Below the pieces are notes generated by a model. It had not been told where the DNA came from. It saw only the letters and a list, made by a program, of their open reading frames with translations, and ran no database searches. From an uncultured Candidatus Saccharibacteria bacterium (lineage in GTDB: Bacteria; Patescibacteriota; Minisyncoccia; Phycocordibacterales; EsbW-18): 64,000 nucleotides of DNA. Position 1 is the first letter of the stretch. Each line of letters begins with the position of its first letter. The DNA is taken from NCBI GenBank assembly GCA_964447415.1, contig CAYUSN010000001.1, positions 33,735 through 97,734 of the forward strand, in the 5' to 3' direction. Positions 1-64,000 of this stretch are shown here, one piece after another. The position numbers and the translations under genes are program-made.

Positions 1-83
1 TATCAATAAATAAAGGTGAGATGAGGTAATACGCGATACCGAGAATAATCAGCACGCCGAGAATAACAAGTGGTTTTTTCATA
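1..83 (-). CDS. partial CDS (N-terminus only; gene continues left of window): MKKPLVILGVLIILGIAYYLISPLFID..., signal-peptide/TM-like
   Basis: Minus-strand ATG at 83-81 followed by an open frame running to the window edge; hydrophobic N-terminus. Confidence 0.3.
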
Positions 84-126
84 GAAATGGAAAATTAGGA
101 GGTTAGTAATTGTGGGGTGACGTGAT

Positions 127-160
127 AGAGGATGTTAGAACTGTGTTTGAACGAAGAAAT
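127..160. repeat. direct repeat copy 1 (GGTGACGTG-A-TAGAG-GATGTTAGAACTGTGTTTGA)
   Basis: About 36/38 identical to 2044-2080; lies just downstream of the kinase gene stop. Confidence 0.5.
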
Positions 161-204
161 GATGCGAGTATATACGTCCCTTGTCTTTGACTTTTGTTTA
201 TTTC

Positions 205-1221
205 CTAAATCTTTTTCATTTTAGAAAACCAGAACTCTATCTGATCCTCTTTTAGAACAATGTCGTTTGCACCGGCTATTCTACTCCACAAAAAATCTTT
301 CAGTTCGGCGGGTACGTTTTGTTTTTTTATACTTTCTGCTTTATAAAGCAACCAAATAAAAAGATCTATATAAAAGATGGGGAGGAGCTTATTAACCTTA
401 GACAGAACATCTTGAACATCCACCTCTTCACCGTAGTAAGCTGTGATAATTTCTTTTCTTTCTTCATCTGACAAAGTCCTTTTGAGCGTGTACTGGTAAA
501 TATAATCCCAGAGAAGATATGAGATATCTTGAATAGGATTCCCGATGACTGCTGTTTGCCAGTCAATCAGATACCACCCACCCTCTTTATGGAGAATATT
601 CTCCGGGAATAAATCTCTATGTATTAAGGTGGTCCCAGTTAGTAGTTCCGCGTTATCCTTTAGGTACTGTTTGTAAATATCAGCATACTTTGAGAACAGT
701 GAAGCAATCACACTTTTGTTGTTCGTTGAAATAATTGTTAACCAGTTATCGTACAGTTTTATTTTATCCTCAGCGTTTGCATCGTGTCTAAAAGATTTCA
801 CAACCTCCTTTGTATCCACTGCGTGGAGGTTTTTTATTGTATTCGTAACCCCTCTAAAATCCGCCTCCACGCTTTTGTTGTCGTGTTCTAAATATTCTTC
901 AATTAAAAAACCATATGGGAAAAACTTTTTGCTTGAATCAACAAAATATACACGCGGGGCTACGTTGTATTGTTCAAGAAATTTAAGTACTTGGTATTCA
1001 CTTTCAACACTAATCTCATTACCGTTATACCAAACTTGGTCCGGCCAGATATTAAAGCGCATCACATATTTTGAAGCTCCAAAATCAAGAAAGTAGTTAA
1101 TGTTTGCCAACCCTTTACCTAATTCCTTCACGTTCTGTAATTCAGAAAGCCCATTTAAAAATGGGTCATTCAATAACATCCTATTTTTGAAGAAAGATTG
1201 TATCTGTTGGGTTAGGTCCAT
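205..1221 (-). CDS. aminoglycoside/choline-kinase-like (APH/ChoK family) phosphotransferase
   Basis: 338-aa ORF; catalytic-loop-like 'LIHRDLFPENIL' (HxDxxxxN) and 'IDWQTA' DFG-like motif typical of the APH/ChoK-fold kinases. Confidence 0.6.
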   Translation of the reverse strand: MDLTQQIQSFFKNRMLLNDPFLNGLSELQNVKELGKGLANINYFLDFGASKYVMRFNIWPDQVWYNGNEISVESEYQVLKFLEQYNVAPRVYFVDSSKKFFPYGFLIEEYLEHDNKSVEADFRGVTNTIKNLHAVDTKEVVKSFRHDANAEDKIKLYDNWLTIISTNNKSVIASLFSKYADIYKQYLKDNAELLTGTTLIHRDLFPENILHKEGGWYLIDWQTAVIGNPIQDISYLLWDYIYQYTLKRTLSDEERKEIITAYYGEEVDVQDVLSKVNKLLPIFYIDLFIWLLYKAESIKKQNVPAELKDFLWSRIAGANDIVLKEDQIEFWFSKMKKI

Positions 1222-1224
1222 ATT

Positions 1225-1971
1225 TTATATATTAACCACAACTTCTTGGTTTCTAAAATAAAACTTTAATTTATCCGCCAAAACCTCTACTTTGATTGCC
1301 TCACCCTTTTCCGTTAAATCCTTATTCTCTCTAATACTGTGTGCAAGATACAATTCTAAAACTGTGTCGAGCCATTCCCCGTGTGTTATCAATGCGAGTT
1401 TTTCATTCCCACCTTTTCTTTGTCGGGCTATCTCAATTATCCTCTTCAAAAAAGTTTCTACTTTCCCCCTATATTCTTGAATATCCTGTGTTGTTGGATT
1501 TTCTAAAGTTCCCATTCTAGATTTCAAGTAGTAGTCACTTTCCTGTTTAAGCCTTCCCAAAACTTCCGTCATATCTGACAAATATTTTTCCTTATCTCCC
1601 TGTTTCTTATAGATGTTTGTTTTTTCCTTGTCCAACATCTCTACGTTACTTAAACTCTGTCTCCCACCCCCAAGTCTAATCACCTCGTGCCCATGCTGAT
1701 TAAGGGCATCTTCTATGATTTGGGCAGAATTTTGGGCTCGGACTCGTGGGCTCATCATAATATAAACCTTATCTTGCTCCTGAATCTCATTATTTATTCT
1801 TTCCGCCAGATCTTGGATTTGCATTTTACCTTTCTCAGTCAAATCATTCTCTGACCCTGGGTCAGAGAACTCCTCTTTATATTCAGTATCTCCGTGCCTA
1901 ACGATAAAAATCGTAGCGAACGGGACAGGTTCCTTTTCAGTTGATTCAATTTTGTTGAGTCCTCCCTCCAT
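1225..1971 (-). CDS. histidine phosphatase (phosphoglycerate-mutase-like) family protein
   Basis: 248 aa; N-terminal 'IFIVRHGDTEY' RHG catalytic motif; 3-nt gap to the downstream kinase gene implies an operon. Confidence 0.55.
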   Translation of the reverse strand: MEGGLNKIESTEKEPVPFATIFIVRHGDTEYKEEFSDPGSENDLTEKGKMQIQDLAERINNEIQEQDKVYIMMSPRVRAQNSAQIIEDALNQHGHEVIRLGGGRQSLSNVEMLDKEKTNIYKKQGDKEKYLSDMTEVLGRLKQESDYYLKSRMGTLENPTTQDIQEYRGKVETFLKRIIEIARQRKGGNEKLALITHGEWLDTVLELYLAHSIRENKDLTEKGEAIKVEVLADKLKFYFRNQEVVVNI

Positions 1972-2043
1972 ATTATGAGTATACCAGTTCGAGCTACAAC
2001 TAGGGTGCCCGAATATACATTGCTACTTAAGACCTAAAACGAT

Positions 2044-2080
2044 GGGTGACGTGGTAGAGGGATGTTAGAACTGTGTTTGA
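2044..2080. repeat. direct repeat copy 2 (GGTGACGTG-G-TAGAGG-GATGTTAGAACTGTGTTTGA)
   Basis: Near-identical to 127-160; lies between the toxin gene stop (2102) and the phosphatase gene start (1971). Confidence 0.5.
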
Positions 2081-2101
2081 GGAGTTGGACACTCCAACAG
2101 T

Positions 2102-2479
2102 CTATGTGCCGACAAACTCTTGAAAAAGATCGGCGAGTAGCTCTCTTTGAGCGTTATCATGTTTTCCGCCCTCACCTTTATAACTTAAATTGTCCCTCCT
2201 GAATATACCTTGTAATAATATCGTCCCTTCCTCGAGATCAATTACAAAAATGACCCTGAATCCTCCTGACTTCCCTTTTCTTCTTGCCTTATCAGGCAAA
2301 CGTGTGCTCCAGCATTCAAAGCTGGAGTTTTGAAATAGGCAACTTTGGCGATTATGCGGAAGGGGAACGTTTTTAAAGTCCTTCAATGCTCGTTCATAAC
2401 CAGCATAATTACTGTCATCAACCCTTTCCCTCTTCCACCATTTATCAAAACTTTCTGTTCGCTGAACCTGCCAAACCAT
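2102..2479 (-). CDS. RelE/HigB-like type II toxin (mRNA-interferase superfamily; 'GKSGGFRVIF' motif)
   Basis: 125 aa; '...RKGKSGGFRVIFVIDLEEGTILLQGIF' matches the GKSGG-Y/F-R motif of the RelE-like (PF06296/COG4737-type) toxins. Confidence 0.5.
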   Translation of the reverse strand: MVWQVQRTESFDKWWKRERVDDSNYAGYERALKDFKNVPLPHNRQSCLFQNSSFECWSTRLPDKARRKGKSGGFRVIFVIDLEEGTILLQGIFRRDNLSYKGEGGKHDNAQRELLADLFQEFVGT

Positions 2480-2513
2480 AACAGAAAGTTATCCCTGAGG
2501 ACCGTGTACCTTG

Positions 2514-3017
2514 TTAAATCACACGAATTGAATCTTCTCTAAAAAATTCAATGTCATCCGCATTTTTATAATCCAATTCTTTTTGTACATCAGAGAAAAC
2601 CCAAGGTGCCTCACTATGGGTTTGAGCGATCATCTGGTCAGTACTCCACTCCTTAAATTCTTTACACAGATAACCTAAAAGTTTTTTTTCGTACTCATCA
2701 AAAACCTCCATATTAGGAACACCTACAGGCTCGTATCGGTCTCTGTTTCTAAATTTTTTACTCTGTTCCTTTTTTACGCGAATTATTTTCTTTTCTTTTG
2801 CCGTTCCAATTATTTTCTTTTCCAAACTTATTGCGAAAGGACCCATAGGTAAATGGATATATGTTTCTCCGGTCACGCTCTTATTTCGATCGCGATAGGA
2901 AATAAAATCAAGGTAATAGAAAAGCTTGTTGAGCTTTGTTTTACCCAATTTTTCGTTCCCGCATTCGGAGATGAAATAGAGGAGGGCGTTTAGGTACTTC
3001 TCTTGGTCTAGGGCCAT
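2514..3017 (-). CDS. Panacea-domain (DUF4065, SocA/PanA-like) putative antitoxin
   Basis: 167 aa; 'KTKLNKLFYYLDFISYRDRNKSVTGETYIHLPMGPF' resembles the DUF4065/Panacea core; 35-nt gap to the downstream toxin gene. Confidence 0.5.
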   Translation of the reverse strand: MALDQEKYLNALLYFISECGNEKLGKTKLNKLFYYLDFISYRDRNKSVTGETYIHLPMGPFAISLEKKIIGTAKEKKIIRVKKEQSKKFRNRDRYEPVGVPNMEVFDEYEKKLLGYLCKEFKEWSTDQMIAQTHSEAPWVFSDVQKELDYKNADDIEFFREDSIRVI

Positions 3018-3156
3018 TTCAACTGTATTTATAGTCCAGTATAACAGGCTATGACGCGACAGAGAATAGCCGGTGTATAACCAGAAATAGTCTAAAACGA
3101 AGCAAATGAATTTCCTTTTAAGTCCTGAATATCGCTAATTAAGGCCTGATTGGGGG

Positions 3157-3435
3157 CTAAGAAAGCTTTGAGTTCTGTGCGCCCCCGTTTTTGCCGATAC
3201 CAGCGAACAGTGAAAGTAGTTTATAGATTACCCACCCAACTAAATAGATATACACCGGAATAAAGATAAAGAACCAATAGATAAAGAAAGCATCCTTGTC
3301 TGTAAAGAAGTTTCTTATCTCTTCCATCGGACTCGTAGGGATTAAGAAAAAGATATCTAGAAACCAAAATACCATCCAGATGATGGACAGAATCCAATAC
3401 CACCTTATAAATTTGTTTTTTGGTAGTGAGATCAT
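3157..3435 (-). CDS. small integral membrane protein (2-3 TM), hypothetical
   Basis: 92 aa, strongly hydrophobic, W/F-rich. Confidence 0.35.
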   Translation of the reverse strand: MISLPKNKFIRWYWILSIIWMVFWFLDIFFLIPTSPMEEIRNFFTDKDAFFIYWFFIFIPVYIYLVGWVIYKLLSLFAGIGKNGGAQNSKLS

Positions 3436-3502
3436 ATTGTGGTGTGTGCAGTGAAATTTAACCTAAAGTAACACTTTGTAACACTTTTTGAGTCTACCTT
3501 TT

Positions 3503-3585
3503 GGTGTGTGTAGAGATGTTAAGTTTTTAATACTCCTACTTTTTACTACTTTTTCTACCCCCTCCCCCTACGACTTCCACCAAGA
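3503..3585. repeat. conserved 3' coding end plus 3' flank shared by two paralogous secreted-protein genes (copy A)
   Basis: About 85% identical to 4757-4838; covers the last ~6 codons (WWKS*), a C-rich tract and AAAAAGTAG repeats (mRNA sense). Confidence 0.5.
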
Positions 3586-4710
3586 AACAAAAGCACCCCA
3601 GAGCGTTTTGAATAAACCTTGTTTTACTTCTTGATCTGCTTCTCCTTTACTTGCCTCGGAGGTATCTGCCTTTTCTTGTCCTTGAACAATCACAATCCCA
3701 AAAAGTGACTTTGACACCCACCCTATAACCTTTTCACCCGTTCCACCTGCGTCAGTGGTTCCTTCTATGCGATACCACTCACCATCTTTATATTCTCCTG
3801 TGACAACCAGGTTTGAACCCTCAGCATAGTAACGGATTACTCCACAGTCTTGAGATGGGCATTTACGGAACTTTGCTGAGGTAGTGAGCGTACCAATTGC
3901 ACTTAAGGGTTTGATATCGTCTTCCGGAACGTCGAAGTTGGTTTCGACATTTTTTACCTCAATTGGCGGAGGGGTAAAGTTGGGCGTTACTTGCAATACC
4001 TGATTGTTTTGAGTTTTTATGCATGAGGTTTGCGATGAATTCCACTCGTATCCAGATCGGCAATAACAGAGTTCCGAATCACCATATGAATTCGGACCAA
4101 ATTGAATCTGACAGGCCTGGCTAGTTGTAATACAAACGTCATCAAGAGCGAGGTAACCATCATTACAAAAACACTCTGATCCGACTAGTGAGGCATTCTC
4201 TGGACAAGAGGTTTTAAAATCGGTTGACGAGTATCCGTAACTACCATCCGAGCTTTTGGGAATATCCTTAAAAACCACATCCTCCATGTCTCGATTTGGA
4301 GATATAAATGAGTTTTTTGCACACGCTATGGCTTCATAGGTATTAATCGAAGGAAACTTGGCGGTGTTTATCGTTAAATAACCAACGAATTTGTAACCAT
4401 CGTCGACAATGATTGGTGGATTGCTAGCGTATTCATTAAAGGCGCTTTGAGAACTATATTCACTGCCAAACTTCCCATATTCATTAAAGATGGAATCGGA
4501 TTTGTATTCGCTTCCGGCACCATATTCATTGGCAATAGAAAGACTGTTGTATTCATTTCCAATTGCTCCAATAAATATCCACTCATCGAAGTCATACCCA
4601 AAAATTGCCATCCCATCTACATCAAAACAAGAGAGTGAAGACGCTACTGCGGTATTCAGCGAAAAAAGAAAGAAAAGGCTGGCTATAAAATATTTAAGAT
4701 GCTTATCCAT
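3568..4710 (-). CDS. secreted Cys-rich protein with SH3b-like domain and conserved C-terminal tail (GLFKTLWGAFVSWWKS)
   Basis: 380 aa; N-terminal signal peptide; NEY(G)xGSEY repeats; many Cys; 'KDGEWYRIEG...GWVSKSL' is SH3b-like; the C-tail is shared with ORF 4821-5516. Confidence 0.5.
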   Translation of the reverse strand: MDKHLKYFIASLFFLFSLNTAVASSLSCFDVDGMAIFGYDFDEWIFIGAIGNEYNSLSIANEYGAGSEYKSDSIFNEYGKFGSEYSSQSAFNEYASNPPIIVDDGYKFVGYLTINTAKFPSINTYEAIACAKNSFISPNRDMEDVVFKDIPKSSDGSYGYSSTDFKTSCPENASLVGSECFCNDGYLALDDVCITTSQACQIQFGPNSYGDSELCYCRSGYEWNSSQTSCIKTQNNQVLQVTPNFTPPPIEVKNVETNFDVPEDDIKPLSAIGTLTTSAKFRKCPSQDCGVIRYYAEGSNLVVTGEYKDGEWYRIEGTTDAGGTGEKVIGWVSKSLFGIVIVQGQEKADTSEASKGEADQEVKQGLFKTLWGAFVSWWKS

Positions 4711-4756
4711 AGATTTCTGTTTTATCTATCAGGAGATAGGTTGGGTTTATTTTTCA

Positions 4757-4838
4757 GTGTGTGCGGAGAGGTTAAATTTTAAATACTCCTACTTTTTCCT
4801 ACTCTTCCTACCCCCCCCCTCTACGACTTCCACCACGT
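4757..4838. repeat. conserved 3' coding end plus 3' flank (copy B)
   Basis: Aligns with 3503-3585. Confidence 0.5.
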
Positions 4839-5489
4839 AACAAGGGCTTCCCATAAAGTTTTAAATAACCCTTTTTTCTCTGACTGATTTTTTGCGACAT
4901 CCTCACTGATTATGTCTACGGTGTCCGTAGCCGTCGCCGATGACTCTTCAATATTGCGCTCATTGACTGGTTCCGGTTCAATATCGACTTGAACCATAGG
5001 GCGAGGTTCTTCAACGCTTACCGGCGGTGGAGGGGGCTGAATTACGCTCTCTACGGGTGTTTCTTCAACCAACGGCGGGGGTGTCATTAGAGATTCCTGG
5101 TAGGCTTTCTCACCTAAAGCGACACATTCGTCATAAACCTTTTGAACATCGTCGTTGTACTCACGGATTGCTTGGCTCTGGTCTAACAACAGCGCGTCTT
5201 GTCGATCTTGAGAGTCACGTATTAATTTTGCTCTCTCTGCATCCATAGAAGATTGGCTCATTGCCCTAGTCTTCAGCTCTTCTAAATTTTCTAAAAGACT
5301 CCTCTGTTCATTTTCAATGTCTATCGTGTACTGTTCAATGGTCTTCTGTTGCGCCTTGAGTCTATAGTCATAAGCGAGATCATCATATTGGTCTTGGGTA
5401 CACAAAAAATCCGCCTGTGCGAGAAATGGTATTGCCCCCAGAAAAAGTGAAGCTACCAATATTTTTTTTATACCGAGGAAATTTTTCAT
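4821..5489 (-). CDS. secreted coiled-coil / Pro-rich protein with conserved C-terminal tail (GLFKTLWEALVTWWKS)
   Basis: Signal peptide (MKNFLGIKKILVASLFLGAIPFLAQA); alternative upstream start at 5516; same 18-aa tail as ORF 3568-4710. Confidence 0.45.
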   Translation of the reverse strand: MKNFLGIKKILVASLFLGAIPFLAQADFLCTQDQYDDLAYDYRLKAQQKTIEQYTIDIENEQRSLLENLEELKTRAMSQSSMDAERAKLIRDSQDRQDALLLDQSQAIREYNDDVQKVYDECVALGEKAYQESLMTPPPLVEETPVESVIQPPPPPVSVEEPRPMVQVDIEPEPVNERNIEESSATATDTVDIISEDVAKNQSEKKGLFKTLWEALVTWWKS

Positions 5490-5497
5490 AAAATTTA

Positions 5498-6367
5498 TTA
5501 GCCTTCGCACGCCCATCCATCACCGTCTCTGTCGAGCTTAAATTCATCGTATCCGAGAACCTGAACCTGTCCTGTGTAGTTTGGCCCATCGCCAGATCCA
5601 CCAGAACAATCGTAATCGCCTGCGTTTTGCTTCAAGCAACCGGAATAATTTGGATTACATTGCGACGATGCCTTTGCCGGCTTTGGAATTACAGGTGCTG
5701 GAGCTACAGGAATAGGGGCAGGTGCCTTCTCCTCTTCACATACCCCTGAAGCCCAGAGGCCCTTTTTGTTTATTTCTGCATTTTTTTGAGCAAGCTTAAA
5801 CTCATCCTGATATTTGTACGGGAGATCGTAAGTATATTCATATGCATATCCCTCTTTAATCATCAGAAGGTTAAAGTTGGTTCCATCTTCGAGAAAAACA
5901 TACCTAAGTAACCTGTCATATTTGTCCCTCTCTCCCTGGGTATTATCACTTTCCAAATATACATTCTTCCCCGTCAGTACTAGTTTTGCTTTATTAGAAG
6001 CTTCCGCACCGAAACACTCTACAGGCTTCCTAGGATCAACTGTTTCTGGAGTATCTATACCAATGAGCCTTAACCTTTCAACTTTCCCGTCGATAGAAAC
6101 GTCGATAGTATCTCCGTCCACCACCTTAACCACACCGTATGCCTGTTGGGTGAGTGTTTTTGGAGAGGTGCTCGTGGCTTCTGGAACAACGGAAGTCGTA
6201 ATATCCTCCAGCACCTCTGCTTGATTGTTTTCACGACCCCAATAACTAAACCAGCTAAATGGATTCCACCATACAGCCAGTGCTAATTGTGGGGCAAAAA
6301 TGCCAAGCGCTAGGATTAAAACGAGAACTCTCTTTAATTTTTCAGCACTCATGATTCCACGATACAC
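5498..6367 (-). CDS. secreted thermonuclease (SNase/micrococcal-nuclease fold) with C-terminal Excalibur Ca-binding domain
   Basis: 289 aa; signal peptide; 'GKVERLRLIGIDTPE' SNase core; C-terminal 'DCSGGSGDGPNY...DRDGDGWACE' Excalibur-type DxDxDGxxCE. Confidence 0.7.
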   Translation of the reverse strand: MYRGIMSAEKLKRVLVLILALGIFAPQLALAVWWNPFSWFSYWGRENNQAEVLEDITTSVVPEATSTSPKTLTQQAYGVVKVVDGDTIDVSIDGKVERLRLIGIDTPETVDPRKPVECFGAEASNKAKLVLTGKNVYLESDNTQGERDKYDRLLRYVFLEDGTNFNLLMIKEGYAYEYTYDLPYKYQDEFKLAQKNAEINKKGLWASGVCEEEKAPAPIPVAPAPVIPKPAKASSQCNPNYSGCLKQNAGDYDCSGGSGDGPNYTGQVQVLGYDEFKLDRDGDGWACEG

Positions 6368-6429
6368 CTGATAAACAGGAAAACAACAGGTATTGAAAAG
6401 TGTATATTTTTATGGGATAGTGCACTCAA

Positions 6430-7557
6430 ATGAGTATGAAAATAATGGATTCTCGAAATTTCTATCTCCTTTGGTACTTCTCAAAACACGATAAGTGGAA
6501 ACAGATGATGGAGATCTCATATGGAGGCCACTACGAAATGCCTATTGAGCCTTTTTGTAGTCAATACTACAAGGATTTTGTTTGGCTACTGGATGAGGGT
6601 TTTATCACAATAGAAGGGCTTTCATTTGTTGGTAATCAATTTTACAAAGAAATAAAACCCAGACTTTTATCTGCTCTAGATGGAAAACTAAGAAAAATCC
6701 TCGAAAAGAACAAATTCGGATATAAGGATTTCTTTTTACTTGAAGAGGCTTACAAGCAACTGATAGGTAACGGGAAAATACCTATCTCCATAATCATGCA
6801 CTCCCAGAGTTTGAGGGACTACCTTATGGACCCTGATTCAAAAATAAAAGTCCCGGATAAGGAAAAACTAGAGGGATATATTCAAAACTATTCTAAAGTA
6901 ACCGTACAGGAGTCAAAAATTACAGTTGGTTATGAACAGCTCTCTTTGAAAGATTTTTTTACTCTTGATTTGTTAAATTCCAAATACAAAGAGTACTGCG
7001 AACGTGAGTGTGGAAAATATGTTTACCCAACTGGTTCAAAAGAGGCCATCCGTGAATGTTTGGACTCAGAAATTCGTACAGTGGAAGATTCGGCAATATT
7101 CGATTTTGATAACATTTCCTTTCTGCTTCCATCCATGTACTACCTTGAAATGTTGGGCGCACTTGAAATCATTGAAATAGATGAGAATGAACAGGGTTAT
7201 TTTGATGTTCGATATAAATTAACTGGAAATATTCCCACCACCCTCAAGGACTCTGTTTATCTAATTGAATGTACAAAAAAGGATAGTGCAAATATGTTTG
7301 AAATTTACATAAACGGTGACAGAAAAAAACCAATTTCGGTAAAGTACGGTGAACGCTACGCGAAAGTAATCTATGAGATAGCCAATAAAGGGTTTTACCA
7401 ATCTATGGGTGCACACGAAAAAAAATTAGTTCGAGATTATATAAGATATTTTGTTGAAAAGAAGTTGCCAAAAAATTTAGCGGGGGTAAAAATAACCAAT
7501 GAACATCGAGGAAAATTTACTGCCTCGGCAGAAACAGAAATAACAATGAAAAAGTAA
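6430..7557 (+). CDS. hypothetical protein (375 aa, no recognisable motifs)
   Basis: Long AT-rich ORF with coding-like composition; no Walker or other motif seen. Confidence 0.4.
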   Translation: MSMKIMDSRNFYLLWYFSKHDKWKQMMEISYGGHYEMPIEPFCSQYYKDFVWLLDEGFITIEGLSFVGNQFYKEIKPRLLSALDGKLRKILEKNKFGYKDFFLLEEAYKQLIGNGKIPISIIMHSQSLRDYLMDPDSKIKVPDKEKLEGYIQNYSKVTVQESKITVGYEQLSLKDFFTLDLLNSKYKEYCERECGKYVYPTGSKEAIRECLDSEIRTVEDSAIFDFDNISFLLPSMYYLEMLGALEIIEIDENEQGYFDVRYKLTGNIPTTLKDSVYLIECTKKDSANMFEIYINGDRKKPISVKYGERYAKVIYEIANKGFYQSMGAHEKKLVRDYIRYFVEKKLPKNLAGVKITNEHRGKFTASAETEITMKK

Positions 7558-7558
7558 T

Positions 7559-7603
7559 TTCCGAAAAAGTTCCGAAAAGTTCCGACTTCAATTCCGAAAG
7601 TGG
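7559..7603. repeat. tandem TTCCGA(A)AAG-type repeats (4 copies)
   Basis: tttCCGAAAAAGTTCCGAAAAGTTCCGActtcaaTTCCGAAAG between two ORFs; operator-like. Confidence 0.4.
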
Positions 7604-7644
7604 ACCCCTAAAATACAGATACTAAGTAGTCTGTTTTTTTATTT

Positions 7645-7896
7645 ATGCAGATGGAACATGAAAAGGACTTATACCGCGTATCTGATCTAGCGCTTGCATC
7701 AACTCTTTTATGCCTTGGGTGCAGGCTTTGGGCAACAGACCGTTCAGATGAGAGGAGGGTTTCCTTTGTCTTTGAGAGAAACGAGGGACTAGACGAAATA
7801 CTGGAGAATTACTGGACAGGCCAGCTCCGTGTGGAGCCCGTGGCCTTTTTTAGTGCTGTTAAACAGGCTAAAAACAGGATTTATAGCGAATATTAA
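7645..7896 (+). CDS. small phage-like hypothetical protein
   Basis: 83 aa; '...RVSFVFER...ENYWTGQLRVEP...KNRIY' resembles small phage proteins (DUF5659-like); weak. Confidence 0.3.
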   Translation: MQMEHEKDLYRVSDLALASTLLCLGCRLWATDRSDERRVSFVFERNEGLDEILENYWTGQLRVEPVAFFSAVKQAKNRIYSEY

Positions 7897-7900
7897 TCAA

Positions 7901-8116
7901 ATGCCCACCAGAGACGACATAACCAGGTTTCAGGAGCTTTACAGAGAGCATTTCGGAACCGAAATCAGCAGAAAAGAGGCCCTTGAGAAAGGTGCGGGGC
8001 TATTGCGGTTTATGTCGCTTATTTATAGACCAATGGGCAAAGACGAGTTGAAGATTGTTCAAAAGCAAAGAGCCAACACCCTCCATTTATTACAAGAACG
8101 GATTACTAATTTGTAG
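7901..8116 (+). CDS. small hypothetical protein (start moved to the internal ATG at 7901 of ORF 7829-8116)
   Basis: 71 aa beginning MPTRDDITRFQELYREHFGTEISRKEALEKGAG...; the upstream part of the tracked ORF overlaps the previous gene. Confidence 0.3.
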   Translation: MPTRDDITRFQELYREHFGTEISRKEALEKGAGLLRFMSLIYRPMGKDELKIVQKQRANTLHLLQERITNL

Positions 8117-8124
8117 AAACTAAT

Positions 8125-8358
8125 ATGCGTAGTATCGAACGGAGATTTAAAAACTTTCAAACAAAATCAGGAGGATTGAGCAGTTACATGAACTTTGCAC
8201 AAGCAATCTCCGGACAGGGATTCAGTGAGAATAATTTGAGTCGATGGTTCAACAAACTCGTAGAAAAAGATGACTACGATAAGAAAGATCGAAAACAGAT
8301 TATCAAGAATCTCGTACTCCTTTCAAAACCATCTGAGGAGCACCTGTTTGAGGTATAG
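8125..8358 (+). CDS. small hypothetical protein
   Basis: 77-aa ORF in a tightly packed same-strand run. Confidence 0.3.
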   Translation: MRSIERRFKNFQTKSGGLSSYMNFAQAISGQGFSENNLSRWFNKLVEKDDYDKKDRKQIIKNLVLLSKPSEEHLFEV

Positions 8359-8420
8359 GAAGCCACTCAGAAGAACGTTTTATCAGAGCGTGGAGGCAAT
8401 CATCATGAATATGAGAAAGT

Positions 8421-8855
8421 ATGAAAAAAGGATGGATTAAACAATACCGGAGGGATATAGATGACCTCAGAGATTTAACAGAGCCTGAGTATCGTTACTA
8501 CACACTCTCCTGCTTATTTGCTGTATGGGATACAAGAAATAAGCTTTTTGGAACGTTTGACGCACGAACAAAAACAATAAAAGCAGAGCTTCTTCCGAGC
8601 TGGTCTACTGGAAAAATCAACACAACAAAAAATCTCCTCATAAAAAGAGGTTTCTATAAAAAAGTTCCTGACAACCGACTACACATTACAAACGCGAGGA
8701 TTGTTTTTGGTAAGAGTAGGGATGTTGAAAATCTGGTTCAGAATTATGAAGGTAATATTCGTGTGGATGAAAAAGAGATTCAACAGGCTGAAAATCGCCT
8801 GAGTAGTATCGTGGATATGAAAAGGAATCTAGCAAATAGAAAGAGGGTTTCTTGA
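8421..8855 (+). CDS. hypothetical protein
   Basis: 144-aa ORF, basic. Confidence 0.35.
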   Translation: MKKGWIKQYRRDIDDLRDLTEPEYRYYTLSCLFAVWDTRNKLFGTFDARTKTIKAELLPSWSTGKINTTKNLLIKRGFYKKVPDNRLHITNARIVFGKSRDVENLVQNYEGNIRVDEKEIQQAENRLSSIVDMKRNLANRKRVS

Positions 8856-9008
8856 GATTGACATTCACATAACTGAAAACACCTCTCAAGTTAAAGAAAT
8901 ACAGAGAAATACAGAGAAATCTAAATAAACAAAAACCCCAGAAAGTAACTGCTTAACAGTTAAAAAACAGTGAGAGACAGGATGCCTTTTAAGAGATATA
9001 CTATCTAT

Positions 9009-9114
9009 GTTGACCCAAGCGCAGGCACAATCCGAAGTTTTTTTCTTACCTCGTTGCCCTAAAGGGGCGGTCTGCCAACGAGGCTACTCTTCGGAGCAAG
9101 CGCATTGGGTCAAC
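9009..9114. promoter_or_regulatory. ~106-nt nested imperfect palindrome 50-150 bp upstream of the serine recombinase gene (candidate recombination site or structured leader)
   Basis: GTTGACCCAAGCGCA (9009-9023) pairs with TGCGCATTGGGTCAAC (9100-9114); inner CCGAAG/CTTCGG and CCTCGTTG/CAACGAGG arms; apical CCCTAAAGGG. Confidence 0.45.
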
Positions 9115-9162
9115 CAGACCGTCCCTTTAGAGTTTCTGGGTTATTAGCCTTAATACACCCAT

Positions 9163-10782
9163 ATGAGTATTGATAAGAATCAACCAATCAAATACTTCCT
9201 GTATGCTCGGAAATCCTCGGAAAGTGAAGATCGACAGGTTCAGTCGATTGATGATCAGATAAACCGTCTTAAAGAACTGGCGAAGAACCTACATATTCCG
9301 ATAAAAGAAATCCTCACCGAGGCAAAGACCGCAAAGAAACCACACTGCAGACCGGTCTTTGCACAAATGCTCGAACGTATCGAGAAAGGTGAGGCCAGTG
9401 GAATCCTTTGTTGGCAAATAAACCGTCTCTCTAGAAATCCAATCGACAGCGGAAAGTTGGGATGGATGCTTCAGCAAAACATTTTACAGTCCATTCAAAC
9501 CATTGACCGTCAGTATCTCCCTGACGACAACGTACTCCTGTTCAGTGTAGAGAGTGGGATGGCGAACCAGTTCATTATCGATCTGCGCAAAAACAGCCGA
9601 AGAGGTATGGAAGGAAAAGCCGACCGAGGGTGGCTCCCCTCCCGAGCACCGTTGGGGTATTTGAATGACAAGCTGAAGAACACGATTGTTAAAGACCCTG
9701 AACGTTTCGATCTCGTACGAAAGATGTGGAATCTCATGCTTACAGGCAACTACACGCCATCTAAAATATGCGACATTGCAAACAAAGAGTGGGGTTTTCA
9801 GACATCGCAAACAAAGCGTAGTGGTGGAGGAGAACTTGCGCTTAGCGTTTTATACAAAACATTCGCAAACATTTTCTACACAGGAAAATTTGAATGGGCT
9901 GGAAGAGTTTACGAGGGCAACCATGAGCCAATGGTGAGCTTGGAGGAATACGACCGTGTACAGGTAATTCTTGGGCGTGAAGGTAAGCCACGATCTAAAA
10001 CGCACGACTTTGCATATACAGGACTCATGCGTTGTAGTACGTGCGGTTCAATGTTCACAGCAACTGAGAAAAAGAAGTTTATACAAAGCACCGGTGAGAT
10101 TAGAACCTACGTTTACTACCACTGCACCAGAAAAAACAAGAATGTGCGGTGTAACGAAAAGAGCATCACCCTTGAAGTGCTCGAGGGTCAAATTGAGGCT
10201 GAGCTAGAGAGATACGCAATACTTCCCCAATTCCAAGAGTGGGCTATTGAGATCCTTAACCGTGATAACGACAAAGAGATTCAAGAGAGAACCAAGATAT
10301 ACGAGGCACAGCACAAGGCAATCGTGGGCGCACAAAAAGAATTGGATTCACTAACTCAAATGCGGTACAGAGACCTTATCGACGATGAAACCTTCATTCG
10401 GGAACGTGACACCTTAAAAGAAAAAATATCGACACTCACCAACAATCTAAGAGAGACAGAAGATAGGAGTAAGAAATGGTTAGAACTTACTGAGAAAACA
10501 TTTAACTTTGCGTGCTACGCCCGTAAAGAGTTCCTTTTTGGAGACCTCAACAAGAAACGAGAGATCTTCTCGGCACTTGGCTCGAACTTTTCTGTAAAAG
10601 ACCAGAAAGTACGCATTGAAGCCAACGAATGGCTCGTACCTATCGAAAAAGCCTACCCAGAGCTAGAACTTGAGTACAATCGGCTCGAACTAGATAAAAC
10701 CCTTGATACAGCAACACGAAATGAACGTTTTGCTGAACTTATTCTCTCTTGGGGTGCCTACTGGGAATCGAACCCAGATTGA
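9163..10782 (+). CDS. large serine recombinase/integrase (resolvase catalytic domain + recombinase domain + Zn ribbon + coiled coil)
   Basis: 539 aa; 'YARKSSESEDRQVQSIDDQ' catalytic-Ser region; 'CSTCGS...YYHC' Zn-ribbon; the last 33 nt overlap tRNA-His on the opposite strand. Confidence 0.85.
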   Translation: MSIDKNQPIKYFLYARKSSESEDRQVQSIDDQINRLKELAKNLHIPIKEILTEAKTAKKPHCRPVFAQMLERIEKGEASGILCWQINRLSRNPIDSGKLGWMLQQNILQSIQTIDRQYLPDDNVLLFSVESGMANQFIIDLRKNSRRGMEGKADRGWLPSRAPLGYLNDKLKNTIVKDPERFDLVRKMWNLMLTGNYTPSKICDIANKEWGFQTSQTKRSGGGELALSVLYKTFANIFYTGKFEWAGRVYEGNHEPMVSLEEYDRVQVILGREGKPRSKTHDFAYTGLMRCSTCGSMFTATEKKKFIQSTGEIRTYVYYHCTRKNKNVRCNEKSITLEVLEGQIEAELERYAILPQFQEWAIEILNRDNDKEIQERTKIYEAQHKAIVGAQKELDSLTQMRYRDLIDDETFIRERDTLKEKISTLTNNLRETEDRSKKWLELTEKTFNFACYARKEFLFGDLNKKREIFSALGSNFSVKDQKVRIEANEWLVPIEKAYPELELEYNRLELDKTLDTATRNERFAELILSWGAYWESNPD

Positions 10783-10825
10783 GAGCTCCACAAGCTCCAG
10801 TGTTGACCGTTACACCATAGGCACC
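10750..10825 (-). tRNA. tRNA-His (anticodon GTG), with G-1 and genomically encoded CCA
   Basis: Manual cloverleaf: G-1 + GTGCCTA acceptor, D-stem GTGT/ACAC, anticodon loop TTGTGGA, T-loop TTCGATT, 3' ...TAGGCAC-C-CCA. Confidence 0.8.
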
Positions 10826-10953
10826 ATGCGGGACTACTGTACCGAAAAAACGGCGCGAAAGCGAGTGGTTAGTAGCGACGTAGAGCGAGCGAAACGAAAA
10901 AGTAACCTTTTTCATTTCCGAGCCGAGGAGCTAGTATAAGGGCGAAGCCGCTT

Positions 10954-12036
10954 CTATTTTGTGACCTGTATCAGACGCACAGAAGTGTCCGATTCAACAA
11001 CATCAAACCGAACCCTTCCGATGACCAGTCCCTCGCGGGTTTCTACCGACACGCGCCACGCACCGGGCATAATGTTTTCTTTCATTGAATAACTCCTATA
11101 TCCGTTTTCGCGACCGCCCACAATCGGAAACACAACCGTGTTCTCCGTCACCCACCTGCTTCCGGTAAGGTACTGCCACTTGTGCACAACAGATGTTGAG
11201 AGGCGCGCGGGCGCAAATACCGACGTCCACACGAACACCGGCTCACCGGGTGTGCGGTGGTAATCTTCCGAAAGAGAAAACGTGCTTGCAAGCGTGCGTG
11301 GTTCAACATGCAGTTCATACGAGTCCCCCACGCGCGTCATCCAGTGTGCAACCGCCGAATCAGACAGCGTCAACGGCACCGGCGGAATGACGTTGGTCAC
11401 ATAGGCAAACATACACGCGATACTGATTGCTCCGACGGTGAACATGAGGCGGGGTGCCGTCTCGGACACATCGCGCGGAGCAATCAACCGCAATACCGCA
11501 ACAAACACCACAACGAGCACGAGACTTAGCGCAATACCGCCGATAAACTCCAACGCCCCGATGGACCGCACCAGAATCGGCACAAGCATGAGCGAGTACG
11601 ACAAAAGTGCGACGTACAAAACACTCACGTGAAACACCATACGTTCATAGCGCGTGCGAAACGCCTCATTCCCGACAAGCATAAACAGCAAAAAGAGAAT
11701 GAGCGGCCAGGAAGCAGACAACGACGCGCTCCGGACATAAAACACCACAAACGCCGAGAACAGCGCACCAAATGCAATCTGCAGCACGAACGGTGCAACC
11801 GTAATTCCCCATGCGAGCACGCGGTGCTTTTCTTGATTACGTTCACGGTGCGCAAGCAGCACGATACACAACCCGGCAAGCAGGATGTAGGTAGTGAGAA
11901 CAATATTTTCTGCAAGCAGATCAATTCTCCGCAACGTGAGCGAGTCGACGATAAAACCGAAGGCAAGCGCCGCACCCGAGAGTGCCCGCTCGTGTTTTTC
12001 AATCAGTGTTTTTGCCCTGACAATTAATGCCCGCAT
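10954..12036 (-). CDS. polytopic membrane protein with C-terminal soluble domain (DUF2914-like?), start corrected to MRALIVRAK
   Basis: The tracked ORF (to 12186) runs antisense through tRNA-Leu; the first plausible ATG is at 12036; ~8 TM segments followed by a beta-rich C-terminal domain. Confidence 0.5.
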   Translation of the reverse strand: MRALIVRAKTLIEKHERALSGAALAFGFIVDSLTLRRIDLLAENIVLTTYILLAGLCIVLLAHRERNQEKHRVLAWGITVAPFVLQIAFGALFSAFVVFYVRSASLSASWPLILFLLFMLVGNEAFRTRYERMVFHVSVLYVALLSYSLMLVPILVRSIGALEFIGGIALSLVLVVVFVAVLRLIAPRDVSETAPRLMFTVGAISIACMFAYVTNVIPPVPLTLSDSAVAHWMTRVGDSYELHVEPRTLASTFSLSEDYHRTPGEPVFVWTSVFAPARLSTSVVHKWQYLTGSRWVTENTVVFPIVGGRENGYRSYSMKENIMPGAWRVSVETREGLVIGRVRFDVVESDTSVRLIQVTK

Positions 12037-12101
12037 GTGTTCAGAATACCACCAATTGTGTCTCTTTTCTGTTTTCCTACTTTGGTCTATACTGCCTTCG
12101 C

Positions 12102-12185
12102 GCGCAGGTGGCGAAATTGGTAGACGCACTACCTTGAGGTGGTAGCGCCCGCAAGGGCTTGGAGGTTCAAATCCTCTCCTGCGCA
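12102..12185 (+). tRNA. tRNA-Leu (anticodon GAG), type II with long variable arm
   Basis: Acceptor GCGCAGG/CCTGCGC+A; anticodon stem CTACC/GGTAG with loop TTGAGGT; T-loop TTCAAAT. Confidence 0.8.
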
Positions 12186-12216
12186 CAAAGAAAAACGACC
12201 GCTTTCGGCGGTCGTT

Positions 12217-12684
12217 TTACTCTTTTGTTTCGGTGGTTTCTTCGGTCGTTTCTGGTGTTTCCGGTTCTGCCGGAGCTTCCGGTTCTGCAACCTTGCCTCC
12301 CGTTGAAATGTTGACGAACTGCATGCGGCGCATCTGTCGGCGGATTTCGCGTGCCGCTTTTTCGCGGATGTGGTAGAGCTTTGCGCGGCGTGTTTTCACG
12401 TGGCGAAGAATTTCAATCTTATCGATTGCCGGAGAATAGAGCGGAAAAATCTTTTCCACACCGTAGCCGTCTGCAACGCGGCGAACCGTAAAGGTTGCAC
12501 CCGCCGTTGAGCCTCCTTTTCGTCCGATGACGGTGCCCTCAAATGCCTGGAGGCGTGTTTTGCCTTTTTCCTCGACTTTTACCCACACGCGAACAGTGTC
12601 ACCCGCGCGCATCGGAAGTTCCTTGCGCTCGTCCATATCCACCGGCGAGATTTTTACTGCTGTGTGTACCATAATTGTAGGCAC
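12217..12684 (-). CDS. rplS: 50S ribosomal protein L19 with acidic Pro/Glu/Thr-rich C-terminal extension
   Basis: '[10 protein letters not shown]...[40 protein letters not shown]...[10 protein letters not shown]' L19 signature; ~35-aa PE/TE-rich tail. Confidence 0.85.
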
Positions 12685-12719
12685 CGTACTTTAGCACGGA
12701 GGTCAAAAAACGGCAAGAA

Positions 12720-13442
12720 TTACGCCTCCTTCTTCAGAAGCTTCTCCGCCTCAATAAAATCCTCGGGAAGCGGCGCCTCAACGGTTTTTTCCTTCCCCGA
12801 CGGAAGCATGAGCGTCAGTGAGTAGGCATGGAGCGCGACGCGGTCAAAACCGAGTGCGGGACGCTGTTTGGGCGCATACAGTCCGTCGCAGACCACAGGA
12901 TGATTGATCGCTTTCATGTGCACGCGAATCTGATGAGTGCGGCCTGTCTTCGGATGCACCTCCAGATACGAATGTTCTTTTCCCCGCTCAAGCACGTGGT
13001 ATTCGGTAATCGCCTCCCGCATCACCCCCCTGGCGCCGCGTTGTGCGGACCAGAGCCGCGGATCAGTTGAACTTTTGCCGATAGGACGATTGATGATGTC
13101 TTTGTCTTTTGTGACGATACCGTACACAAACGTGCGGTAGATTTTTTTTGCTTCGCGCTCCTGAAACACCGATTTGAGATGCACGAATGCGTCTTCGTTT
13201 TTTGCGATCACCATGACGCCCGTCGTGTCGCCGTCGAGACGATGTACGATGCCGGGGCGCTCAACCGTCATGCCGTTTGAAAGCACCTGCGGTTCACCGA
13301 TACCCGCCGTCTCCGGATACTCCGCCGCCACCCAGTCGGCTACGGTCTGCTCGTCGGTTTTACCGTCGTCGTGCACCAACATACCTGAGGGCTTATTGAT
13401 AAACACCACGTCATTGTCCTCGTAGAGAATGGGGATGTTCAT
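12720..13442 (-). CDS. RluA-family 23S rRNA pseudouridine synthase (no S4 domain)
   Basis: 'HRLDGDTTGVMVIAKN' catalytic Asp motif; 240 aa. Confidence 0.8.
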   Translation of the reverse strand: MNIPILYEDNDVVFINKPSGMLVHDDGKTDEQTVADWVAAEYPETAGIGEPQVLSNGMTVERPGIVHRLDGDTTGVMVIAKNEDAFVHLKSVFQEREAKKIYRTFVYGIVTKDKDIINRPIGKSSTDPRLWSAQRGARGVMREAITEYHVLERGKEHSYLEVHPKTGRTHQIRVHMKAINHPVVCDGLYAPKQRPALGFDRVALHAYSLTLMLPSGKEKTVEAPLPEDFIEAEKLLKKEA

Positions 13443-13448
13443 ATATAT

Positions 13449-13718
13449 CTATTGTACGTAAAATCCTGAGAATTGCCCCGCGGGTTCTTTCCATGCAACC
13501 GTCACGTCACGCACGCGCGCAAGGAAGGGCCCTTTGTGCAGATATTCTATGAGTTTTTTGAGTTTATCCTCCGGTCCCTGCGCCACAACATGCAATTCCC
13601 CTACTCCGCGGTTTTCCACAAACCCCGAAAGCCATAGAGCGCCCGCGTGCCGCAGCACAAATTCGCGGAAACCAACACCTTGTACTTTTCCCGAGACCAC
13701 GGCGTCAATCTCGTGCAT
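13449..13718 (-). CDS. acylphosphatase
   Basis: 89 aa; 'VSGKVQGVGFREFV' plus the 'GxVxNxxDGxV' acylphosphatase signatures. Confidence 0.8.
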   Translation of the reverse strand: MHEIDAVVSGKVQGVGFREFVLRHAGALWLSGFVENRGVGELHVVAQGPEDKLKKLIEYLHKGPFLARVRDVTVAWKEPAGQFSGFYVQ

Positions 13719-13796
13719 ATATCCATTGTGGGTGTTGAGAATTAAAAGTAAATAAGGTATCGTGCGCCTGCAAAATAGCGTAAAATGGTCCGCGTT

Positions 13797-13869
13797 GGGC
13801 GCTTAGCTCAGTTGGTAGAGCAACTCGTTTACACCGAGAAGGTCAGGGGTTCGAGTCCCTTAGCGCCCA
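13797..13869 (+). tRNA. tRNA-Val (anticodon TAC)
   Basis: GGGCGCT acceptor; D-arm AGCTCAGTTGGTAGAGC; anticodon loop TTTACAC; T-arm GGGGTTCGAGTCCCT. Confidence 0.8.
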
Positions 13870-13898
13870 CTGTTGTAGTAGACTGTCTGGTGAGACCT

Positions 13899-13970
13899 CC
13901 TCCCGTAGTTTAACGGATAGAACAGGGGCGTTCTAAGCCTTTGATGGGGGTTCGATTCCCTCCGGGAGGA
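13899..13970 (+). tRNA. tRNA-Arg (anticodon TCT)
   Basis: Acceptor CCTCCCG/CGGGAGG+A; D-loop AACGGATAG; anticodon loop GTTCTAA; T-loop TTCGATT. Confidence 0.75.
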
Positions 13971-13981
13971 CACGAGGAATC

Positions 13982-14299
13982 TTAGTACGGGTCAGGAATT
14001 GAAATACCGCCGTTGAGACGCGACTGGAACGTTGCGGCGCGTGCCGAAAACGCCGAGAGTACATCGCGGATGTGTTCTTTATCTACCTCCTGTGCGCCCG
14101 GCAACTCTAATGTCGATTCTATGACGCGGTTGCCGATGTTGCGTACGGAGAAATAAAAATAGAGTGACAGCGAAATACCGATGATGTTACCGACGGCAAA
14201 CAGCAGTAATAGTCGCGCCCATAATCCGCTATTTGTTCGTGCCACGAACATATTTCTGATTGCGGGGAGTATTTTTTTGTTCAGTCCGTCTTTTGCCAT
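13982..14299 (-). CDS. small membrane protein, hypothetical (possibly pilus-assembly-associated)
   Basis: Start moved to MAKDGLNKK (14299); one or two TM helices; immediately downstream of the pilM/N/O-like genes. Confidence 0.35.
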   Translation of the reverse strand: MAKDGLNKKILPAIRNMFVARTNSGLWARLLLLFAVGNIIGISLSLYFYFSVRNIGNRVIESTLELPGAQEVDKEHIRDVLSAFSARAATFQSRLNGGISIPDPY

Positions 14300-14304
14300 G
14301 CGTG

Positions 14305-14856
14305 TTATTGTTTCAATGTGATACGCACTGTTGCGCGCAACGCCCACCTCGGCTGCGGGGTGTCTTCATCAACACCCGACGTGTCGAGCGTCATTTGTGA
14401 AAGTGACGATTGGTACGGAAGTGCGTCAAGAAGCGACAATAGGTGGGAAACCGAGCGCCACGAACCTTCGGACATTACATTGACGACAAGCACCCCTTCA
14501 CGTGTCTGCGGGTCCTCATTTTCAACCTGCACCTGCAACACCGCAACCGGCGCCCCGACTGAAACACCGAAACCTTCCAACTCCTCAATGATCGTGATGA
14601 TGTCCTCCGGAGTTCGGAAAAAGTCTTTCACACCTTTTCGCTCCTCCGACAGCTCCGCAAGTATTCCCGCCGTGTCACGCACGCGCCGTTCAAGCTGTAT
14701 TTGCATCAGTAATTCTTCCTGTGTCGTTTGTATATGCGCATACTGCCGACGCGTCACAACCACCGCAACCACATACGCACCGATGAGTATCGCGCAGAAA
14801 AATGCCGTAACGTACAGCCGTATCTGTCGTGCCTTTTTTTCCTGTCCTATATTCAT
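14305..14856 (-). CDS. PilO-like type IV pilus assembly protein (single N-terminal TM + periplasmic domain)
   Basis: 183 aa; the topology and its position after the PilN-like gene fit PilO; only weak sequence signal. Confidence 0.4.
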   Translation of the reverse strand: MNIGQEKKARQIRLYVTAFFCAILIGAYVVAVVVTRRQYAHIQTTQEELLMQIQLERRVRDTAGILAELSEERKGVKDFFRTPEDIITIIEELEGFGVSVGAPVAVLQVQVENEDPQTREGVLVVNVMSEGSWRSVSHLLSLLDALPYQSSLSQMTLDTSGVDEDTPQPRWALRATVRITLKQ

Positions 14857-15473
14857 AGCACTGGTACTTCCTCCGCAACAGGGGCGGGGGTGTCTGTTAT
14901 ATACGACCCAAGCCCCACCGGCTCATCAAGGGACACGGTAAGGGTGAACTCAATGTTTTCGTTTTTTGCCAGACTTGATACCGGCACATCAACGCGTGAA
15001 AACAGCGGGGACTGTCGGAGTGCGTCTCCGAACGCAATGAGTGCCGCGCGGGTTGTTGCCGTTCCCAGTATTAAAACGGAAATTTCCTCGTTACCAAGAG
15101 AATATGCAAACTGCCGCACACTCACACCTTCCGGAATCCGCGGCGCAATATCCTCAAGAATTGAAGTCGCCGTACGACGTGAAAGCGACCCCTCAAGCAG
15201 CACGGACCGTTCCGACAGCTCAACAACCTCGCTTCCTCCGCTTTGTTTTCGCTGTAAATCAACAAGTATTTTGGTTGCTTTCAACTGATCATCAAAACCA
15301 CTCGCCCCCGACCACACAACGATAAAGGACGGGATAATAAAAAGTAGCGCAACAACAGCCGAACACATCAGCAGCAGCATACAAACAATCGCGACCCTTC
15401 GTCGGTGTTCCCACAGCACGCGCTTCGCGTCTTTTATTGGAAGCAGATTAACCACACGTCTATTGTATCGCAT
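14853..15473 (-). CDS. pilN: PilN-like type IV pilus assembly protein
   Basis: Start at MRYNRRVVNLLP (conserved N-terminal 'INLLP'-type motif), then a TM segment and a periplasmic domain. Confidence 0.6.
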   Translation of the reverse strand: MRYNRRVVNLLPIKDAKRVLWEHRRRVAIVCMLLLMCSAVVALLFIIPSFIVVWSGASGFDDQLKATKILVDLQRKQSGGSEVVELSERSVLLEGSLSRRTATSILEDIAPRIPEGVSVRQFAYSLGNEEISVLILGTATTRAALIAFGDALRQSPLFSRVDVPVSSLAKNENIEFTLTVSLDEPVGLGSYITDTPAPVAEEVPVL

Positions 15474-15535
15474 CCGGCACCTGTATACATACGCCGAAAA
15501 AAGAAAACCTGTGTACACGCGTCCTGCGTCGGCGA

Positions 15536-16636
15536 TTACTCGTCTTCGCGCAATGCAAGTCCGATCGCCGGAGCGTAGCCGAGTGATTCGGTTTCGGGTA
15601 ATTCAGGAATAAAGGTGTCAAATGAAAACGCATTCTCCCAAACGTTCCCTTTTGTAACCGGAATACGAAGCGCCCCTTCAAGGTGCTCGGGCAACCCGAC
15701 GATGTTTGCGTTCCCGCCCACAAGATACACCCGTTCGACAGGTTTATGTGCGACATCCATACCCTTAATGTCTTTGTGCGTCTGCCAATACACGATGTAC
15801 CGGTCGAGTTCATTGGAAAGTTTTTTGGCAAACGAAGTAAACGCCTCCTGCCCCATCGAATCGTCACGATACCGCAATCCTTGATTGTTTTTTATGTTCG
15901 TCAGATCCTCCGAGGAGGCGTCCGGGAGTACGCTCTGCAGCACCGCATCAATCTCATCGCCGCCGATATCAACGGTGGCGGTGAATCGCACCGCCTGTCC
16001 TTGTGCAATGGCGATACCTGACCGTTTCCGCCCGATGTCCACAATCATTGAAACCTCTTTTGTTTTTTTAGGAATTACCGCACGGGCAACCGCCTGCGCT
16101 TCTATTTCAAGCGACAACGGTTCGAGTCCCGCGGCAAACAGCAAATCCACGTACTCCTGCGCAATCTTCGTGGGGTACGCGGACACCGACACCATTTGCT
16201 GTCCCGGAATAAGCGGAGCACCGGGAACAACCTCAAAATCAATCACCGCGTTGTCCGCCGTCAGCGGCACATTTTCTTCAAGCTTAAACTGAAGTACTTC
16301 TCGAATCTCTTCGTCGGAAAGATGCCTCGGTACGTATGCCGGGAATATATACCCCTCCTCTTCAGGCAACGATGCACGCACAAAATGAATCCCATATTCC
16401 CGGGCCAGCTCCGAAAGCACTTCTACAAGCTTCTTTTTATCTACAATCTTCCCTCCCTCAACAACGCCGTGCGGAACGGAAAATGAAACGAACCGTTTCA
16501 GTTGTCTGCCGTGCTGACGCGTACGTGAGAGTTCGATACATTTGACCGAGTGGTCAGAAATGTCGAGCCCCACCGCAGGCATCAAAAGGTACGGGGGCGT
16601 GGGGAGCACCGAAAAGACCGCAGACGATAACTTCAT
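15536..16636 (-). CDS. pilM: type IV pilus assembly ATPase-fold protein PilM (actin-like)
   Basis: 366 aa; N-terminal 'VGLDISDHSVKCIEL' and an internal 'DIGRKRSGIAIAQG' actin/FtsA-like fold; followed by pilN/O-like genes. Confidence 0.7.
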   Translation of the reverse strand: MKLSSAVFSVLPTPPYLLMPAVGLDISDHSVKCIELSRTRQHGRQLKRFVSFSVPHGVVEGGKIVDKKKLVEVLSELAREYGIHFVRASLPEEEGYIFPAYVPRHLSDEEIREVLQFKLEENVPLTADNAVIDFEVVPGAPLIPGQQMVSVSAYPTKIAQEYVDLLFAAGLEPLSLEIEAQAVARAVIPKKTKEVSMIVDIGRKRSGIAIAQGQAVRFTATVDIGGDEIDAVLQSVLPDASSEDLTNIKNNQGLRYRDDSMGQEAFTSFAKKLSNELDRYIVYWQTHKDIKGMDVAHKPVERVYLVGGNANIVGLPEHLEGALRIPVTKGNVWENAFSFDTFIPELPETESLGYAPAIGLALREDE

Positions 16637-16645
16637 TCCTTTATT

Positions 16646-16990
16646 CTAACCTAAATGCGTGCCGGGTGGCATATCCGCTTCGGGGACAATGAATGAAAAC
16701 TGTTTGTTATCTCCTTCACCGATTGATGCGGCGAATAACATGCCGTTGCTCTCATACCCCTTGATTGTGCGCGGTTCAAGGTTATACACGAACGTTGTTT
16801 TCTTTCCGACAAGCGACTGCGGGTCGGCGACATACTGTTTAATCCCCGAAACAAGCTGACGAGGTTCCGCTTCACCGAAATCAACCATGAGCCGGAGCAG
16901 TTTATCCGTCTCGGGAATTTCCTCGACAGAAATAATCTGTCCGACGCGTATGTCTACTTTTTTAAAATCATCAAACGAGAGGTGCTCCAT
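16646..16990 (-). CDS. tRNA-binding domain protein (CsaA/Trbp111-like, EMAP fold)
   Basis: 'FKKVDIRVGQIISVEEIPETDKLLRLMVDFGE...RQLVSGI' matches the tRNA-binding OB-fold of MetG-C/CsaA. Confidence 0.7.
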   Translation of the reverse strand: MEHLSFDDFKKVDIRVGQIISVEEIPETDKLLRLMVDFGEAEPRQLVSGIKQYVADPQSLVGKKTTFVYNLEPRTIKGYESNGMLFAASIGEGDNKQFSFIVPEADMPPGTHLG

Positions 16991-16991
16991 A

Positions 16992-17378
16992 TCATTTTTG
17001 AAACCGTTTTTTGTCCAGAAACCGCTGTAGAATCACCGCGGCCGCCGACGCATCAATCATATCGTTTGTTCCTGTGAAACGCGACGCCTCCTGTGATGAG
17101 AGCCACTCCTGCTCGAAAATTACCGGCACATTGGCGGCGGCTTCCAGTTCTTTTTTGAACACCTGAATGCGTTCCATTATCGGATTATCGCCACCCTGCA
17201 GATTTGAAGAATACCCGAGCACGATGATGCTGGCGTTTTCTTTCCGCGCGAACGCCGCAATATCGTCTGCAAGCGTTTTTTTGCTCGGAAACACCGCATG
17301 CGGAAACGCAAGTGTTTCGCTTTGATCCGACAGCGCAATACCGACCCGTTTTTCTCCGTAATCAATCCCGAGAATCAT
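16992..17378 (-). CDS. ruvX: putative pre-16S rRNA nuclease / Holliday-junction-resolvase-like YqgF (RuvX)
   Basis: 'MILGIDYGEKRVGIALSD' YqgF N-terminal motif; 128 aa. Confidence 0.8.
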   Translation of the reverse strand: MILGIDYGEKRVGIALSDQSETLAFPHAVFPSKKTLADDIAAFARKENASIIVLGYSSNLQGGDNPIMERIQVFKKELEAAANVPVIFEQEWLSSQEASRFTGTNDMIDASAAAVILQRFLDKKRFQK

Positions 17379-17390
17379 GCAGTGCGCAGG

Positions 17391-17687
17391 TTATGTGTTC
17401 GGTGTGTTCGGTGTCTGCGGGGTGTTTTTCATCATGCTTCCGACTTTTTTCGGAAACAATGTGTCAAAATGAAGTTTTGCAAATCCGAACAAATACACAA
17501 TCTCAAGAATACCGACGGTGTTGATTACCAACAGTGCGATAAACCACCACCCCTGCTCCCGTCGTGATGAGTGCCACAGTGCTAGCCCCTTCCATACGAG
17601 AGACCAAAGCATGAGGATAATAAAAAACGGTGATGCCCACGGCACCCCACCGCCCCATCCGAGTCCCATTGCACTTCCAAAGTCCAT
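17391..17687 (-). CDS. small membrane protein, hypothetical
   Basis: 98 aa with 2-3 TM segments and a C-terminal PNT repeat. Confidence 0.4.
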   Translation of the reverse strand: MDFGSAMGLGWGGGVPWASPFFIILMLWSLVWKGLALWHSSRREQGWWFIALLVINTVGILEIVYLFGFAKLHFDTLFPKKVGSMMKNTPQTPNTPNT

Positions 17688-17722
17688 ATAAATGTATGTT
17701 ATGTTGCGAGTAATACTGCCGG

Positions 17723-17794
17723 TGCTCTCGAGAGGAATCGAACCTCTATTACAAGCTCCGCAAGCTTGCGTCCTATCCGTTGAACGACGAGAGC
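17723..17794 (-). tRNA. tRNA-Arg (anticodon GCG)
   Basis: Reverse complement GCTCTCG..AACGGATAG..CAAGC-TTGCGGA-GCTTG..AGAGGTTCGATTCCTCT-CGAGAGC-A; a GCG anticodon is unusual (the usual bacterial one is ACG). Confidence 0.7.
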
Positions 17795-17828
17795 GCGTCG
17801 CTACTGTATCAGAAAAAGAGATGCGGTT

Positions 17829-18287
17829 CTAGAACCCGAAAAGTTCAAGAAGTTTGTCGGAAAACGTTTCGTGTACCTCCGCCTCTTCAAGATACCGCGA
17901 GAGTGTTTCACGAACATCATCAGCATCAATCCCGTCGAGAAGAATCACGATATGCGGCATGGCAACTTTTCGCGACGTAAGCACAAGGCGGTTCGGAAAC
18001 AGATGCTCCTGCACCCAAAATGACTGGAGTGTTGCGTACGGAAAGAGTGTGGTATCGATTGCAATGCCGCGGTCTGTGATATCACACCTGACCATTTTCG
18101 GATGACGGAGCGCGTGCAAACCAAGCGCAACCGCGCCGATTGCAATTACAAGTCCGAACAGCAGATTACCAAACAAGATGGCCACCACTACCCCGCCGAC
18201 GGCGATAATACCGAGCCCCCAGAACCAGTCTGAGCTCCGCGGCGTATGCTCATATTCAAGCGCCTCCCACGACAAGTGCGTCTGCAT
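17829..18287 (-). CDS. membrane protein, hypothetical (start corrected to MQTHLSWEAL)
   Basis: The tracked 274-aa ORF runs antisense through two tRNA-type genes; downstream of ATG 18287 there are two TM helices plus a soluble domain. Confidence 0.45.
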   Translation of the reverse strand: MQTHLSWEALEYEHTPRSSDWFWGLGIIAVGGVVVAILFGNLLFGLVIAIGAVALGLHALRHPKMVRCDITDRGIAIDTTLFPYATLQSFWVQEHLFPNRLVLTSRKVAMPHIVILLDGIDADDVRETLSRYLEEAEVHETFSDKLLELFGF

Positions 18288-18353
18288 ATATATGTAAGCG
18301 TACCATGTTTGCGTGTTGCTCAAAGAGCGCTTTGTTAGTATCTTCTTGGTACT

Positions 18354-18441
18354 GGTAGGGTGGCGGAGTGGAGAAAAGCCGAACTGCTTCGGGTTTTGTC
18401 CGAAGTGAAGCGAGGTGGGAGACCACGGAGCCGCCCTACTA
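18354..18441 (+). ncRNA. tRNA-like element; its first 18 nt are identical to the adjacent tRNA-Ser but it is not a canonical cloverleaf (pseudo-tRNA or small structured RNA?)
   Basis: GGTAGGGTGGCGGAGTGG..., an 11-bp closing helix with the 3' end ...CCGCCCTACT-A, internal hairpins CTTCGG-GTTTTGT-CCGAAG and GTGG-GAGA-CCAC; no T-loop TTCGA and no D-stem. Confidence 0.3.
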
Positions 18442-18465
18442 GAAAACGGTCCGAGGTATATCGTT

Positions 18466-18552
18466 GGTAGGGTGGCGGAGTGGTCTAACGCACCTGTCTT
18501 GAAAACAGGAGTCCCTTCACGGGGACCGTGAGTTCGAATCTCACCCCTACCG
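18466..18552 (+). tRNA. tRNA-Ser (anticodon TGA), type II
   Basis: Acceptor GGTAGGG/CCCTACC+G; anticodon CCTGT-CTTGAAA-ACAGG; long variable arm; T-loop TTCGAAT. Confidence 0.8.
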
Positions 18553-18612
18553 CATAAATGAAGTACGACCGCCACATCGTGGCGGTCGTTGTGACATCCT
18601 GGAGGACACCAC

Positions 18613-18948
18613 CTAGCGGTCGGGCTTGGAGAGCACCTTCTGAAGCCCCGCAACCATCTGCTTGACCTTGGGGTCCTTCCGCCCCGATGGTTTGCGGCCG
18701 AGAACTTCGTTCTTGCTCAGCCGCCTGATGACATCGAACTTGTCCCCAAACACCGTGAACTGTAGCCGCGCATCCTTCTCCTGAGATCGGAGCGCGTACT
18801 GAGCTTCCACGAGTGTCACCTCGTAGCCGTCACGCGGCACACCGTCGCTGCACGGAAGGTTGTTCTTGATCGCCTCGTCAGTCCGACCCATACCAAGCCG
18901 CTCGTTTGTATATGCGTCGTGCGGCGCCACATAGTATCGAGTCATCAC
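18613..18948 (-). CDS. hypothetical protein
   Basis: 111-aa GC-rich ORF between the tRNAs and rpsT; no motif recognised. Confidence 0.3.
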   Translation of the reverse strand: MMTRYYVAPHDAYTNERLGMGRTDEAIKNNLPCSDGVPRDGYEVTLVEAQYALRSQEKDARLQFTVFGDKFDVIRRLSKNEVLGRKPSGRKDPKVKQMVAGLQKVLSKPDR

Positions 18949-19017
18949 TGCCTCCTTTCTGTCTGGCGAGACGATACCACCGGCATACGAAAAACGCCAG
19001 CCGTTTCTGACTGGTGT

Positions 19018-19284
19018 TTATTTTTCTGATTTTTTGAGAAGCGCCGAGAGGCGTGACTTCTTTCGTGCGGCGGTGTTTTTCTTGATGACACCGCGCTTCG
19101 CCGCTTTATCGATTGCTTTATAGGCGGCCGCGAGTTTTGTCTTTGCTTCTTTTGCTTTGCCGTCGGCAACCAAATCGCGAATCTCTTTTACCACGTCTTT
19201 CATGGCACGCGCGCGGCGCACATTAAACACCCGCTTGCGGGCGCTGTTTCGCATTGCTTTTTTTGCCTGTTGCAGTATCGGCAT
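19018..19284 (-). CDS. rpsT: 30S ribosomal protein S20
   Basis: 88 aa; 'AKKAMRNSARKRVFNVRRARAMKD...' plus the C-terminal 'KNTAARKKSRL' S20 pattern. Confidence 0.85.
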   Translation of the reverse strand: MPILQQAKKAMRNSARKRVFNVRRARAMKDVVKEIRDLVADGKAKEAKTKLAAAYKAIDKAAKRGVIKKNTAARKKSRLSALLKKSEK

Positions 19285-19339
19285 AACGCAGAAAGAATAC
19301 CAGAATGAACCTTTACGTCAAGTTATGTATACTGAAGGC

Positions 19340-19909
19340 ATGATTTCCCACATCAAGGGCACCGTGCTCCACACCGAACCGGGGAGTGTCATTGTTGACG
19401 TCGGCGGCGTCGGCTATACCGTGCACGTGGCACGTGATACGGCTTCAAAAATAAAAATCGGCGGCACTGCGCTTTTCTGGACACATATGGCGGTACGCGA
19501 AACGGCAATGGAGCTGTTCGGGTTTTCCGACCGTGATGAACTCGCCTTCTTTGAAATGCTCCTGGGTGTTCCCGGTATCGGTCCCCGCTCAGCGCTTGCG
19601 GTCTTGTCGCTTGCAAAACCCGAGACGCTCAAAAAGGCGATTGCGGAGGAAAATATCACCTACCTCACCAAAGTATCCGGCATCGGCAAGAAAACCGCCG
19701 AACGAATTATCGTGACGCTCAAAGACAAGTTCACAAAAGACGGCGGAATCGCCGGCGAGTTAGGCGACGACGCCGACGTGGTTGAAGTGCTTGTTTCACT
19801 CGGCTACTCGCAGACACAGGCGCGCGATGCGGTGAAAAAAATTGATGAAACAAAAGTCGGGGCCTCCGAGCGCGTTAAAGACGCGCTCAAAATCCTCGGC
19901 GGCAGATAA
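19340..19909 (+). CDS. ruvA: Holliday junction DNA helicase subunit RuvA
   Basis: 'MISHIKGTV...VDVGGVGYTVHV', HhH 'LLGVPGIGPRSALAVL', 'VSGIGKKTAERII'; the tracked ORF starts earlier but that part overlaps rpsT. Confidence 0.85.
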   Translation: MISHIKGTVLHTEPGSVIVDVGGVGYTVHVARDTASKIKIGGTALFWTHMAVRETAMELFGFSDRDELAFFEMLLGVPGIGPRSALAVLSLAKPETLKKAIAEENITYLTKVSGIGKKTAERIIVTLKDKFTKDGGIAGELGDDADVVEVLVSLGYSQTQARDAVKKIDETKVGASERVKDALKILGGR

Positions 19910-19911
19910 CT

Positions 19912-21201
19912 ATGCTCAACACAATCCTGCGGACGATCGAACGGTTCATACCGAAACGGCTCTACAAGTGGGGTCAGCCGATTTACCACTGGAAACTGTC
20001 ACTTTTGGGAGCCCTTGTGTACCGCTTCCCTTCCCGCACATTCAAGATAGTTGCCGTCACCGGCACGAAGGGAAAATCCTCTACCGTTGAGTTCATCAAT
20101 GCAATTTTGGAAGAAGCGGGACTCGCCACCGCGGTGTTAAGCACGATTCATTTCAAAATAGGCGAGACGGACGAACGTAATCTCTACAAGATGACCATCC
20201 CCGGACGCTTTTTCGTACAGCGCTTTTTGCGGCGCGCGGTGAATGCGCAGTGCGACTGGGCAATTCTTGAGATGACGTCGGAGGGCGCAAAGCAGTTCCG
20301 CCACAAATGGATTGATTTTGACGCGCTCGTGTTTACCAACCTCGCACCCGAGCATATCGAGTCACACGGTTCATATGAAAAATACCGCGACGCAAAACTC
20401 TCCATTGCGCGGCAACTTGCGAAATCGCACAAACCGGCAACGGTGATTGTGGCAAACGCCGATGACCCCGAAGGTAAACTGTTTTTGGATATCGGCACCT
20501 CCTATGCGCTCCCCTTCTCTCTTTCAGACGCGCACGTGCTGCGCATAGGAAAAACATCCTCAACATTTTCATACAAAGGTGTACCGTTTACCGTTCCGCT
20601 CGCCGGAGAATTTAACGTCTACAATGCGCTCGCTGCCGTCGTATTTGCGGAGAGTCAGAACATTCCGCTTGAAACCTGCGCACGGGGTATTGCAAAGCTC
20701 AAAAAAATCCGCGGACGCGCGGAGTTTATCGAAAACAATCTCGGTATTGATATCGTTGTTGACTACGCACACACACCCGACTCTCTCGAGGCACTCTACA
20801 AAGCGTTTTCCGATTCAAAAAATATCTGCGTGTTGGGCAACACCGGCGGAGGACGCGACGTATGGAAGCGTCCGAATATGGCGGCAATCGCGGAGAAGCA
20901 CTGTGCGCACATGATTCTCACCAATGAAGATCCGTACGACGAGGACCCGCACAAAATCATCGACGAAATGGCGGCGGGCGTGAAAGACAAAAATAAACTT
21001 CACATCATTTTGGACCGCCGGGAAGCGATCGCCGAAGCGCTCAAGAGCGCGCCGTATCTGCAGAAGGAACACCCGAAACACCGTGTTGCAGTGCTCATTA
21101 CCGGCAAAGGCACCGACCCCTACATCATGGGGCCGCGTGGCACCAAATTGCCGTGGGATGATGCGACGGTTGTGCGGGAGGAGCTAAAGAAACTACAATA
21201 A
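19912..21201 (+). CDS. Mur ligase family protein, MurE-like (short N-terminal domain)
   Basis: 'KIVAVTGTKGKSST' P-loop, 'DYAHTPDSLEAL' MurE-type motif, C-terminal 'ITGKGTDPY'; 429 aa. Confidence 0.6.
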   Translation: MLNTILRTIERFIPKRLYKWGQPIYHWKLSLLGALVYRFPSRTFKIVAVTGTKGKSSTVEFINAILEEAGLATAVLSTIHFKIGETDERNLYKMTIPGRFFVQRFLRRAVNAQCDWAILEMTSEGAKQFRHKWIDFDALVFTNLAPEHIESHGSYEKYRDAKLSIARQLAKSHKPATVIVANADDPEGKLFLDIGTSYALPFSLSDAHVLRIGKTSSTFSYKGVPFTVPLAGEFNVYNALAAVVFAESQNIPLETCARGIAKLKKIRGRAEFIENNLGIDIVVDYAHTPDSLEALYKAFSDSKNICVLGNTGGGRDVWKRPNMAAIAEKHCAHMILTNEDPYDEDPHKIIDEMAAGVKDKNKLHIILDRREAIAEALKSAPYLQKEHPKHRVAVLITGKGTDPYIMGPRGTKLPWDDATVVREELKKLQ

Positions 21202-21205
21202 AGAT

Positions 21206-21895
21206 ATGAAAGATTTGGTCAAAGTACTCTTCTTCGTCATTGCGGGCATTTTCTTCATTTCCTACGTGCAGGATGCGGGCATCGGTTCAATCGGATTTTC
21301 CGGCAACAGCACGTCGTTCTCCGCCGGCAATACATCCTACACACGGTCATACGACACGAATGATGACGGTGTTGTTTCTGATTGGGAATACCGGCAAGGA
21401 GAAAAGGATCGCATTGAGGACGAGCTCAAGCGTCTGCGCCGTGATCTGGCACGCACACTGTCCGACACACACGAATCTCCGTATGCGGATTTTGTAACGC
21501 TCTCCCGTGGAAACACCGACGCGCGCAATCCGGACAAAGAATACGTTGAAATTGCGGCAAACTACTCAAACAAGGATTCCGTCATAATCTCGGAGTGGAC
21601 GCTCCAAAGCCTTGCTTCGGGAAAAACGGCAACGATACACAAAGGCATTCCCCCTGCCCGCGAAGGACTCTCGCCGACCAACGAATATACAATTAAACTC
21701 ATCGCGGGGAAAAAGCTTTTCGTCATCTCCGGAGACCAGCGCTCACGGACATCATTCGTTGAAGATACGAGCGCATGGGCCGACAAAGAATGGATTGCCG
21801 AGTTGCGTGAGGACGATGATTTGTGGGACGACGAACACGACGCCGTCGTGTTGTTTGACGCAAACGGACTCGTTGTGGACTACATAAGCTATTAG
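21206..21895 (+). CDS. membrane-anchored hypothetical protein
   Basis: N-terminal TM (VLFFVIAGIFFISYV) followed by a soluble domain. Confidence 0.4.
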   Translation: MKDLVKVLFFVIAGIFFISYVQDAGIGSIGFSGNSTSFSAGNTSYTRSYDTNDDGVVSDWEYRQGEKDRIEDELKRLRRDLARTLSDTHESPYADFVTLSRGNTDARNPDKEYVEIAANYSNKDSVIISEWTLQSLASGKTATIHKGIPPAREGLSPTNEYTIKLIAGKKLFVISGDQRSRTSFVEDTSAWADKEWIAELREDDDLWDDEHDAVVLFDANGLVVDYISY

Positions 21896-22419
21896 GCACC
21901 GCCCGTAGAAAACAGGATGATACCTGCGGCAACGGAGACGTTGAGCGACTCTTTCTTTCCGTGCATGGGAATTTCAATCACCTCGTCGCACAGCTGAAGC
22001 ACCTCTTTTGAAAGTCCTTTTGTTTCTTCACCAAACACAAACACTGTCGGTTTTTGATACGAAAACATTTTGAAAGCTTTTGCACGCGCGTCCTGCTCTA
22101 CCGCCACCACACGCACGCCTTCTTTTTTCAGCGCCGCAATTGCCTCCTGTGTGGTCGGCACATGTTCCCATGCAACTGAATTTTGCGCACCAAGCGCGAC
22201 CTTCGCCAAATCTTTGCGGGCTCTGCCGAACCGGTCGACGGGCGCGGGCGTGACACCGCAGAGATAGAGTTTGGAAACACCGGCGGCGTCGCATGTTCGA
22301 AAAAGAGAACCGACGTTGTGAACGCTTCGAACGTTGTCGAGAATCACAAAGGTTTTTTTCATAAACGTATCGTCACGAGTTACTAGGGATTTTACTTCAC
22401 TTCGTTCATAAAATCCCAA
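21892..22419 (-). CDS. SpoU/TrmH-family RNA 2'-O-methyltransferase
   Basis: 'VILDNVRSVHNVGSLFRTCDAAGV' and the 'GEETKGLS...IPMHG...SLNVSVAAGIIL' SPOUT motifs; alternative start at MKKTF (22362). Confidence 0.75.
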   Translation of the reverse strand: MGFYERSEVKSLVTRDDTFMKKTFVILDNVRSVHNVGSLFRTCDAAGVSKLYLCGVTPAPVDRFGRARKDLAKVALGAQNSVAWEHVPTTQEAIAALKKEGVRVVAVEQDARAKAFKMFSYQKPTVFVFGEETKGLSKEVLQLCDEVIEIPMHGKKESLNVSVAAGIILFSTGGA

Positions 22420-22513
22420 GTACTCGCGACCCCGACTCGGCTCCCCCTGCGGTGGATGCCTCCGTCTCGGACAGCTAAAAATCAGTCCGCAGGGACTGAT
22501 TTTCTAAACGCTG

Positions 22514-22587
22514 TCCGCCCAGTAGGATTCGAACCTACGACCCTCTGCTTAAAAGGCAGGTGCTCTACCAGGCTGAGCTATGGGCGG
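22514..22587 (-). tRNA. tRNA-Lys (anticodon TTT)
   Basis: Reverse complement CCGCCCA-TA-GCTCAGCCTGGTAGAGC-A-CCTGC-CTTTTAA-GCAGA-GGGTC-GTAGGTTCGAATCCTAC-TGGGCGG-A; C1:G72 start. Confidence 0.75.
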
Positions 22588-22639
22588 GTAAACGAAAGCA
22601 TTCTACAACAAAAAACACCCTTGCTCAAAGATTTTTTAT

Positions 22640-23350
22640 CTAGAGCCCCAGCACAAAACGCTCCAGCGCAACATCCAAGGACGGCCCACCAGCACGTGCG
22701 TCGTGGTATATCGAGAGCAGTTTTTCTGTAAAATCGTTGAGCTCCTGTTCGGAAAAATGCGTGAGTGCGCCCTTTGCCTTCGTCACCGCAAACGGTTTTA
22801 TCCCTTTTGTATCGCCGCGCGCAACGCGCAACAGTGTTTTTATCTGCCACCACAACGTGCCGTGAATTTCTTCCGGTGCAAAATCGTCCCGCAAAGCGCG
22901 CTGGAGCGCAACCCATGCGCTTTTTTTGTCTCTGCGCGCAACGGCATCGGCAAGAGAAAAAATATTAAACGGTTTTTCACCCGTGTCTTTCTCGTCAAAC
23001 GAACGTGTTTCGTGCGCGTGTTTTTCAAACGCACGCTTTGTCGCCGCATCAGGTTTTTCTGAAAGCACAATAAAAACGTGTTCGGATGCAGTGATGTCTT
23101 TGATACGGTCAAGAAACAGTTCACGTACCGGTTCAAACCCCAGCACAAAATCCAGTACGACCACGTGTTTTTGTTCAAACAACCCCTGACTTTCAATAAG
23201 TTCCGGCAGGCGGGAAAGCGTCTCCCCTTCCTCAGACAGACGAAACACCTGTGCATCGGGGCGCTTCTTTGAAAGACCCGAAAGCATCTTGTGCGATTCG
23301 TCGCGAATTTTTTCCCGATCTGTTCCGTAAAGGACGTACAACATAATCAA
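22640..23350 (-). CDS. holA: DNA polymerase III delta subunit (HolA)
   Basis: 'MLYVLYGTDRE' N-terminus, the AAA-like lid, and the 'HGTLWWQIKTLLRVA' delta signature. Confidence 0.65.
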   Translation of the reverse strand: MIMLYVLYGTDREKIRDESHKMLSGLSKKRPDAQVFRLSEEGETLSRLPELIESQGLFEQKHVVVLDFVLGFEPVRELFLDRIKDITASEHVFIVLSEKPDAATKRAFEKHAHETRSFDEKDTGEKPFNIFSLADAVARRDKKSAWVALQRALRDDFAPEEIHGTLWWQIKTLLRVARGDTKGIKPFAVTKAKGALTHFSEQELNDFTEKLLSIYHDARAGGPSLDVALERFVLGL

Positions 23351-23406
23351 TGTAAATTCGAAATACGAATATCGAAATACGAAACAATATCTACATTCGA
23401 AATATT

Positions 23407-25839
23407 TTAAACATTCGGGTTTTGGTTATTCGGATTTGTTTCGAGTTTCGTTTTTCGTGCTTCGTGCTTAACAAACCCCTTCATTTCGCTCCACCGGCGG
23501 CCCACGGCTGCCTCGGCGACAATCGGCACACCGTCACGCATTTCATCCGGCATCGCCTTCTCCATAATCTCTTTAATTTTCGGCACCACGGAGAGCACCG
23601 CATCGTCGGCAATTTCATAGATAAGCTCATCGTGAATTTGCAGCACCAGACGCACCCGCTCGGACAGCCCCTTCTCAAGAATATATTTCTCCGCATCAAT
23701 CATCGCAATTTTAATGATGTCGGCGGACGTCCCCTGAATAGGCGCGTTCACCGCCTGGCGCTCCGCCTCGGCGCGAATAAACGGCAAAGATGAGCGCACA
23801 CCTGGAAGCTGCCGGCGGCGGCCGAACATCGTCTCAGTGTACCCCTTCGCACGCGCATCGGCTTTTGCCTTTGTAATGTACGCGGTGAGTCCGATGAATG
23901 TGTTTTCGTATTCCGCGAGATACTTCTGCGCATCGGCGCGCGGCATCTGCGCGGTGGAGGCAAGCGCATTGGCACCCATGCCGTAAATAATGCCGAAGTT
24001 GATGACCTTTGCAGTGCGGCGCATGGTGGCCGTCACTTCCTCCGGTTTAACGTCAAAAATTTCCGCAGCAACAGTTGTGTGAATGTCGCCGCCTTCGTGA
24101 AATGTTTTCACGAGCCGCTCATCGCGTGACAGAATCGCGGCGATGCGAAGCTCAATTTGCGAGTAATCCAGCGCGCACAGGGTAAAACCTTTCTGTGCGA
24201 CAAATGCACCGCGCACCGCGCGTCCCAGCTCCGTCTTGATGGGAATGTTCTGCAGATTCGGATTCTGTGACGAGAGACGGCCTGTCGCCGCACCCGTCTG
24301 CACGAACGTGGTATGCAAACGACCGTCAACACCGACGAGTTTCGGAAACGCATCAATGTAGGTGGAAAGGAGTTTTTGCAGTTCACGATACTGTAAAATT
24401 TCGGGAATAATCGGGTGTGCGTCGGCAAGCTTGGTGAGTTCGGATTCACGCGTGGAGCGCTGGCCGGTTGATGTTTTTTTACCGCCTTTCAGTCCCAGTT
24501 TTTCAAACAGCACGTCGCCCAACTGTTTCGGAGAGTTGATGTTAAATTCCCCGCCCGCACGTTTCCAGATTTTTTTCTCCAGCGCGGAAAGTTCTTTGTG
24601 ATAGTCACGCGAAAGCTCTTTGAGAAAGGCGGTATCAAGCGCCACGCCCGTCTCTTTCATCTTTGCGAGAATCGGCGAAAGCGGTTTTTCTATATTTTCA
24701 TACACATCCCACAACCCTTCTTCTTTGATACGCGTAAGTGCTTTTTCGCGCGCCGAGGAAAGCGAGAGTGTTTTGGTAAACGAGAGAATGTCCTCCTCCG
24801 ACGGCGTGGTGAGGTCCGAGTTCAAGAGCCAGACGGCAACCTTCAACTCCTCCATCTCTTCTTCCGAAAGCGCGGGGGACGCATCAGACGGCGTATCGGG
24901 AAACAGTTTCTCGGACATTTTGAACTGTCCCCGGACACGCGCGGACAGCGAACGGAATCCGAGCTCATCAAACAGCGTAAGTACTTTTTTCGGGTCAAAT
25001 GCCTCCTTCCACTCCACCCCAGGCACGGAGAACTCTATCGGTGCGTCACGGCGTATCGTGCCGAGCATTTTGCTAAACTGTGCCTCTTCTTTTCCCTCTT
25101 TAAGCATTTCAATGACACGTTTGGTGATGCCCGCCTTTTCAAATGCGCCTTCGTCTTTTGTAAGGCGTTTGTACATATCTTCGATGCTCCCGAATTCCGT
25201 AATCAGCGTTGTCGCGGTCTTCTCTCCGATTCCTTTGATGCCGGGGATGTTGTCGGAGGGATCGCCGCGCAAACCCTTATAGTCAGGCAGGAGCTCCGGT
25301 CCGAAACCATAGCGCTTTTGCACGTCTTCCTCGTTGTACAACACAGTATCCTGAATTCCTTTACGCAGCGTAAACACCTTTACGCGCTCATCGTCGACAA
25401 GCTGCAGTGTGTCCGTATCCCCTGATGCAATAACCACTTCTATTTCTTTCTTCCGTTTCAACAACTCAACGATCGTGCCGATAATATCGTCGGCCTCGAA
25501 TCCTTCTTTCTGATACATAGGAACGGCAAATGCCGAAAGAATATCCCTTGAGCGCTCAATTTGTGCGATAAGCTCGTCGTCGGCTTTCGCGCGCCCCGCT
25601 TTGTATCCGTCAAACGCATCGTGCCGGTACGTCGGCTTCGGCAAATCATACGCCGCAACAATGTAGTCCGGCTTCAGGTCGTTGATGAATTTCAGAAGCA
25701 TCGCAGAGAGTCCGTACAGCGCGCCCGTCGGCTCGCCCGTTGCGGATGTAAAGTCAGGCAATGCGTGGTACGCGCGGTGAATGATGGCGTGTGCGTCAAG
25801 CACAACGAGTCGTTTTTTCTTTGTGTCTTTTTTAGTCAT
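23407..25839 (-). CDS. polA: DNA polymerase I (5'-3' exonuclease + polymerase; apparently no 3'-5' exonuclease domain)
   Basis: Start taken at MTKKD; 'VLDAHAIIHRAYHALP' 5'-nuclease; 'DYSQIELRIAA', 'QIHDELIYE', 'RRTAKVINFGIIYG' Pol A motifs; ~25-aa C-terminal extension beyond the usual ...WxEAH-type end. Confidence 0.9.
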   Translation of the reverse strand: MTKKDTKKKRLVVLDAHAIIHRAYHALPDFTSATGEPTGALYGLSAMLLKFINDLKPDYIVAAYDLPKPTYRHDAFDGYKAGRAKADDELIAQIERSRDILSAFAVPMYQKEGFEADDIIGTIVELLKRKKEIEVVIASGDTDTLQLVDDERVKVFTLRKGIQDTVLYNEEDVQKRYGFGPELLPDYKGLRGDPSDNIPGIKGIGEKTATTLITEFGSIEDMYKRLTKDEGAFEKAGITKRVIEMLKEGKEEAQFSKMLGTIRRDAPIEFSVPGVEWKEAFDPKKVLTLFDELGFRSLSARVRGQFKMSEKLFPDTPSDASPALSEEEMEELKVAVWLLNSDLTTPSEEDILSFTKTLSLSSAREKALTRIKEEGLWDVYENIEKPLSPILAKMKETGVALDTAFLKELSRDYHKELSALEKKIWKRAGGEFNINSPKQLGDVLFEKLGLKGGKKTSTGQRSTRESELTKLADAHPIIPEILQYRELQKLLSTYIDAFPKLVGVDGRLHTTFVQTGAATGRLSSQNPNLQNIPIKTELGRAVRGAFVAQKGFTLCALDYSQIELRIAAILSRDERLVKTFHEGGDIHTTVAAEIFDVKPEEVTATMRRTAKVINFGIIYGMGANALASTAQMPRADAQKYLAEYENTFIGLTAYITKAKADARAKGYTETMFGRRRQLPGVRSSLPFIRAEAERQAVNAPIQGTSADIIKIAMIDAEKYILEKGLSERVRLVLQIHDELIYEIADDAVLSVVPKIKEIMEKAMPDEMRDGVPIVAEAAVGRRWSEMKGFVKHEARKTKLETNPNNQNPNV

Positions 25840-26278
25840 GTGTCGGAAAAATAACCTCGCGGGTGGTGTCATTAATCCATTTGAAGGAAATCGGAATCGC
25901 ATCCTTCGGCACCGCGCCCTCGATGCGCTCAGGCCACTCAATGACGACAAGCGAACGCGGTGTTGCAAGTGTTGCATCCCATCCGAGCGGCTGCATTTCT
26001 TCCCCGCGTTCAAGGCGGTATGCGTCCACGTGCGTCAGTGACGTAAACTCCTTATGGGTCGTCGGGTATGTTTTCTGCAGCACAAACGTCGGGCTTGTGA
26101 CATGTTCCTCTATACCGAGATGTTTCGCGAGGACTTTCACAAACGCCGTCTTTCCGGCGCCCAAATCACCTGAAAGCGCCACCACAGTTGCCCGGTCAGG
26201 GAGCGCCTGAAGCCGGCCTAAAAACGAAGCTGCGCAGTCAGAAAGTGCATCGAGGGACCCGCATATCACATGTTCCAT
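25832..26278 (-). CDS. tsaE: tRNA threonylcarbamoyladenosine biosynthesis protein TsaE (YjeE)
   Basis: 'VVALSGDLGAGKTAFVK...SPTF' P-loop pattern; 8-nt overlap with the polA start. Confidence 0.8.
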   Translation of the reverse strand: MEHVICGSLDALSDCAASFLGRLQALPDRATVVALSGDLGAGKTAFVKVLAKHLGIEEHVTSPTFVLQKTYPTTHKEFTSLTHVDAYRLERGEEMQPLGWDATLATPRSLVVIEWPERIEGAVPKDAIPISFKWINDTTREVIFPTHD

Positions 26279-26375
26279 ACTGCTATTGTATCACCACGGC
26301 AAAAGGGTTACGTGCGGCACGTTCGTGTGGTACTGTGGCCTTCAGAATTTTGGTTTCCGACTACGGGAGGTTCCT

Positions 26376-26636
26376 ATGGGTACGTTCGTCCCCGCCACGC
26401 AAGACCCCGTTTATGCGGCAATCGGCTCCCGATGGCCGCGCGAAGTCATCATCCGCATGCTACCGAAGGAAAGGGTGCAAAAGAAGCTCATCGCAAGCGG
26501 CCATCTCTCGATGGCCGGTGCCTGGATTGCCGCATGCACTCACATCGAGCGCGCAGCACTCCAAGGCAAGCCACCGCCACCGGAAACGGAAGTTGTTCAC
26601 AGAATCCTCGCCGAACACTCACCGGAGGATCTGTGA
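26376..26636 (+). CDS. small hypothetical protein
   Basis: Internal ATG of tracked ORF 26286-26636; GC-rich; no motif. Confidence 0.25.
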   Translation: MGTFVPATQDPVYAAIGSRWPREVIIRMLPKERVQKKLIASGHLSMAGAWIAACTHIERAALQGKPPPPETEVVHRILAEHSPEDL

Positions 26637-26726
26637 ACCGCGGCTCATGCCGCACCACCACCCGTGCACCCGTCACGCGGTGGTGTGTTTTTCCAAAAAA
26701 CACTCCGTATTTGCTACACTACTGAT

Positions 26727-28451
26727 ATGGTTCAATTCGACGCGGAGAAAGAAGAGAAACAAAAACATAAACTGCAGCAGCTTCGTGAGCAGGAAGAAGA
26801 AGACGCGATGCGGATGCTTTCCGAGAAGTACGGACTGCAGTACATCGACCTGTCCGTCACCTCAATAGAGCCGGACGCGCTCATCATTGTTCCCGAACAG
26901 GATGCGCGTGAAGGCCAGCTTGCGGTATTCGATAAAAAAAACAAAACCCTGCTTGTCGCCGCGCATTCACCAGACAGTGATGCGACAAAAACAGTTCTTG
27001 CTCAACTTGCGGAGAAAGGGTACACATCTGAGTTGTATCTGACATCCACAAAAAGTCTTTCGTTTGCGTGGGAGCGGTACAAAGATCTCTCCTATTCGTC
27101 GGGAAGCACGAAAGGACTGCTTGACGTCGGCGGCGAAGACATCTCGTCGTTTGTCGAATCCGTGCACACCATCCAAGACGTCACAAAATACATCGAGGAA
27201 ACACTGAAGCTCAACCGTGCACACCGAACATCGCGCATCGTTGAAGTGCTCCTCGGCTCGGGACTTGCAACAAAGGCATCCGACATCCACATCGAACCGG
27301 AAGAGGTCGGTGTGCGCGTGCGCATGCGTCTTGACGGCGTGCTCCAGGATGTCGCAACACTCGATGCTGAAACGTACAAACTCGTGCTCTCACGCATTAA
27401 ACTGCTTTCCACACTAAAACTCAACGTCACCAACGAAGCGCAAGACGGTCGCTTTTCCATCCACTTTAAAGAAGTCAACATTGAAATACGCACCTCCATT
27501 CTTCCGGGCAACTACGGAGAATCAATCGTCATGCGTATTCTTAACCCCTCTTCTATTTCAGTGGACATCACCTCACTGGGCATGAGTGAGAACCTATATA
27601 AGGTCGTGCAGGACGCCATCCGCAAACCGAACGGTATGATTCTCACCACCGGTCCGACCGGCTCCGGTAAGACAACGACGCTGTACGCGTTTCTCAAAAG
27701 CGTGCACACACCCGACGTTAAAATCATCACCATTGAAGACCCGGTTGAATACCACCTGAAAGGAATCGTGCAGACGCAGGTGGACTCCGCGCGCGATTAC
27801 ACCTTTTCTTCAGGACTGCGCGCCGCGCTCCGTCAGGACCCTGACATCATCATGGTCGGTGAAATCCGCGACAACGAGACCGCCGAGATTGCCATTCACG
27901 CGGCACTCACCGGGCACCTCGTGTTCTCCACGCTCCACACCAACTCCGCCTCCGGCGCATTCACCCGCCTGATTGACGTCGGTATCAACCCGCGCATTTT
28001 GGGTTCCGCACTCAACCTCGCGCTGGCGCAGCGCCTTGTCCGAACATTGTGTGAGAAATGTAAAGTCGAAGTACCGCTTGAAGGAGAGGAGCGCGCGACT
28101 GTTGAACGCATTCTTGGAACTGTTTTCGATAAGGAAAAAATTGCAAGCGTGCAGAAGGAAAAGGTGTGGCATCCGAAGGAAGGTGGCTGTGAAGCGTGCA
28201 ACGGATTGGGTTACAAAGGACGCATCGGTATTCACGAGGGCATCATTATGGATGCGGCAATTGAGGATGTCGTCGAAACGTCGCCGTCTGAGCGTGAAAT
28301 AAAAAAAGCGGCAATACCGCAGGGTATCCTCACGCTGCCGCAAGACGCCGTCGTAAAAATTTTGCAGGGAAAGACAACCGTGGAGGAGGTCGCCCGTGTC
28401 GTAGACCTCTCGGAGATGCCGCCTTCGGCGGAAACCACGGACACGGTCTAA
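26727..28451 (+). CDS. pilB: type IV pilus assembly ATPase PilB / GspE family
   Basis: 'ILTTGPTGSGKTTTLYA' Walker A, 'IMVGEIRD' Walker B/Asp box, His box 'GHLVFSTLHTN', and the tetracysteine 'CEKCK...CEACNGLGYKGR'. Confidence 0.85.
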   Translation: MVQFDAEKEEKQKHKLQQLREQEEEDAMRMLSEKYGLQYIDLSVTSIEPDALIIVPEQDAREGQLAVFDKKNKTLLVAAHSPDSDATKTVLAQLAEKGYTSELYLTSTKSLSFAWERYKDLSYSSGSTKGLLDVGGEDISSFVESVHTIQDVTKYIEETLKLNRAHRTSRIVEVLLGSGLATKASDIHIEPEEVGVRVRMRLDGVLQDVATLDAETYKLVLSRIKLLSTLKLNVTNEAQDGRFSIHFKEVNIEIRTSILPGNYGESIVMRILNPSSISVDITSLGMSENLYKVVQDAIRKPNGMILTTGPTGSGKTTTLYAFLKSVHTPDVKIITIEDPVEYHLKGIVQTQVDSARDYTFSSGLRAALRQDPDIIMVGEIRDNETAEIAIHAALTGHLVFSTLHTNSASGAFTRLIDVGINPRILGSALNLALAQRLVRTLCEKCKVEVPLEGEERATVERILGTVFDKEKIASVQKEKVWHPKEGGCEACNGLGYKGRIGIHEGIIMDAAIEDVVETSPSEREIKKAAIPQGILTLPQDAVVKILQGKTTVEEVARVVDLSEMPPSAETTDTV

Positions 28452-28468
28452 AAACTTGCCAGAATGCG

Positions 28469-28499
28469 AAACCCCCGCTCCAGTATGGAGCGGGGGTTT
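28469..28499 (+). terminator. 13-bp perfect stem-loop immediately after pilB (no U-tract)
   Basis: AAACCCCCGCTCC-agtat-GGAGCGGGGGTTT. Confidence 0.4.
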
Positions 28500-28544
28500 C
28501 AAACGTTACAAAAAGTCGTAGTATGAGGTCAGATAGTCAGAAAG

Positions 28545-28706
28545 AGGAGAAATCTCTAAGCAAGACCACGAGTTTTGTTAAGGATACTGTTCGCTGCCCC
28601 GACATAATCGAGACAACCAACGGGTCCTCACGAAACTTGTGCATGAGGACCATGACGCTTGCTTAGAGGTTTCTCGTCTCGGAGACGGTAACCCTCGTAC
28701 CGTGTT
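28545..28706 (+). ncRNA. candidate small structured RNA (6S-like closing helix) with its own intrinsic terminator
   Basis: 18-bp long-range helix 28549-28566 / 28660-28677 (one G.U); internal 8-bp hairpin 28625-28652; palindrome CGTCTCGGAGACG; 3' ACGGTA-accctcg-TACCGT + TTTTT at ~28683-28706. Confidence 0.35.
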
Positions 28707-28749
28707 TTTGTATTAAAGAGCAGGAGTATCCTAGCATATTAGTTTAGAT

Positions 28750-29751
28750 ATGTCAAGTACCACCCAAAACGACCCTTCGGATGCTTTTTTTGACGCGTCG
28801 CTGCGTCCTGTGCTTTGGGACGAGTACGTCGGTCAGCCGCAGACGAAGGAAAATCTCCGCATTCTCCTCTCCGCTGCAAAGGAACGTGGACACGCACCCG
28901 AACACATACTCTTTTACGGACCGGCGGGCTTAGGAAAAACCACGCTTGCCCACCTCATTGCACGCGAACTCGGCGGCAACATCAAAATAACCTCCGGACC
29001 CGCCATTGAACGCGTCGGTGACCTTGCGTCTATCCTCACCAACCTCGCCCCCGGCGATATTCTCTTCATCGACGAGATTCACCGGCTCAACAAAGCTATC
29101 GAGGAAATCCTCTACCCTGCTATGGAGTCAGGCCGGCTGGACATCATCATCGGCAAAGGACCGTCGGCGCGCACCGTACAGCTCGAGCTTCCGCCGTTTA
29201 CCCTCGTGGCGGCAACCACACGTGTCGCACTTCTCTCCTCTCCGCTTCGCTCGCGCTTCTCCGGAGGCACGTTCCGCCTTGAGTTTTACTCCGAGGAAGA
29301 AATTCTGAATATTTTGAAACGCTCCGCACACCTGCTCGGCGTTTCAACGGACACCAACGCCCTGCGCGAACTTGCAAAGCGCTCCCGCGCTACACCGCGC
29401 ACCGCAAACTATCTTTTGAAACGCGCGCGCGACTACGCGCAGGTACACAAAAAAGAACTGTCGCTTCCCGTCGTGCACGAAGCGCTTGCACTTTTAGGTG
29501 TTGATGACAAAGGACTCACGCCGACGGACAAGAAGTTGTTATTGCTCATTATTGAAACATTCAACGGTGGTCCCGTCGGACTCTCCACACTTGCCGCGTC
29601 GCTCTCGGAAGACCCCGCCACCATTGAAGAGGTGTACGAGCCGTACCTGATGCGGCTCGGATTCATTGAACGGTCTCCCCGCGGGCGCATCATCACCCAT
29701 AAGGGACGCGCACATGTCGGCACGCCGGCGCCGCAGGAAAATCTTCTGTAA
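28750..29751 (+). CDS. ruvB: Holliday junction ATP-dependent DNA helicase RuvB
   Basis: 'LFYGPAGLGKTTLA' Walker A, 'ILFIDEIHRL' Walker B, sensor and winged-helix C-terminus. Confidence 0.9.
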   Translation: MSSTTQNDPSDAFFDASLRPVLWDEYVGQPQTKENLRILLSAAKERGHAPEHILFYGPAGLGKTTLAHLIARELGGNIKITSGPAIERVGDLASILTNLAPGDILFIDEIHRLNKAIEEILYPAMESGRLDIIIGKGPSARTVQLELPPFTLVAATTRVALLSSPLRSRFSGGTFRLEFYSEEEILNILKRSAHLLGVSTDTNALRELAKRSRATPRTANYLLKRARDYAQVHKKELSLPVVHEALALLGVDDKGLTPTDKKLLLLIIETFNGGPVGLSTLAASLSEDPATIEEVYEPYLMRLGFIERSPRGRIITHKGRAHVGTPAPQENLL

Positions 29752-29755
29752 TATC

Positions 29756-30280
29756 ATGTCCGGTCACAATAAATGGTCGCAAATTAAAGAAAAGAAAGGC
29801 GCCACGGATGCAAAGAAAAGCGCGTTGTTTACCAAATTGGTGAAACTCATCAAGACAGAGGCGCGGCTTGCACATGGCGACCTTAATTCCCCGTCACTGA
29901 AAGCGGCAATTGAGAAAGCAAAAGCGGCGAACATGCCGAAAGACAACATCGACCGTGCAATTTCGTCCGCAAACACAACCGCAGATGAAAAAGTGACGTA
30001 CGAGGCATACGGACCGGGAGGCTGCGCGCTCATCATCGAGGGACTTACCGACTCACGTAACCGCACCTCACAGGAAATCAAGCATGTGCTTTCAAAAAAC
30101 GGACACGCTCTTGCCGCACCCGGTTCGGCGCTTTGGGCGTTTTCTAAAAATCAAGACGGTGTCTGGCAGCCTGCAACCACTGTTCCGCTTTCAGACGACG
30201 ATAGCGCAAAACTTTCAGTACTCATCGAGCAGTTGGAAGATATGGATGACGTACAAGACGTTTACACCAACGCGGAGTAA
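29756..30280 (+). CDS. yebC: YebC/PmpR-family transcriptional regulator (short form)
   Basis: 'MSGHNKWSQIKEKKG...DAKKSALFTKL' YebC N-terminal signature; lies between ruvB and ruvC as in many bacteria. Confidence 0.8.
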   Translation: MSGHNKWSQIKEKKGATDAKKSALFTKLVKLIKTEARLAHGDLNSPSLKAAIEKAKAANMPKDNIDRAISSANTTADEKVTYEAYGPGGCALIIEGLTDSRNRTSQEIKHVLSKNGHALAAPGSALWAFSKNQDGVWQPATTVPLSDDDSAKLSVLIEQLEDMDDVQDVYTNAE

Positions 30281-30289
30281 ACTGTTTGT

Positions 30290-30787
30290 ATGAAAGTGCT
30301 CGGCATTGATCCCGGATACGACCGCCTCGGACTGGCGCTTCTTGAAGGAACCCGCCAACACCACACACTGTTGTTTTCGGAGTGTTTTGAAACAGACCCG
30401 AAAGATCCGTTTGAGATCCGTCTGCACCGCGCCGTCTCGTATGTGCAAAAAATTTTAAAGACGCACACACCGGATACTGTTGCGCTTGAAACACTTTTCT
30501 TCAGCAAAAACCAAAAAACAGCCATGCATGTTGCGGAAACACGCGGCGCACTGTTGTTTGCAATCACCGATGCGGGCGCTTCAGTCGTGCAGCACTCCCC
30601 GCAAGAGGTAAAGGTTGCTGTTGCCGGAAACGGGCGCGGGAGTAAAGATGATGTCGCACACATGCTGCACAAACTACTTCCGCTTCCCTCAAAAAAAATG
30701 CGTGATGATGAATATGACGCGATTGCGGTGGCGCTCACCTGTATGGTAAGCGGGCGGCCGAAAGATACTCTGTCCACAAGGAAATAG
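30290..30787 (+). CDS. ruvC: crossover junction endodeoxyribonuclease RuvC
   Basis: 'MKVLGIDPGYDRLGLAL' RNase-H-fold N-terminus; 165 aa. Confidence 0.85.
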   Translation: MKVLGIDPGYDRLGLALLEGTRQHHTLLFSECFETDPKDPFEIRLHRAVSYVQKILKTHTPDTVALETLFFSKNQKTAMHVAETRGALLFAITDAGASVVQHSPQEVKVAVAGNGRGSKDDVAHMLHKLLPLPSKKMRDDEYDAIAVALTCMVSGRPKDTLSTRK

Positions 30788-30858
30788 CTGCGGGTATTGA
30801 CTGGAAAACTGTATTTGATACAACATAGTGCGCTTCTGCATCTGAACACTTTTAGTGT

Positions 30859-31086
30859 ATGGAGGCAGTACGTTATATAACCGTAATTATGTGTTCTATG
30901 TTTGATACCACCGAGTCCATTGCCACGTTTGTGGCAGAAGACGACGAAGAGGTTGTCGACCCAGCGCTGGTGCCGGGTGCGGGCCTCGACGATGAAGATC
31001 TGCTCGATGCCGATTTAGCACCGGATGAAGACTTAGAGGTAGATGAGGAGGAGGAAGAGGAAGAGGAATACGAGGACGCTGCATAA
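30859..31086 (+). CDS. small highly acidic hypothetical protein (D/E-rich C-terminal half)
   Basis: 75-aa ORF followed by a strong terminator. Confidence 0.3.
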   Translation: MEAVRYITVIMCSMFDTTESIATFVAEDDEEVVDPALVPGAGLDDEDLLDADLAPDEDLEVDEEEEEEEEYEDAA

Positions 31087-31099
31087 ACAACACATATAA

Positions 31100-31130
31100 A
31101 AACACCCCGTACGGGGTGTTTTTATTTTTA
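31100..31130. terminator. bidirectional intrinsic terminator between convergent genes
   Basis: ACACCCC-gtac-GGGGTGT flanked by an A-run upstream and TTTTTATTTTT downstream. Confidence 0.6.
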
Positions 31131-31208
31131 TCCAGCACTTAGTTTGGCACAGCTTTAGTTGAGGATATCTTATGAGATAAAAAATACTGCAGCAGAAAAA
31201 GTGCCAAA

Positions 31209-32459
31209 CTAGGTGCTGGATGAACCTTTTTTCTTCATTTTGAAGACAATCTTGAGAAACTTTTTCTTGCCGATTTTTATGATGAGCGGCTTTGAAATGA
31301 GCACTTTCGGGTCGTTGATTTTTTCCCCCGTTTCCATATTCTTCAGCCCCCCACCCTCAACAAGCCGGCGGATTTCTGATTTCGACGGTGCCATTCCTTC
31401 ACGAATAAGGACGTCCTCAAGCGTTGCGTTTCCGGTTACCGACGTTTCTTGAATATCCTCCGGAAGTTCCTTATTTGAAAAGACGCTCACAAATACCTCC
31501 TGTGCTTTGCGCGCATCCGCCTCCGAGTGATACAGCGTCACAATCTCGTATGCAAGCCGCATCTTTGCTTCGCGCGGCGGCAACTTGAGTACATTTTCAA
31601 TATCGGAAAGCGACAACTCCGTGCAGTCAATAAAACACTGTCGCAATCCGGCATCAGGGAGTCGCATAACTTTTGCATACATATCTTTCGGCTCATCGCT
31701 CATACCGATACCGGTGCCGCGGCTTTTACTCATCATTTTTTCTCCGGTTACCGGATCCTCCAGAAGCGTCGTGGTTATCACAAACTTCTGCCGCCCCTGC
31801 ATTTTTTCAGCAAGCGTCCTGCCTGCAAGCATATTAAACGTCTGGTCGGTCCCGCCGATTTCAACGTCCGCAGTAAGCGCGACGGAGTCATACCCCTGCA
31901 TAAGCGGGTAAAAGAACTCATGCACGTACAACGGCTTGTTTTCCCGAAGACGGCGCTGAAACGCGTCCCGCTGAATCATTTGTTGGACGGTAAAATTCGA
32001 CGCAATATCGGCAAGATCGGAGAACGTAAGTTTCGAGAGCCACCGGCTGTTAAACTCAAACAGTATCGGATTCTTTTTATCACTGAAGTCCAGGATTTTT
32101 CCAATTTGCTGCTTGTACGTCCTGAGGTTTTTTATAACCTCCTGCCGCGTCAAACGCGACCGAGCCGCCGTTTTATCGCTCGGGTCGCCGATCATCGCCG
32201 TAAAATCACCGATAAGCACAATAATCTTATGTCCGAGCGCGTGAAGCCGTTTTAACAGAAAGAAGTTTGTTGAGTGCCCCAGGTGTACGTACGGCGCGGT
32301 CGGGTCAATGCCGACGTACACGCGCAGTTGTCTGCCGGAAAGAAGCTCTTTCGTAAGCGCGCCTTTTGAAGGAAAAACTGAGTCCACAGAACGCGAAAGA
32401 ATTTCCTCAATGCGTGCTGGGTCCGCTGTTGTCTTCGGTGTCGGTGTGCGTTTTGCCAT
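31209..32459 (-). CDS. tyrS: tyrosyl-tRNA synthetase
   Basis: 'GIDPTAPYVHLGHST' (HIGH), 'KMMSKSRG' (KMSKS), and a C-terminal S4 domain. Confidence 0.85.
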   Translation of the reverse strand: MAKRTPTPKTTADPARIEEILSRSVDSVFPSKGALTKELLSGRQLRVYVGIDPTAPYVHLGHSTNFFLLKRLHALGHKIIVLIGDFTAMIGDPSDKTAARSRLTRQEVIKNLRTYKQQIGKILDFSDKKNPILFEFNSRWLSKLTFSDLADIASNFTVQQMIQRDAFQRRLRENKPLYVHEFFYPLMQGYDSVALTADVEIGGTDQTFNMLAGRTLAEKMQGRQKFVITTTLLEDPVTGEKMMSKSRGTGIGMSDEPKDMYAKVMRLPDAGLRQCFIDCTELSLSDIENVLKLPPREAKMRLAYEIVTLYHSEADARKAQEVFVSVFSNKELPEDIQETSVTGNATLEDVLIREGMAPSKSEIRRLVEGGGLKNMETGEKINDPKVLISKPLIIKIGKKKFLKIVFKMKKKGSSST

Positions 32460-32523
32460 ATACGAGGGTCAGTGTACCACATTTATATTTGTGATACTTT
32501 GCTATACTCAACAGGCAGATTGT

Positions 32524-34953
32524 ATGGTCAAAAAACAGCCACATCCCCGTTTTACACTTCTCCTTTTAGTGCTAGGTATCGGCGCCGTCGCCTTCGGCCT
32601 GGTGTTTTTGTGGGCAGCCTCGCTTCGCCTTCCGGATTTTGACGTGGCCGTCGACCGGATTGTTAAACAGTCAACAAAAATATATGACCGCACGGGCGAG
32701 GTGCTCTTGTACGATGTGCACGAAACCGTACAGCGTACCGTCATACCGTTCGACCAAATTACCCAACACACTAAAGATGCTACGGTCGCCATCGAAGATG
32801 AGGAGTTTTATGAACACGAGGGCGTAAAGGTTTCCGCCTTCTTCCGCGCCGTCCTGGTAAACCTCCTTTCCTTCCGATTCAGTCAAGGCGGCTCAACCAT
32901 CACACAACAGGTGGTCAAAAACGCGCTGCTCACTCAGGAAAAAACCATCACCCGAAAGATAAAGGAGTGGGTGCTTTCAGTAAAACTCGACCGGGAACTC
33001 ACTAAAGAGGAAATTCTTTCGTTGTACCTCAACGAGTCGCCGTACGGAGGCAGCCTCTACGGCATTCAAGAGGCCTCTCAGACATTTTTTCATAAAGACG
33101 CATCCGAGATCACCCTCGCCGAATCCGCATACCTCGCGGCGCTTCCGCAGGCGCCGACCTACTACTCACCGTACGGCGAACACCGCGACGCGCTTGATGC
33201 GCGAAAAAATCTGGTGCTCGAACGTATGTTGGAAAACGAGTTCATCACACAGGAAGAGTACGACACGGCAAAGACGGAGGTGGTTGAGTTTAAACCACGC
33301 CCCGAAAAACGGCTCCTCGCTCCCCACTTTGTTTTTTATGTCCGCGAAATTCTTGAAAAAAAATACGGGGCACGCGCACTTGAGGAAGACGGTCTCCGTG
33401 TCATCACCACACTGGACTACAAACTTCAGGAGCAGGCGGAACAGCTCGTGCTTGAGGGTGCAAAAGAAAATGAAGAAAAATTTAAGGCCGAAAACGCCGG
33501 GTTGGTTGCGGTTGATCCGAAAACAGGTCAGATCCTGGTACTGGTCGGTTCCCGTGATTATTTTGATACAGATATTGATGGGAACGTTAATATTGCGCTT
33601 GCAAAACGCCAGCCGGGGTCCGCATTCAAACCGTTTGTGTATGCGACGGCGTTTTTGAAGGGGTTTACGCCGGAGACAATATTGTTTGACCTGCCGACGC
33701 AATTCTCGACCAACTGTAAGCCGTCCGACACCTCACATGAAGACCCGTGCTACTACCCCGAAAACTATGACTCCAAGTTCCGCGGCCCCATCTCCATCCG
33801 CAGCGCACTTGCACAATCAGTCAACATCCCCGCAGTAAAGGCGCTCTACCTCGCCGGAATCAATGACTCGATAAAAACCGCACGCTCTATGGGAATTTCA
33901 ACCCTGACCGACGCATCACGGTACGGTCTCACTCTTGTGCTCGGAGGAGGTGAGGTCACCTTGTTGGATATTACGTCGGCGTACGGTGTGTTTGGAAACG
34001 ACGGGGTACGCAACCCGACCACACCTATTCTAAAAGTTGAGCGCTCTGACGGGACGGTGCTTGAAGAGTTCACTGCGCGCCCATCTAAAGTGCTCAATGA
34101 AAACGTCGCCCGTCAGATATCAGACATTCTCTCTGACAACGCCGCGCGAGCGCCGTCGTTTGGAACAAACTCCGCACTTTATTTCCCGAATCAGGACGTC
34201 GCCGCAAAGACCGGAACAACAAACGACTATCGTGACGTCTGGATTATTGGTTACACACCAAACCTTGCGGTCGGTATGTGGGGGGGAAATAACGATAACA
34301 CCCCGATTGATAAAAGTGTTGCCGGTTTTGTAATTGCTCCGCTGTGGCGCCGTTTTATGGATGTAGCGCTCCCCACACGGCAAACCGAGTCTTTTATTCT
34401 GCCGTCGCGTCCGTCGGTTTCTAAGCCGGTCCTCGCGGGAATCTGGCAGGGCGGCGTCGTACAAAAATCAACCAGATCCTCCACCACCGTGATTCAGGAT
34501 GTTCACGAAATTCTTCATTGGGTTGACCGCGACAACCCTCTTGGCCCCGTACCGAACAAGCCTGGCAGTGACCCCCAGTACACCTTCTGGGAATACCCCG
34601 TCCGCGCATGGGCAGCACGCAACGGACACACAACAGGGAAAGAAGTTACCGTCCCACTATCACTTTCCGAAGAAGAGGACGCTACCGAAAGTCTTGTACG
34701 GATAAGCGGGCTTAAAGAAACATACGATCGGAATGACACCCTCTCTTTTACTCTCCGCGCAAACACCGACGCGTTTTCATACGCGGAGGTTCTTATAAAC
34801 GGAGATAGTATAAAAAAGTCCGTCAAAGACGGCCGTGTGTCCCTGTCTCTTTCATCAATCACAAATCTTGCCGATTCTAATGTACTTTCTATTATTGCCC
34901 ACACCAACAATAATACGACTGAAAAAACCGAGTATCTTTTCTCGGTTGAGTAG
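32524..34953 (+). CDS. class A penicillin-binding protein (PBP1A-type transglycosylase/transpeptidase)
   Basis: Start at MVKKQ; N-terminal TM, 'EDEEFYEHEGV' GT51 motif, 'STITQQ', 'SAFKPF' (SxxK), 'KTGTT' transpeptidase motifs. Confidence 0.85.
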   Translation: MVKKQPHPRFTLLLLVLGIGAVAFGLVFLWAASLRLPDFDVAVDRIVKQSTKIYDRTGEVLLYDVHETVQRTVIPFDQITQHTKDATVAIEDEEFYEHEGVKVSAFFRAVLVNLLSFRFSQGGSTITQQVVKNALLTQEKTITRKIKEWVLSVKLDRELTKEEILSLYLNESPYGGSLYGIQEASQTFFHKDASEITLAESAYLAALPQAPTYYSPYGEHRDALDARKNLVLERMLENEFITQEEYDTAKTEVVEFKPRPEKRLLAPHFVFYVREILEKKYGARALEEDGLRVITTLDYKLQEQAEQLVLEGAKENEEKFKAENAGLVAVDPKTGQILVLVGSRDYFDTDIDGNVNIALAKRQPGSAFKPFVYATAFLKGFTPETILFDLPTQFSTNCKPSDTSHEDPCYYPENYDSKFRGPISIRSALAQSVNIPAVKALYLAGINDSIKTARSMGISTLTDASRYGLTLVLGGGEVTLLDITSAYGVFGNDGVRNPTTPILKVERSDGTVLEEFTARPSKVLNENVARQISDILSDNAARAPSFGTNSALYFPNQDVAAKTGTTNDYRDVWIIGYTPNLAVGMWGGNNDNTPIDKSVAGFVIAPLWRRFMDVALPTRQTESFILPSRPSVSKPVLAGIWQGGVVQKSTRSSTTVIQDVHEILHWVDRDNPLGPVPNKPGSDPQYTFWEYPVRAWAARNGHTTGKEVTVPLSLSEEEDATESLVRISGLKETYDRNDTLSFTLRANTDAFSYAEVLINGDSIKKSVKDGRVSLSLSSITNLADSNVLSIIAHTNNNTTEKTEYLFSVE

Positions 34954-34954
34954 T

Positions 34955-35212
34955 TTACTGAATATCACGCACTATCCGCTTTCCGACCTCCTGTTCAAGT
35001 TGGTCGAGAATAATTGTTTTTTTAAATAAAAGGGTGTTTTTTACCGCACTTTCAAGTGTGCAGTACGCTACCGGACCGATAATACGTATATTCTTCTCCA
35101 ACACTGTTCTATTAAGCTCTTTTGAAAGAATGGTGCTGAGGTGTTTTTTTACCACACCGTCCGGCGGCGCAAAACGGGCGTATTTAGAAAGAAAATCACG
35201 AAGTATCTGCAT
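34955..35212 (-). CDS. DUF721 (DciA-like) protein downstream of dnaN
   Basis: 85 aa; C-terminus '...LLFKKTIILDQLEQEVGKRIVRDIQ' resembles the DUF721 end; classic position after dnaN. Confidence 0.55.
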   Translation of the reverse strand: MQILRDFLSKYARFAPPDGVVKKHLSTILSKELNRTVLEKNIRIIGPVAYCTLESAVKNTLLFKKTIILDQLEQEVGKRIVRDIQ

Positions 35213-35213
35213 A

Positions 35214-36314
35214 CTATCGGTTCATTGGCATCACAATATATAGAAATGATTTATCCCCAACCGAACGAATACACGTCGGCTTTCCTTGTCCGGCAAACTG
35301 CAATACCACACTGTCTGATGTAATTGATTGTAGGCCGTCGAGTACATATGCGTAGTTAAAATTCATTTCAATGTCTTCTCCGTTAACTGCAGCATCTAAA
35401 CACATCTCACCCTCTCCTGTTTCCGGGTTTGCTGTTTTTATACCGCATGTTTTTTTACTATGTGAAACCGCAACGGTTAATTTATTAAACTGATCGGAAA
35501 AAATACGAACATGCTTCAACGCATCCGCAAGATCTTGTTTTAGAAGTGTTATTTCCGTTGTAAAACTTTTCGGAATAATTTGTTTATAGTCAGGAAATAC
35601 ACCCTCCACCGCGCGTGATGTTATATATTTATTTTCCAATACAAAACCTATTTGATGTACGTCGCCGGTTACGGTGACATCTCCGTCGAATGTGTCTAAG
35701 TGGCGGAGCATCTCTCCGACGTTTTTAAGTGGTATAAGAAGCGTCTCTAGTCCCTGGATTGTGTCCGCTTTTACCCGCTTCTCCGCGAGTCGGAATGAGT
35801 CTGTGGCAACACACACAATATACCCCCCGTCATTGTAAAGGTAGACGCTTGAGAGCTCCGGTTTAATACTTCCCAACGAGGCACCCCACCAGACGCTTTT
35901 TAGACCGTCACAAAGTGTTTTTGCTGAAATAGAAAAGAGTTTTTTTGAGGAAAGTTTTGGAAGCGCCGGAAAATCCTCATGTGAAAGTGTTGCTACCCGT
36001 GTCGTACTTTTTTGCGTACCGACGGTAATATATAACCCCTCTGTGGTGATAGTAACCGAACCTGAGGCGGTGAGTGTTCCTAACAGCGCACCAAGCGTGT
36101 CGGCAGGCACTGCAACCACACCATCCTCTTCAACCTCCGCCGGAACAGTTATTTCAATACCGAGATCTAAATTGGTCGCCCGTACCACAACCGTATTTCC
36201 TGAGGCAGTCAGAAGTACACACCGTAGTACCGGTAGTGAAAGATTTTTTCCTGCAACCCTCTCTACACCAACAACGGCGTTATACAGGTTTTCTTTTTGT
36301 ACGGTTATTTTCAT
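35214..36314 (-). CDS. dnaN: DNA polymerase III beta sliding clamp
   Basis: 366 aa, three-domain clamp pattern, directly downstream of dnaA. Confidence 0.85.
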   Translation of the reverse strand: MKITVQKENLYNAVVGVERVAGKNLSLPVLRCVLLTASGNTVVVRATNLDLGIEITVPAEVEEDGVVAVPADTLGALLGTLTASGSVTITTEGLYITVGTQKSTTRVATLSHEDFPALPKLSSKKLFSISAKTLCDGLKSVWWGASLGSIKPELSSVYLYNDGGYIVCVATDSFRLAEKRVKADTIQGLETLLIPLKNVGEMLRHLDTFDGDVTVTGDVHQIGFVLENKYITSRAVEGVFPDYKQIIPKSFTTEITLLKQDLADALKHVRIFSDQFNKLTVAVSHSKKTCGIKTANPETGEGEMCLDAAVNGEDIEMNFNYAYVLDGLQSITSDSVVLQFAGQGKPTCIRSVGDKSFLYIVMPMNR

Positions 36315-36535
36315 AAATAAGAATTTATTATTACTATTAGCACGGTGAATTAGTGGATAAGAGAGAAAAAAAGAGTATAGAGATTATGTTTTTCAGTTAG
36401 TGGTGCGTGTAGAACTCTTTAATAACAACAGGTGATTTTTGAATAAGTTTTTTTAAATGGTACTAAAAGTATTTTTTTCCCCACACCACACACAAAGAAC
36501 TAGAAACTTATACATTTGTTATACACAGTTTGTTT
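36315..36535. promoter_or_regulatory. candidate chromosomal replication origin (AT-rich dnaA-dnaN intergenic region with DnaA-box-like 9-mers)
   Basis: ~221 bp at ~28% GC; AGTGGATAA (36352-36360) and TTATACACA (36519-36527) are each 8/9 to TTATCCACA or its complement; rpmH-dnaA-dnaN synteny. Confidence 0.4.
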
Positions 36536-37906
36536 TTATAACAACGCACGCACTTGGGCAATTTCCTGTTCAAGTTGGTGATCATTTTTTAAATCCTCTT
36601 TTACTTTCTCGTAGGAGTGAATTACGGTGGTGTGGTCTCTTCCGCCGAGTTTTTGTCCTATCATCGGATACGGAAGACTAAAATCCTCACGAAGCAAATA
36701 CATAATAATTTGCCGCGGCTTTACCACCTCTTTTTTTCTGCTTTTTTTATAAATACTGTCCTCATCCAAACTGTAAAAATCGGCGACAATCTTTACCACA
36801 TCCTTTACCGACACCATTTTCTTCGGTTTGATGTTGTTTTTAATTACCTCCCGTATTTCCTGTAGATTTAAATCACGTTTTTTAAGCTGAATCTGACACA
36901 CAATTGAATTGAGTGCCCCCTCAATCTCCCGGATATTACCCTCGATGCTGTTGGCGAGGTGGGTCACCACATCATCCGACAACACAATATTGTGTTCGGT
37001 GGCCTTTGTTTTTACGATGGCGAGACGGGATTCCTGGTCCGGCGGAGGTATATCAACCGTCATACCCGCGTTAAACCGCGATTTTAAGCGGTCTGCGAGG
37101 CTTTGGATGTAATTTGGGTGTCGGTCAGATGAAAAAATAATCTGTCCGTTACGGTCAAAAATTTCGTTAAACAGATGAAAGAGCTCCTCCTGGGTTTTTT
37201 CTTTATTTGAGAGAAATTGAACGTCGTCCATGATGAGCACATCATACTTCCGGTATTTTTCCTTGAAGTTATTAACCGCATTAATTTGAATGGCGTTGAC
37301 CAAGTCCTGCGCAAAACGCTCCGAGGTGACATAAAAAACTTTTTTGTCCGGATATTTCTTTTTTATTTCATTTCCAAGCGCCTGTATGAGGTGTGTCTTT
37401 CCGTGACCGGTCTGTCCGTAGACAAAAAACGGATTGTACCGAAGGCCGGGTTTCTCCAAAATTGCCTGCGCGGCCGCGTGTGCAAGTTCGTTAAACGATC
37501 CGACAACAAAAGAATCAAATGTATACCGCGGGTTGAGGTTGTCCGCTTTGTTGATATATAAATCGCGCAGCGGAAGTTCGTCCCCTGTCGTCCCCTGCTG
37601 CTGGGATGAGTATGAGGAGATTTTTGTGTCACTCGGCGCCTTTGTGGAGATAACATACTCAACCGACCGGATGGTGTAGGAGATGTCGCGGAGTGTTTTG
37701 AGTACCATTTTGTGGTACTTGTCGGCAATAAGGTCTTTGGTGAACGCGTTGGGAACGCCGACAAACACTACCCCGTCTTCAACCTTGACGACGTGGGTGT
37801 CTTTAAACCACGTTTTAAAGATTGCCTTAGAAACCAAAAACTCTATTGAGCCGAGCACCTGCTTCCATAAGTCTTTTGTGTCTGTGGGGGTGATGGTGTC
37901 GGTCAT
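36536..37906 (-). CDS. dnaA: chromosomal replication initiator DnaA
   Basis: 'NPFFVYGQTGHGKTHL' Walker A, 'VLIMDDVQFL' Walker B, C-terminal HTH 'MYLLREDFSLPYPMIGQKLGGRDHTTVIH'. Confidence 0.9.
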   Translation of the reverse strand: MTDTITPTDTKDLWKQVLGSIEFLVSKAIFKTWFKDTHVVKVEDGVVFVGVPNAFTKDLIADKYHKMVLKTLRDISYTIRSVEYVISTKAPSDTKISSYSSQQQGTTGDELPLRDLYINKADNLNPRYTFDSFVVGSFNELAHAAAQAILEKPGLRYNPFFVYGQTGHGKTHLIQALGNEIKKKYPDKKVFYVTSERFAQDLVNAIQINAVNNFKEKYRKYDVLIMDDVQFLSNKEKTQEELFHLFNEIFDRNGQIIFSSDRHPNYIQSLADRLKSRFNAGMTVDIPPPDQESRLAIVKTKATEHNIVLSDDVVTHLANSIEGNIREIEGALNSIVCQIQLKKRDLNLQEIREVIKNNIKPKKMVSVKDVVKIVADFYSLDEDSIYKKSRKKEVVKPRQIIMYLLREDFSLPYPMIGQKLGGRDHTTVIHSYEKVKEDLKNDHQLEQEIAQVRALL

Positions 37907-38046
37907 GGGAGAAAAGTGTCCACGTATTATATACGTGAAAGAGAATATACAAGCTTGAGAAAAGGAGAAAACTATGTTTATAATGTGGGGACAACACCAT
38001 TAGTAAAACGACAGTCCACAACACACCATAAAAAAGTCAAAAAACT

Positions 38047-38181
38047 ATGAAACGAACATATCAACCAAAGAAGAGAAAACGGGCAAAAACACACGGATTT
38101 CTTGTTCGTATGAAGACGGTTGGGGGGCGTAAGATGGTGAAGCGCCGCCGGATAAAGGGACGAAAGAAACTCGCGGTTTAA
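38047..38181 (+). CDS. rpmH: 50S ribosomal protein L34
   Basis: 44 aa [44 protein letters not shown]; absent from the ORF track (<60 aa); found by hand. Confidence 0.85.
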
Positions 38182-38192
38182 AATTCTCTGCG

Positions 38193-38510
38193 ATGATTTC
38201 AAAAAAACATCGCCTCACTACACCACGATTCGACGCCGTGTTTGCGAACGGCGTCGTTTTTCGTTCGAAACATTTTCTCGTGCGGGCACTGGCGGGCTCC
38301 CCTACCCCCGCATTTGCCGTTGTTGTCGGAAAAAAAATCGCAAAGACCGCGGTGCGGCGGAACGCACTTCGCAGAAAAGTGTTTCGGTGCCTTTCAAAAC
38401 ATCTGCAGGAGAAAAAAGAACCGCACGGTGAATATATTTTTTTTCTGCGCACAGGCAATGTCTCTGTGGAGGAGCTGTGTGATGAAATACACCGCGCACT
38501 GACGTCATAA
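38193..38510 (+). CDS. rnpA: RNase P protein component
   Basis: 105 aa; basic, with the 'AVVVGKKIAKTAVRRNALRRK' RnpA motif; directly after rpmH. Confidence 0.85.
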   Translation: MISKKHRLTTPRFDAVFANGVVFRSKHFLVRALAGSPTPAFAVVVGKKIAKTAVRRNALRRKVFRCLSKHLQEKKEPHGEYIFFLRTGNVSVEELCDEIHRALTS

Positions 38511-38554
38511 ACAGCTGTCTGGTATTACCGCGCGCTTGCGTATACAATAGCCGC

Positions 38555-39295
38555 ATGTCACAGGGAATTTTCTTCACACTTATCACACAGCCGCTGTACA
38601 ACGGCATTGTCGGACTCATTCACCTTCTCCCGTGGGCGGATCTCGGTGTGGTGATTATTATTTTTACAATACTCGTACGTTTTATTCTGTTTCCTGTTGC
38701 ACAAAAGGCGCTTCGCACACAGCTCGCGCTGCAGAAAGTACAGCCGAAGATGGATGAAATAAAGGAAAAGTATAAAAACGACCGGCAGGCGCAGGCGTTG
38801 AAAATGATGGAGTTGTATAAAGAGTACAAAGTGAACCCGTTTTCAAGTGTTTTGTTTATGTTCATCCAGATTCCGATTATTTTCGGATTGTACTTTATGT
38901 TTGTGCGCACGGGACTGCCGGACATTCATCCGGACTTTTTGTACTCGTTTATGTCCGTTCCGCCGCCCGTTTCAACGTTTTTTTTGGGTTTTATTGACGT
39001 CGCACAGAAGAGTTTGCCGTTTGCAATACTCGCCGGTGTCTCGCAGTTTTTTCAGGCCTACTTCATGAAAATGCCGGAACCGTCGGGTGCAAAAGAGTCG
39101 TTTGGCGCAACGTTTCAAAAAAGCATGTCGTTTCAGATGAAGTATGTGTTCCCGATTCTTATTGTGTTTATTGCCGCGGCGCTTCCCGGAAGCGTGGCGC
39201 TCTACTGGACCACAAGCAATCTTTTTTCCATCGTACAGGAGAGCATCCTGCGGAGAAAAATGAAAGAGAATCCCGCACGGCAGACCGATGTTTAG
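38555..39295 (+). CDS. yidC: membrane protein insertase YidC (short, Gram-positive-type)
   Basis: 246 aa, 5 TM segments, 'YKEYKVNPFSS' and 'PGSVALYWTTSNLFSIVQ' YidC motifs. Confidence 0.85.
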   Translation: MSQGIFFTLITQPLYNGIVGLIHLLPWADLGVVIIIFTILVRFILFPVAQKALRTQLALQKVQPKMDEIKEKYKNDRQAQALKMMELYKEYKVNPFSSVLFMFIQIPIIFGLYFMFVRTGLPDIHPDFLYSFMSVPPPVSTFFLGFIDVAQKSLPFAILAGVSQFFQAYFMKMPEPSGAKESFGATFQKSMSFQMKYVFPILIVFIAAALPGSVALYWTTSNLFSIVQESILRRKMKENPARQTDV

Positions 39296-40566
39296 TACGA
39301 GTTGTCCGTAGAGGGCACGTTTGAAGCGGCGAGGGAGAGATTGACGAGCCACAACGAGCCGTCTTTTTTATTTATGAAAGCGAGGTGGGTTCCGTCTTGC
39401 GATACCGACAGGTGTGTCATATCCAGACCCTCCGTCACAACGTCGCTCGGGTTAAGCAGGTAGGTCGCGGTGCCGTTTGTGGTATCGATTTTCCAAAGCG
39501 TATCAATGAACGATACGGAACCCTGATACCAATCATCAGGAAGCTTCTGGGTTGCGTTACTTGGAAGTGCACAGTACACCACCGTGGTGTTTTCCCACAC
39601 ACACTTCTCGGGGAGTGTTGCAATCGACAAGGGGGTTGTCTGACGTGTTGCGGTAGTATACGCAACAACGCCCGCGCCGTTTTGCCCCATGCGTCCCAAT
39701 AGAAGTAGTGTCCCGTCAGGGTTCGGGAGTACGGTAAGGCCGGGTGTAGTGGAAGAAACACGCCCGAGCGCACCTGAGGAGGGGTTGAGTGAAAAAGTGT
39801 TGCCGCCGACGGTTCCTGACGGTGCTGTGGTGAGAAAGATTGTTGAACCGGCATTCCATGAGGACTGCCACTGATAGAACGGGTGTGAAAATACACTGCG
39901 TGTTCCTGAATCGGATACAACAAAACCGTTGCTGCCGGTCGGTGACTTCACGGTGTAAAAGACCTGGTGTTGAGAAGGGTGTACAGCAACGGTGAGTGTG
40001 TTGGCGGGCAGGAATGTGCCAGATAGACGGGACTCAGACGGGCTGCTTGTCGAGAGCTCGGCAATTCTTCCTAGGAAGGACTCTACAGTTTCCCCGTCTT
40101 CTTCCTGTATGCGGCGGAACACAACGGTGTTTCCAAAGTTTCCGAACAGTGCTTCGCTCACGCGCGGAATGGTTGTGTTTGAAACACGCGTTGCCTGACC
40201 TGATGCAAGTGAATAGTCATAGATGTGTCCGGTTTCCCGCTCCACGTAGCGGATTGCATACTCGGTGGAGGTGCCGACAAGTCTTTGGATGGCTGTTACG
40301 CCTGCGGTCGGGGTATCGGAAATTTTTATGAGCGCCGAAGCGCGCACGGACGGTGTGTCGGAGAAGCCCGGCGTGTCCGTGTCGCCTGTGTCGGGCGTTG
40401 TCCCGGTGTCGTCGCTAAACATACCGAACGGATTAAATGTCCTTTCACCCGTGTCGGCCGTATCGGGGACCGACCCCTCATCTCCGCGCATCAAAAACCA
40501 CCACGCGCCGGCAAACACAAGGATAAACACGACAAGAATTGCGAGAATGATGAGTGTTTTTTTCAT
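39292..40566 (-). CDS. N-terminally anchored secreted protein, beta-propeller-like (last gene of the T4SS-like operon)
   Basis: N-terminal TM plus S/T/G-rich repeats; 'DGTHLAFINKKDGSLWLVNL' is PD40/TolB-like. Confidence 0.35.
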   Translation of the reverse strand: MKKTLIILAILVVFILVFAGAWWFLMRGDEGSVPDTADTGERTFNPFGMFSDDTGTTPDTGDTDTPGFSDTPSVRASALIKISDTPTAGVTAIQRLVGTSTEYAIRYVERETGHIYDYSLASGQATRVSNTTIPRVSEALFGNFGNTVVFRRIQEEDGETVESFLGRIAELSTSSPSESRLSGTFLPANTLTVAVHPSQHQVFYTVKSPTGSNGFVVSDSGTRSVFSHPFYQWQSSWNAGSTIFLTTAPSGTVGGNTFSLNPSSGALGRVSSTTPGLTVLPNPDGTLLLLGRMGQNGAGVVAYTTATRQTTPLSIATLPEKCVWENTTVVYCALPSNATQKLPDDWYQGSVSFIDTLWKIDTTNGTATYLLNPSDVVTEGLDMTHLSVSQDGTHLAFINKKDGSLWLVNLSLAASNVPSTDNSY

Positions 40567-40569
40567 ATC

Positions 40570-41511
40570 TTATTGTTCAGCAACCGACGAGCACGCCGTC
40601 ACGAAGTTTTTACACTCCGGAGTGTTTTTTCCGACACATACATGCCAGTGTTGTCCACCCTCGCTCTCGAGCCAGTAGTATGTGGTGGAGTTTTTTCGGA
40701 CCCATAAATCGTCGTCCCCGTAATCGTTGCACTGCGTGGAGTTGTTTCGTATATATGCTCCAAGCTTGACGGCAAGTTTAGACTTAAGGTCAAACACGGG
40801 TTTACCGACTCCGTGCGTTTGATGATTCGGTTCCGTTCCTCCGGTGATGATTACGGATGTAGACACAGGACAATTCTTTGGCCACTTGTCCTCAGGGCAC
40901 TTCCCCACTTCCGCGGCAAGTCTTTGCAGTTCACCGAGGGCGGCAGGATGGAGCCCTGCGACATTAATACAGTTTGGGGCACCTTGTCCCGGTTGACAGG
41001 CGTCTTGGTTGATACCGACCCCCCGCACTTTCATTGCTTCCCGCGCGGACTCTTCCTCGGCGGGCGGTGCTGGTGGTGCTGGTGGTGCTGGTGGAGCGGT
41101 ACTGACCGTGCCGCCCACTTCTTGGAGTGTCTGAAAGAGTTTGAAGTTCACCAAGTCGGGGTTGATTTGTTGCAGAATAAGAACGGTGGAGAGCGCAAGT
41201 ATTAACCCGCCGATAATACCGAAAAAGGCCTTTTTTGCGTTCTCCTTACTTCCCACGACATCCGAGGTCATATATACCACCCCGTTGTAGACAAACAGCA
41301 CAACTGCCAACAAAACCGCAATGGCAAGACCGAAGCTGAAGAACGCATTAAGGTAACCCGCGAGCCCACCCTCCGGTGCGACGTTCCCAATGAACGGCAA
41401 ATCTTTTACGAGAAGTTCGTAGTGTCCCGTCACTTGACCGAACACTACCGCCGGAAGGAGTATGGCGGCGATGAGGGAGATGCCCATGATTGTAGTCGTG
41501 TGTTTTTTCAT
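40570..41511 (-). CDS. VirB2/TrbC-like pilin-type N-terminus fused to a PAPP linker and a Cys-rich extracellular domain
   Basis: Signal peptide followed by two hydrophobic helices separated by a short polar loop (VirB2 topology), then APPAPPAPPAPPA, then a ~190-aa domain with >=10 Cys. Confidence 0.35.
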   Translation of the reverse strand: MKKHTTTIMGISLIAAILLPAVVFGQVTGHYELLVKDLPFIGNVAPEGGLAGYLNAFFSFGLAIAVLLAVVLFVYNGVVYMTSDVVGSKENAKKAFFGIIGGLILALSTVLILQQINPDLVNFKLFQTLQEVGGTVSTAPPAPPAPPAPPAEEESAREAMKVRGVGINQDACQPGQGAPNCINVAGLHPAALGELQRLAAEVGKCPEDKWPKNCPVSTSVIITGGTEPNHQTHGVGKPVFDLKSKLAVKLGAYIRNNSTQCNDYGDDDLWVRKNSTTYYWLESEGGQHWHVCVGKNTPECKNFVTACSSVAEQ

Positions 41512-41515
41512 ACGG

Positions 41516-42226
41516 TTATTCGAAGGTGACGTTTATACTTTCAGTTGCCCGCTGTAACAGGTTTTTAACGCCGTTGAGTGAAAGCTGTATATACACAGAA
41601 CTCGGCTCATCGGCCTGTGCAGAGAGCGTTCCGGTTACGGCTTCGGGGAGTTTTGTGCCGTTTGCACTCCATGTGTATGAAAGTGAACTATCCGTGCGTG
41701 ATGTTGCGGTGAAAAAAAACGGGTAAGCTTCGATATCAAAGTTTTTTTCAGTTGTGACGATGTTCCGCGGCAAGGCGCGCTCAAAAACGATGCCCTCGAG
41801 TGGTTTGTTTTGGTAGAGGCGGACAAACGGCTGTGTTTGGAGAACACGAACTGAACCGAACTCGGAATCGGTCCCGTCGGATACCTGCACAGAGACAAGC
41901 GGTGATTCTCCGAACTGCGAGCCGGAGAAGACAAACGAACGCTTCCCTACACCGGACTGAGCGCCGTCCACGACCCCCTCCCTTTTCCATGTATAGGTAA
42001 GTGTGTCCGGATTTCCCTGCTCCGTCGGAGGCAGTGCATACACAGTGACCTCTCCCCCCACCGGATACAGCGCCTTGCCCCGATACAAGGGCGGAATATA
42101 CGAGTGAGACTCCCAGATTAGCTCAACGGACGAGCTAATGCTGTTTCTCGCCAAGTTAATTTGTGCGTCCGAAAAAAGCGGAAAAGCAAGGAGGCAGAAA
42201 AGTGTTGTAAAAAAAATCTTTTTCAT
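41516..42226 (-). CDS. secreted hypothetical protein
   Basis: Signal peptide MKKIFFTTLFCLLAFPLFSDA; beta-rich. Confidence 0.35.
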   Translation of the reverse strand: MKKIFFTTLFCLLAFPLFSDAQINLARNSISSSVELIWESHSYIPPLYRGKALYPVGGEVTVYALPPTEQGNPDTLTYTWKREGVVDGAQSGVGKRSFVFSGSQFGESPLVSVQVSDGTDSEFGSVRVLQTQPFVRLYQNKPLEGIVFERALPRNIVTTEKNFDIEAYPFFFTATSRTDSSLSYTWSANGTKLPEAVTGTLSAQADEPSSVYIQLSLNGVKNLLQRATESINVTFE

Positions 42227-42753
42227 ATTTCCGACGGTGAAGGGTACATGTCAGTCATATGGGGTCTTGCCTCTCGTTTTGCATATTCCCCTGCGGACCG
42301 AGAACCCCAGTCAGCGTTTTTTATGGATTCAGGAATGCGATCCACAACGCTCTTTGTCACCGACTGTACGGTGCCCGCGGCTTTTGTAAGGTTGCCGAGG
42401 TTTGGCACACCTTTTTTACTCAGAAGCTGTATGCCGGTCTTTTCTTCTGCTCTGGTCAGTGCAATCATAAGTATAACACCGACGGTGATGGCAGGCAGGG
42501 CGCTTATCGCCGGAACGAGCTCAATAATATATGCTGACAGCATCGTCAGGAGTTTTTTAGGTGTGACCAACGGAAGTCCGAGAATTAAAAACCAGATAAG
42601 AAAAATCACGAAAGAACCGACATCCGCGAACGCCTGTCCGACAACCGGAATGATTGAGATAATGTCGAGAATAATCGCAGTTGCAATCATAAGTGCCGCC
42701 GCTGTATCGCTGATTTTAGATTCTTTTTTTTCTTGTTGCTGGTTTTCGTCCAT
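42223..42753 (-). CDS. integral membrane protein (3 TM), T4SS-associated
   Basis: 176 aa, hydrophobic core; 4-nt overlap with the neighbouring genes. Confidence 0.35.
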   Translation of the reverse strand: MDENQQQEKKESKISDTAAALMIATAIILDIISIIPVVGQAFADVGSFVIFLIWFLILGLPLVTPKKLLTMLSAYIIELVPAISALPAITVGVILMIALTRAEEKTGIQLLSKKGVPNLGNLTKAAGTVQSVTKSVVDRIPESIKNADWGSRSAGEYAKREARPHMTDMYPSPSEI

Positions 42754-42755
42754 AG

Positions 42756-44696
42756 TTACTCCACATTCTTAAGGTCGACGTTTGCCGTGACGCCGCCTTC
42801 CGTGGGTGGATGTGTGTCGCCGTGGGAAGTGACCTTTTCGGCAAGCGGGGGTACATCCACCGTTTTCTTTTCGTCCTGTGTTTTTTGCAGACGCCACTCA
42901 TCGCGTGACTTTTGGAGCGCCATGAGTTGTGACGGATCGGAAGTAATAATCTGGTCTTCCGTATACGATGCGATGGTTTTGATGGCAACGTGCTTGAGGC
43001 CGGCAAAAAAGATTCCCTCCCCCACCTCCGATTCAAGAAGCAGGTACTTCTCCTCATCAGTGAGGTTGAAGGTCTGCTGCACCAAGTCAATGGATGACGG
43101 TGATTGCTTCAAAAGCAGCTGGATGGACGAGTTGGTGATAATCGGCAGTCCGTACGGAGAGCGCAAGAAGTCCCCCACATCTTGTGTGATGGTGGCGATG
43201 CCGAGATAGTATTTGCGTCCGCGCTTTGCAAGTCCGAACAAAAGCGATGCGGTGTCCTCTTCCTTCATCATCCACCACGCCTCATCCACGACGAGCAGGC
43301 GTTTTTTGAGTGTGCGGCGTACCGCACCCCAGATGTAGTGTGTGATGAGGTACATAGCAACCGGCTTGAGCTCGTCTTCCATGTCGCGCACGGAGAACAC
43401 AACGAACTTTTTATTGATATCGACGTTTGTCGGTTGGTTTATGAATCCTGACCACGTTCCTTTGGTGTACTTGGTGAGACGCTGCACCAGTGACTCACCC
43501 CCTTCCATGCCGGCAAGCACAAGCTCGAAGTCCGACAACAGCGGCGACTCGGTTCCTGAAAAGTCGCGCTCCCCTGTGATGTCTTTAAGCGCGTAGGTTT
43601 CCGTGATGGCGCGGTCAATAATGGCGTCTTCCTCGGGGGTAAGTCCGCCGAACATGATGCGGAAGAGACCGACCAACGTCACAATCTGCGAACGCAGCAC
43701 ATTTGCGGGTGTTTCATCTTCGCGCACAGGCGGCAGGTCAAACGGGTTGATGTGGTGCTCGGAAGTAAGTGAGATGTTGAAATAACGTCCGCCCATAGCC
43801 TCGGACATGTGTTCATACTCGCGTTCCGGGTCAATCACAATGACGTCGGTGTCAAACATCAGCGTGCGGAGAATTTCAAGTTTTGTCGCGTATGATTTTC
43901 CGGCACCGGAGGTTGCAAAGGTCACCGAGTTGTAGTTCGGCATTGAAAAGCGGTCAAACAGAATGAGGCCTGAGTTGTGCCGGTTAAGACCGTAGAGGAT
44001 TCCTTTGTCGGAGGTGAGGTCAAACGACACAAACGGAAAGAAGCTTGAAAGCGGGGACGTGTTGAGCTTGCTGTGTACACCGAGCTCGTCTTGTCCGATG
44101 GGGAGCACGCTGCGGAAGCCCTGCTCTTGCTGAAAGAGCGCTGGTTTCAAGTAGATAAGACGGCTTTCAAGCAGGGAGCGTATCTCGGACTCCATTTTAT
44201 CGAGGTCGTCTTCCTTGTCCGCATAGATGGATATATAGAGACCGACATCAAAAAGCTTCTCGGTTGCCTGTTGCAGTTGGTCGCGGAGGAGCTCGAGGTT
44301 TTGGTATGCAGCGTCAAGCATCGGGTCGCGCACAAGCCCGCGCTCTTCGCGGATGTGGATCTGGCTTTGCACTTCAGCGACGCGCTTGCGAAATTCTTTA
44401 AGCACGGTTGCGGTATCTACAGGAATGATGGAAATGGAGATATCGAATACTTTGTCGATATTGATAATCGGCGAGAGCCAGTTGTCAGGCAGAAAGCGCG
44501 GATATGAAATCGCAAAAAACGTGCGGACAACCTTGTCGCCGAGGTTAAGTGCGCGCGATGACACACGCAACGCTGACGGTGCGATGATGTCCTGCAGCTC
44601 AAGCACACCCGCCTCATAGATGTCTTTCGGCAACACCGGCGTTATCTGCGGCATGTCTTTTTTCTTTTTTCCTACGATGATGTCGAAAATTCCCAT
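42756..44696 (-). CDS. virB4: type IV secretion system ATPase VirB4/TrbE/TraC family
   Basis: 'TFATSGAGKSYATK' Walker A, 'LLVVDEAWWMM' Walker B, 'GIATITQDVGDF'; N-terminal 'SYPRFLPDNWLSPII' VirB4-N pattern. Confidence 0.85.
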   Translation of the reverse strand: MGIFDIIVGKKKKDMPQITPVLPKDIYEAGVLELQDIIAPSALRVSSRALNLGDKVVRTFFAISYPRFLPDNWLSPIINIDKVFDISISIIPVDTATVLKEFRKRVAEVQSQIHIREERGLVRDPMLDAAYQNLELLRDQLQQATEKLFDVGLYISIYADKEDDLDKMESEIRSLLESRLIYLKPALFQQEQGFRSVLPIGQDELGVHSKLNTSPLSSFFPFVSFDLTSDKGILYGLNRHNSGLILFDRFSMPNYNSVTFATSGAGKSYATKLEILRTLMFDTDVIVIDPEREYEHMSEAMGGRYFNISLTSEHHINPFDLPPVREDETPANVLRSQIVTLVGLFRIMFGGLTPEEDAIIDRAITETYALKDITGERDFSGTESPLLSDFELVLAGMEGGESLVQRLTKYTKGTWSGFINQPTNVDINKKFVVFSVRDMEDELKPVAMYLITHYIWGAVRRTLKKRLLVVDEAWWMMKEEDTASLLFGLAKRGRKYYLGIATITQDVGDFLRSPYGLPIITNSSIQLLLKQSPSSIDLVQQTFNLTDEEKYLLLESEVGEGIFFAGLKHVAIKTIASYTEDQIITSDPSQLMALQKSRDEWRLQKTQDEKKTVDVPPLAEKVTSHGDTHPPTEGGVTANVDLKNVE

Positions 44697-44699
44697 AGG

Positions 44700-45365
44700 T
44701 TATTTGACCGCCGACAATGCAATCGGTTTTTCTGAATCGCCCGGGTTGAACAGTTTGTAGTAGAGCTCCACGAGCTCCTCGGTCTGCAGTTGCACCGCGC
44801 GGATACCCGCGCGCGAGAGGTTTTGCGACACGACGGCGACACGTTGTTCAAGCTGACTACGGTGTTCCTCAAACGCAATTATTTTCTGTTCGGGATTTTC
44901 TTTACCTTTACCGAATCCGCCGAGTACACCTCCTAACGCCCCCTTCACTCCCCCTTTTGCCGCAGACACAACAGCCGGTGAGTACGGAACAACGACAAAA
45001 AAGCTTTTTGACATGATGTTGACGTTTTCCGTGAAGCCTTTGACGAACTCGATGTATTCACGCGTCTGAATTTTAATGAGTTCGATCGTTTGTTCTTTAA
45101 TCTGGTTTTCCAGAAGCGCAATATACGGTCGAATGTCTAACTCACGGGATTGAATGAAAATCTGCGTCGGAAACTCGATGGAATTCAGCAGGTTCTGAAA
45201 CTGCATAATAATAGCCGCTTGCTCGTCTTCTGACTTGAGCGCAAAGTTAAGGGAACTGCACAACAGCACCGCGCGCATGGAGCCGTCCTTGAGAATGACG
45301 ATGCCGCTGCGGATTTCTTTGATGGGGACGAATACCTGCGCACTCTGCGCTTTTTGTTGCGCCAT
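44700..45365 (-). CDS. T4SS-associated conserved hypothetical protein
   Basis: 221 aa, no TM; Gly-rich 'AKGGVKGALGGVLGGFGKGK' segment; lies between the VirB3-like and VirB4 genes. Confidence 0.35.
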   Translation of the reverse strand: MAQQKAQSAQVFVPIKEIRSGIVILKDGSMRAVLLCSSLNFALKSEDEQAAIIMQFQNLLNSIEFPTQIFIQSRELDIRPYIALLENQIKEQTIELIKIQTREYIEFVKGFTENVNIMSKSFFVVVPYSPAVVSAAKGGVKGALGGVLGGFGKGKENPEQKIIAFEEHRSQLEQRVAVVSQNLSRAGIRAVQLQTEELVELYYKLFNPGDSEKPIALSAVK

Positions 45366-45443
45366 ATATCGTATGGTAGCGGAAAAAAGGGATTTCGTCA
45401 GCCTGTATAAGTGAATTGCGGGGTTTCTGTGAGGCGCGGATGT

Positions 45444-45857
45444 TTACTCCTGCTCGCTGTACAGTGAATCATGCACGTCGAGGCTCCACGCAAGGTCGCG
45501 GAGCTTGGAGTCGGAGAGCCGGGGGACGGTGACGCCGATATCCTGCGTCTCAGACACCCCCTTCTTTTCGGCTTTTCTCGGCTCCTTTTTCCAGATATAG
45601 AGTTTGCTTGAAAGAAGAAAACGAAAAGCCGACTCGAGAAAAAAAACGAACGGTTTCTCATTTACTTTATAGAACGCAAGCGCCACCGCGAGCCCGGCGA
45701 CTGCCAGAATAAGCGGCACCCCGATGATTTTCGGGACAAACACCCAAATCACGACGGCAAGACCCGCTCCGCCGGCGAGGTAGATGAACTGTTTGAACGT
45801 GAAAGGTCCGAACACCTTGTCTTCAACGTCGATGAACTGCGGTACTTCAAATTTCAT
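45444..45857 (-). CDS. VirB3/PrgI-like small membrane protein
   Basis: 137 aa; 'MKFEVPQFIDVEDKVFGPFTFKQFIYLAGGAGLAVVIWVF...' followed by two TM helices, as in PrgI/VirB3 proteins upstream of VirB4. Confidence 0.45.
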   Translation of the reverse strand: MKFEVPQFIDVEDKVFGPFTFKQFIYLAGGAGLAVVIWVFVPKIIGVPLILAVAGLAVALAFYKVNEKPFVFFLESAFRFLLSSKLYIWKKEPRKAEKKGVSETQDIGVTVPRLSDSKLRDLAWSLDVHDSLYSEQE

Positions 45858-45978
45858 CCCGTTAGAGATAAGAAACGCGGGGCGTTTCCATCGTTATCAC
45901 ACCTTCGTGTGCACACGAACAATATGTCGACGTTTTTTGAATGGCAGGCACGAACATACAAAGGTAATCTCTAACGGG
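45858..45978. promoter_or_regulatory. structured leader: 12-bp perfect inverted repeat bracketing 97 nt and abutting the start codon, plus a 12-bp perfect palindrome
   Basis: CCCGTTAGAGAT (45858-45869) / ATCTCTAACGGG (45967-45978); CGTGTGCACACG at 45906-45917. Confidence 0.4.
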
Positions 45979-45986
45979 ATTCATGG

Positions 45987-46604
45987 CTATTTTATCGGTT
46001 CTCGGTACGGGTCAACGCCGGTGTGAGCTGGTTTTGTTGGTGGTGTCTGCGTCGGTGTCTCGCCGATACTGGTTGTTTCCGCGGGCATACGAAATACTCC
46101 CTCCATTTTTTCTTTTGCGAAGCTCATATCTGATGTGGTGGTTGTGTTTTTTTGCGCCGCAGGCTGTGCGACAGGTTGCTGTGGCGTCGTCTGTGCCGGC
46201 GCCTGTTTTTGCGGAAGAATACCTGCAGCGGGCGGCTGGGATTCGGTTGCAACACGCTCCTCACCGCTAAATTGTTTCTCACTTTTTTCAAGAAACTCAG
46301 TAAGATCGTGTCGGATTTTTTCGAATACATCCTTATTGATGTCTGTGACTATGGCAGATGCGGTACTCGGTGGTATGTGCCCCTGTCGTATGAGGTTGTT
46401 CATAAACGTCGAGGGGCTTTCCAAACCGAGCATGATAAGCATCACCTCCTCTTCAAGTACACCCCCCTGGTCGACGCGTAGCTGGTGTTTGGCGGCAAGT
46501 GCCTGTACATATTTGGACGAGTCAATGTGCAGGAGCGCCTCGCGCACCCGGGGCGGCATGATGGCGAGCTGTTTTTTGATGATGTCTTGTGGTGTCGAGC
46601 TCAT
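45987..46604 (-). CDS. hypothetical soluble protein (T4SS operon)
   Basis: 205 aa; Q/P/T-rich middle region. Confidence 0.35.
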   Translation of the reverse strand: MSSTPQDIIKKQLAIMPPRVREALLHIDSSKYVQALAAKHQLRVDQGGVLEEEVMLIMLGLESPSTFMNNLIRQGHIPPSTASAIVTDINKDVFEKIRHDLTEFLEKSEKQFSGEERVATESQPPAAGILPQKQAPAQTTPQQPVAQPAAQKNTTTTSDMSFAKEKMEGVFRMPAETTSIGETPTQTPPTKPAHTGVDPYREPIK

Positions 46605-46610
46605 GGTTGT

Positions 46611-48794
46611 TTATGGTCCGGGTGGGGTCGGTGTGGCTGGTGGTGTCGCCGGAGTTGCGGGTGCGGTGGGAGCTGCGGGTGTCCCTCCGGTCGTCTGTTG
46701 TGGCGGAGTTAATTCGGATTCCTGTTGTTTCATAACGTCCAGGATTTGTTTTGCGAGAGCCTCCTCGGGTTTTTCTTTGCTTTTTCTGAGCGTGTCGCCT
46801 GCCTGCCGCGTGGATGTAAAGGCTCCGGTGGAAAGCGTTTCTCCGTATGCGCGCTGCGAACCGGATGTCTGACCGGAAGCCTGCTTCACTATTTTGGAGA
46901 GATCTCCCATGGCGGTTATGTACGACCTGATACTACCACCCAATCCGTCACGGTATGCATTCAATCCCCGCTCCGCATTGTCCGCCTTATCCTCGAGTGT
47001 TTTTCGTTTAGCAGAGTCTAGTTCGAGTTTTGCGCTTTGACGAAGGGCTTTTATGTAATCCCCCCGTTCGTTTATTACCTTCATTGCGGCATCGGCCTCC
47101 TTTCTTTGTGCGTTTGTAAGCTGTGCACTGGCTTTCGCGAGCGCTTCTCGTTCATCCGAGCCTTTTCCTTGAAGCTCACGAAGTGCGCCTTGTGCCCTTT
47201 CAAGATCAGCTACTGCGTCATCGCGTTTCTTTCGAGCCGCTTCGCGCTCTTTTTCAGATCCGGACAGTGCGTCCACAGAGGTCCATTCATCTCGGGCTGT
47301 TGCCAGCGCTCTTTTCTTTTCCTCTATCTCCTTCTTCTGGTCCGCGATTGCCATTGCAGGCGCGTATTTCTTTCCCCGCTCCTCCAGTTTTTCTGTCCGT
47401 GCCTTGCGCGCACCCACTAAACCACCCTTATTACTAGCCTCTCCAAAATCACCGCCCACACTTTTGATACCCCGTGCATCAAATGTTGAGGTTTTTAGCC
47501 TGTCACCACCGAGAAGAAGACCTTTGGCAAGAGAGCCCGAGAAGCCACCGCTCTTTGCCTGTTCTCCAAGCCACGAGGATTGCGACATTCTTTCCCCGAC
47601 CCGCCCAAGCGTGTTTCGTCCTAGCGCCGCGGCACCACCAAACGCTGCCTTGCCGGTCCACTTTGCAACCGCATTACCGGACATGTTTGCCGTCTGCTTT
47701 GATGCGACAAGGGCGACAATTAAAAGTCCGATGACAATGACATACTGAACAACAACTGATACGAGATTTGCAAGTGCGGCTCCGGCCCCGCCTCCTGTAG
47801 CGAGTATTGCTCCTTGCACACCCTCCTTAAAGCCCGGGTCGTTAATCACCAACACAACGACTAATATAAGCACAAAGAACACCGGTGCAAATGTTGCCTG
47901 GTCGGCAAGTGTTTTCCACCATTTTTCCGAGTGTTTTTTCAGTTGTGGGAGCAATTCTCCGATAAAGGCAATGGGGGACGTTATCATCAAGATGATAAAC
48001 ATTACAAACCGCACCAAAAGCATGACCGCCATTACAAACAAAACGAATGCCGCAACGAGTATGGTGACGATTCCCAACAGTGTGCTAAAGAGAGCGTACA
48101 CCCCCGCACTGACCCCCGTGAAGGCGGATGCGCCGCCCTCAAGTGCAGCACCGAGTTTGCCCTCATCACCGATGATGCGCGTCAAACTCAACCCGTTCAT
48201 TATTGAGGTTGTCAGTCCGGTTGTGGGGATGACACCAAAAAGCTTCTGCCCGCCCCCCCGTTGTTTGATGTTTGCCGCGGCTTTATAGAACTCATAGGCG
48301 GTGAGGTTGGATACATCAATGACCACCTTTGTAAACATCAAACTGAAGTTGATGAGCAGTGCGGCGATGATGATTTTCGGAATAAGTGATTTGTTGTACG
48401 GACCGCTTCCCCACGAACCCAAGATGATGTTGATGGAGACAAGGAGGAGCACGAACACGAACAAAATATTGGCGACATCACGTATAGCACGCCACGCGAG
48501 ATTAATTGCTTGGATGCCGGTATACCCCGGCTGCCCACCCTCTATTATCAGGCGCATTTTTACGATGGTAATGTCGATGACAAGCTCAAGAACAAAGGCG
48601 GCAAGCGCAAGAAAAAGACCGAACGCCTGAAGGACCATGTTGAGAAGAAGTGTCACTCCGTCCACAAAGGCGTTCCCTGCCCAAGAAAATGGGTCCCACC
48701 ATTCGGCGGATACGGTTTGGGGAAGAAGTAAAAAGGCGGACACAAAAAGCACCGGCAGCAGAAACTTCAGATTTTTTTTGAACCACGTGTACAT
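46611..48794 (-). CDS. VirB6/TrbL-like polytopic membrane protein with long charged coiled-coil C-terminal region and P/T-rich tail
   Basis: 727 aa; signal peptide, >=6 TM segments, then ~300 aa of coiled-coil-like K/E/A-rich sequence ending in PATPATPPATPTPPGP. Confidence 0.5.
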   Translation of the reverse strand: MYTWFKKNLKFLLPVLFVSAFLLLPQTVSAEWWDPFSWAGNAFVDGVTLLLNMVLQAFGLFLALAAFVLELVIDITIVKMRLIIEGGQPGYTGIQAINLAWRAIRDVANILFVFVLLLVSINIILGSWGSGPYNKSLIPKIIIAALLINFSLMFTKVVIDVSNLTAYEFYKAAANIKQRGGGQKLFGVIPTTGLTTSIMNGLSLTRIIGDEGKLGAALEGGASAFTGVSAGVYALFSTLLGIVTILVAAFVLFVMAVMLLVRFVMFIILMITSPIAFIGELLPQLKKHSEKWWKTLADQATFAPVFFVLILVVVLVINDPGFKEGVQGAILATGGGAGAALANLVSVVVQYVIVIGLLIVALVASKQTANMSGNAVAKWTGKAAFGGAAALGRNTLGRVGERMSQSSWLGEQAKSGGFSGSLAKGLLLGGDRLKTSTFDARGIKSVGGDFGEASNKGGLVGARKARTEKLEERGKKYAPAMAIADQKKEIEEKKRALATARDEWTSVDALSGSEKEREAARKKRDDAVADLERAQGALRELQGKGSDEREALAKASAQLTNAQRKEADAAMKVINERGDYIKALRQSAKLELDSAKRKTLEDKADNAERGLNAYRDGLGGSIRSYITAMGDLSKIVKQASGQTSGSQRAYGETLSTGAFTSTRQAGDTLRKSKEKPEEALAKQILDVMKQQESELTPPQQTTGGTPAAPTAPATPATPPATPTPPGP

Positions 48795-48803
48795 AAACTA
48801 ATG

Positions 48804-50537
48804 CTACGGCTCAAACTCGACGGAAATATTGTTCCACCTCCAACCGTCTGTGTTGCCCTCATTTCCTTCAGCGCTTCCATATGCGCCGAGTTGGAGGAAG
48901 TACCCTGTCTGGCCTTTAGAATTCGTGCTTGAAATAAATTCAGCAGTTGGGCTGAGATTGATGCGCACCACCTGGCTGCCGCCTTGGCGTACGATAACCT
49001 CGGCACGACCTGCCGCAGGCTCGTAGTCGACCTCAAATGTGTATGTCTGACCGGTCTGGAGCCCGAAGTTCTGTGACTTTTGGTTTGAGTTGTCTACCAC
49101 ACAGCTGTCTAGTTGTGTGACGGCGCGTACTTTATCGGGGCTGTCCTGCACAGCGGTTACCTCTATGATACGGTTTGCACCACCGGCCCAATCGATACTG
49201 CCGCGGTTTAACCACAAGACGTTGTACTGCGTTCCGGGCCCGTTCCACTCTCCTACTGTAAGGTCAAGGGAAATCACGATACGCCTGTAATCGCCCCAGC
49301 GTTTGCCTGCAGGAAGCGGTAGGTTTTCACCGAAGTAGTCGTTTACCGTAGCCGACGTGTAGGTGATGCTTGATCCGGGTGTGCCCGATGTCGGGTTTGT
49401 TGGTGTGCACTGACCGCCACCCCCGCCATCATCATCTCCCCAGATGCCGCCGGTATCAACGAGCGGGTCGTCGAAGTCTGTCTCATAGTCGTAGCCGGTG
49501 AGGCCCTCATCTTTCGTAAGAATGTCGGTAAGGAGGTAGACCGCGACCAAGCTGATGATTTCATTGATTTCATCTGCCGCGACGATTGAATCAAGTTTTA
49601 TCCCGAACGATTTTTCAAGACTTGTTTTAATAGTGTCTCCCGGTGTGATGACCTGTGCCGGGTCACAGTAACTGTAGTAATCTTCGTGCACGGTGCCGTC
49701 CTCCTCCACCCAATCCTCTGTGTAGCAGTTTTGCACTTCCTTGCTCAGGAAGCCGTTGGCAAAATCAAGCTTCCATTTTGATTCATCAGCTTTTTCGGCA
49801 ACAACTTTGTTGAGCTCCTCTACGGTTTCAAGATATGCGCCGTACGGAGTGTTGTACGGGTTTGCCGCCATTTCTATCCACGCCTCCCACCCACCCGCAT
49901 AGAAATCTCCGCCAAGGAATGCGTCGACATCGACGCCCGCCATTTGGGAGAGCGTACAGCTTGTCAGACCGCTTCCTCCGTAGCCGCCGTATCCTCCGCT
50001 ACGCCCGGACAGTCCTTGGTAGTATTGCGTGAGCGCAAGTTGGATTTGGGCGCGAAACGGTGAACAGAGAAATCCGCCGCCGATGTTTTGTATGTAGGTG
50101 CCCGCGGCCTGGTCGGCGATACCGGTAAGGTATTGGGTGATGTTTTGCACGAACGACGGGTTGCCGCCGTACCCCTTCTGTGACCAGCCCACTGCCTGTC
50201 CGGTGACGAGTTCAAGAAGCGCGTTTTTTGTCGCTGACACAAGACAGTCCTCAATCATGTCCTTTACGGCGCTTGCCCAGTCAGTGACCGGCACTTGCGT
50301 GAGCGCAAAACCGAGCACTGCGCTTATAACAAACTGGATAAGTGCGGCTTCGGCACATTGCTCAGCGTATTTTTCGAATAGTTCATCAAAGGACGGTCCG
50401 TCGTAATACGTCTGTTCTTCCTCTTGTGCGTATGCTTGCGGCACATATGCGGCGGAGAAAAATCCAGTACAGAAAACCGCAAGGAGCAGCGAAGCGGCTA
50501 TTTTTTGGAGTGTGCGTGATTGAAATAAAAAAATCAT
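48804..50537 (-). CDS. large secreted protein (577 aa), hypothetical; G-rich segment and beta-rich C-terminal half
   Basis: Signal peptide; 'GGYGGYGGSG'; 'DDDGGGGGQCTP'. Confidence 0.4.
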   Translation of the reverse strand: MIFLFQSRTLQKIAASLLLAVFCTGFFSAAYVPQAYAQEEEQTYYDGPSFDELFEKYAEQCAEAALIQFVISAVLGFALTQVPVTDWASAVKDMIEDCLVSATKNALLELVTGQAVGWSQKGYGGNPSFVQNITQYLTGIADQAAGTYIQNIGGGFLCSPFRAQIQLALTQYYQGLSGRSGGYGGYGGSGLTSCTLSQMAGVDVDAFLGGDFYAGGWEAWIEMAANPYNTPYGAYLETVEELNKVVAEKADESKWKLDFANGFLSKEVQNCYTEDWVEEDGTVHEDYYSYCDPAQVITPGDTIKTSLEKSFGIKLDSIVAADEINEIISLVAVYLLTDILTKDEGLTGYDYETDFDDPLVDTGGIWGDDDGGGGGQCTPTNPTSGTPGSSITYTSATVNDYFGENLPLPAGKRWGDYRRIVISLDLTVGEWNGPGTQYNVLWLNRGSIDWAGGANRIIEVTAVQDSPDKVRAVTQLDSCVVDNSNQKSQNFGLQTGQTYTFEVDYEPAAGRAEVIVRQGGSQVVRINLSPTAEFISSTNSKGQTGYFLQLGAYGSAEGNEGNTDGWRWNNISVEFEP

Positions 50538-51538
50538 GAGGATGGTGCGGCGGGGTTTATAAGCAGATACCCGGGTTCCGTTTTGGAGAACGTAATATCC
50601 GCGTTTTCAAACACAGTGCGCAACGCCCTGAACGCTTCCCCGCGCCGAGTCGTGCTTTCATTATAGGTTGTGAACACAGAAAGTGCGAGAAGCGGATCTT
50701 CGGTGAAACTGTGGAAATCATTTACCGTGCTTCGTACCAGCGAAAGCGCGTTGATGATGCCGAGATGTGCAGAAACGATATTTTTTGGGACGCTTATTTG
50801 AAGCAATCCGGCGAGTACATAGTCGTATTGTGCGATGACCTCTTTGAGATCCCGGAGGAATGTTGTTTCGTCTCCTGTCTGCATGAATGACACCAACACA
50901 ATAAGTTCATTCTTCACCTCGTCACCTTCAGGGACCGAGAGCAGTGCACCGACATCGTTTCCGTATTCCCGAAGCGCCTTCTCGTCTGATTGTGCTGAGG
51001 CGCGTACATCAGACAGCGAGTACACCCGCGGTGCCGTTTGCTCGGGCGGGTCGTATGCCGGGATGCTTTGTACGATTGCAAGTGCATCGTCTTTTGAGAG
51101 CGGTTGTCCTGATTGTTTGAGCGCCAGGTAGTTGGAAAGCAAAAGCCCCGAGACCTGTTCGGTGTACGAAAGGGATTCCCAGTTCGGGTCATCTGTCGGG
51201 TCAATAAGCTTTGCAAATTCCTGTTGTCGGGTCAGCGCCGTGTTTTGTGCCTCCTGTTTTTCAGTGGCGTCTGAAATACCGTCTCCGTCGGTGTCAGGAT
51301 TGTTCGGGTCAAAGCCCCACAACATCTCCTCCCAGTTTTTGAGGCCGTCTCCGTCGGTATCAAGTTCTTCCGTGTAGGTTTTTTCGGTGCCGGTTACCGT
51401 AATGTCGGGCTCGTCCGTCCCTGGTGCCTTTGAATCACTTCGTATAAGCCATGTGGCGGCGACAATTGCGATGACAACAATGGCGAGTGCGACAACTTTA
51501 CTGCTTGGTTTGGTTTGTTCCATGTGCATACACCCCAA
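50534..51538 (-). CDS. membrane-anchored protein with thrombospondin-type-3-like Ca-binding repeats (first gene of operon)
   Basis: N-terminal TM; '[12 protein letters not shown]' and '[12 protein letters not shown]' DxDxDG repeats. Confidence 0.4.
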
Positions 51539-51586
51539 CCCGCACGCGCGGGTTCTTTATGTTGTATTTTACGTTATACTGTCTGC

Positions 51587-52303
51587 ATGCGCACCTATTT
51601 TTTGGGATATCTGGGTATATCCAGCACTAATGCATTAGTGCTGGATATAGCTGTTCTGTTCCTTTTTTTCCCACTGTTTGCCTTTGCCGCGACTTTTTCG
51701 CGCGACCTTACGTTGGGCGACAGCGGACAGGATGTGCTTGAACTGCAGAAAATTTTTAATGCGGATGAACGAACGCGCGTTGCCGTGTCCGGGCCGGGTT
51801 CTCCCGGAAACGAGACGGTATATTTCGGCGTTTTGACGGCGGACGCCGTACGGCGATACCAGGAGCTCTACGCCCCAGAAATCCTTATTCCGCTTGGTCT
51901 TTCGGTCGGGACGGGGTATTTCGGGCAATCCACGCGTTTGCACATGGCAGGGGCGCCGAAGCCGTTTGATAACATAAAAAAAGAGCCGGAGAAGATTGGC
52001 AGACCGAAGATTGACAGTATTACTCCTCAGAAAGGCGGTGTGGGAACGAAGGTGACGATTTACGGAAGCGGTTTTTCTGCGACAGGCAATAACGTTGTTT
52101 CCGCCCTTGAAGTGTTTCGTGATATTCCGTCACCGGACGGACGAACCCTCGAAATCACGATTAAGGGGCCGTTTCCCGAAGAGTTTCTTGAAAAAAACAG
52201 GGAATTCTATCAGAAATACAAGCCGGAGATGGAGTATACTATTGGGGTAAAAAACGATTATGGTGAGAGCAACTTCGGTTCCTTTATTTTCACTTTTTAC
52301 TAA
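51587..52303 (+). CDS. secreted peptidoglycan-binding-domain (PG_binding_1-like) + IPT/TIG-like domain protein
   Basis: '[18 protein letters not shown]...[12 protein letters not shown]' PGBD pattern; '[24 protein letters not shown]' IPT-like. Confidence 0.5.
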
Positions 52304-52305
52304 CC

Positions 52306-52818
52306 ATGACCACGCGCACATTTCTTCCTCGTTTCGCCGGTTTTCTATTTTTGTGTGCGGTCGCGGTGCTTCTCGGGTTTTTACCGTCGAGTCCGCTCCC
52401 TGCTGAAAAGGCTGAGGCGCAATTAAACTATCTGGTGCCCTTCGGGGGGGAGCTTGTGTATACCGATTACACAACCTGCAGTTGTGGATTCATTATTTTT
52501 ACCATCAATGACGTTTCGACGAATCGAGAGCATCGGGTCATATGGTTTTATTTTCTGCAATTCCTCAGCGATATCGGTCTGGATTTCGGTATTTTTGAAG
52601 GTTTAATACCGCGTGTGTATTTATATTGTATCGGCCCCAAATGGGCAACCGGCTCATGCTTCTGGGGCAACCCGAATACCGTCGGAAATTATTTCCCGTA
52701 TGAGGGTGCAACCTGTTGGATGATTAACCCTGAGTTGACACCTCCGTGCGTTCCTGTGGAAGGGGCGGGGGACGGGTATCTCATCGGTATGGGAACCTCA
52801 GCGTTTGATGCGTTCTAA
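52306..52818 (+). CDS. secreted Cys/aromatic-rich hypothetical protein
   Basis: Signal peptide; 170 aa. Confidence 0.35.
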   Translation: MTTRTFLPRFAGFLFLCAVAVLLGFLPSSPLPAEKAEAQLNYLVPFGGELVYTDYTTCSCGFIIFTINDVSTNREHRVIWFYFLQFLSDIGLDFGIFEGLIPRVYLYCIGPKWATGSCFWGNPNTVGNYFPYEGATCWMINPELTPPCVPVEGAGDGYLIGMGTSAFDAF

Positions 52819-53589
52819 CTCAAGCCAGTCGGACAGGGACAATTCCTCCGCACGGGCGCTCTGTGAGTGTCCGCGCTTTGCAAGAAACACTTCGAGTGTT
52901 TCTTTTGTAAAATGAGATGAGAGATTTGAGGGGAGTACTTTTCGTTTGTGCGCAAATCCGGCTTTCACGATTTCAAAAAATCTTTTTTCAGAGACGCTTG
53001 TAAAATTATTTTTTGAAATGTTGTCGATGAGAAGCACGGCGGAATCCACTTTCGGCGCTGGAGAGAAATATTTTTTGGAAACACTCGTCACCAGCTTCGG
53101 CGTACCGTACGCTTTCACGGAAATCGAGAGAATACTTTCTTTTCCGTCGCGCGCAACAATACGTTGTGCGACTTCTTTTTGCACTAACAGCACTGCACAC
53201 GACGGCGGATGTATATGTGAGAGAAACTTCTCCAAAATTTCTCCGGTGATGTAGTACGGAATGTTGGCGACGAGTTTGTATCCGCCGTGCAGTACGTCGT
53301 GTTCCGCCGGAGTGAACCGCAATACATCATCTTCAATGAGTGTAAGGTGGTGTGACGAGATTTCTTTTTTAAATTTTTCCTGCAACAGCGGCAGCAGTTC
53401 GCGGTCTTTCTCAACAGCAACAACCCGTGCACCCGCGGACAACAACGCTTCGGTGAGAACTCCCTTCCCCGGTCCGATTTCAAGTACGACATCACCGCCG
53501 TTGATACGCGCCGAATCAATCATCCGCGCGACGACTATTTTTGACTTCAGAAAATTCTGCCCCAGAGATTTTTTCGGTCGGTGTCTCAT
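52798..53589 (-). CDS. rsmA: 16S rRNA (adenine1518/1519-N6) dimethyltransferase RsmA/KsgA
   Basis: 'KKSLGQNFL' N-terminus, 'VLEIGPGKGVLT' SAM motif, and 'NIPYYIT'. Confidence 0.85.
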   Translation of the reverse strand: MRHRPKKSLGQNFLKSKIVVARMIDSARINGGDVVLEIGPGKGVLTEALLSAGARVVAVEKDRELLPLLQEKFKKEISSHHLTLIEDDVLRFTPAEHDVLHGGYKLVANIPYYITGEILEKFLSHIHPPSCAVLLVQKEVAQRIVARDGKESILSISVKAYGTPKLVTSVSKKYFSPAPKVDSAVLLIDNISKNNFTSVSEKRFFEIVKAGFAHKRKVLPSNLSSHFTKETLEVFLAKRGHSQSARAEELSLSDWLELERIKR

Positions 53590-53590
53590 A

Positions 53591-55519
53591 TCAGAATTCT
53601 ATATCAAGCAATCCGCGGCCGCCTCCGGATGAGATCCATGTATCCGAGGGCGTCACGTCGTGTGTGAGTTCGGCGTCGATTTCCGTGAGAAACTGCGACG
53701 GCGCGTTTACCGACGGGGTGCCGAAAATGGTGCGGATAAGGGTATGGGTGAGATGCGCTTGTTTTTTCGCGCGGGTGAGCGCGACGTAAAATAACCGGCG
53801 TTCCTCCTCGCGTTCCTCCGGTGTTTCGCGCATTTCGCTCCGCTCGTCGGGAAACAGTCCTTCTTCAAGTCCGGTGATGAATACGTGTGCAAATTCAAGC
53901 CCTTTTGCCGCGTGGATGGTCATAAGCTTCACCGACTCCTCGTTGTTTTTGAGCGCATCCTGGTCGGATGCCAACAGCGCGTTTTCCAGAAATGAATGCA
54001 GTGCTTCATCCGATGGCAATGCGTCGTAGCGCAGTGCAATGGTTGCCAATTCGCGGACGTTATCGAGCCGCTCGTGGTCATCGTCGGTGCCCTGCGACAA
54101 ATCGTGTTCAATACCGGATTCTTTAACGACAAATTTTATGACGTCTGAGGGTTTGTGTGTGTGCGAAAAGTCGGCGATGCGTGACAGCAGGTTTCGGAAT
54201 GCGGTCACCTTCTCGCGCATTTTTGCAGGGAGCGTGTGTTCCTGTCCTGAGAGCACGCGCAGGAGCGTGGTTTTGCCGATACCGCGTGCAGGTACATTGA
54301 TGATGCGCGACACCGCGGTGGTGTTGTCCGGGTTGAGTGCCGCGACGATGTAGGAGAGTACGTCTTTCACTTCTTTGCGTTCAAAAAAACGCGTGCCGAG
54401 CATCTGGTAGGACACACGCGCATTGAGAAATGCCTCTTCAAGCGCGCGTGATTGAAAGTTTGCACGGAACAAAACCGCAATTTCCTGTGCGGGCACGCCT
54501 TCCTCGATAAGTTCCTGCGCGCGCGCCGCAACCCACTGCGCCTCGTCCGTTTCAGACGCTGCGGTGTAAATTTCTATCGGCTCCCCTGCATCTCCGGAGG
54601 TGAACAGATTTTTTTCTTTGCGTACTTCATTCTGCGCGATGGCGCGGTTTGCCGCGGTGAGAATGGTTTGTGTCGAGCGGTAATTTTCTTCAAGCGTGAC
54701 AACTTCGACATTGTGAAAATCTTCCTCGAATTTTGCCAAGTTGCGTATGTCGGCGCTGCGCCATGTGTAGATGCACTGGTCGTGATCACCTACGACACAG
54801 ATGTTTGAGTGTCCCGCGGCAAGCAGACGCGTGAGTTCATACTGCACGGTGTTGGTGTCCTGGTATTCGTCCACATGAATGTGCGACCAGCGATGTTGAT
54901 ATGCGCGCAGGATATCGGGATTTTTTTGAAGCAGTGTGAGTGTTGCAAGTAGCAAATCGTCGAAGTCGAATGCTTTTTCCTGCGCGAGCGCTTCCTGGTA
55001 GCGTTCCCACACAGGAACGGCCATACGTTCAAACGGTGTGTGTGCTTTTTCGCGGAATTCCGAAAGCAAACGCATTTCGTTTTTATTTTTTGAAATAACG
55101 GAGAGGAACGCTGACGGTGAGTGTTGTTTCGGATCCAATCCGACGTCTTTAAGGATGCGTTTGATAGTTGAGAGTGAGTCGTCGCGGTCAAAGATGGAGA
55201 AAAATTTCGGAATACCAAGCAGGCGGTGATTCTCACGGAGGATTTTGACACCAAGGGAGTGGAACGTGCCGATAAACGGCGACGGAGTCCCCGGCGGGAG
55301 CAGTTTGGCGACCCGATCGCGCATTTCCCCGGCTGCTTTGTTGGTAAACGTGATGGCGAGAATTTTTTCAGGTAGGACGCCGGAGTTGATGAGGTTGAGG
55401 ATGCGGTGCGTGATGACGCGCGTTTTGCCGGTTCCGGCGCCGGCGATGATAAGGAGCGGTCCGTCGCGGTGCTCCACCGCCTTTTTTTGTGCGGGATTGA
55501 GCCCGTCTGTGTGTGACAT
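53591..55519 (-). CDS. UvrD/PcrA/Rep-family superfamily-1 DNA helicase
   Basis: 'LIIAGAGTGKTRV' Walker A, 'HIHVDEYQDTN' Walker B, 'VFRANFQSR', and the C-terminal 'TIHAAKGLEF' motif. Confidence 0.85.
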   Translation of the reverse strand: MSHTDGLNPAQKKAVEHRDGPLLIIAGAGTGKTRVITHRILNLINSGVLPEKILAITFTNKAAGEMRDRVAKLLPPGTPSPFIGTFHSLGVKILRENHRLLGIPKFFSIFDRDDSLSTIKRILKDVGLDPKQHSPSAFLSVISKNKNEMRLLSEFREKAHTPFERMAVPVWERYQEALAQEKAFDFDDLLLATLTLLQKNPDILRAYQHRWSHIHVDEYQDTNTVQYELTRLLAAGHSNICVVGDHDQCIYTWRSADIRNLAKFEEDFHNVEVVTLEENYRSTQTILTAANRAIAQNEVRKEKNLFTSGDAGEPIEIYTAASETDEAQWVAARAQELIEEGVPAQEIAVLFRANFQSRALEEAFLNARVSYQMLGTRFFERKEVKDVLSYIVAALNPDNTTAVSRIINVPARGIGKTTLLRVLSGQEHTLPAKMREKVTAFRNLLSRIADFSHTHKPSDVIKFVVKESGIEHDLSQGTDDDHERLDNVRELATIALRYDALPSDEALHSFLENALLASDQDALKNNEESVKLMTIHAAKGLEFAHVFITGLEEGLFPDERSEMRETPEEREEERRLFYVALTRAKKQAHLTHTLIRTIFGTPSVNAPSQFLTEIDAELTHDVTPSDTWISSGGGRGLLDIEF

Positions 55520-55682
55520 AGTGAAAACACATCATAGCACGGGCGGTTTTTTGCATTTTTGAAGGCAAGGATGAAACAAAACAACCTTTTTATTTTTTGT
55601 CAATCTACAAAACATTACGTTCATCTGTCTTTCACAATGAAAACATCTTCGTTGTCAATAGTTTGGCGGTGTCAGAAAACAC

Positions 55683-55710
55683 AAAAAACGGCTCTACAGA
55701 GCCGTTTTTG
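55683..55710. terminator. orphan bidirectional stem-loop with flanking A-run and T-run inside a divergent intergenic region
   Basis: aaaaAACGGCTCT-aca-GAGCCGTTtttt. Confidence 0.5.
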
Positions 55711-55719
55711 ACATATCCC

Positions 55720-55860
55720 CTACGCTCGGAGTAGTCCACTTCTTTATTGCCCCTTTATCACCTGGGACGTAGAATTAAAGACGTTCCGAAACGAGAGAGT
55801 AAGCGCCCCTCCCCAAAAGAGAGGGGTCCACGCTTGAGACGGCGGCATTACAACCTAAAA
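55720..55860. ncRNA. candidate structured element (riboswitch or sRNA?) upstream of the LysM-M23 peptidase gene
   Basis: Three consecutive hairpins: CTAC-gctcgga-GTAG, GGGACGT-agaattaaag-ACGTTCC, CCCCTC-cccaaaaga-GAGGGG. Confidence 0.25.
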
Positions 55861-55921
55861 AAGGCATATAATACCTTCATATCGGGAAATCGGTTCCTCC
55901 ACTGCCCTTTTTGCGGGCCGG

Positions 55922-56929
55922 ATGAAAGATAAGATTCTCGCGAAACGCTTCTGGAAGCACGTTCTTTTTCGTTTCGCGGTCTCGGTGTTGCCCTTCGTCT
56001 CGTACGGCGGGCTTCTTGGTATGTACGGCGCGCTGCCCTCAGTCGGCGCCCAGGAGGAGTTCCCAAACGTACACCTAACCTCAATTTCTATGCCGCTGTT
56101 GCAGAGCACCGGAAACCCGAACCCGAAGCTTGCCGTTGCCTCACCTTCCAACATCGTTGCCGGTGTTGCGCTGGCGTCAGATAGCAATCCAATGGCCGAT
56201 GAAGCGCGAAAAGCGTCCTCGGACCAGATTTCCGTGTACGTTGTCCGTGAGGGTGACACGCTTTCTCAGATTGCCGACATGTTTGAAGTTTCAATCAACA
56301 CTATCCGCTGGGCCAATGACATGACCGGAAAATCAACAATCCGCCCCGGTCAGACGCTCGTGATTTTGCCCGTGACCGGCATCCGGCACGTGGTGAAGAA
56401 AGGCGACACCATCAAGAGTATTGCCAAAAAGTATAAGGGTGATGTGGGTGAGATTCTCTCCTACAACGGTTTCGAAGAGGACGTGCAGCTGACAATCGGA
56501 CAGGAGGTCATTGTGCCTGACGGAGAAATTGCCGCGCCGACAAGTAGTGGAGGCGGTGCACCGCGCTCATACGCCGGTCCGTCGTACGCCGGATACTACC
56601 TGCGCCCGGTTAACGGTACTCGTTCGCAGGGGTTGCATGGACACAACGGTGTTGATATTGCGGCACCTGCCGGATCGCCGATTTACGCAGCGGCGGCGGG
56701 AGAGGTTATCATCGCAAGCACGGGAGGATGGAACGGAGGGTACGGAAATTATGTCGTCGTGAAGCATAGCAACGGCACGCAGACGCTCTATGCGCACAAT
56801 TCAAGTAACGCGGTATCGGCAGGTCAGACGGTAGCGCAGGGAGATGTTATCGGGTACGTGGGGTCCACGGGACGCTCAACGGGATCACACGTGCACTTTG
56901 AAGTCCGTGGTGCGGCGAATCCGTTCTAG
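55922..56929 (+). CDS. LysM-domain (x2) + M23-family metallopeptidase (cell-wall hydrolase)
   Basis: Two 'Y.VR.GDTL..IA' LysM repeats; 'HNGVDIAAPAGSPIYAAAAGEV', 'GNYVVVKH', 'YAHNS', 'TGRSTGSHVHFEV' M23 motifs. Confidence 0.85.
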   Translation: MKDKILAKRFWKHVLFRFAVSVLPFVSYGGLLGMYGALPSVGAQEEFPNVHLTSISMPLLQSTGNPNPKLAVASPSNIVAGVALASDSNPMADEARKASSDQISVYVVREGDTLSQIADMFEVSINTIRWANDMTGKSTIRPGQTLVILPVTGIRHVVKKGDTIKSIAKKYKGDVGEILSYNGFEEDVQLTIGQEVIVPDGEIAAPTSSGGGAPRSYAGPSYAGYYLRPVNGTRSQGLHGHNGVDIAAPAGSPIYAAAAGEVIIASTGGWNGGYGNYVVVKHSNGTQTLYAHNSSNAVSAGQTVAQGDVIGYVGSTGRSTGSHVHFEVRGAANPF

Positions 56930-56991
56930 GAAAGGGCCGGTAGCATGTGGGGACACACGCTACGGGTTTTGATCTAGAAATGTCCAAACCT

Positions 56992-57018
56992 CAAAAAACA
57001 CCCTCACGGGTGTTTTTT
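56992..57018. terminator. bidirectional intrinsic terminator between the M23 peptidase gene and the comM remnant
   Basis: aaaaaACACCC-tcac-GGGTGTtttttg. Confidence 0.55.
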
Positions 57019-57035
57019 GCCTGAGGGGTGTTTTG

Positions 57036-57660
57036 TTATGCGAGCAATACTTTCGGGCGGTACTGGAGCGCTTCAAGAATATGCGGTGTGCCCACATCTT
57101 CGGCGTTTTCCAAATCGGCAATCGTGCGTGCAATTTTTATGACGCGGTGATAGCCGCGGGCGGAAAGCTCAAGCGCCCCCGCTGATTCATTGAGAAGCGT
57201 GCGTGTCTGCGTATCAAGCGGAACGAATGTGTCGAGGTCGCGCACCGACATCTCGCTGTTCTTCTTTTTTCCTGTGTCGCGCAGTCGTATCTCCTGTATG
57301 GCGCGCGCACGGATAACACGTGCGCGTATGTCTTCGCTCGTTTCTCCCGACGGTGCGCGTGACAGGGCTTCGTGTGCAACAGGCGCAACTTCCGTCCACA
57401 AATCAATACGATCCATCACAGGACCCGACATTTTTCGCTGGTATCGCGAAAGTATGTGCGGAGAACAGGTGCACGCACGAGCACTTCCCCACTTTCCGCA
57501 CGGACACGGATTAAATGCAACGACGGTAAGCGCGTCTGCGGGAAACAGCGCTGAACCTTTTGCGCGCGAAACCGAGACAATACGTTCTTCAAGCGGCTGA
57601 CGGAGCGCTTCGATAACACGACGGTCAAATTCGGGAAATTCGTCCAGTATTTCTGTCCCA
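57036..57660 (-). pseudogene. comM: comM/yifB (Mg-chelatase-like AAA+ competence protein) 3' fragment: Walker B through C-terminus only; the N-terminal ~285 aa are replaced by inserted AT-rich DNA
   Basis: 'GTEILDEFPEFDRRVIEALRQPLEE...AFNPCPCG...GPVMDRIDL...YHRVIKIARTIADL' matches the ComM C-terminal half; the tracked ORF's first ~30 aa derive from the AT-rich insert. Confidence 0.7.
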
Positions 57661-57701
57661 CAAACCTTTAGAAAAGATGTCAAAAAAGGTAAAATTACCC
57701 C

Positions 57702-59363
57702 ATGACAACCCATCCCCACGATGAAGCAGAAAGCCAACGAGCTAAACACACGAGCGACATTTTGGGGTCTAAATCCGAGAAAATTGTTGTAGTTGCTGGG
57801 CCTGGAACAGGTAAAACTTTCCTTTTCAGTAAAATCCTTGAGGGCAAAACAGGAGGCAACACACTGACCCTCTCCTTCATAAATGCCCTCGTAGATGATT
57901 TGTCCCTCGGCTTATGTGGTCTTTCAGAAGTAAAGACCTTGCATGGATTCTCGATGTCTACCTTAAATGGAGCTGGCAAGACAAAGATTAAGATTTTTCC
58001 AAAACTTTGTGAGGTCATTAAAAAAGACGCAGAAATGCTCTTAGGAAAGAAAGTGGATTTTGAAAAAATGTTCCAAACAGGAGAAGCAGACGAAGATCTT
58101 ATTACCTTTTACAAAAAAAGAAAAGACTCATATGGCTCTTTTTATGGATTCTCAGACGCTGTTTATGCAGTTGTGAAGTATATGGAAGCGTACCCAGATA
58201 AGATTCCTGCCTTTGCTCAGATTGTTGTCGATGAATTCCAGGATTTCAATAAGATAGAAGTAAGCCTTATTGAACTACTTGCCTCAAAGAGTCCAATTGT
58301 GATTGCTGGGGATGATGACCAGTCTTTATATGTCGATTTAAAGAGTGCTAGTCCAGAATTTATTAGGGAGATTCATGGGCCAAAGCGTCCTGAGTATGAA
58401 TCTTTTAATTTGCCTTTTTGCTCTCGTTCTACGCAGGTAATCGTAGAAGCAATAAACGATGTAACGAGCAAAGCAAAAGAGAATGGCCTGTTGGATGGAC
58501 GGGTCGAGAAACCATATCAATACTTCACTTGTAAGGATAAAGATAAGGAAAGCACAGCAAATCCAAAAATAGTTCACGCACAGGTATTTGAAAAAGCCGT
58601 GCCGCAGTTCATTCAAAGCGAAATGTGCGAAATTGCAAAAACCGAGCGCAAGAAAGTAAGTGTCCTGGTCATTATCCCTCCCCAACTTAAGAGTCGTTTA
58701 TTACCTTACTACTCGAAGAAGCTCAAAGAGAAAGGATTTAAAAATATTGCCAGTGTTGATTCATCTTCAAATAAGGGATTAACACTCATGGATGCTCTCC
58801 ATCTCTTATTAGATGATAATAAATGTGAACTCGCTTGGCGCATCGTTGCACAGACTCTACTAGACGAAAAAGACTTCAAGACCCTATTAGAAACAACGAA
58901 TAGTGGTAAAAAAGTATCAGAACTTCTATCAAAAGATATAAAAAAGCAGGTAAATGAGTATGTGCAGTGCCTTAAAAAGATTCGTGACGAAAAGGAATGC
59001 GATACCGAGAAACTTGACGAACTATTTAAAGCAATAGGGATTGACCCACTTCAAATCGCATCCGAAAAAATCAAAGAAGAAATTCAAAGTAAGGATTGGA
59101 ACGGAACCAGCAGGAGAGAAATTAAAGAAATGGATATTGCAGTGACTACAATACCTAGTTCAAAAGGACTAGCGGCAGATTATGTTTTTATTACCCACTT
59201 TGACCAACCTTACTTTTCTCAAAAAGGAAAAGTGACTGATGGAGATGTATATAACTTCCTGGTCGCGCTCACTCGCGCTCGTAAGAAGGCATATTTGATT
59301 TCTACTCAAGAGAAGAATCGCCCCACAATCTTGGATTGGATAGATAAAGACCGTATCCAATAG
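57702..59363 (+). CDS. UvrD-like SF1 helicase (compact, 553 aa) carried on the inserted element
   Basis: 'VVVAGPGTGKTFL' Walker A, 'IVVDEFQDFN' Walker B, and the C-terminal 'SSKGLAADYVFI' motif VI-like. Confidence 0.7.
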   Translation: MTTHPHDEAESQRAKHTSDILGSKSEKIVVVAGPGTGKTFLFSKILEGKTGGNTLTLSFINALVDDLSLGLCGLSEVKTLHGFSMSTLNGAGKTKIKIFPKLCEVIKKDAEMLLGKKVDFEKMFQTGEADEDLITFYKKRKDSYGSFYGFSDAVYAVVKYMEAYPDKIPAFAQIVVDEFQDFNKIEVSLIELLASKSPIVIAGDDDQSLYVDLKSASPEFIREIHGPKRPEYESFNLPFCSRSTQVIVEAINDVTSKAKENGLLDGRVEKPYQYFTCKDKDKESTANPKIVHAQVFEKAVPQFIQSEMCEIAKTERKKVSVLVIIPPQLKSRLLPYYSKKLKEKGFKNIASVDSSSNKGLTLMDALHLLLDDNKCELAWRIVAQTLLDEKDFKTLLETTNSGKKVSELLSKDIKKQVNEYVQCLKKIRDEKECDTEKLDELFKAIGIDPLQIASEKIKEEIQSKDWNGTSRREIKEMDIAVTTIPSSKGLAADYVFITHFDQPYFSQKGKVTDGDVYNFLVALTRARKKAYLISTQEKNRPTILDWIDKDRIQ

Positions 59364-59401
59364 ATTCCCCAGTATCGTCCCTCTGAGAGTGTTGTGGGAA
59401 C

Positions 59402-61154
59402 TTACACACCTCCTTTTGTGTGGTACATGCCTGGATTAGCAACAAGTAAATCACGGCTTCGCTCGTGCTGGCTCAATGTTTTGATGTGCAAAATAAGTCT
59501 CATGTTGTCCTGCTGTGAAACAGGCTCGATGTGTTTATCACTCATTACACGTGTCGAAACGGGAAACCTAAAGAATACCTCTGCATAGTTCTTCTTAGGG
59601 AATAGGTTAATCCTCTCAATGAACAGACGGAGTATGTATTGCTTGTCCTCGTAGCTGACATTTTCCAGTCTCGTCTTGATTTGCTCATACAATTTTTTAA
59701 GCACGACCCCTCTGTCTTTCCGTTCGTCACGTTTAATGAGTACCTGTTCAAATTTAGCTTTCTGATTCTCCATTGCTTCAATGTTCTCGTTACACTCCCT
59801 CAAGTGTTGTTCACACTCTTTCTCTGGAAGACTCTTAAACATGAAAGCTCTGGTAATCCGAGCACGTTGTTCTAGGAGTGATTTGATTTGCTTTTCACAC
59901 TGAGCAATCTTCTCCTTTGCCTTGTCTGCATTTGAATTCTTGAATGTGTACTCTTCCAGTTTTGGTATCACATTCTCAGGGTCTTTAAGTATGGAAACGA
60001 GACACTCCCAAATCGGCTCGAGTCGTGTCTCGGCGTACTGGTATCGCACAAATTTATTCTCTGGATTATTCGCGTTCTCTAACATATGTGTGATAGTACT
60101 TTCCTAGTGTTCGTGAATCCTTTCCAATTTTTGGGGTTTGATACCCACTCTGCAACTTGTTACCTGTCTCTCCACAATAAAGGAGTGTTGAATACAGGTA
60201 TGGTCTCTTGGTGTTTCGCTTTGAGTTCTCTCGATTCTTTTTGAGTTGTTGGATTGAAGCCTGAAACATCTCCTTGCTAATAATCTGCGGAACTTTAATC
60301 GGTATCCACTCTTCCTCTGGTCTCTGATGTTCTTCTTCCAGTACAGCGTCAAGATACTTAAATGGCCTCTTGTACTTTCTGTAGTAGAAGTCGCCCGTGT
60401 ATACCTCGTTAACTAACAGCCGATTTATGCTCCGCTTCCACCAGTAGTTAAACGTCTTTCGTTTCTTCTGTGTGTTGTGCTTCGGAGCTGGCATTTCCAA
60501 TTGGTTTGCTCGCTTTGTGATTTCAGTGAGTGAGCAACGCTCGTACACAAGCCAGTGATAGAACTGCTTCACGACCTCAGCTTCCTCTGGGATGATGTGT
60601 AGTTGCTTTGTTTTCTTATCTACCTTGTAGCCATAGGGAGGAACTCCTGTGACCCACTTGTTGTCTCGTGCGGCCTGTTCACGTCCTCCACTCATTCGTT
60701 CCCTAATAACTTCTCGTTCAAGCTCCGCTAGGCTTCCCAGCATTTGAAGAACAAACCTACCGTTTGGGGTACTGGTATCGAATGATTCAGTACATGACTT
60801 AAATTCAATGCCCAACTCAAGAAGTTTCTCTACGGCGTCCAGAAGCTTTCTCGTGCTTCTAAAGAATCTGTCGAGACGATAGACGATGACGATATCGAAT
60901 TTCTTAGCTTTTGCATCCTCGAACAACTGCTTCAATCCCTCACGTTTCTCGATAGCAAGTGAACCTGACTTTCCCTCGTCTCCATAAGTGAGTATCGTTT
61001 CGTTGTCATAGATATCTGGCTGGCTCTCGCAGAACTTTTGTAGTCGTTCTTTTTGTACCTTGATTCCATACTTGTCGTCCTTTGCCTGCTCATCAGTAGA
61101 GACTCGCGTGTATAGTGCAACCCTCTTCTTTTGTATTTTTAATTCACTTTGCAT
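59402..61154 (-). pseudogene. large serine recombinase split by a frameshift (ORFs 61154-60066 and 60085-59402) with degenerate Zn-ribbon ligands
   Basis: N-terminal 'VALYTRVSTDEQ' resolvase domain + recombinase domain; the Zn ribbon reads CGETG...YYHT (Cys lost); the coiled-coil tail continues in another frame with a 20-nt overlap. Confidence 0.55.
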
Positions 61155-61576
61155 GGCTTTTTGTTTCCACGTTCAAACTCCACTAAGAGCCGGCCCGCGA
61201 CCTCAGTGAATTTGCCGACCATGTCTAATGTTTCTGTTGCCGACATCAAAACCACGTTATGGTTTTGTAATATCTCCATGAGCTTACACATCTGTTGAGT
61301 ATCACGATAGATTCTGTCCAACCTGTAGACTGCTAGGATGTCGAACTTTCCTTGCCCAATATCTTTTAGGAGTCGATTTAGTGCAGGTCTATGTGTTGCA
61401 GGTAGAGAACCTGAATATGCCCGGTCTACATATGTGTTTTCTTCTTTGACCTGTAAGTTTTGCGCTTCACAGGATTCAAGAACAGTTGCCTTTTGGACAT
61501 CCACTCCGTTGCGTTGCCAATCGGTAGACGTTCGTAGGTATATAGCTACTCTCTTGTTCGTTTGTTCTTTTTTCAT
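61139..61576 (-). CDS. small serine recombinase (resolvase catalytic domain only, no HTH)
   Basis: 145 aa; 'VAIYLRTSTDWQ...', 'ILAVYRLDRIYRD', 'GVVLMSATE'. Confidence 0.75.
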   Translation of the reverse strand: MKKEQTNKRVAIYLRTSTDWQRNGVDVQKATVLESCEAQNLQVKEENTYVDRAYSGSLPATHRPALNRLLKDIGQGKFDILAVYRLDRIYRDTQQMCKLMEILQNHNVVLMSATETLDMVGKFTEVAGRLLVEFERGNKKPCKVN

Positions 61577-61722
61577 AATTTTATGTTTGTGAACCTCACT
61601 ACCAGTCGTCCGTTTTTATTTTTGACATTGAACTTCTTAGTCTTTGGAAACCCTGCATTATTGAGCAGGTCTCGTACAAAGCTTTCTGGGGTGAATTTCT
61701 TAGTTTTGGTTTGTTTTTTCAT
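61573..61722 (-). CDS. 49-aa lysine-rich basic protein, stop overlapping the resolvase ATG (ATGA); candidate recombination directionality factor or DNA-binding accessory protein
   Basis: MKKQTKTKKFTPESFVRDLLNNAGFPKTKKFNVKNKNGRLVVRFTNIKL; not in the ORF track (<60 aa). Confidence 0.4.
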   Translation of the reverse strand: MKKQTKTKKFTPESFVRDLLNNAGFPKTKKFNVKNKNGRLVVRFTNIKL

Positions 61723-62037
61723 ATTCCTATAAAATGGCTTAGGTAAGCCGTTTATAGGACATATTAGATAAGGTAGTTACAACTATGTACAGGTGTCCTG
61801 TCTATAAGCCCTTCTGTGATTCGCGCGCGTAGTTTTCAATTTCTCCTTCTGGAAGGAAAAACAAACTATCTGCTACATGGCTCATTTCAAACTACATTTC
61901 CAGCAAACAAACCATTTTGTAATTTATTTTTTGTTAATAATCTATCTATTGTCTGAACCACCATGAGTACACTTTTCCGCATTCTGCATGAATCAAATCT
62001 ATCCAACTTTGAATCACCATGATTCACGCAAGTGTAC

Positions 62038-62742
62038 TTATAGAGATATCCTTGGCCCTTCTTGGTCTTTCTGCCTCTGCACATATGCCACCAAGCTTGC
62101 CCACTTCCTTTCCAAATCTACTGGTGAGCCAATCACTGGTGCATACTTCTTTCCATTTGTGACTCCCACAAGAGATATCGCTTGCTCCACCATATCCACT
62201 CCATAATGCTTAATGAGTTTTTCTATTGCTCGCACCTGTCTTTTTTCTTCCTTAAACTCATCCGTCTTGTGGTGTGCAATCAACCTAAACATCTCAATCA
62301 TCCTCTCCGCCTCCGTAGTCAATGACACCTTAACGTCCTCCGCCTCGCCCTCGACCGCTTCCGCAAGGACCAAGCTAATGTCATTTGTTTTGTATTTTGA
62401 CCTGTGAACCACGATGAATCCTTTTTCTTCGAGAGCTTTTAATGCTCTTGGAACTTGTGCCTTGCTTACGCCCGCTCCCTTGTTCCTTTCCCCGATACCT
62501 GACACAAACTGGCTAATGCTAATTTTGTCCCTCGTTTTTAAGTAGCCGTATGTGTTCCGAAGAATGAAGTCCAGACACTTTTGTTCGGCTCCGCTAAGTG
62601 AATGCCACCATGACTCAAGAATTGTTGGATACTTGAAGAAGTCCCTCTTGTACTCCTTTTTGAATCCGGGGAATCTCTTATTCTGTTCATGGTTGTTATT
62701 TGTCATGCGCTCCGTTCTTGAGATCTCCTGGAAAGGGTTCAA
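62038..62742 (-). CDS. winged-HTH DNA-binding protein, putative replication-initiation/replisome-organiser-like
   Basis: 'SLSGAEQKCLDFILRNTYGY...ISISQFVSGIGERNKGAGVSKAQVPRALKALEEKGFIVV' wHTH pattern. Confidence 0.4.
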   Translation of the reverse strand: MNPFQEISRTERMTNNNHEQNKRFPGFKKEYKRDFFKYPTILESWWHSLSGAEQKCLDFILRNTYGYLKTRDKISISQFVSGIGERNKGAGVSKAQVPRALKALEEKGFIVVHRSKYKTNDISLVLAEAVEGEAEDVKVSLTTEAERMIEMFRLIAHHKTDEFKEEKRQVRAIEKLIKHYGVDMVEQAISLVGVTNGKKYAPVIGSPVDLERKWASLVAYVQRQKDQEGPRISL

Positions 62743-62900
62743 TCCAATGTTCTTTAAATGGTCTTTCTCCTCTCACTATCTGTCCGTGCATGACAGGATT
62801 CTTTCGCTCTAGCCAACGCATGAACTTGTCTTTTCTTGGCTCAATCCAACGGCTTCTCTCCAACCAGTCCTCTGGTAGTGTCTCTTTTAGTTTTCCCATG

Positions 62901-63221
62901 CTATTTCTGGTTAGAATCAATAATTGCTTTCAAGGTTTGCTTCTGAGCGTCAACCGCAAAACACTTTCGCAAATGTTCCCAATACTCTGCTTGTCTCCGC
63001 ATGGAATTTGCAATTTGCGCCATCCGAGTGTTTGCCAACAGGTAGTTGCCTTGCTCCATTTCACTGATATTGAGCTTGATAGCCCCAACCCACTTTTCTG
63101 TAACCTCACCGAGAACATCAAGTCCGTGTTGACTCTGTTCAATCAAAGTCTCTTGGTAGCACTTGTCGAACTCCACCTTTGTTGGGTCGAGCGTTATTGT
63201 TATCTTGTTCGTTTTCTCCAT
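62901..63221 (-). CDS. hypothetical protein (phage-like)
   Basis: Start taken at MEKTNKITITLD; overlaps an alternative-frame ORF 63139-63435, so there may be a frameshift. Confidence 0.3.
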   Translation of the reverse strand: MEKTNKITITLDPTKVEFDKCYQETLIEQSQHGLDVLGEVTEKWVGAIKLNISEMEQGNYLLANTRMAQIANSMRRQAEYWEHLRKCFAVDAQKQTLKAIIDSNQK

Positions 63222-63489
63222 GGCTTTGTTTGTTATGATTTTGTAATTTAACAGGGGTGTTGAGAATAAAATCAAAGAGTAACGACCACATTGTCTCGTT
63301 TTCGACAACGCCACCTTCATTTGTTTTTGCATTACACTCCCGCATGTTCCTATAAAAACAAAGCAGGATTTCCTCCGCTGGAAATTCTTTTTTTACTCCA
63401 GTGGATAAACCAAAAGACCCAGTTTTAATAAGCAAAATGAAAACACCCCTTTTGAGTGTGGTGTTAAAATATTTCGTGTTTAACTCCAG

Positions 63490-64000
63490 TTAATCTTTCA
63501 CAGTAAGGAGCACTTCGTTTCTTGTGCAGGTCAGAGACATGTCATAGCCCTCTCTCGTTAAGTTTTTTACAACACCCCTGATTCTGGCCATAAGAGAATC
63601 AGTTTTATTTTTACCCCTTAATTCGTCAATACTCACTACGAGTCCAGCATTTTTAGTAAACAAATCAAAACGCACTCCATTCCCCGCCTTGAGCACTTTG
63701 CCATTTTGTAAGTGTCGTCTGTTACCCCATAGTTCTTCAAAAATCCGCAAGGTAGCAGTTTTATTTCTATATTTTTCTCCACGAAATTCGTGAGTCGGTA
63801 GCCCATCCTTCTTAAGTGTTTTTGTATCTAAACGATACGCTGTCTTTCCAGACACTTCCTCCTCTTTATTTTTTTGCCCCGTGCTCTTTGTGGAGTATGT
63901 GTCTATAAAATTTGTAAGTCTTTCAAAATCCAGAACCTTAACTGGGAAGAACTTTTCAAAAGTTGCAGTATTCCCCTCATCATCAATTTCTGCAAAGTCC
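63490..64000 (-). CDS. hypothetical protein, partial (frame stays open to the window edge; the tracked start at 63855 is actually GTG in-frame)
   Basis: The reverse-complement frame reads ...DFAEIDDEGNTATFEKFFPVKVLDFERL...EEEVSGKTAYRLDTK... with no stop up to position 64000. Confidence 0.35.
   Translation of the reverse strand, partial: DFAEIDDEGNTATFEKFFPVKVLDFERLTNFIDTYSTKSTGQKNKEEEVSGKTAYRLDTKTLKKDGLPTHEFRGEKYRNKTATLRIFEELWGNRRHLQNGKVLKAGNGVRFDLFTKNAGLVVSIDELRGKNKTDSLMARIRGVVKNLTREGYDMSLTCTRNEVLLTVKD

Follow-up and report, generated by a model that had tools for sequence, protein, structure and literature searches.

The window, which is the whole analysed stretch of 64,000 nucleotides, ends inside a mobile element that interrupts comM, a competence gene, within the codons for ATP hydrolysis (Walker B); the host is a member of the candidate phyla radiation (Table 1). 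The element is 10,694 bp long, has a GC content of 0.40 compared to 0.54 in its flanks, and its right-hand 6.35 kb occupy positions 57,648–64,000 of the window. The minus-strand ORF 57036–57749 contains a Pfam Mg_chelatase match limited to profile positions 108–205 of 207, followed by the whole Mg_chelatase_C domain, and the GC content falls from 0.56 at positions 57200–57599 to 0.39 at 57800–58199. A preliminary description of the locus proposed that comM is interrupted, which is borne out by the Pfam coverage of the remnant, the drop in GC content, and the restoration of the ORF when the element is removed. The junction that it placed at ~57,660 is real, but is located about 14 bases away, at 57,646/57,647, in the CT of a leucine codon CTG on the minus strand. 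The codons on the two sides of the cut encode ...AHRGILFL and DEFPEF. The remnant is indeed a truncated ComM, but only 203 of the ~210 residues attributed to it are real: the isoleucine of the motif 'ILDEFPEF' and everything upstream of it in that ORF are read-through into the element arm.

The comM 5′ half and the far end of the element are positioned at about 68.3 kb in extended coordinates, as read from public contigs (L001, L183, and L182) that match the window at 100% identity and continue past its end. The attL site is at ~68,340, and the comM N-fragment, which encodes a 336-aa product, lies just past it, in the same orientation as the C-half and exactly one element-length away. The preliminary description had correctly expected both beyond 64 kb, and its minimum element size of 6.3 kb is exceeded. 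In silico removal of the element and one copy of the core produces a full-length 511-aa ComM in frame. This protein, rebuilt from the comM 3′ fragment and the N-fragment from L183, matches TIGR00368 from profile position 3 to 499 of 499 with 546 bits (cut-off 362) and contains the ChlI, Mg_chelatase, and Mg_chelatase_C domains; the last 203 residues alone are within the window. Both junctions are crossed by independent Logan assemblies, those of SRR14787578 and SRR14787579, which agree with the window at 100% identity along 8,684 b, and identical junctions were obtained from three independent sample assemblies. The junction between comM and the element is not an assembly artefact. Uninterrupted comM was sought in relatives, and 67 of the 120 best ComM homologue clusters read through the insertion site. 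Short ORFs of the ComM C-terminus are numerous in databases; that of L008 is caused by a poly-T frameshift only, without an insertion.

Table 1. Features of the interrupted comM and of the part of the element inside the window
Feature	Position	Strand	Basis and remarks
comM 3′ fragment	57036–57647	−	Leu codon before Walker B Asp to stop; 203 codons + stop; Pfam match, join with L183 N-fragment
Crossover (central) dinucleotide CT of attR	57646–57647	−	Sole sequence common to attL and attR
Element-side half of used attP, GGTTTGTGGGACAGAAATA	57648–57666	−	Mirror half AATAGCTGTCCTACA at other element end; halves joined intact in L009 13375–13412
UvrD-like SF1 helicase, 553 aa	57702–59363	+	Pfam UvrD-helicase, AAA_19, UvrD_C; phrog_1967 DNA helicase
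LSR C-terminal piece, 227 aa	59402–60085	−	Zinc-ribbon remnant, putative coiled coil, C-terminal beta domain
LSR N-terminal piece, 362 aa	60066–61154	−	Pfam Resolvase (PF00239), E 3.3e-39; Recombinase (PF07508), E 1.3e-16
Small resolvase-domain protein, 145 aa	61139–61576	−	Pfam Resolvase, 2.8e-23; catalytic domain only
RepO-like winged-helix replication-initiator-like protein	62038–62742	−	Pfam Phage_rep_O, 1e-7; PHROG replication-initiation O-like families
Two small conserved hypothetical genes of the element core, 67 aa and 143 aa	62696–63332	−	Called in Logan contigs L183 and L001
3′ part of conserved 264-aa hypothetical gene, continuing past window end	63490–64000	−	L001 4086–4880 = window 63490–64284

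Gene content and cargo of the element

The UvrD-like helicase, two resolvase-domain genes, and rep-like gene named in the preliminary description are all present according to Pfam. Both of its tandem serine recombinases were found, but it missed a third ORF (59402–60085), which is the C-terminal part of the larger one. The helicase is GajB-like in PADLOC (E 1.6e-20), and a search of the element with the same program did not find the GajA partner that would complete a Gabija pair; the protein is possibly the replication helicase of the element. The 145-aa protein retains the motifs YLRTST and VYRLDRIYR, and its ORF overlaps the start of the recombinase. A similar tandem of small gene and large serine recombinase (LSR) occurs in L007 (165 aa and 611 aa), and the ORF is missing from the 97%-related element in L009; the 145-aa resolvase-domain gene is accessory. 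The 67-aa and 143-aa genes have no family match in Pfam, PADLOC, or PHROG. The 264-aa hypothetical gene is also present in L002, and hypothetical ORFs of 256–265 aa are located at the matching position in L009, L089, L091, and L179.

Outside the window, the element contains a HincII-family restriction-modification pair (L001 508–2835; PADLOC REase_II 1.9e-91 and adjacent MTase_II 4e-190). This type II pair, composed of a cognate endonuclease and methyltransferase, is cargo of the element. Cargo across the family consists of defence genes, which elsewhere include CBASS and Shedu- and Abi-type domains. Neither conjugation nor capsid genes were found in the element, no recombination directionality factor was identified in it, and its only PHROGs matches are to integrase, helicase, replication-initiator, and methyltransferase families.

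To our knowledge, LOOT RNA has been seen in environmental sequence only, without an assigned function or context. The element and seven of the eight relatives tested contain a full-length match to it, with scores of 67–91 bits (gathering score 46.4). It is positioned outside the window, just upstream of a conserved gene of about 115–220 aa in these elements, and its Rfam entry is classed as sRNA (RF03000). The orphan LOOT RNA gains a defined genomic home as a conserved component of these elements.

Split recombinase and attachment sites

The N-terminal piece of the LSR contains the serine nucleophile motif YTRVSTDEQ, followed by VYRLDRFFR, and has both the catalytic and the recombinase domains, the latter at residues 189–307. 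Its best NCBIfam matches are XisF, CcrB, and CcrC. The C-terminal piece aligns to residues ~360–583 of the one-piece LSR of L005 and to positions 419–572 of the phrog_95 integrase profile, and all 24 clusters of its homologues are stand-alone ORFs of 210–251 aa. The two ORFs share 20 nt in a +1 overlap at the conserved motif CAYACNTATGT, and this overlap is also found in elements with 64% DNA identity. Canonical LSRs recognise the outer att motif with a domain that contains four zinc ligands. Here, the zinc-ribbon cysteines are gone, with CGETG in place of one CxxC and FVRY in place of another; the gene is split at this point, and neither piece has a Pfam match to Zn_ribbon_recom (PF13408). 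The one-piece relatives in L005 and L007 retain both CxxC pairs, whereas in P0145, the nearest relative in fused form, the cysteines are already missing. The existence of such a fused cysteine-free relative shows that zinc binding was lost before the split and that this loss was tolerated. The AlphaFold model of the 227-aa piece (pLDDT 70.6) contains a long helical hairpin (H53–82 and H88–119). The similarity of the hairpin region to the A118-type integrase structures 4kis and 6dnw is weak in profile comparison (E 0.05), as is the Foldseek match (E 0.15). The activity of the LSR is not guaranteed, because the zinc ligands are absent and the split lies there.

The attL site has the sequence ...ATTCTATTC-CT-AATAGCTGTCC and attR the sequence ...GGGACAGAAATA-CT-GGACGAATTT. 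The element ends are half-sites of an attP with dyad symmetry around CT, the arms of which match at 14 of 20 positions, and the rebuilt attP is intact in L009 (GGTTTGTGGGACAGAAATACTAATAGCTGTCCTACA). The sites thus combine an imperfect dyad, a 2-bp non-palindromic core, and hybrid attL and attR. The target-site duplication that the preliminary description proposed to look for is absent, and none is expected because serine recombination at a 2-bp core is conservative. In the sample SRR14787577, the CT (57647) is the exact end of the host Logan contig L093, and the element contig has exactly 30 nt in common with each flank, as predicted for a branch in a k=31 graph. This implies an alternative path at the junctions in that sample, which would most simply be the empty site. 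An exact-match search for the host attB in JGI metagenomes and a search for attP in IMG/VR produced no match.

Family elements contain arrays of two to four attP-like sites with the cores CT, TT, AT, and perhaps GT, which is weak. In the element studied here, additional attP-type sites with AT and TT cores lie outside the window, at 99 and 382 bp from the left end towards the interior. About 20 unique sites of this type were found in 233 kb of family loci, compared to three weak matches in 2.44 Mb of unrelated LSR loci and none in the 57.6 kb of host DNA in the window. The motif is not universal, since the arms of three family loci (L011, L013, and L096) differ. Each site has 14 bp between the arms and a centred core, and cores are never repeated within one element. 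Leu, Met, and Val codons begin with these dinucleotides, and intact ComM has L in 65 cases, M in 7, V in 1, and C in 1 directly in front of the Walker B aspartate. The CT site is used in the window, L002, L010, L091, and L179; the TT site in L009, L006, L014, and L176; and the AT site in L007, a third lineage. The used site fits the Leu or Met codon of the respective host, and CT and TT are used reciprocally in the elements of the window and L009, which have 97%-identical LSRs.

The formation of att products requires matching central dinucleotides, and the core has no influence on recognition by the protein (PMC3936721, PMC3642061). As serine recombinases religate matching central dinucleotides only, the role of the array would be entry into differing comM alleles. 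The array most likely lets one element enter alleles with CTN or TTR (Leu) or ATG (Met) as the target codon, and the attP site would be selected by core matching.

Integration mode and alternative explanations

All 15 distinct related loci are in comM, and all are from Patescibacteria. A second host, the ComM C-half of which is only 61% identical, has a 98.7%-identical core of 7.5 kb inserted at the same codon with a swapped restriction-modification cassette, and the 97%-identical LSR of L009 marks a third host. The element is thus found at 97–99% identity in three hosts with a ComM identity of 55–61%. Pieces of comM flank all six genome loci with LSRs at least 50% identical, and further metagenomic loci are likewise flanked, whereas none of the loci L015–L021, with LSRs 33–43% identical, are; the more distant L022 (LSR 34%) has an uninterrupted comM beside the LSR. 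The arm read-through signature CGT-x-x-LDEFPEF is present in 12 of the 120 best ComM-C clusters. This is a widespread, undescribed Patescibacteria family aimed at the comM Walker B codon. The preliminary description had pointed to the same target choice in a distant lineage; rather than a one-off convergence, the element belongs to a large family, spread across the Patescibacteria, that is specific to this codon.

In the proposed mechanism, the circular form would contain an attP of about 42 bp (TTTGTGGGACA-N6-CT-N6-TGTCCyACAAA), which the LSR would synapse with attB in comM (...GGC ATT CTA TTC CTG GAC GAA TTT...). Both sites would be cut at the central CT, and the half-sites rotated and religated into attL and attR, each composed of a host half and an element half, with no duplication. 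The catalysis would be provided by the LSR of the element, presumably assembled from its two chains. Exact excision would restore ComM, and the excised form may be replicated in a plasmid-like manner by the RepO-like initiator and the UvrD-like helicase. In the integrated state, the Walker A and Walker B parts of comM are separated and ComM is therefore inactive, from which the element may benefit. Judged by the sequences of its boundaries, the restored ORF, the intact attP of a relative, and the family-wide association with comM, the structure is very probably an integrative plasmid-like element inserted by an LSR into the Walker B codons of comM, and neither a phage nor a transposon.

The integration is of the LSR type and not an AbaR- or Tn7-like transposition. 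Tn7-like AbaR islands and other elements with defence genes have a known hot spot in comM (PMC11472951), and the element encodes a UvrD-like helicase and a phage-type RepO domain. Nevertheless, a Tn7/Tn6022-type transposon or a prophage aimed at comM, as in Acinetobacter, is extremely improbable. No element gene matches TnsA/B/C, TniA/B/C, capsid, terminase, or tail proteins; there is no 5-bp duplication, as attL and attR have only the CT in common; the DNA matches none of 50,697 phage (INPHARED) or 72,556 plasmid records; and the LSR has no close relative in IMG/VR. There is just as little to be said for a chimeric assembly, or for the 203-aa ORF as a natural stand-alone gene, for which the many short ComM-C ORFs in databases could speak. 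A chimera conflicts with the identical junctions of the three sample assemblies, and a naturally short ORF, a possibility raised in the preliminary description, is excluded by the position and orientation of the N-half and by the in-frame joining of the halves into a 511-aa protein that matches TIGR00368 end to end.

The missing zinc-ribbon match, and the overlap of the 362-aa and 227-aa ORFs in different frames exactly at the second CxxC of the one-piece relatives, could indicate that the LSR is a decaying, frameshifted pseudogene and that the island is stranded or moved in trans only. This is improbable: at least 24 clusters, with identities as low as 47%, have the same split and no internal stops; a fused cysteine-free relative exists; nearly identical elements occupy three hosts with divergent ComM; and dN/dS between copies in different hosts is 0.03–0.07 (0.027 for the N-terminal and 0.07 for the C-terminal piece). 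Both pieces are under purifying selection, and the split is conserved. The additional attP-like sites could be accessory (architectural) binding sites like res II/III, or leftovers of formerly separate elements piled up at comM, since they cluster beside the used site, and a conserved GC-rich block between two of the sites could indicate a larger nucleoprotein assembly. We regard this explanation as possible but rather unlikely, as every site has crossover geometry, CT and TT sites are each used with 97%-identical LSRs and AT is used in L007, and the cores are restricted, unduplicated, and mirror L, M, and V at the target residue. The order CT-(AT)-TT is kept in most elements, with LSRs 50–97% identical (L007 has CT-TT-AT), and therefore the array was inherited as a unit and not accreted. 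We favour, with some reservation, a naturally occurring array in which two to four attP sites, distinguished by the crossover dinucleotide alone, are usable by one recombinase, and which overcomes core matching at a variable codon (Leu CTN/TTR, Met ATG, Val GTN), together with a naturally split, zinc-free, two-chain LSR. Neither the array nor the two-chain recombinase was found described in the literature searched. If this reading is correct, the multiplexed attP widens the host range of the element across Patescibacteria.

Comparison with known systems

The AbaR/AbGRI islands (Tn6022-family, Tn7-like) and other mobile genetic elements of Acinetobacter baumannii interrupt the same gene in the same Mg-chelatase ATPase domain and inactivate ComM, and the comM-targeting elements of this species often carry defence systems such as CBASS (PMC11472951). 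The consequence is likely also the same, less recombination of incoming DNA. The likeness to AbaR drawn in the preliminary description thus holds for the target gene but not for the mechanism. AbaR islands move by Tn7-like transposition with a TniC/TniA-type backbone and duplicate their target, whereas the element described here, which has no Tn7-like genes and resides in a different phylum, the Patescibacteria, uses a serine recombinase and a conservative, exactly reversible exchange at a 2-bp core.

An LSR and an intragenic attB are shared with Listeria A118/phi10403S in comK, Bacillus SPbeta (SprA) in spsM, the skin element (SpoIVCA) in sigK, and the Anabaena fdxN element (XisF). Gene-splitting LSR elements have imperfect dyad att sites around a central dinucleotide and restore the gene precisely upon excision (PMC3556126, PMC5499854). 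However, SPbeta and A118 are prophages that have a single attP and zinc-binding integrases in one piece, and the recombinases of skin and fdxN are also undivided, whereas the element described here is non-viral, has an LSR split into two ORFs without zinc ligands, and contains an attP array with different cores. It resembles SCCmec, which is inserted by CcrAB/CcrC into rlmH/orfX, in being a non-phage, non-conjugative island with tandem serine-recombinase genes, a unique conserved housekeeping target, and variable cargo. In SCCmec, however, CcrA and CcrB are both full-length LSRs, and integration takes place at the 3′ end without inactivating the gene. Composite SCC arrays contain repeated sites that arose as hybrid junctions through serial insertion; they are not intact dyad attP sites of differing core. 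The engineered orthogonal att sites of phiC31 and Bxb1 employ the same principle of core matching, but are laboratory constructs, whereas the core set CT, TT, AT, and perhaps GT appears to be natural, inherited, and matched to the variation of the target codon.

Interruption of comM and boundaries of the element

The comM gene of the host is interrupted by an AT-rich element, as the preliminary description had proposed from the sequence alone. The reading frame of the C-terminal fragment matches the Pfam Mg_chelatase profile only at positions 108-205 of 207, followed by a complete Mg_chelatase_C domain. The GC content falls from 0.56 to 0.39 inside 400 bases of the comM break and stays at about 0.40 to the window end, compared with a value of 0.51 for the host DNA in the window. 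Protein look-up yielded the Logan contig L001 (SRR14787577, 10,752 bases), which matches window 57,618-64,000 in reverse orientation at 100% identity and runs 4,370 bases past the window end. The contigs L183 (SRR14787579) and L182 (SRR14787578), 14.7 and 15.2 kb long, are 100% identical to window 55,317-64,000 and hold the entire element plus both comM halves. The N-half was recovered via look-up of a window-encoded 143-aa protein; searching with the read-through tail peptide of the ComM N-fragment yielded no candidates. As anticipated, the 5' half of comM is found past 64 kb, at approximately 68.34 kb in extended coordinates (L183, L182). In L183, a host gene is followed by the comM N-fragment, whose 336-aa product contains ChlI and Mg_chelatase domains, and then by the element, the comM C-fragment, and a LysM/M23 peptidase gene that is found in the window too.

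The left junction reads ...CAC CGC GGC ATT CTA TTC CT/AATAGCTGTCCTACA... and the right junction ...TTTGTGGGACAGAAATA/CT GGAC GAA TTT CCC..., with the dinucleotide CT as the sole sequence common to both. In silico removal of the 10,694 bases between the cores yields an open 511-codon gene reading ...TLAHRGILFLDEFPEFDRR..., which matches TIGR00368 (YifB/ComM) over positions 3-499 of 499 with 546 bits (cut-off 362). The truncated frame could alternatively be a naturally short stand-alone gene or the product of a chimeric assembly junction; both explanations are ruled out by the identical extending contigs and the full-length rejoined comM. The interruption is real and its initial interpretation essentially right, and the system is larger and more interesting than was visible at that stage.

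Features of the window and its extension
Feature	Position	Strand	Basis or remark
Left AT-rich island	1-10,824		GC 0.37-0.42
APH-family kinase	205-1221		Left-island cargo
SocA/Panacea antitoxin-like protein	2514-3017		Left-island cargo
Secreted SNase-type nuclease	5498-6367		Left-island cargo
One-piece 539-aa LSR with zinc-ribbon domain	9163-10782	+	Left island; 3' end overlaps tRNA-His
tRNA-His	10750-10824	-	
ORF of comM C-fragment	57036-57749	-	Pfam
CT core	57,646-57,647	-	Common to both junctions
UvrD-like helicase	57702-59363	+	Pfam
C-terminal third of recombinase	59402-60085		Likeness to one-piece LSR and phage integrase family
Genes with resolvase catalytic domain	61139-61576 and 60066-61154	-	Pfam
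RepO-like initiator	62038-62742	-	Pfam
LOOT RNA (RF03000)	~64,971-65,088 (extended; L183 4891-5008)		Rfam; outside window

Integration mechanism and arrays of attP sites

The ends of the element mirror each other, with GGTTTGTGGGACAGAAATA before the core and AATAGCTGTCCTACAtACC after it, and 14 of 20 positions match. Large serine recombinases (LSRs) characteristically leave imperfect dyad half-sites around a non-palindromic core of 2 bp, hybrid junctions, and no duplication (PMC3783163, PMC3642061). The imperfect dyad half-sites, the hybrid junctions, and the lack of duplication therefore point to an LSR insertion, and integration was very probably mediated by an LSR at the CT core. The reconstructed element site, attP, is present intact as GGTTTGTGGGACAGAAATACTAATAGCTGTCCTACA in the locus L009 (13,375-13,412), from a Candidatus Paceibacterota MAG. 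A prophage and a Tn7-like transposon were rejected as alternatives, since the genes of the element include no virion, transposase, or Tn7-like gene; a comparison of its DNA with 72,556 plasmid and 50,697 phage records found no match. The Gabija defence system was likewise rejected, as no GajA hit was found in the element beside the GajB-like helicase.

The element is found in several hosts. In contigs L002-L004 (SRR29109021-23), the element core is 98.7% identical over 7.5 kb and occupies the identical codon of a comM gene, the C-half of which is only 61% identical to that of the window. A third host is represented by L009, with a ComM identity of 55% and a recombinase 97% identical. In SRR14787577, the host contig L093 stops exactly at window 57,647, and the element contig shares exactly 30 nt (28 nt + CT) with each of the two comM flanks. 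Logan assemblies use k=31, at which a graph branch at both junctions would produce such overlaps; SRR14787577 therefore probably holds an alternative continuation, which would most simply be the empty host site, attB. The contigs of SRR14787578 and SRR14787579 read uninterrupted through the junctions. Exact searches gave 0 matches for the reconstructed attB of the host, GGCATTCTATTCCTGGACGAATTTCC, in JGI metagenome contigs, and 0 for the CT attP in IMG/VR.

The elements in L001 and L009 are circular permutations of each other. The latter is integrated via CAATTGTGGGACAAAGGCA-TT-AGAGACTGTCCCACAAAAA and has an intact CT site, whereas that in L001, the element of the window, is integrated via the CT site and contains intact TT (L001 411-444) and AT (L001 128-161) sites. 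A scan with the pattern TTGTGGGACA-N6-NN-N6-TGTCCCACAA, with at most five mismatches, identified approximately 20 unique sites in the family loci (233 kb) and no site in the host DNA of the window (57.6 kb); control scans of unrelated recombinase loci gave one weak match in 1.14 Mb and two in 1.30 Mb. The same core never occurs twice within one element, and every core corresponds to the first two bases of hydrophobic codons. The residue preceding the Walker B aspartate in intact ComM homologues is leucine in 65, methionine in 7, valine in 1, and cysteine in 1. The order CT-(AT)-TT is kept in most elements, the recombinases of which are only 50-97% identical; that of L007 is CT-TT-AT.

Host codon, core used, and intact additional attP cores of comM elements
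Locus	Host codon	Core used	Intact extras
Window / L001	CTG	CT	AT, TT
L002	CTG	CT	AT, TT
L010	CTC	CT	AT, TT
L091	CTT	CT	AT, TT
L179	CTA	CT	TT
L009	TTG	TT	CT, AT, weak GT
L006	TTA	TT	CT
L014	TTA	TT	CT
L176	TTA	TT	CT
L007 = L097	ATG	AT	CT, TT

The integrases of Bxb1 and phiC31 give a product only if attP and attB have the same central dinucleotide, and recognition ignores the dinucleotide (PMC3642061, PMC3936721). Given this rule, the most economical reading is that an array equips the element with a core to match each comM allele, and we lean towards regarding the arrays as alternative crossover sites serving codon variation. Their reciprocal use in the compared sequences shows that several are real crossover sites, and we infer that one enzyme uses all sites of an array. 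No precedent for natural multi-core attP arrays was found in the literature searched, which was covered incompletely.

A GC-rich block, CCCGCGCGCGTACACGCGTACGAG...ACGTTAAC...CGTTA, is positioned between the CT and AT sites (L183 1640-1740), has equivalents in L002, L010, and L091, and is kept where the recombinases are only 64-81% identical. The loci L011, L013, and L096 have other arms and are omitted from the core and codon table. In L013 (3871-14656), the recombinase gene is antiparallel to comM, and arms GGTCGG(C/T)TTG(G/C)AAAG accompany an apparent AG core. The elements at L011 12489 (a complete Kaiserbacteria chromosome) and L096 2998 are integrated in comM and lack the GGGACA motif. These three may represent sub-families with other specificities at the identical codon.

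Split recombinase and other genes

Pfam assignments agree with the initial description of a UvrD-like helicase, serine recombinases, and a rep-like gene in the element; that list was correct but missed the C-terminal third of the recombinase. The one-piece relatives in L005 (583 aa) and L007 (611 aa) keep the CxxC...CxxC motif. In the window LSR, the first cysteine pair is replaced by CGETG and the second by FVRY, and the gene is broken between the two former CxxC positions. ORF1 ends with ...YYHTYVRERE and a stop codon, and the ATG of ORF2 is located inside ACATATGT, in the +1 frame. The same split is present in L006 (DNA only 64% identical), L009, L010, L089, and L091, and each of the 24 C-piece homologue clusters (47-98% identity) consists of stand-alone ORFs, 210-251 aa long, from which the zinc-ribbon cysteines are missing. 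The N-piece has a dN/dS ratio of 0.027 between the window and L009 copies, and the C-piece one of 0.07; judging from the sequences, both pieces are clearly maintained by selection. Programmed frameshifting, which would produce a +1 fusion of the two frames, was considered as an explanation of the split. However, no conserved slippery sequence is present, a stop codon closes the +1 frame 18 nt ahead of the ORF2 ATG, and the conservation of this ATG favours separate or coupled translation.

Among 1.84 billion representatives, the split clade forms one 50% cluster. Its nearest neighbour is P0145, a fused metagenomic protein of 598 aa that is already without the zinc-ribbon cysteines and scores 295 bits against the C-piece profile; the neighbours beyond it are fused and have kept the cysteines. 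Since a fused, cysteine-free protein lies next to the split clade, it is likely that zinc binding was lost first and the split followed, and P0145 is a plausible intermediate between the canonical and split forms. Fold and profile comparison of the 227-aa C-piece with solved integrases gave only a suggestive match. The 145-aa protein encoded upstream consists of a catalytic domain only, with its catalytic motifs kept; it is absent from L009 and therefore accessory.

The replication modules of the family are RepO-like or Prim-Pol/PriCT/AAA_25. The cargo is mostly defence, comprising type II and type III-like restriction-modification, CBASS (CD-NTase + Cap15), and genes with SduA_C (Shedu-type) and Abi_C domains. 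The defence cassette is swapped between L001 446-3256 (HincII-type nuclease and Eco57I-like methylase) and L002 358-2569 (Dcm-type methylase and MutH-like nuclease), elements otherwise 95-99% identical. The L179 element carries an exonuclease VII pair. LOOT RNA is present in the element and in seven of eight related elements tested (L002, L006, L007, L009, L091, L176, L179), with full-length matches of 67-91 bits (gathering score 46.4). In every case, a conserved hypothetical gene (~115-220 aa) follows directly downstream of the RNA, which is on the rep/recombinase strand. This orphan RNA family thereby gains a genomic context.

A second AT-rich island occupies the left end of the window. No repeat of its tRNA-His was found within the window, and the other end of this island is therefore probably upstream of base 1.

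Family at the comM codon and comparison with known systems

The best homologues of the ComM C-fragment all belong to Patescibacteria (Nomurabacteria, Paceibacterota, Yonathbacteria, Doudnabacteria, Adlerbacteria), and many are ORFs of ~205-220 aa starting just ahead of LDEFPEF. The comM gene of L008 (GCA_034680565.1) is split into 322-aa and 209-aa ORFs at the identical LFL/DE codons; this candidate was rejected as an insertion, as it has an extra T in the T-run CTTTTTTTTGGAT (L008 8280-8310), attributable to a sequencing error or to a natural frameshift. Because of this case, short ComM-C ORFs cannot be counted naively, and a signature of read-through into the element arm was used. Among the 120 best ComM-C clusters, 67 read through the site, 12 contain the peptide signature C[GER]T-x-x-[LM]DEFPEF, an in-frame translation of the element arm TGTGGGACA, and ~30 further clusters begin at most five residues from the site.

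A recombinase-profile scan of GTDB species representatives identified six loci at least 50% identical, from Paceibacterota (two), the complete Kaiserbacteria chromosome, Nomurabacteria, and two unclassified Patescibacteria. Pieces of comM flank all six, and none of the more distant loci L015-L021 (33-43% identity); in L022 (Bacillota, LSR 34%), an uninterrupted comM is positioned beside the LSR. Eight more metagenomic contexts agree with the comM association, giving fifteen distinct loci in total. Generic serine recombinases dominated the metagenome scan with the LSR profile, which gave two family members only, and the IMG/VR scan gave none closer than 45%. The order comM, LysM/M23 peptidase, PcrA/UvrD helicase (window 53591-57036; L002, L089, L176) is kept across hosts with ComM only 47-61% identical, which aids recognition of the empty locus. 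An incomplete literature search turned up no description of serine recombinases that target comM in the candidate phyla radiation.

In the integrated state, ComM would be cut between Walker A and Walker B and non-working, and excision would restore comM exactly. ComM drives branch migration in natural transformation, and its loss is therefore expected to lower the integration of heterologous DNA. Lower integration would hinder removal of the element by transformation, as argued previously (PMC11472951). In Acinetobacter, comM is struck by Tn7-like transposons, and in the candidate phyla radiation by serine-recombinase islands; neither the elements nor the phyla are related. This convergence supports the view that disabling ComM favours chromosomal parasites by blunting transformation-mediated removal, which is especially relevant to small-genome bacteria thought to depend on DNA uptake. 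The family is a major vehicle of defence genes in Patescibacteria, and its insertions account for many truncated 'Mg chelatase' ORFs (~205-220 aa) annotated in metagenomes. With the attP arrays, these elements seem to have a natural solution to the core-matching limit of serine integrases; if confirmed, the arrays would explain the broad host range of a codon-targeting element and provide orthogonal site sets, together with a compact two-chain, zinc-free integrase, for genome engineering.

The comM gene of Acinetobacter is a hot spot for Tn7-like AbaR islands and other defence-carrying elements, and comM is inactivated in Aggregatibacter and Pasteurellaceae too (PMC11472951). The AbaR islands share the comM target with the element but differ in mechanism and lineage. 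Mechanistically closest are the LSR elements that split and restore genes, namely A118 in comK, SPbeta in spsM, skin in sigK, and the XisF fdxN element; SCCmec/Ccr cassettes are close as well. The element is missing one defining LSR feature, the one-piece zinc-ribbon domain, and the attP array is its addition to the LSR plan.

What the first reader, a model, noticed from the sequence alone, without database searches (positions are those of the whole stretch)
59402..61722. Tandem serine recombinases: a split/degenerate large serine recombinase, a 145-aa catalytic-domain-only resolvase, and a translationally coupled 49-aa basic protein
ORF 61154-60066 has resolvase and recombinase domains, but its Zn-ribbon reads CGETG...YYHT (two Cys ligands lost) and its coiled-coil tail continues in another frame (60085-59402), so it is likely a decaying integrase. 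Immediately upstream is a 145-aa resolvase catalytic domain with no DNA-binding domain. Upstream again is a lysine-rich 49-aa ORF whose stop overlaps the resolvase ATG (ATGA), coupling their translation. The small basic protein could supply DNA binding in trans or act as a recombination directionality factor. Such a split design is not a textbook arrangement.
Basis: seen in the sequence. Interest (0 to 1): 0.5.

Follow-up and report, generated by a model that had tools for sequence, protein, structure and literature searches.

The report
Conserved two-gene large serine integrase
What looked like a broken integrase gene is an integrase that a whole group of mobile elements in ultra-small bacteria always encode as two overlapping genes, both kept intact by selection, which suggests the enzyme is built from two separate proteins.

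Summary
The reading "decaying integrase" does not hold.

**The split integrase**
- 61154-60066 (362 aa) and 60085-59402 (227 aa, +1 frame, 20-nt overlap) together make one complete large serine recombinase (LSR).
- The same split occurs in 10 other fetched elements, at 60-97% aa identity. Twenty split N-halves form one clade; a full-length protein is its sister.
- Both halves are under strong purifying selection (dN/dS 0.03-0.14).
- The second ORF always starts at an ATG inside Tyr-Val codons (TAT-GTN, 11/11). Unsplit relatives use TAC there (6/7).
- I found no conserved slippery site and no conserved RNA structure at the junction.
- Every element with sequence reaching a comM fragment sits at the same Walker-B position of host comM, with different cargo.
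- Loss of the zinc ligands predates the split.

**Best reading:** a two-polypeptide LSR divided in the disordered loop that replaced the second zinc knuckle. A +1 frameshift is the main rival.

**The 49-aa protein** is a conserved partner, found directly 5' of the recombinase in 12/12 split-clade loci. Its function is unknown.

**The 145-aa catalytic-domain-only ORF** is lineage-specific, cut inside helix E, under relaxed constraint (dN/dS 0.2), and decayed in one close relative.

Nothing here was tested experimentally.

The parts
61723..61810 (-). Conserved non-coding block just 5' of the small ORF. It holds GTTGTAC-like direct repeats, TATCTAATATGTCCTATAAA, and a GGCTTAnnTAAGCC hairpin followed by a T-run. 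Probably the promoter/operator or leader of the recombinase operon.
   Evidence: 83-93% nt identity to L081, L100 and L103, while the coding DNA of the same loci is 67-74% identical. Terminator-like hairpin at 61749-61736. Consensus folding support is weak.
61573..61722 (-). 49-aa lysine-rich protein, first gene of the operon. Conserved partner of this LSR family, function unknown.
   Evidence: Homologues lie directly 5' of the first recombinase ORF in 12/12 split-clade loci; their ends reach or overlap its start. dN/dS 0.061 against L106. No Pfam or PHROG hit. AF2 predicts a basic tail, a helix and a beta-hairpin at pLDDT 79. No significant fold match.
61139..61576 (-). 145-aa serine-recombinase catalytic domain, truncated within helix E, with no DNA-binding domain. 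Lineage-specific insert between the small ORF and LSR-N.
   Evidence: Pfam Resolvase positions 1-125 of 145. 38% identical to the neighbouring LSR-N and 38-43% to the whole family. Only relatives found: an identical protein and a 148-aa, 75%-identical one with the same EFERG end. dN/dS 0.19-0.20 against 0.026 for LSR-N. The L001 counterpart is a degenerate 83-aa ORF.
60066..61154 (-). LSR-N: catalytic domain, helix E, recombinase domain and the first beta-hairpins of a zinc-less 'zinc' domain. Ends ...GKYYHTYVRERE.
   Evidence: Pfam. Nineteen database homologues of about 360 aa end at the same motif. dN/dS 0.027.
60066..60085 (-). 20-nt overlap of the two LSR ORFs. The ORF2 ATG (60085-60083) is embedded in the Tyr-Val codons TAT-GTT of ORF1. 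The ORF1 stop TAA is at 60068-60066.
   Evidence: ATG at this position in 11/11 split loci, and GTG at the same position in L100. The stop is TAA in 11/11, and the codon before the stop varies. Unsplit relatives use TAC in 6/7. No conserved RNA structure.
59402..60085 (-). LSR-C: the rest of the zinc-domain fold, the coiled-coil motif and the C-terminal beta/alpha region.
   Evidence: PHROG 95 positions 419-572. 60-96% identical across loci. dN/dS 0.095-0.144. In the AF2 model of the fused sequence, helices 409-438 and 444-471 form the coiled coil. The whole model matches full-length serine integrase structures.
57702..59363 (+). Cargo gene: a UvrD-like SF1 helicase, in the variable slot between the integrase and the element end.
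   Evidence: Pfam UvrD-helicase, AAA_19 and UvrD_C. PHROG 1967. Other elements carry different genes in this slot.
57645..57664 (-). Element end, the attachment-site junction. The conserved element arm TTTGTGGGACAGAAATACTG abuts the comM codons for DEFPEF.
   Evidence: The same junction occurs in 9 loci, including the window, and sequences diverge completely on the element side of it.
57036..57644 (-). 3' part of host comM (Mg-chelatase/YifB family), interrupted at the Walker B motif.
   Evidence: Pfam Mg_chelatase profile positions 108-205 and Mg_chelatase_C. GC rises to the host level here.
62038..62742 (-). Phage replication protein O-like initiator of the element, upstream of the recombinase operon.
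   Evidence: Pfam Phage_rep_O E=1e-7. PHROG replication initiation O-like. Conserved in relatives.

Best explanation
This is the recombination module of an integrative element inserted in the comM gene of a Paceibacterota (Patescibacteria) chromosome.

**Operon order.** Conserved leader, then the 49-aa basic protein, then (in this sub-lineage only) a truncated 145-aa catalytic domain, then LSR-N, then LSR-C.

**Shown**
- The integrase is a large serine recombinase whose gene was split once, in the ancestor of a clade. The split has been kept ever since.
- The break lies in the loop of the DNA-binding 'zinc' domain where the second zinc knuckle used to be. The lineage had already lost its zinc ligands.

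**Inferred**
- The two ORFs are translated as two polypeptides. LSR-C starts at its own invariant ATG, either by direct SD-less initiation or by re-initiation of ribosomes that terminate 17-26 nt downstream.
- The two chains then assemble non-covalently. This completes the zinc-domain fold and brings in the coiled-coil motif needed for att-site synapsis.
- The enzyme inserts the element at the Walker-B codons of comM.
- The 49-aa protein is a co-translated accessory or regulator. It could be an autoregulator acting on the conserved upstream block, or a directionality factor.
- The 145-aa ORF is the N-terminal relic of another recombinase copy. It is kept under relaxed selection in this sub-lineage and is dispensable in others.
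For: **Split conserved.**
- 19 database homologues at 60-95% identity stop at about 360 aa, at the same ...GKYYHTYV motif.
- In all 10 other fetched loci that extend beyond ORF1, a 223-235-aa ORF follows in the +1 frame and overlaps ORF1 by 20-29 nt.

**Single origin.** In an NJ tree, 20 split sequences are monophyletic and the full-length P0002 is their sister.

**Both halves functional.**
- dN/dS for ORF1 and ORF2 is 0.027 and 0.095 (window against L001), and 0.074 and 0.144 (L102 against L105).
- Other pairs are saturated at synonymous sites, with dN only 0.13-0.3.

**Together a complete LSR.**
- The two ORFs cover PHROG 95 profile positions 84-401 and 419-572.
- The AF2 model of the fused sequence has pLDDT 82. 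It aligns along its whole length to SPbeta-type, Bxb1 and PhiC31 integrase structures.
- The junction (residues 357-371) is the lowest-confidence loop of the zinc-domain region, with pLDDT about 56.

**Own start codon.**
- The +1 ATG sits inside TAT-GTN in 11/11 split loci, and L100 has GTG at the same spot.
- The two neighbouring Tyr codons are TAT in 13 of 22 cases.
- Unsplit relatives have TAC at that Tyr in 6/7.

**No frameshift signal.**
- The codon before the stop varies (GAA, AAA, CGA, AAC, AGA, TAT) and the stop is the strong TAA.
- There is no conserved RNA structure at the junction.
- 25 of 26 long ORFs in the window lack an SD motif, so an SD-stimulated shift is unlikely and SD-less initiation is normal here.

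**Activity.** The window and eight other split-clade loci are joined to comM at the same position...CGTE(I/V)LDEFPEF. The host comM fragments are 46-67% identical, and the cargo differs between elements.
Against: - There is no expression or protein data, so a low-efficiency +1 frameshift that makes a fused protein cannot be excluded.
- The conserved ATG could in principle be kept for another reason.
- The loci are phylogenetically related, so the codon statistics overstate independence.
- The integrations could be old, and some of the recombinases could now be inactive.
- AF2 was run on an artificial fusion. It does not show that two separate chains assemble.
- The NJ tree has no support values.
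Confidence: 0.62

Rival explanations
1. Programmed +1 ribosomal frameshifting. Ribosomes translating LSR-N shift +1 within the 20-29-nt overlap and make a single full-length integrase of about 585 aa. The 362-aa product is either a by-product or a regulator.
For: - ORF2 is always in the +1 frame and the overlap is short.
- The unsplit sister P0002 lines up with the end of ORF1 joined to ORF2 near the ORF1 stop. A shift there would restore an ancestral-like protein.
- Recoding of this kind is known for transposases of IS families (my own knowledge).
Against: - No conserved slippery codon. The stop is TAA in varied contexts, and the overlap length varies.
- No conserved RNA structure.
- The genome does not use SD motifs.
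- The invariant +1 ATG/GTG is unexplained by this model.
Confidence: 0.2
2. LSR-N alone is the working recombinase, and LSR-C is a separately dosed regulatory subunit. It supplies the coiled coil in trans, so its level relative to LSR-N sets the direction of recombination (integration or excision).
For: - The split falls exactly between the part that binds DNA and catalyses, and the coiled-coil-bearing part.
- In studied LSRs the coiled coil governs directionality (background cited in PMC12286644).
- No conventional directionality factor was recognised in the locus.
Against: - In the AF2 model, ORF2 also contributes a strand and helices of the zinc-domain fold (residues 372-404). LSR-N alone would therefore have an incomplete DNA-binding domain.
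- The tight overlap suggests roughly fixed co-expression.
Confidence: 0.1
3. One reading: a decaying, frameshifted integrase pseudogene, or an assembly error.
For: Taken on its own, this locus shows a frame break, lost Cys ligands and an adjacent truncated recombinase.
Against: - The identical split occurs in at least 11 independent assemblies.
- dN/dS is far below 1 in both halves, and there are no further stops or frameshifts at 60% aa identity.
- The clade is monophyletic, and the elements are site-specifically inserted with varied cargo.
Confidence: 0.03

Closest known systems
Large serine recombinases / serine integrases (SPbeta SprA-type, Bxb1, PhiC31, Listeria A118/LI integrase, TP901-1)
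   Same: - Catalytic domain with the Ser/Arg motifs, a long helix E, a recombinase domain, then a second DNA-binding domain with an inserted coiled coil.
- Site-specific insertion into a gene, with the integrase near the element end.
   Different: - Encoded as two overlapping ORFs instead of one.
- The 'zinc' domain keeps only one of four Cys ligands, and there is no PF13408 match.
- The break sits where the second zinc knuckle was.
Unsplit comM-targeting LSRs of Patescibacteria (e.g. P0002, P0011, P0053; loci L002, L089, L096)
   Same: - Same family, at 45-56% identity along the full length.
- Same comM target.
- Zinc ligands are lost progressively along the lineage.
- At least one member (L093) also has the small upstream ORF.
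   Different: - A single ORF of about 585-607 aa.
- The Tyr codon at the future ORF2 start is TAC, not TAT.
Tandem serine recombinase genes such as ccrA/ccrB of SCCmec
   Same: Adjacent serine-recombinase ORFs in one operon. NCBIfam gives weak sub-threshold similarity to CcrA, CcrB and CcrC.
   Different: - CcrA and CcrB are two complete recombinases.
- Here one complete enzyme is divided in two, and the extra upstream copy is a 145-aa fragment.
- All Ccr scores are far below the family cut-offs.
Programmed +1 frameshift genes (prfB) and frameshifted IS transposases
   Same: Two overlapping ORFs that together encode one ancestral protein.
   Different: No conserved shift site or stimulator, and the second ORF has its own invariant start codon.
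Small recombination directionality factors of LSRs (e.g. SprB, TP901-1 Orf7)
   Same: The 49-aa protein is small, basic and genetically linked to the integrase.
   Different: - No sequence or significant fold similarity was found.
- It is translationally coupled to the integrase, which is unusual for a factor that should act only at excision (inference).

Membership tests
Large serine recombinase | N-terminal resolvase-type catalytic domain with the nucleophilic Ser and conserved Arg residues | tested here: met
   PF00239 E=3e-39 across the full profile. Motifs YTRVSTDEQ and RLDRFFR are present.
Large serine recombinase | Recombinase domain (PF07508) after helix E | tested here: met
   PF07508 E=1e-16, residues 189-307.
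Large serine recombinase | Zinc-ribbon domain with four Cys ligands (PF13408) | tested here: not met
   No PF13408 hit. Only the first Cys is kept. Distant relatives have CxxC...CxxC. The fold elements are still predicted.
Large serine recombinase | Coiled-coil motif inserted in the second DNA-binding domain | tested here: met
   AF2 helices 409-438 and 444-471. Full-length structural alignment to serine integrase cryo-EM structures, E=1e-20. This motif is encoded by ORF2.
Large serine recombinase | One polypeptide carrying all domains | tested here: not met
   Two ORFs, +1 frame, 20-nt overlap, conserved across the clade.
Large serine recombinase | Site-specific integration at a short defined target | tested here: met
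   Identical junction in comM Walker-B codons in 9 split-clade loci, including the window, and comM fragments next to unsplit relatives.
Large serine recombinase | Recombination activity | not testable with these tools
   Needs an in vitro or in vivo att x att assay.
Programmed +1 ribosomal frameshift gene | Conserved slippery codon at a stop or hungry codon | tested here: not met
   The codon before the stop is GAA, AAA, CGA, AAC, AGA or TAT, and the stop is TAA in varied contexts.
Programmed +1 ribosomal frameshift gene | Stimulatory element (an upstream SD-like sequence or an RNA structure) | tested here: not met
   No conserved structure. SD motifs are absent upstream of 25 of 26 long ORFs.
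Small serine recombinase (resolvase/invertase), for the 145-aa ORF | Catalytic domain plus a complete helix E plus a C-terminal helix-turn-helix | tested here: not met
   Only profile positions 1-125 of 145 are matched. The ORF ends 9 residues after EFER and has no DNA-binding domain.
Recombination directionality factor, for the 49-aa ORF | Binds the integrase at the zinc-domain/coiled-coil junction and switches direction. There is no defining sequence motif. | not testable with these tools
   Only linkage is shown (12/12 loci). No multimer prediction was available.
AbrB/MazE/SpoVT swapped-hairpin DNA binders, for the 49-aa ORF | Structural match to the swapped-hairpin fold | tested here: inconclusive
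   Five of the top nine Foldseek hits are of this kind, but all have E >= 0.3. The model was built from 2 sequences.

The most novel reading that the evidence does not exclude
A natural two-subunit serine integrase. The catalytic and DNA-binding half and the coiled-coil half are separate proteins. Their ratio, set by translational coupling and perhaps by the co-translated 49-aa protein, would control whether the element integrates or excises. Subunit stoichiometry would then do the job that a separate directionality factor does in known systems.
Probability: 0.15. Interest if true: 0.85.

Novelty: new variant of a known kind. Interest (0 to 1): 0.62.

Why it matters
**For recombinase mechanism and engineering.** Serine integrases are studied, and engineered as genome-editing tools, as single-chain enzymes. 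Their coiled-coil motif decides direction.
- A clade that has kept the enzyme divided inside its second DNA-binding domain, without zinc, would show that this domain can be assembled from two chains.
- It would give a natural template for split, controllable integrases.
- It offers a direct test of what the coiled-coil half does in trans.

**For annotation.** Frame-broken recombinase genes in metagenome-assembled genomes should not be written off as pseudogenes by default.

**For Patescibacteria biology.** The work defines a family of comM-targeting elements in Patescibacteria. In other bacteria, insertions into comM by mobile elements that often carry defence systems are linked to reduced natural transformation (PMC11472951).

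Tried and rejected
- **RNA structure in the upstream block.** Consensus folding of the conserved block found only a 5-bp stem and weak energy. Not claimed as an RNA element.
- **Frameshift stimulator.** Consensus folding across the ORF1/ORF2 junction found nothing.
- **49-aa protein.** Pfam, NCBIfam and PHROGs gave no family. Foldseek against PDB gave nothing significant. The word-indexed protein search returned one homologue only, so the family was assembled from fetched loci instead.
- **Generality of the split.**
  - The representative-library search with LSR-C found many short C-terminal-only proteins starting at the same boundary.
  - The one whose context I could fetch sits on a 654-nt contig and is uninformative. 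I therefore make no claim that other LSR families are split.
- **Wider scans.** The genome scan with the LSR-N alignment returned mostly distant LSRs and only two family members. The metagenome scan returned 15 loci.
- **Literature.** Four searches found no description of a naturally split LSR or of these elements. The library is incomplete, so this is weak evidence of novelty.
- **Rejected explanations.**
  - Sequencing error, rejected because the split is conserved.
  - Stop-codon reassignment, rejected because a frame change is needed, not readthrough.
  - Transcriptional slippage, rejected because there is no homopolymer run in the overlap.
Full report
**1. Observation**

- ORF 61154-60066 (362 aa) carries full Pfam Resolvase (E=3e-39) and Recombinase (E=1e-16) domains.
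- ORF 60085-59402 (227 aa) is in the +1 frame relative to it.
- The +1 frame is closed by a TAG seven codons upstream of the ORF2 ATG. Any frame change must therefore happen within 38 nt.
- The two ORFs overlap by 20 nt.
- The 145-aa ORF (61576-61139) matches only positions 1-125 of the 145-position Resolvase profile.
- The 49-aa ORF ends in an ATGA overlap with it.

**2. Context**

- The host DNA is about 52% GC. The region from about 57,650 to the end of the window is about 40% GC.
- This region abuts a comM (Mg-chelatase/YifB) gene that lacks its 5' half.
- The locus is therefore the integrase end of an integrated element.
- A closely related but distinct element occurs in a Candidatus Paceibacterota MAG. 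This is locus L001, 90.7% nt identical over the integrase genes.

**3. The split is conserved, not a lesion**

A search with the conceptually fused protein gave two classes of hits.
- Full-length proteins of about 585-607 aa, at no more than 56% identity.
- Nineteen distinct proteins of about 360 aa, at 60-95% identity. These cover only ORF1 and end at the same ...LGKYYHTYV motif.

I fetched DNA for twelve such loci, including L100, L106 and L107.
- In all ten that extend beyond ORF1, a 223-235-aa ORF follows in the +1 frame and overlaps ORF1 by 20, 26 or 29 nt.
- In an outgroup-rooted NJ tree of the ORF1-equivalent region, the 20 split sequences are monophyletic. The full-length protein P0002 is their sister. 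This fits a single ancestral split.
- P0002 reads YYHTHVPEREGARSNIRVQYGESRL. That aligns with the ORF1 tail joined to ORF2 near the ORF1 stop.

**4. Both halves are functional coding sequence**

| Pair | ORF1 dN/dS | ORF2 dN/dS |
|---|---|---|
| window vs L001 | 0.027 | 0.095 |
| L102 vs L105 | 0.074 | 0.144 |

- All other pairs are saturated at synonymous sites, with dN only 0.13-0.32.
- No additional stops or frameshifts occur at 60% aa identity.
- The two ORFs cover contiguous parts of the PHROG 95 integrase profile, positions 84-401 and 419-572.
- An AF2 model of the fused sequence has mean pLDDT 82. It shows the full LSR architecture and aligns along its whole length to recent cryo-EM structures of serine integrases (E=1e-20), and to Bxb1, PhiC31 and the Listeria LSR.
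- The junction, residues 357-371 of the fusion, falls in the least confident loop of the second DNA-binding domain. It lies between the KYYHT strand and the QYA strand that precedes the ETRLEPIW helix.

**5. Zinc ligands**

- Distant full-length relatives have CxxC...CxxC (P0053, P0098, P0118).
- Intermediate relatives have lost the first pair (P0011 and similar).
- P0002 and the split clade keep only the first Cys.
- The loss is therefore an older lineage trait. The split sits where the second knuckle used to be.

**6. How ORF2 is expressed**

*In favour of its own initiation*
- The +1 ATG is embedded in the Tyr-Val codons TAT-GTN in 11/11 split loci.
- L100, whose ORF1 reads Arg-Val (CGT GTA) there, has GTG at the same position.
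- The two neighbouring Tyr codons are TAT in only 13 of 22 cases.
- Unsplit relatives use TAC at the homologous Tyr in 6/7.

*Against programmed frameshifting*
- The codon before the stop is not conserved.
- The stop is TAA, in varied contexts.
- The ORF1 tail and the ORF2 head vary in length and sequence.
- No RNA structure is conserved at the junction.
- 25 of 26 long ORFs in the window have no SD motif. An SD-stimulated shift is therefore unlikely, and SD-less starts are normal in this genome.

I favour two polypeptides at about 0.6. That figure includes a regulatory-subunit variant I put at 0.1. I put +1 frameshifting at about 0.2.

**7. The elements are, or were, mobile**

- In the window and eight split-clade loci, the comM fragment begins at the same point: ...(I/V)CGTE(I/V)LDEFPEF, the Walker B motif.
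- Host comM fragments are 46-67% identical.
- At the DNA level, a conserved element arm TTTGTGGGACA... precedes the comM codons. Sequences diverge completely beyond it. In the window this arm is at 57664-57645.
- Cargo between LSR-C and the junction differs between elements. It is a UvrD-like helicase here. Elsewhere it is SduA_C, Abi_C, HTH plus M78 peptidase, exonuclease VII and others.
- Unsplit relatives also lie next to comM fragments.

**8. The 49-aa protein**

- A profile built from locus-derived homologues hits an ORF directly 5' of LSR-N in 12/12 split-clade loci and in one unsplit locus. The ends of these ORFs reach or overlap the LSR-N start.
- dN/dS is 0.061.
- It has no Pfam, NCBIfam or PHROG match.
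- AF2 predicts a basic tail, one helix and a beta-hairpin.
- Foldseek finds nothing significant. The weak top hits are AbrB/MazE-type DNA binders, which is a lead only.
- It is a genuine conserved partner. Whether it acts as a regulator, a directionality factor or a DNA-binding helper remains open.
- Just upstream lies a non-coding block of about 85 nt that is better conserved (83-93%) than the coding DNA. It contains direct repeats and a hairpin. This is a plausible control region.

**9. The 145-aa ORF**

- It is found only in the window's sub-lineage. The database holds an identical protein and a 148-aa, 75%-identical one. The latter again lies between a 49-aa ORF and LSR-N and ends at EFERG.
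- Most relatives have the small ORF coupled directly to LSR-N.
- L001 and L087 carry a degenerate 83-aa version.
- It is 38-43% identical to catalytic domains across the whole family.
- Its dN/dS is 0.19-0.20, with dN ten times that of LSR-N at similar dS. Constraint is relaxed but real.
- The catalytic motifs are kept. Half of helix E and all DNA-binding domains are missing.
- I read it as the 5' relic of a displaced or duplicated recombinase gene. It is still translated and possibly modulatory, but dispensable.

**10. Comparison with what is known, and novelty**

- The enzyme works like an LSR and belongs to that superfamily by domains and fold.
- It fails two textbook features: four zinc ligands and a single chain.
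- Four literature searches found no description of a naturally split LSR or of these elements. The library is incomplete, so this is weak evidence.
- comM is a known target of mobile elements in other phyla (PMC11472951).
- I rate it a new variant of a known kind.

**11. Limits**

- Everything is inferred from sequence.
- The tree has no support values.
- The loci are related, so the counts are not fully independent.
- The far end of the element lies outside the window.
- The generality of split LSRs beyond this clade could not be tested.

Noticed in passing
window 1-10,950: A second low-GC island. It has an intact, zinc-ribbon-bearing 539-aa large serine recombinase (9163-10782, +) whose 3' end overlaps tRNA-His (10750-10824, -). 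It also carries a SocA/Panacea antitoxin-like gene (2514-3017, -) and a secreted SNase/Excalibur nuclease (5498-6367, -).
   Followed up: partly
window 35,200-37,900: dnaN (35214-36314, -) and dnaA (36536-37906, -) lie in a low-GC stretch at the minimum of cumulative GC skew. This is probably the chromosomal replication origin region.
   Followed up: partly
window, whole: 25 of 26 ORFs of at least 250 aa have no Shine-Dalgarno-like motif within 25 nt upstream of their first ATG. The organism appears to initiate translation without SD pairing.
   Followed up: partly
window 61,723-61,810 (- strand): A non-coding block upstream of the 49-aa ORF is 83-93% identical across elements whose genes are only about 70% identical. 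It holds GTTGTAC-like direct repeats about 10 nt apart, and a GGCTTAnnTAAGCC hairpin followed by a T-run directly before the start codon.
   Followed up: partly
window 57,702-59,363 (+) and the matching slot in L081-L084, L102-L105: The slot between the integrase and the comM junction holds different genes in each element: a UvrD-like helicase here, and SduA_C, Abi_C, HTH plus M78 peptidase, exonuclease VII and an ATPase elsewhere. It looks like a defence or accessory cargo hotspot.
   Followed up: no
window 57,645-57,664 and loci L001, L081-L084, L101, L103, L105: All elements interrupt comM at the Walker B codons (LDEFPEF), preceded by a conserved element arm TTTGTGGGACA. Unsplit relatives of the integrase (L002, L089-L091, L096-L098) also sit next to comM fragments.
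   Followed up: partly
proteins P0128, P0131, P0141, P0143, P0180, P0196, P0204, P0215: Many short proteins in the representative library consist only of the LSR C-terminal coiled-coil region. They start, often with Met, at the same boundary as LSR-C, at 21-37% identity. These could be independent splits or gene-calling artefacts. The single context retrieved (L108) was too short to tell.
   Followed up: partly
L001 5745-5996: The degenerate 83-aa counterpart of the 145-aa ORF stays open from the small ORF's ATGA overlap to 5 nt before the LSR-N start. Selection may favour keeping ribosomes translating through this spacer.
   Followed up: no
window 55,922-56,929 (+): A LysM/Peptidase_M23 gene lies next to comM, as in L081-L083 and L103. 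Host synteny around the insertion site is conserved.
   Followed up: no
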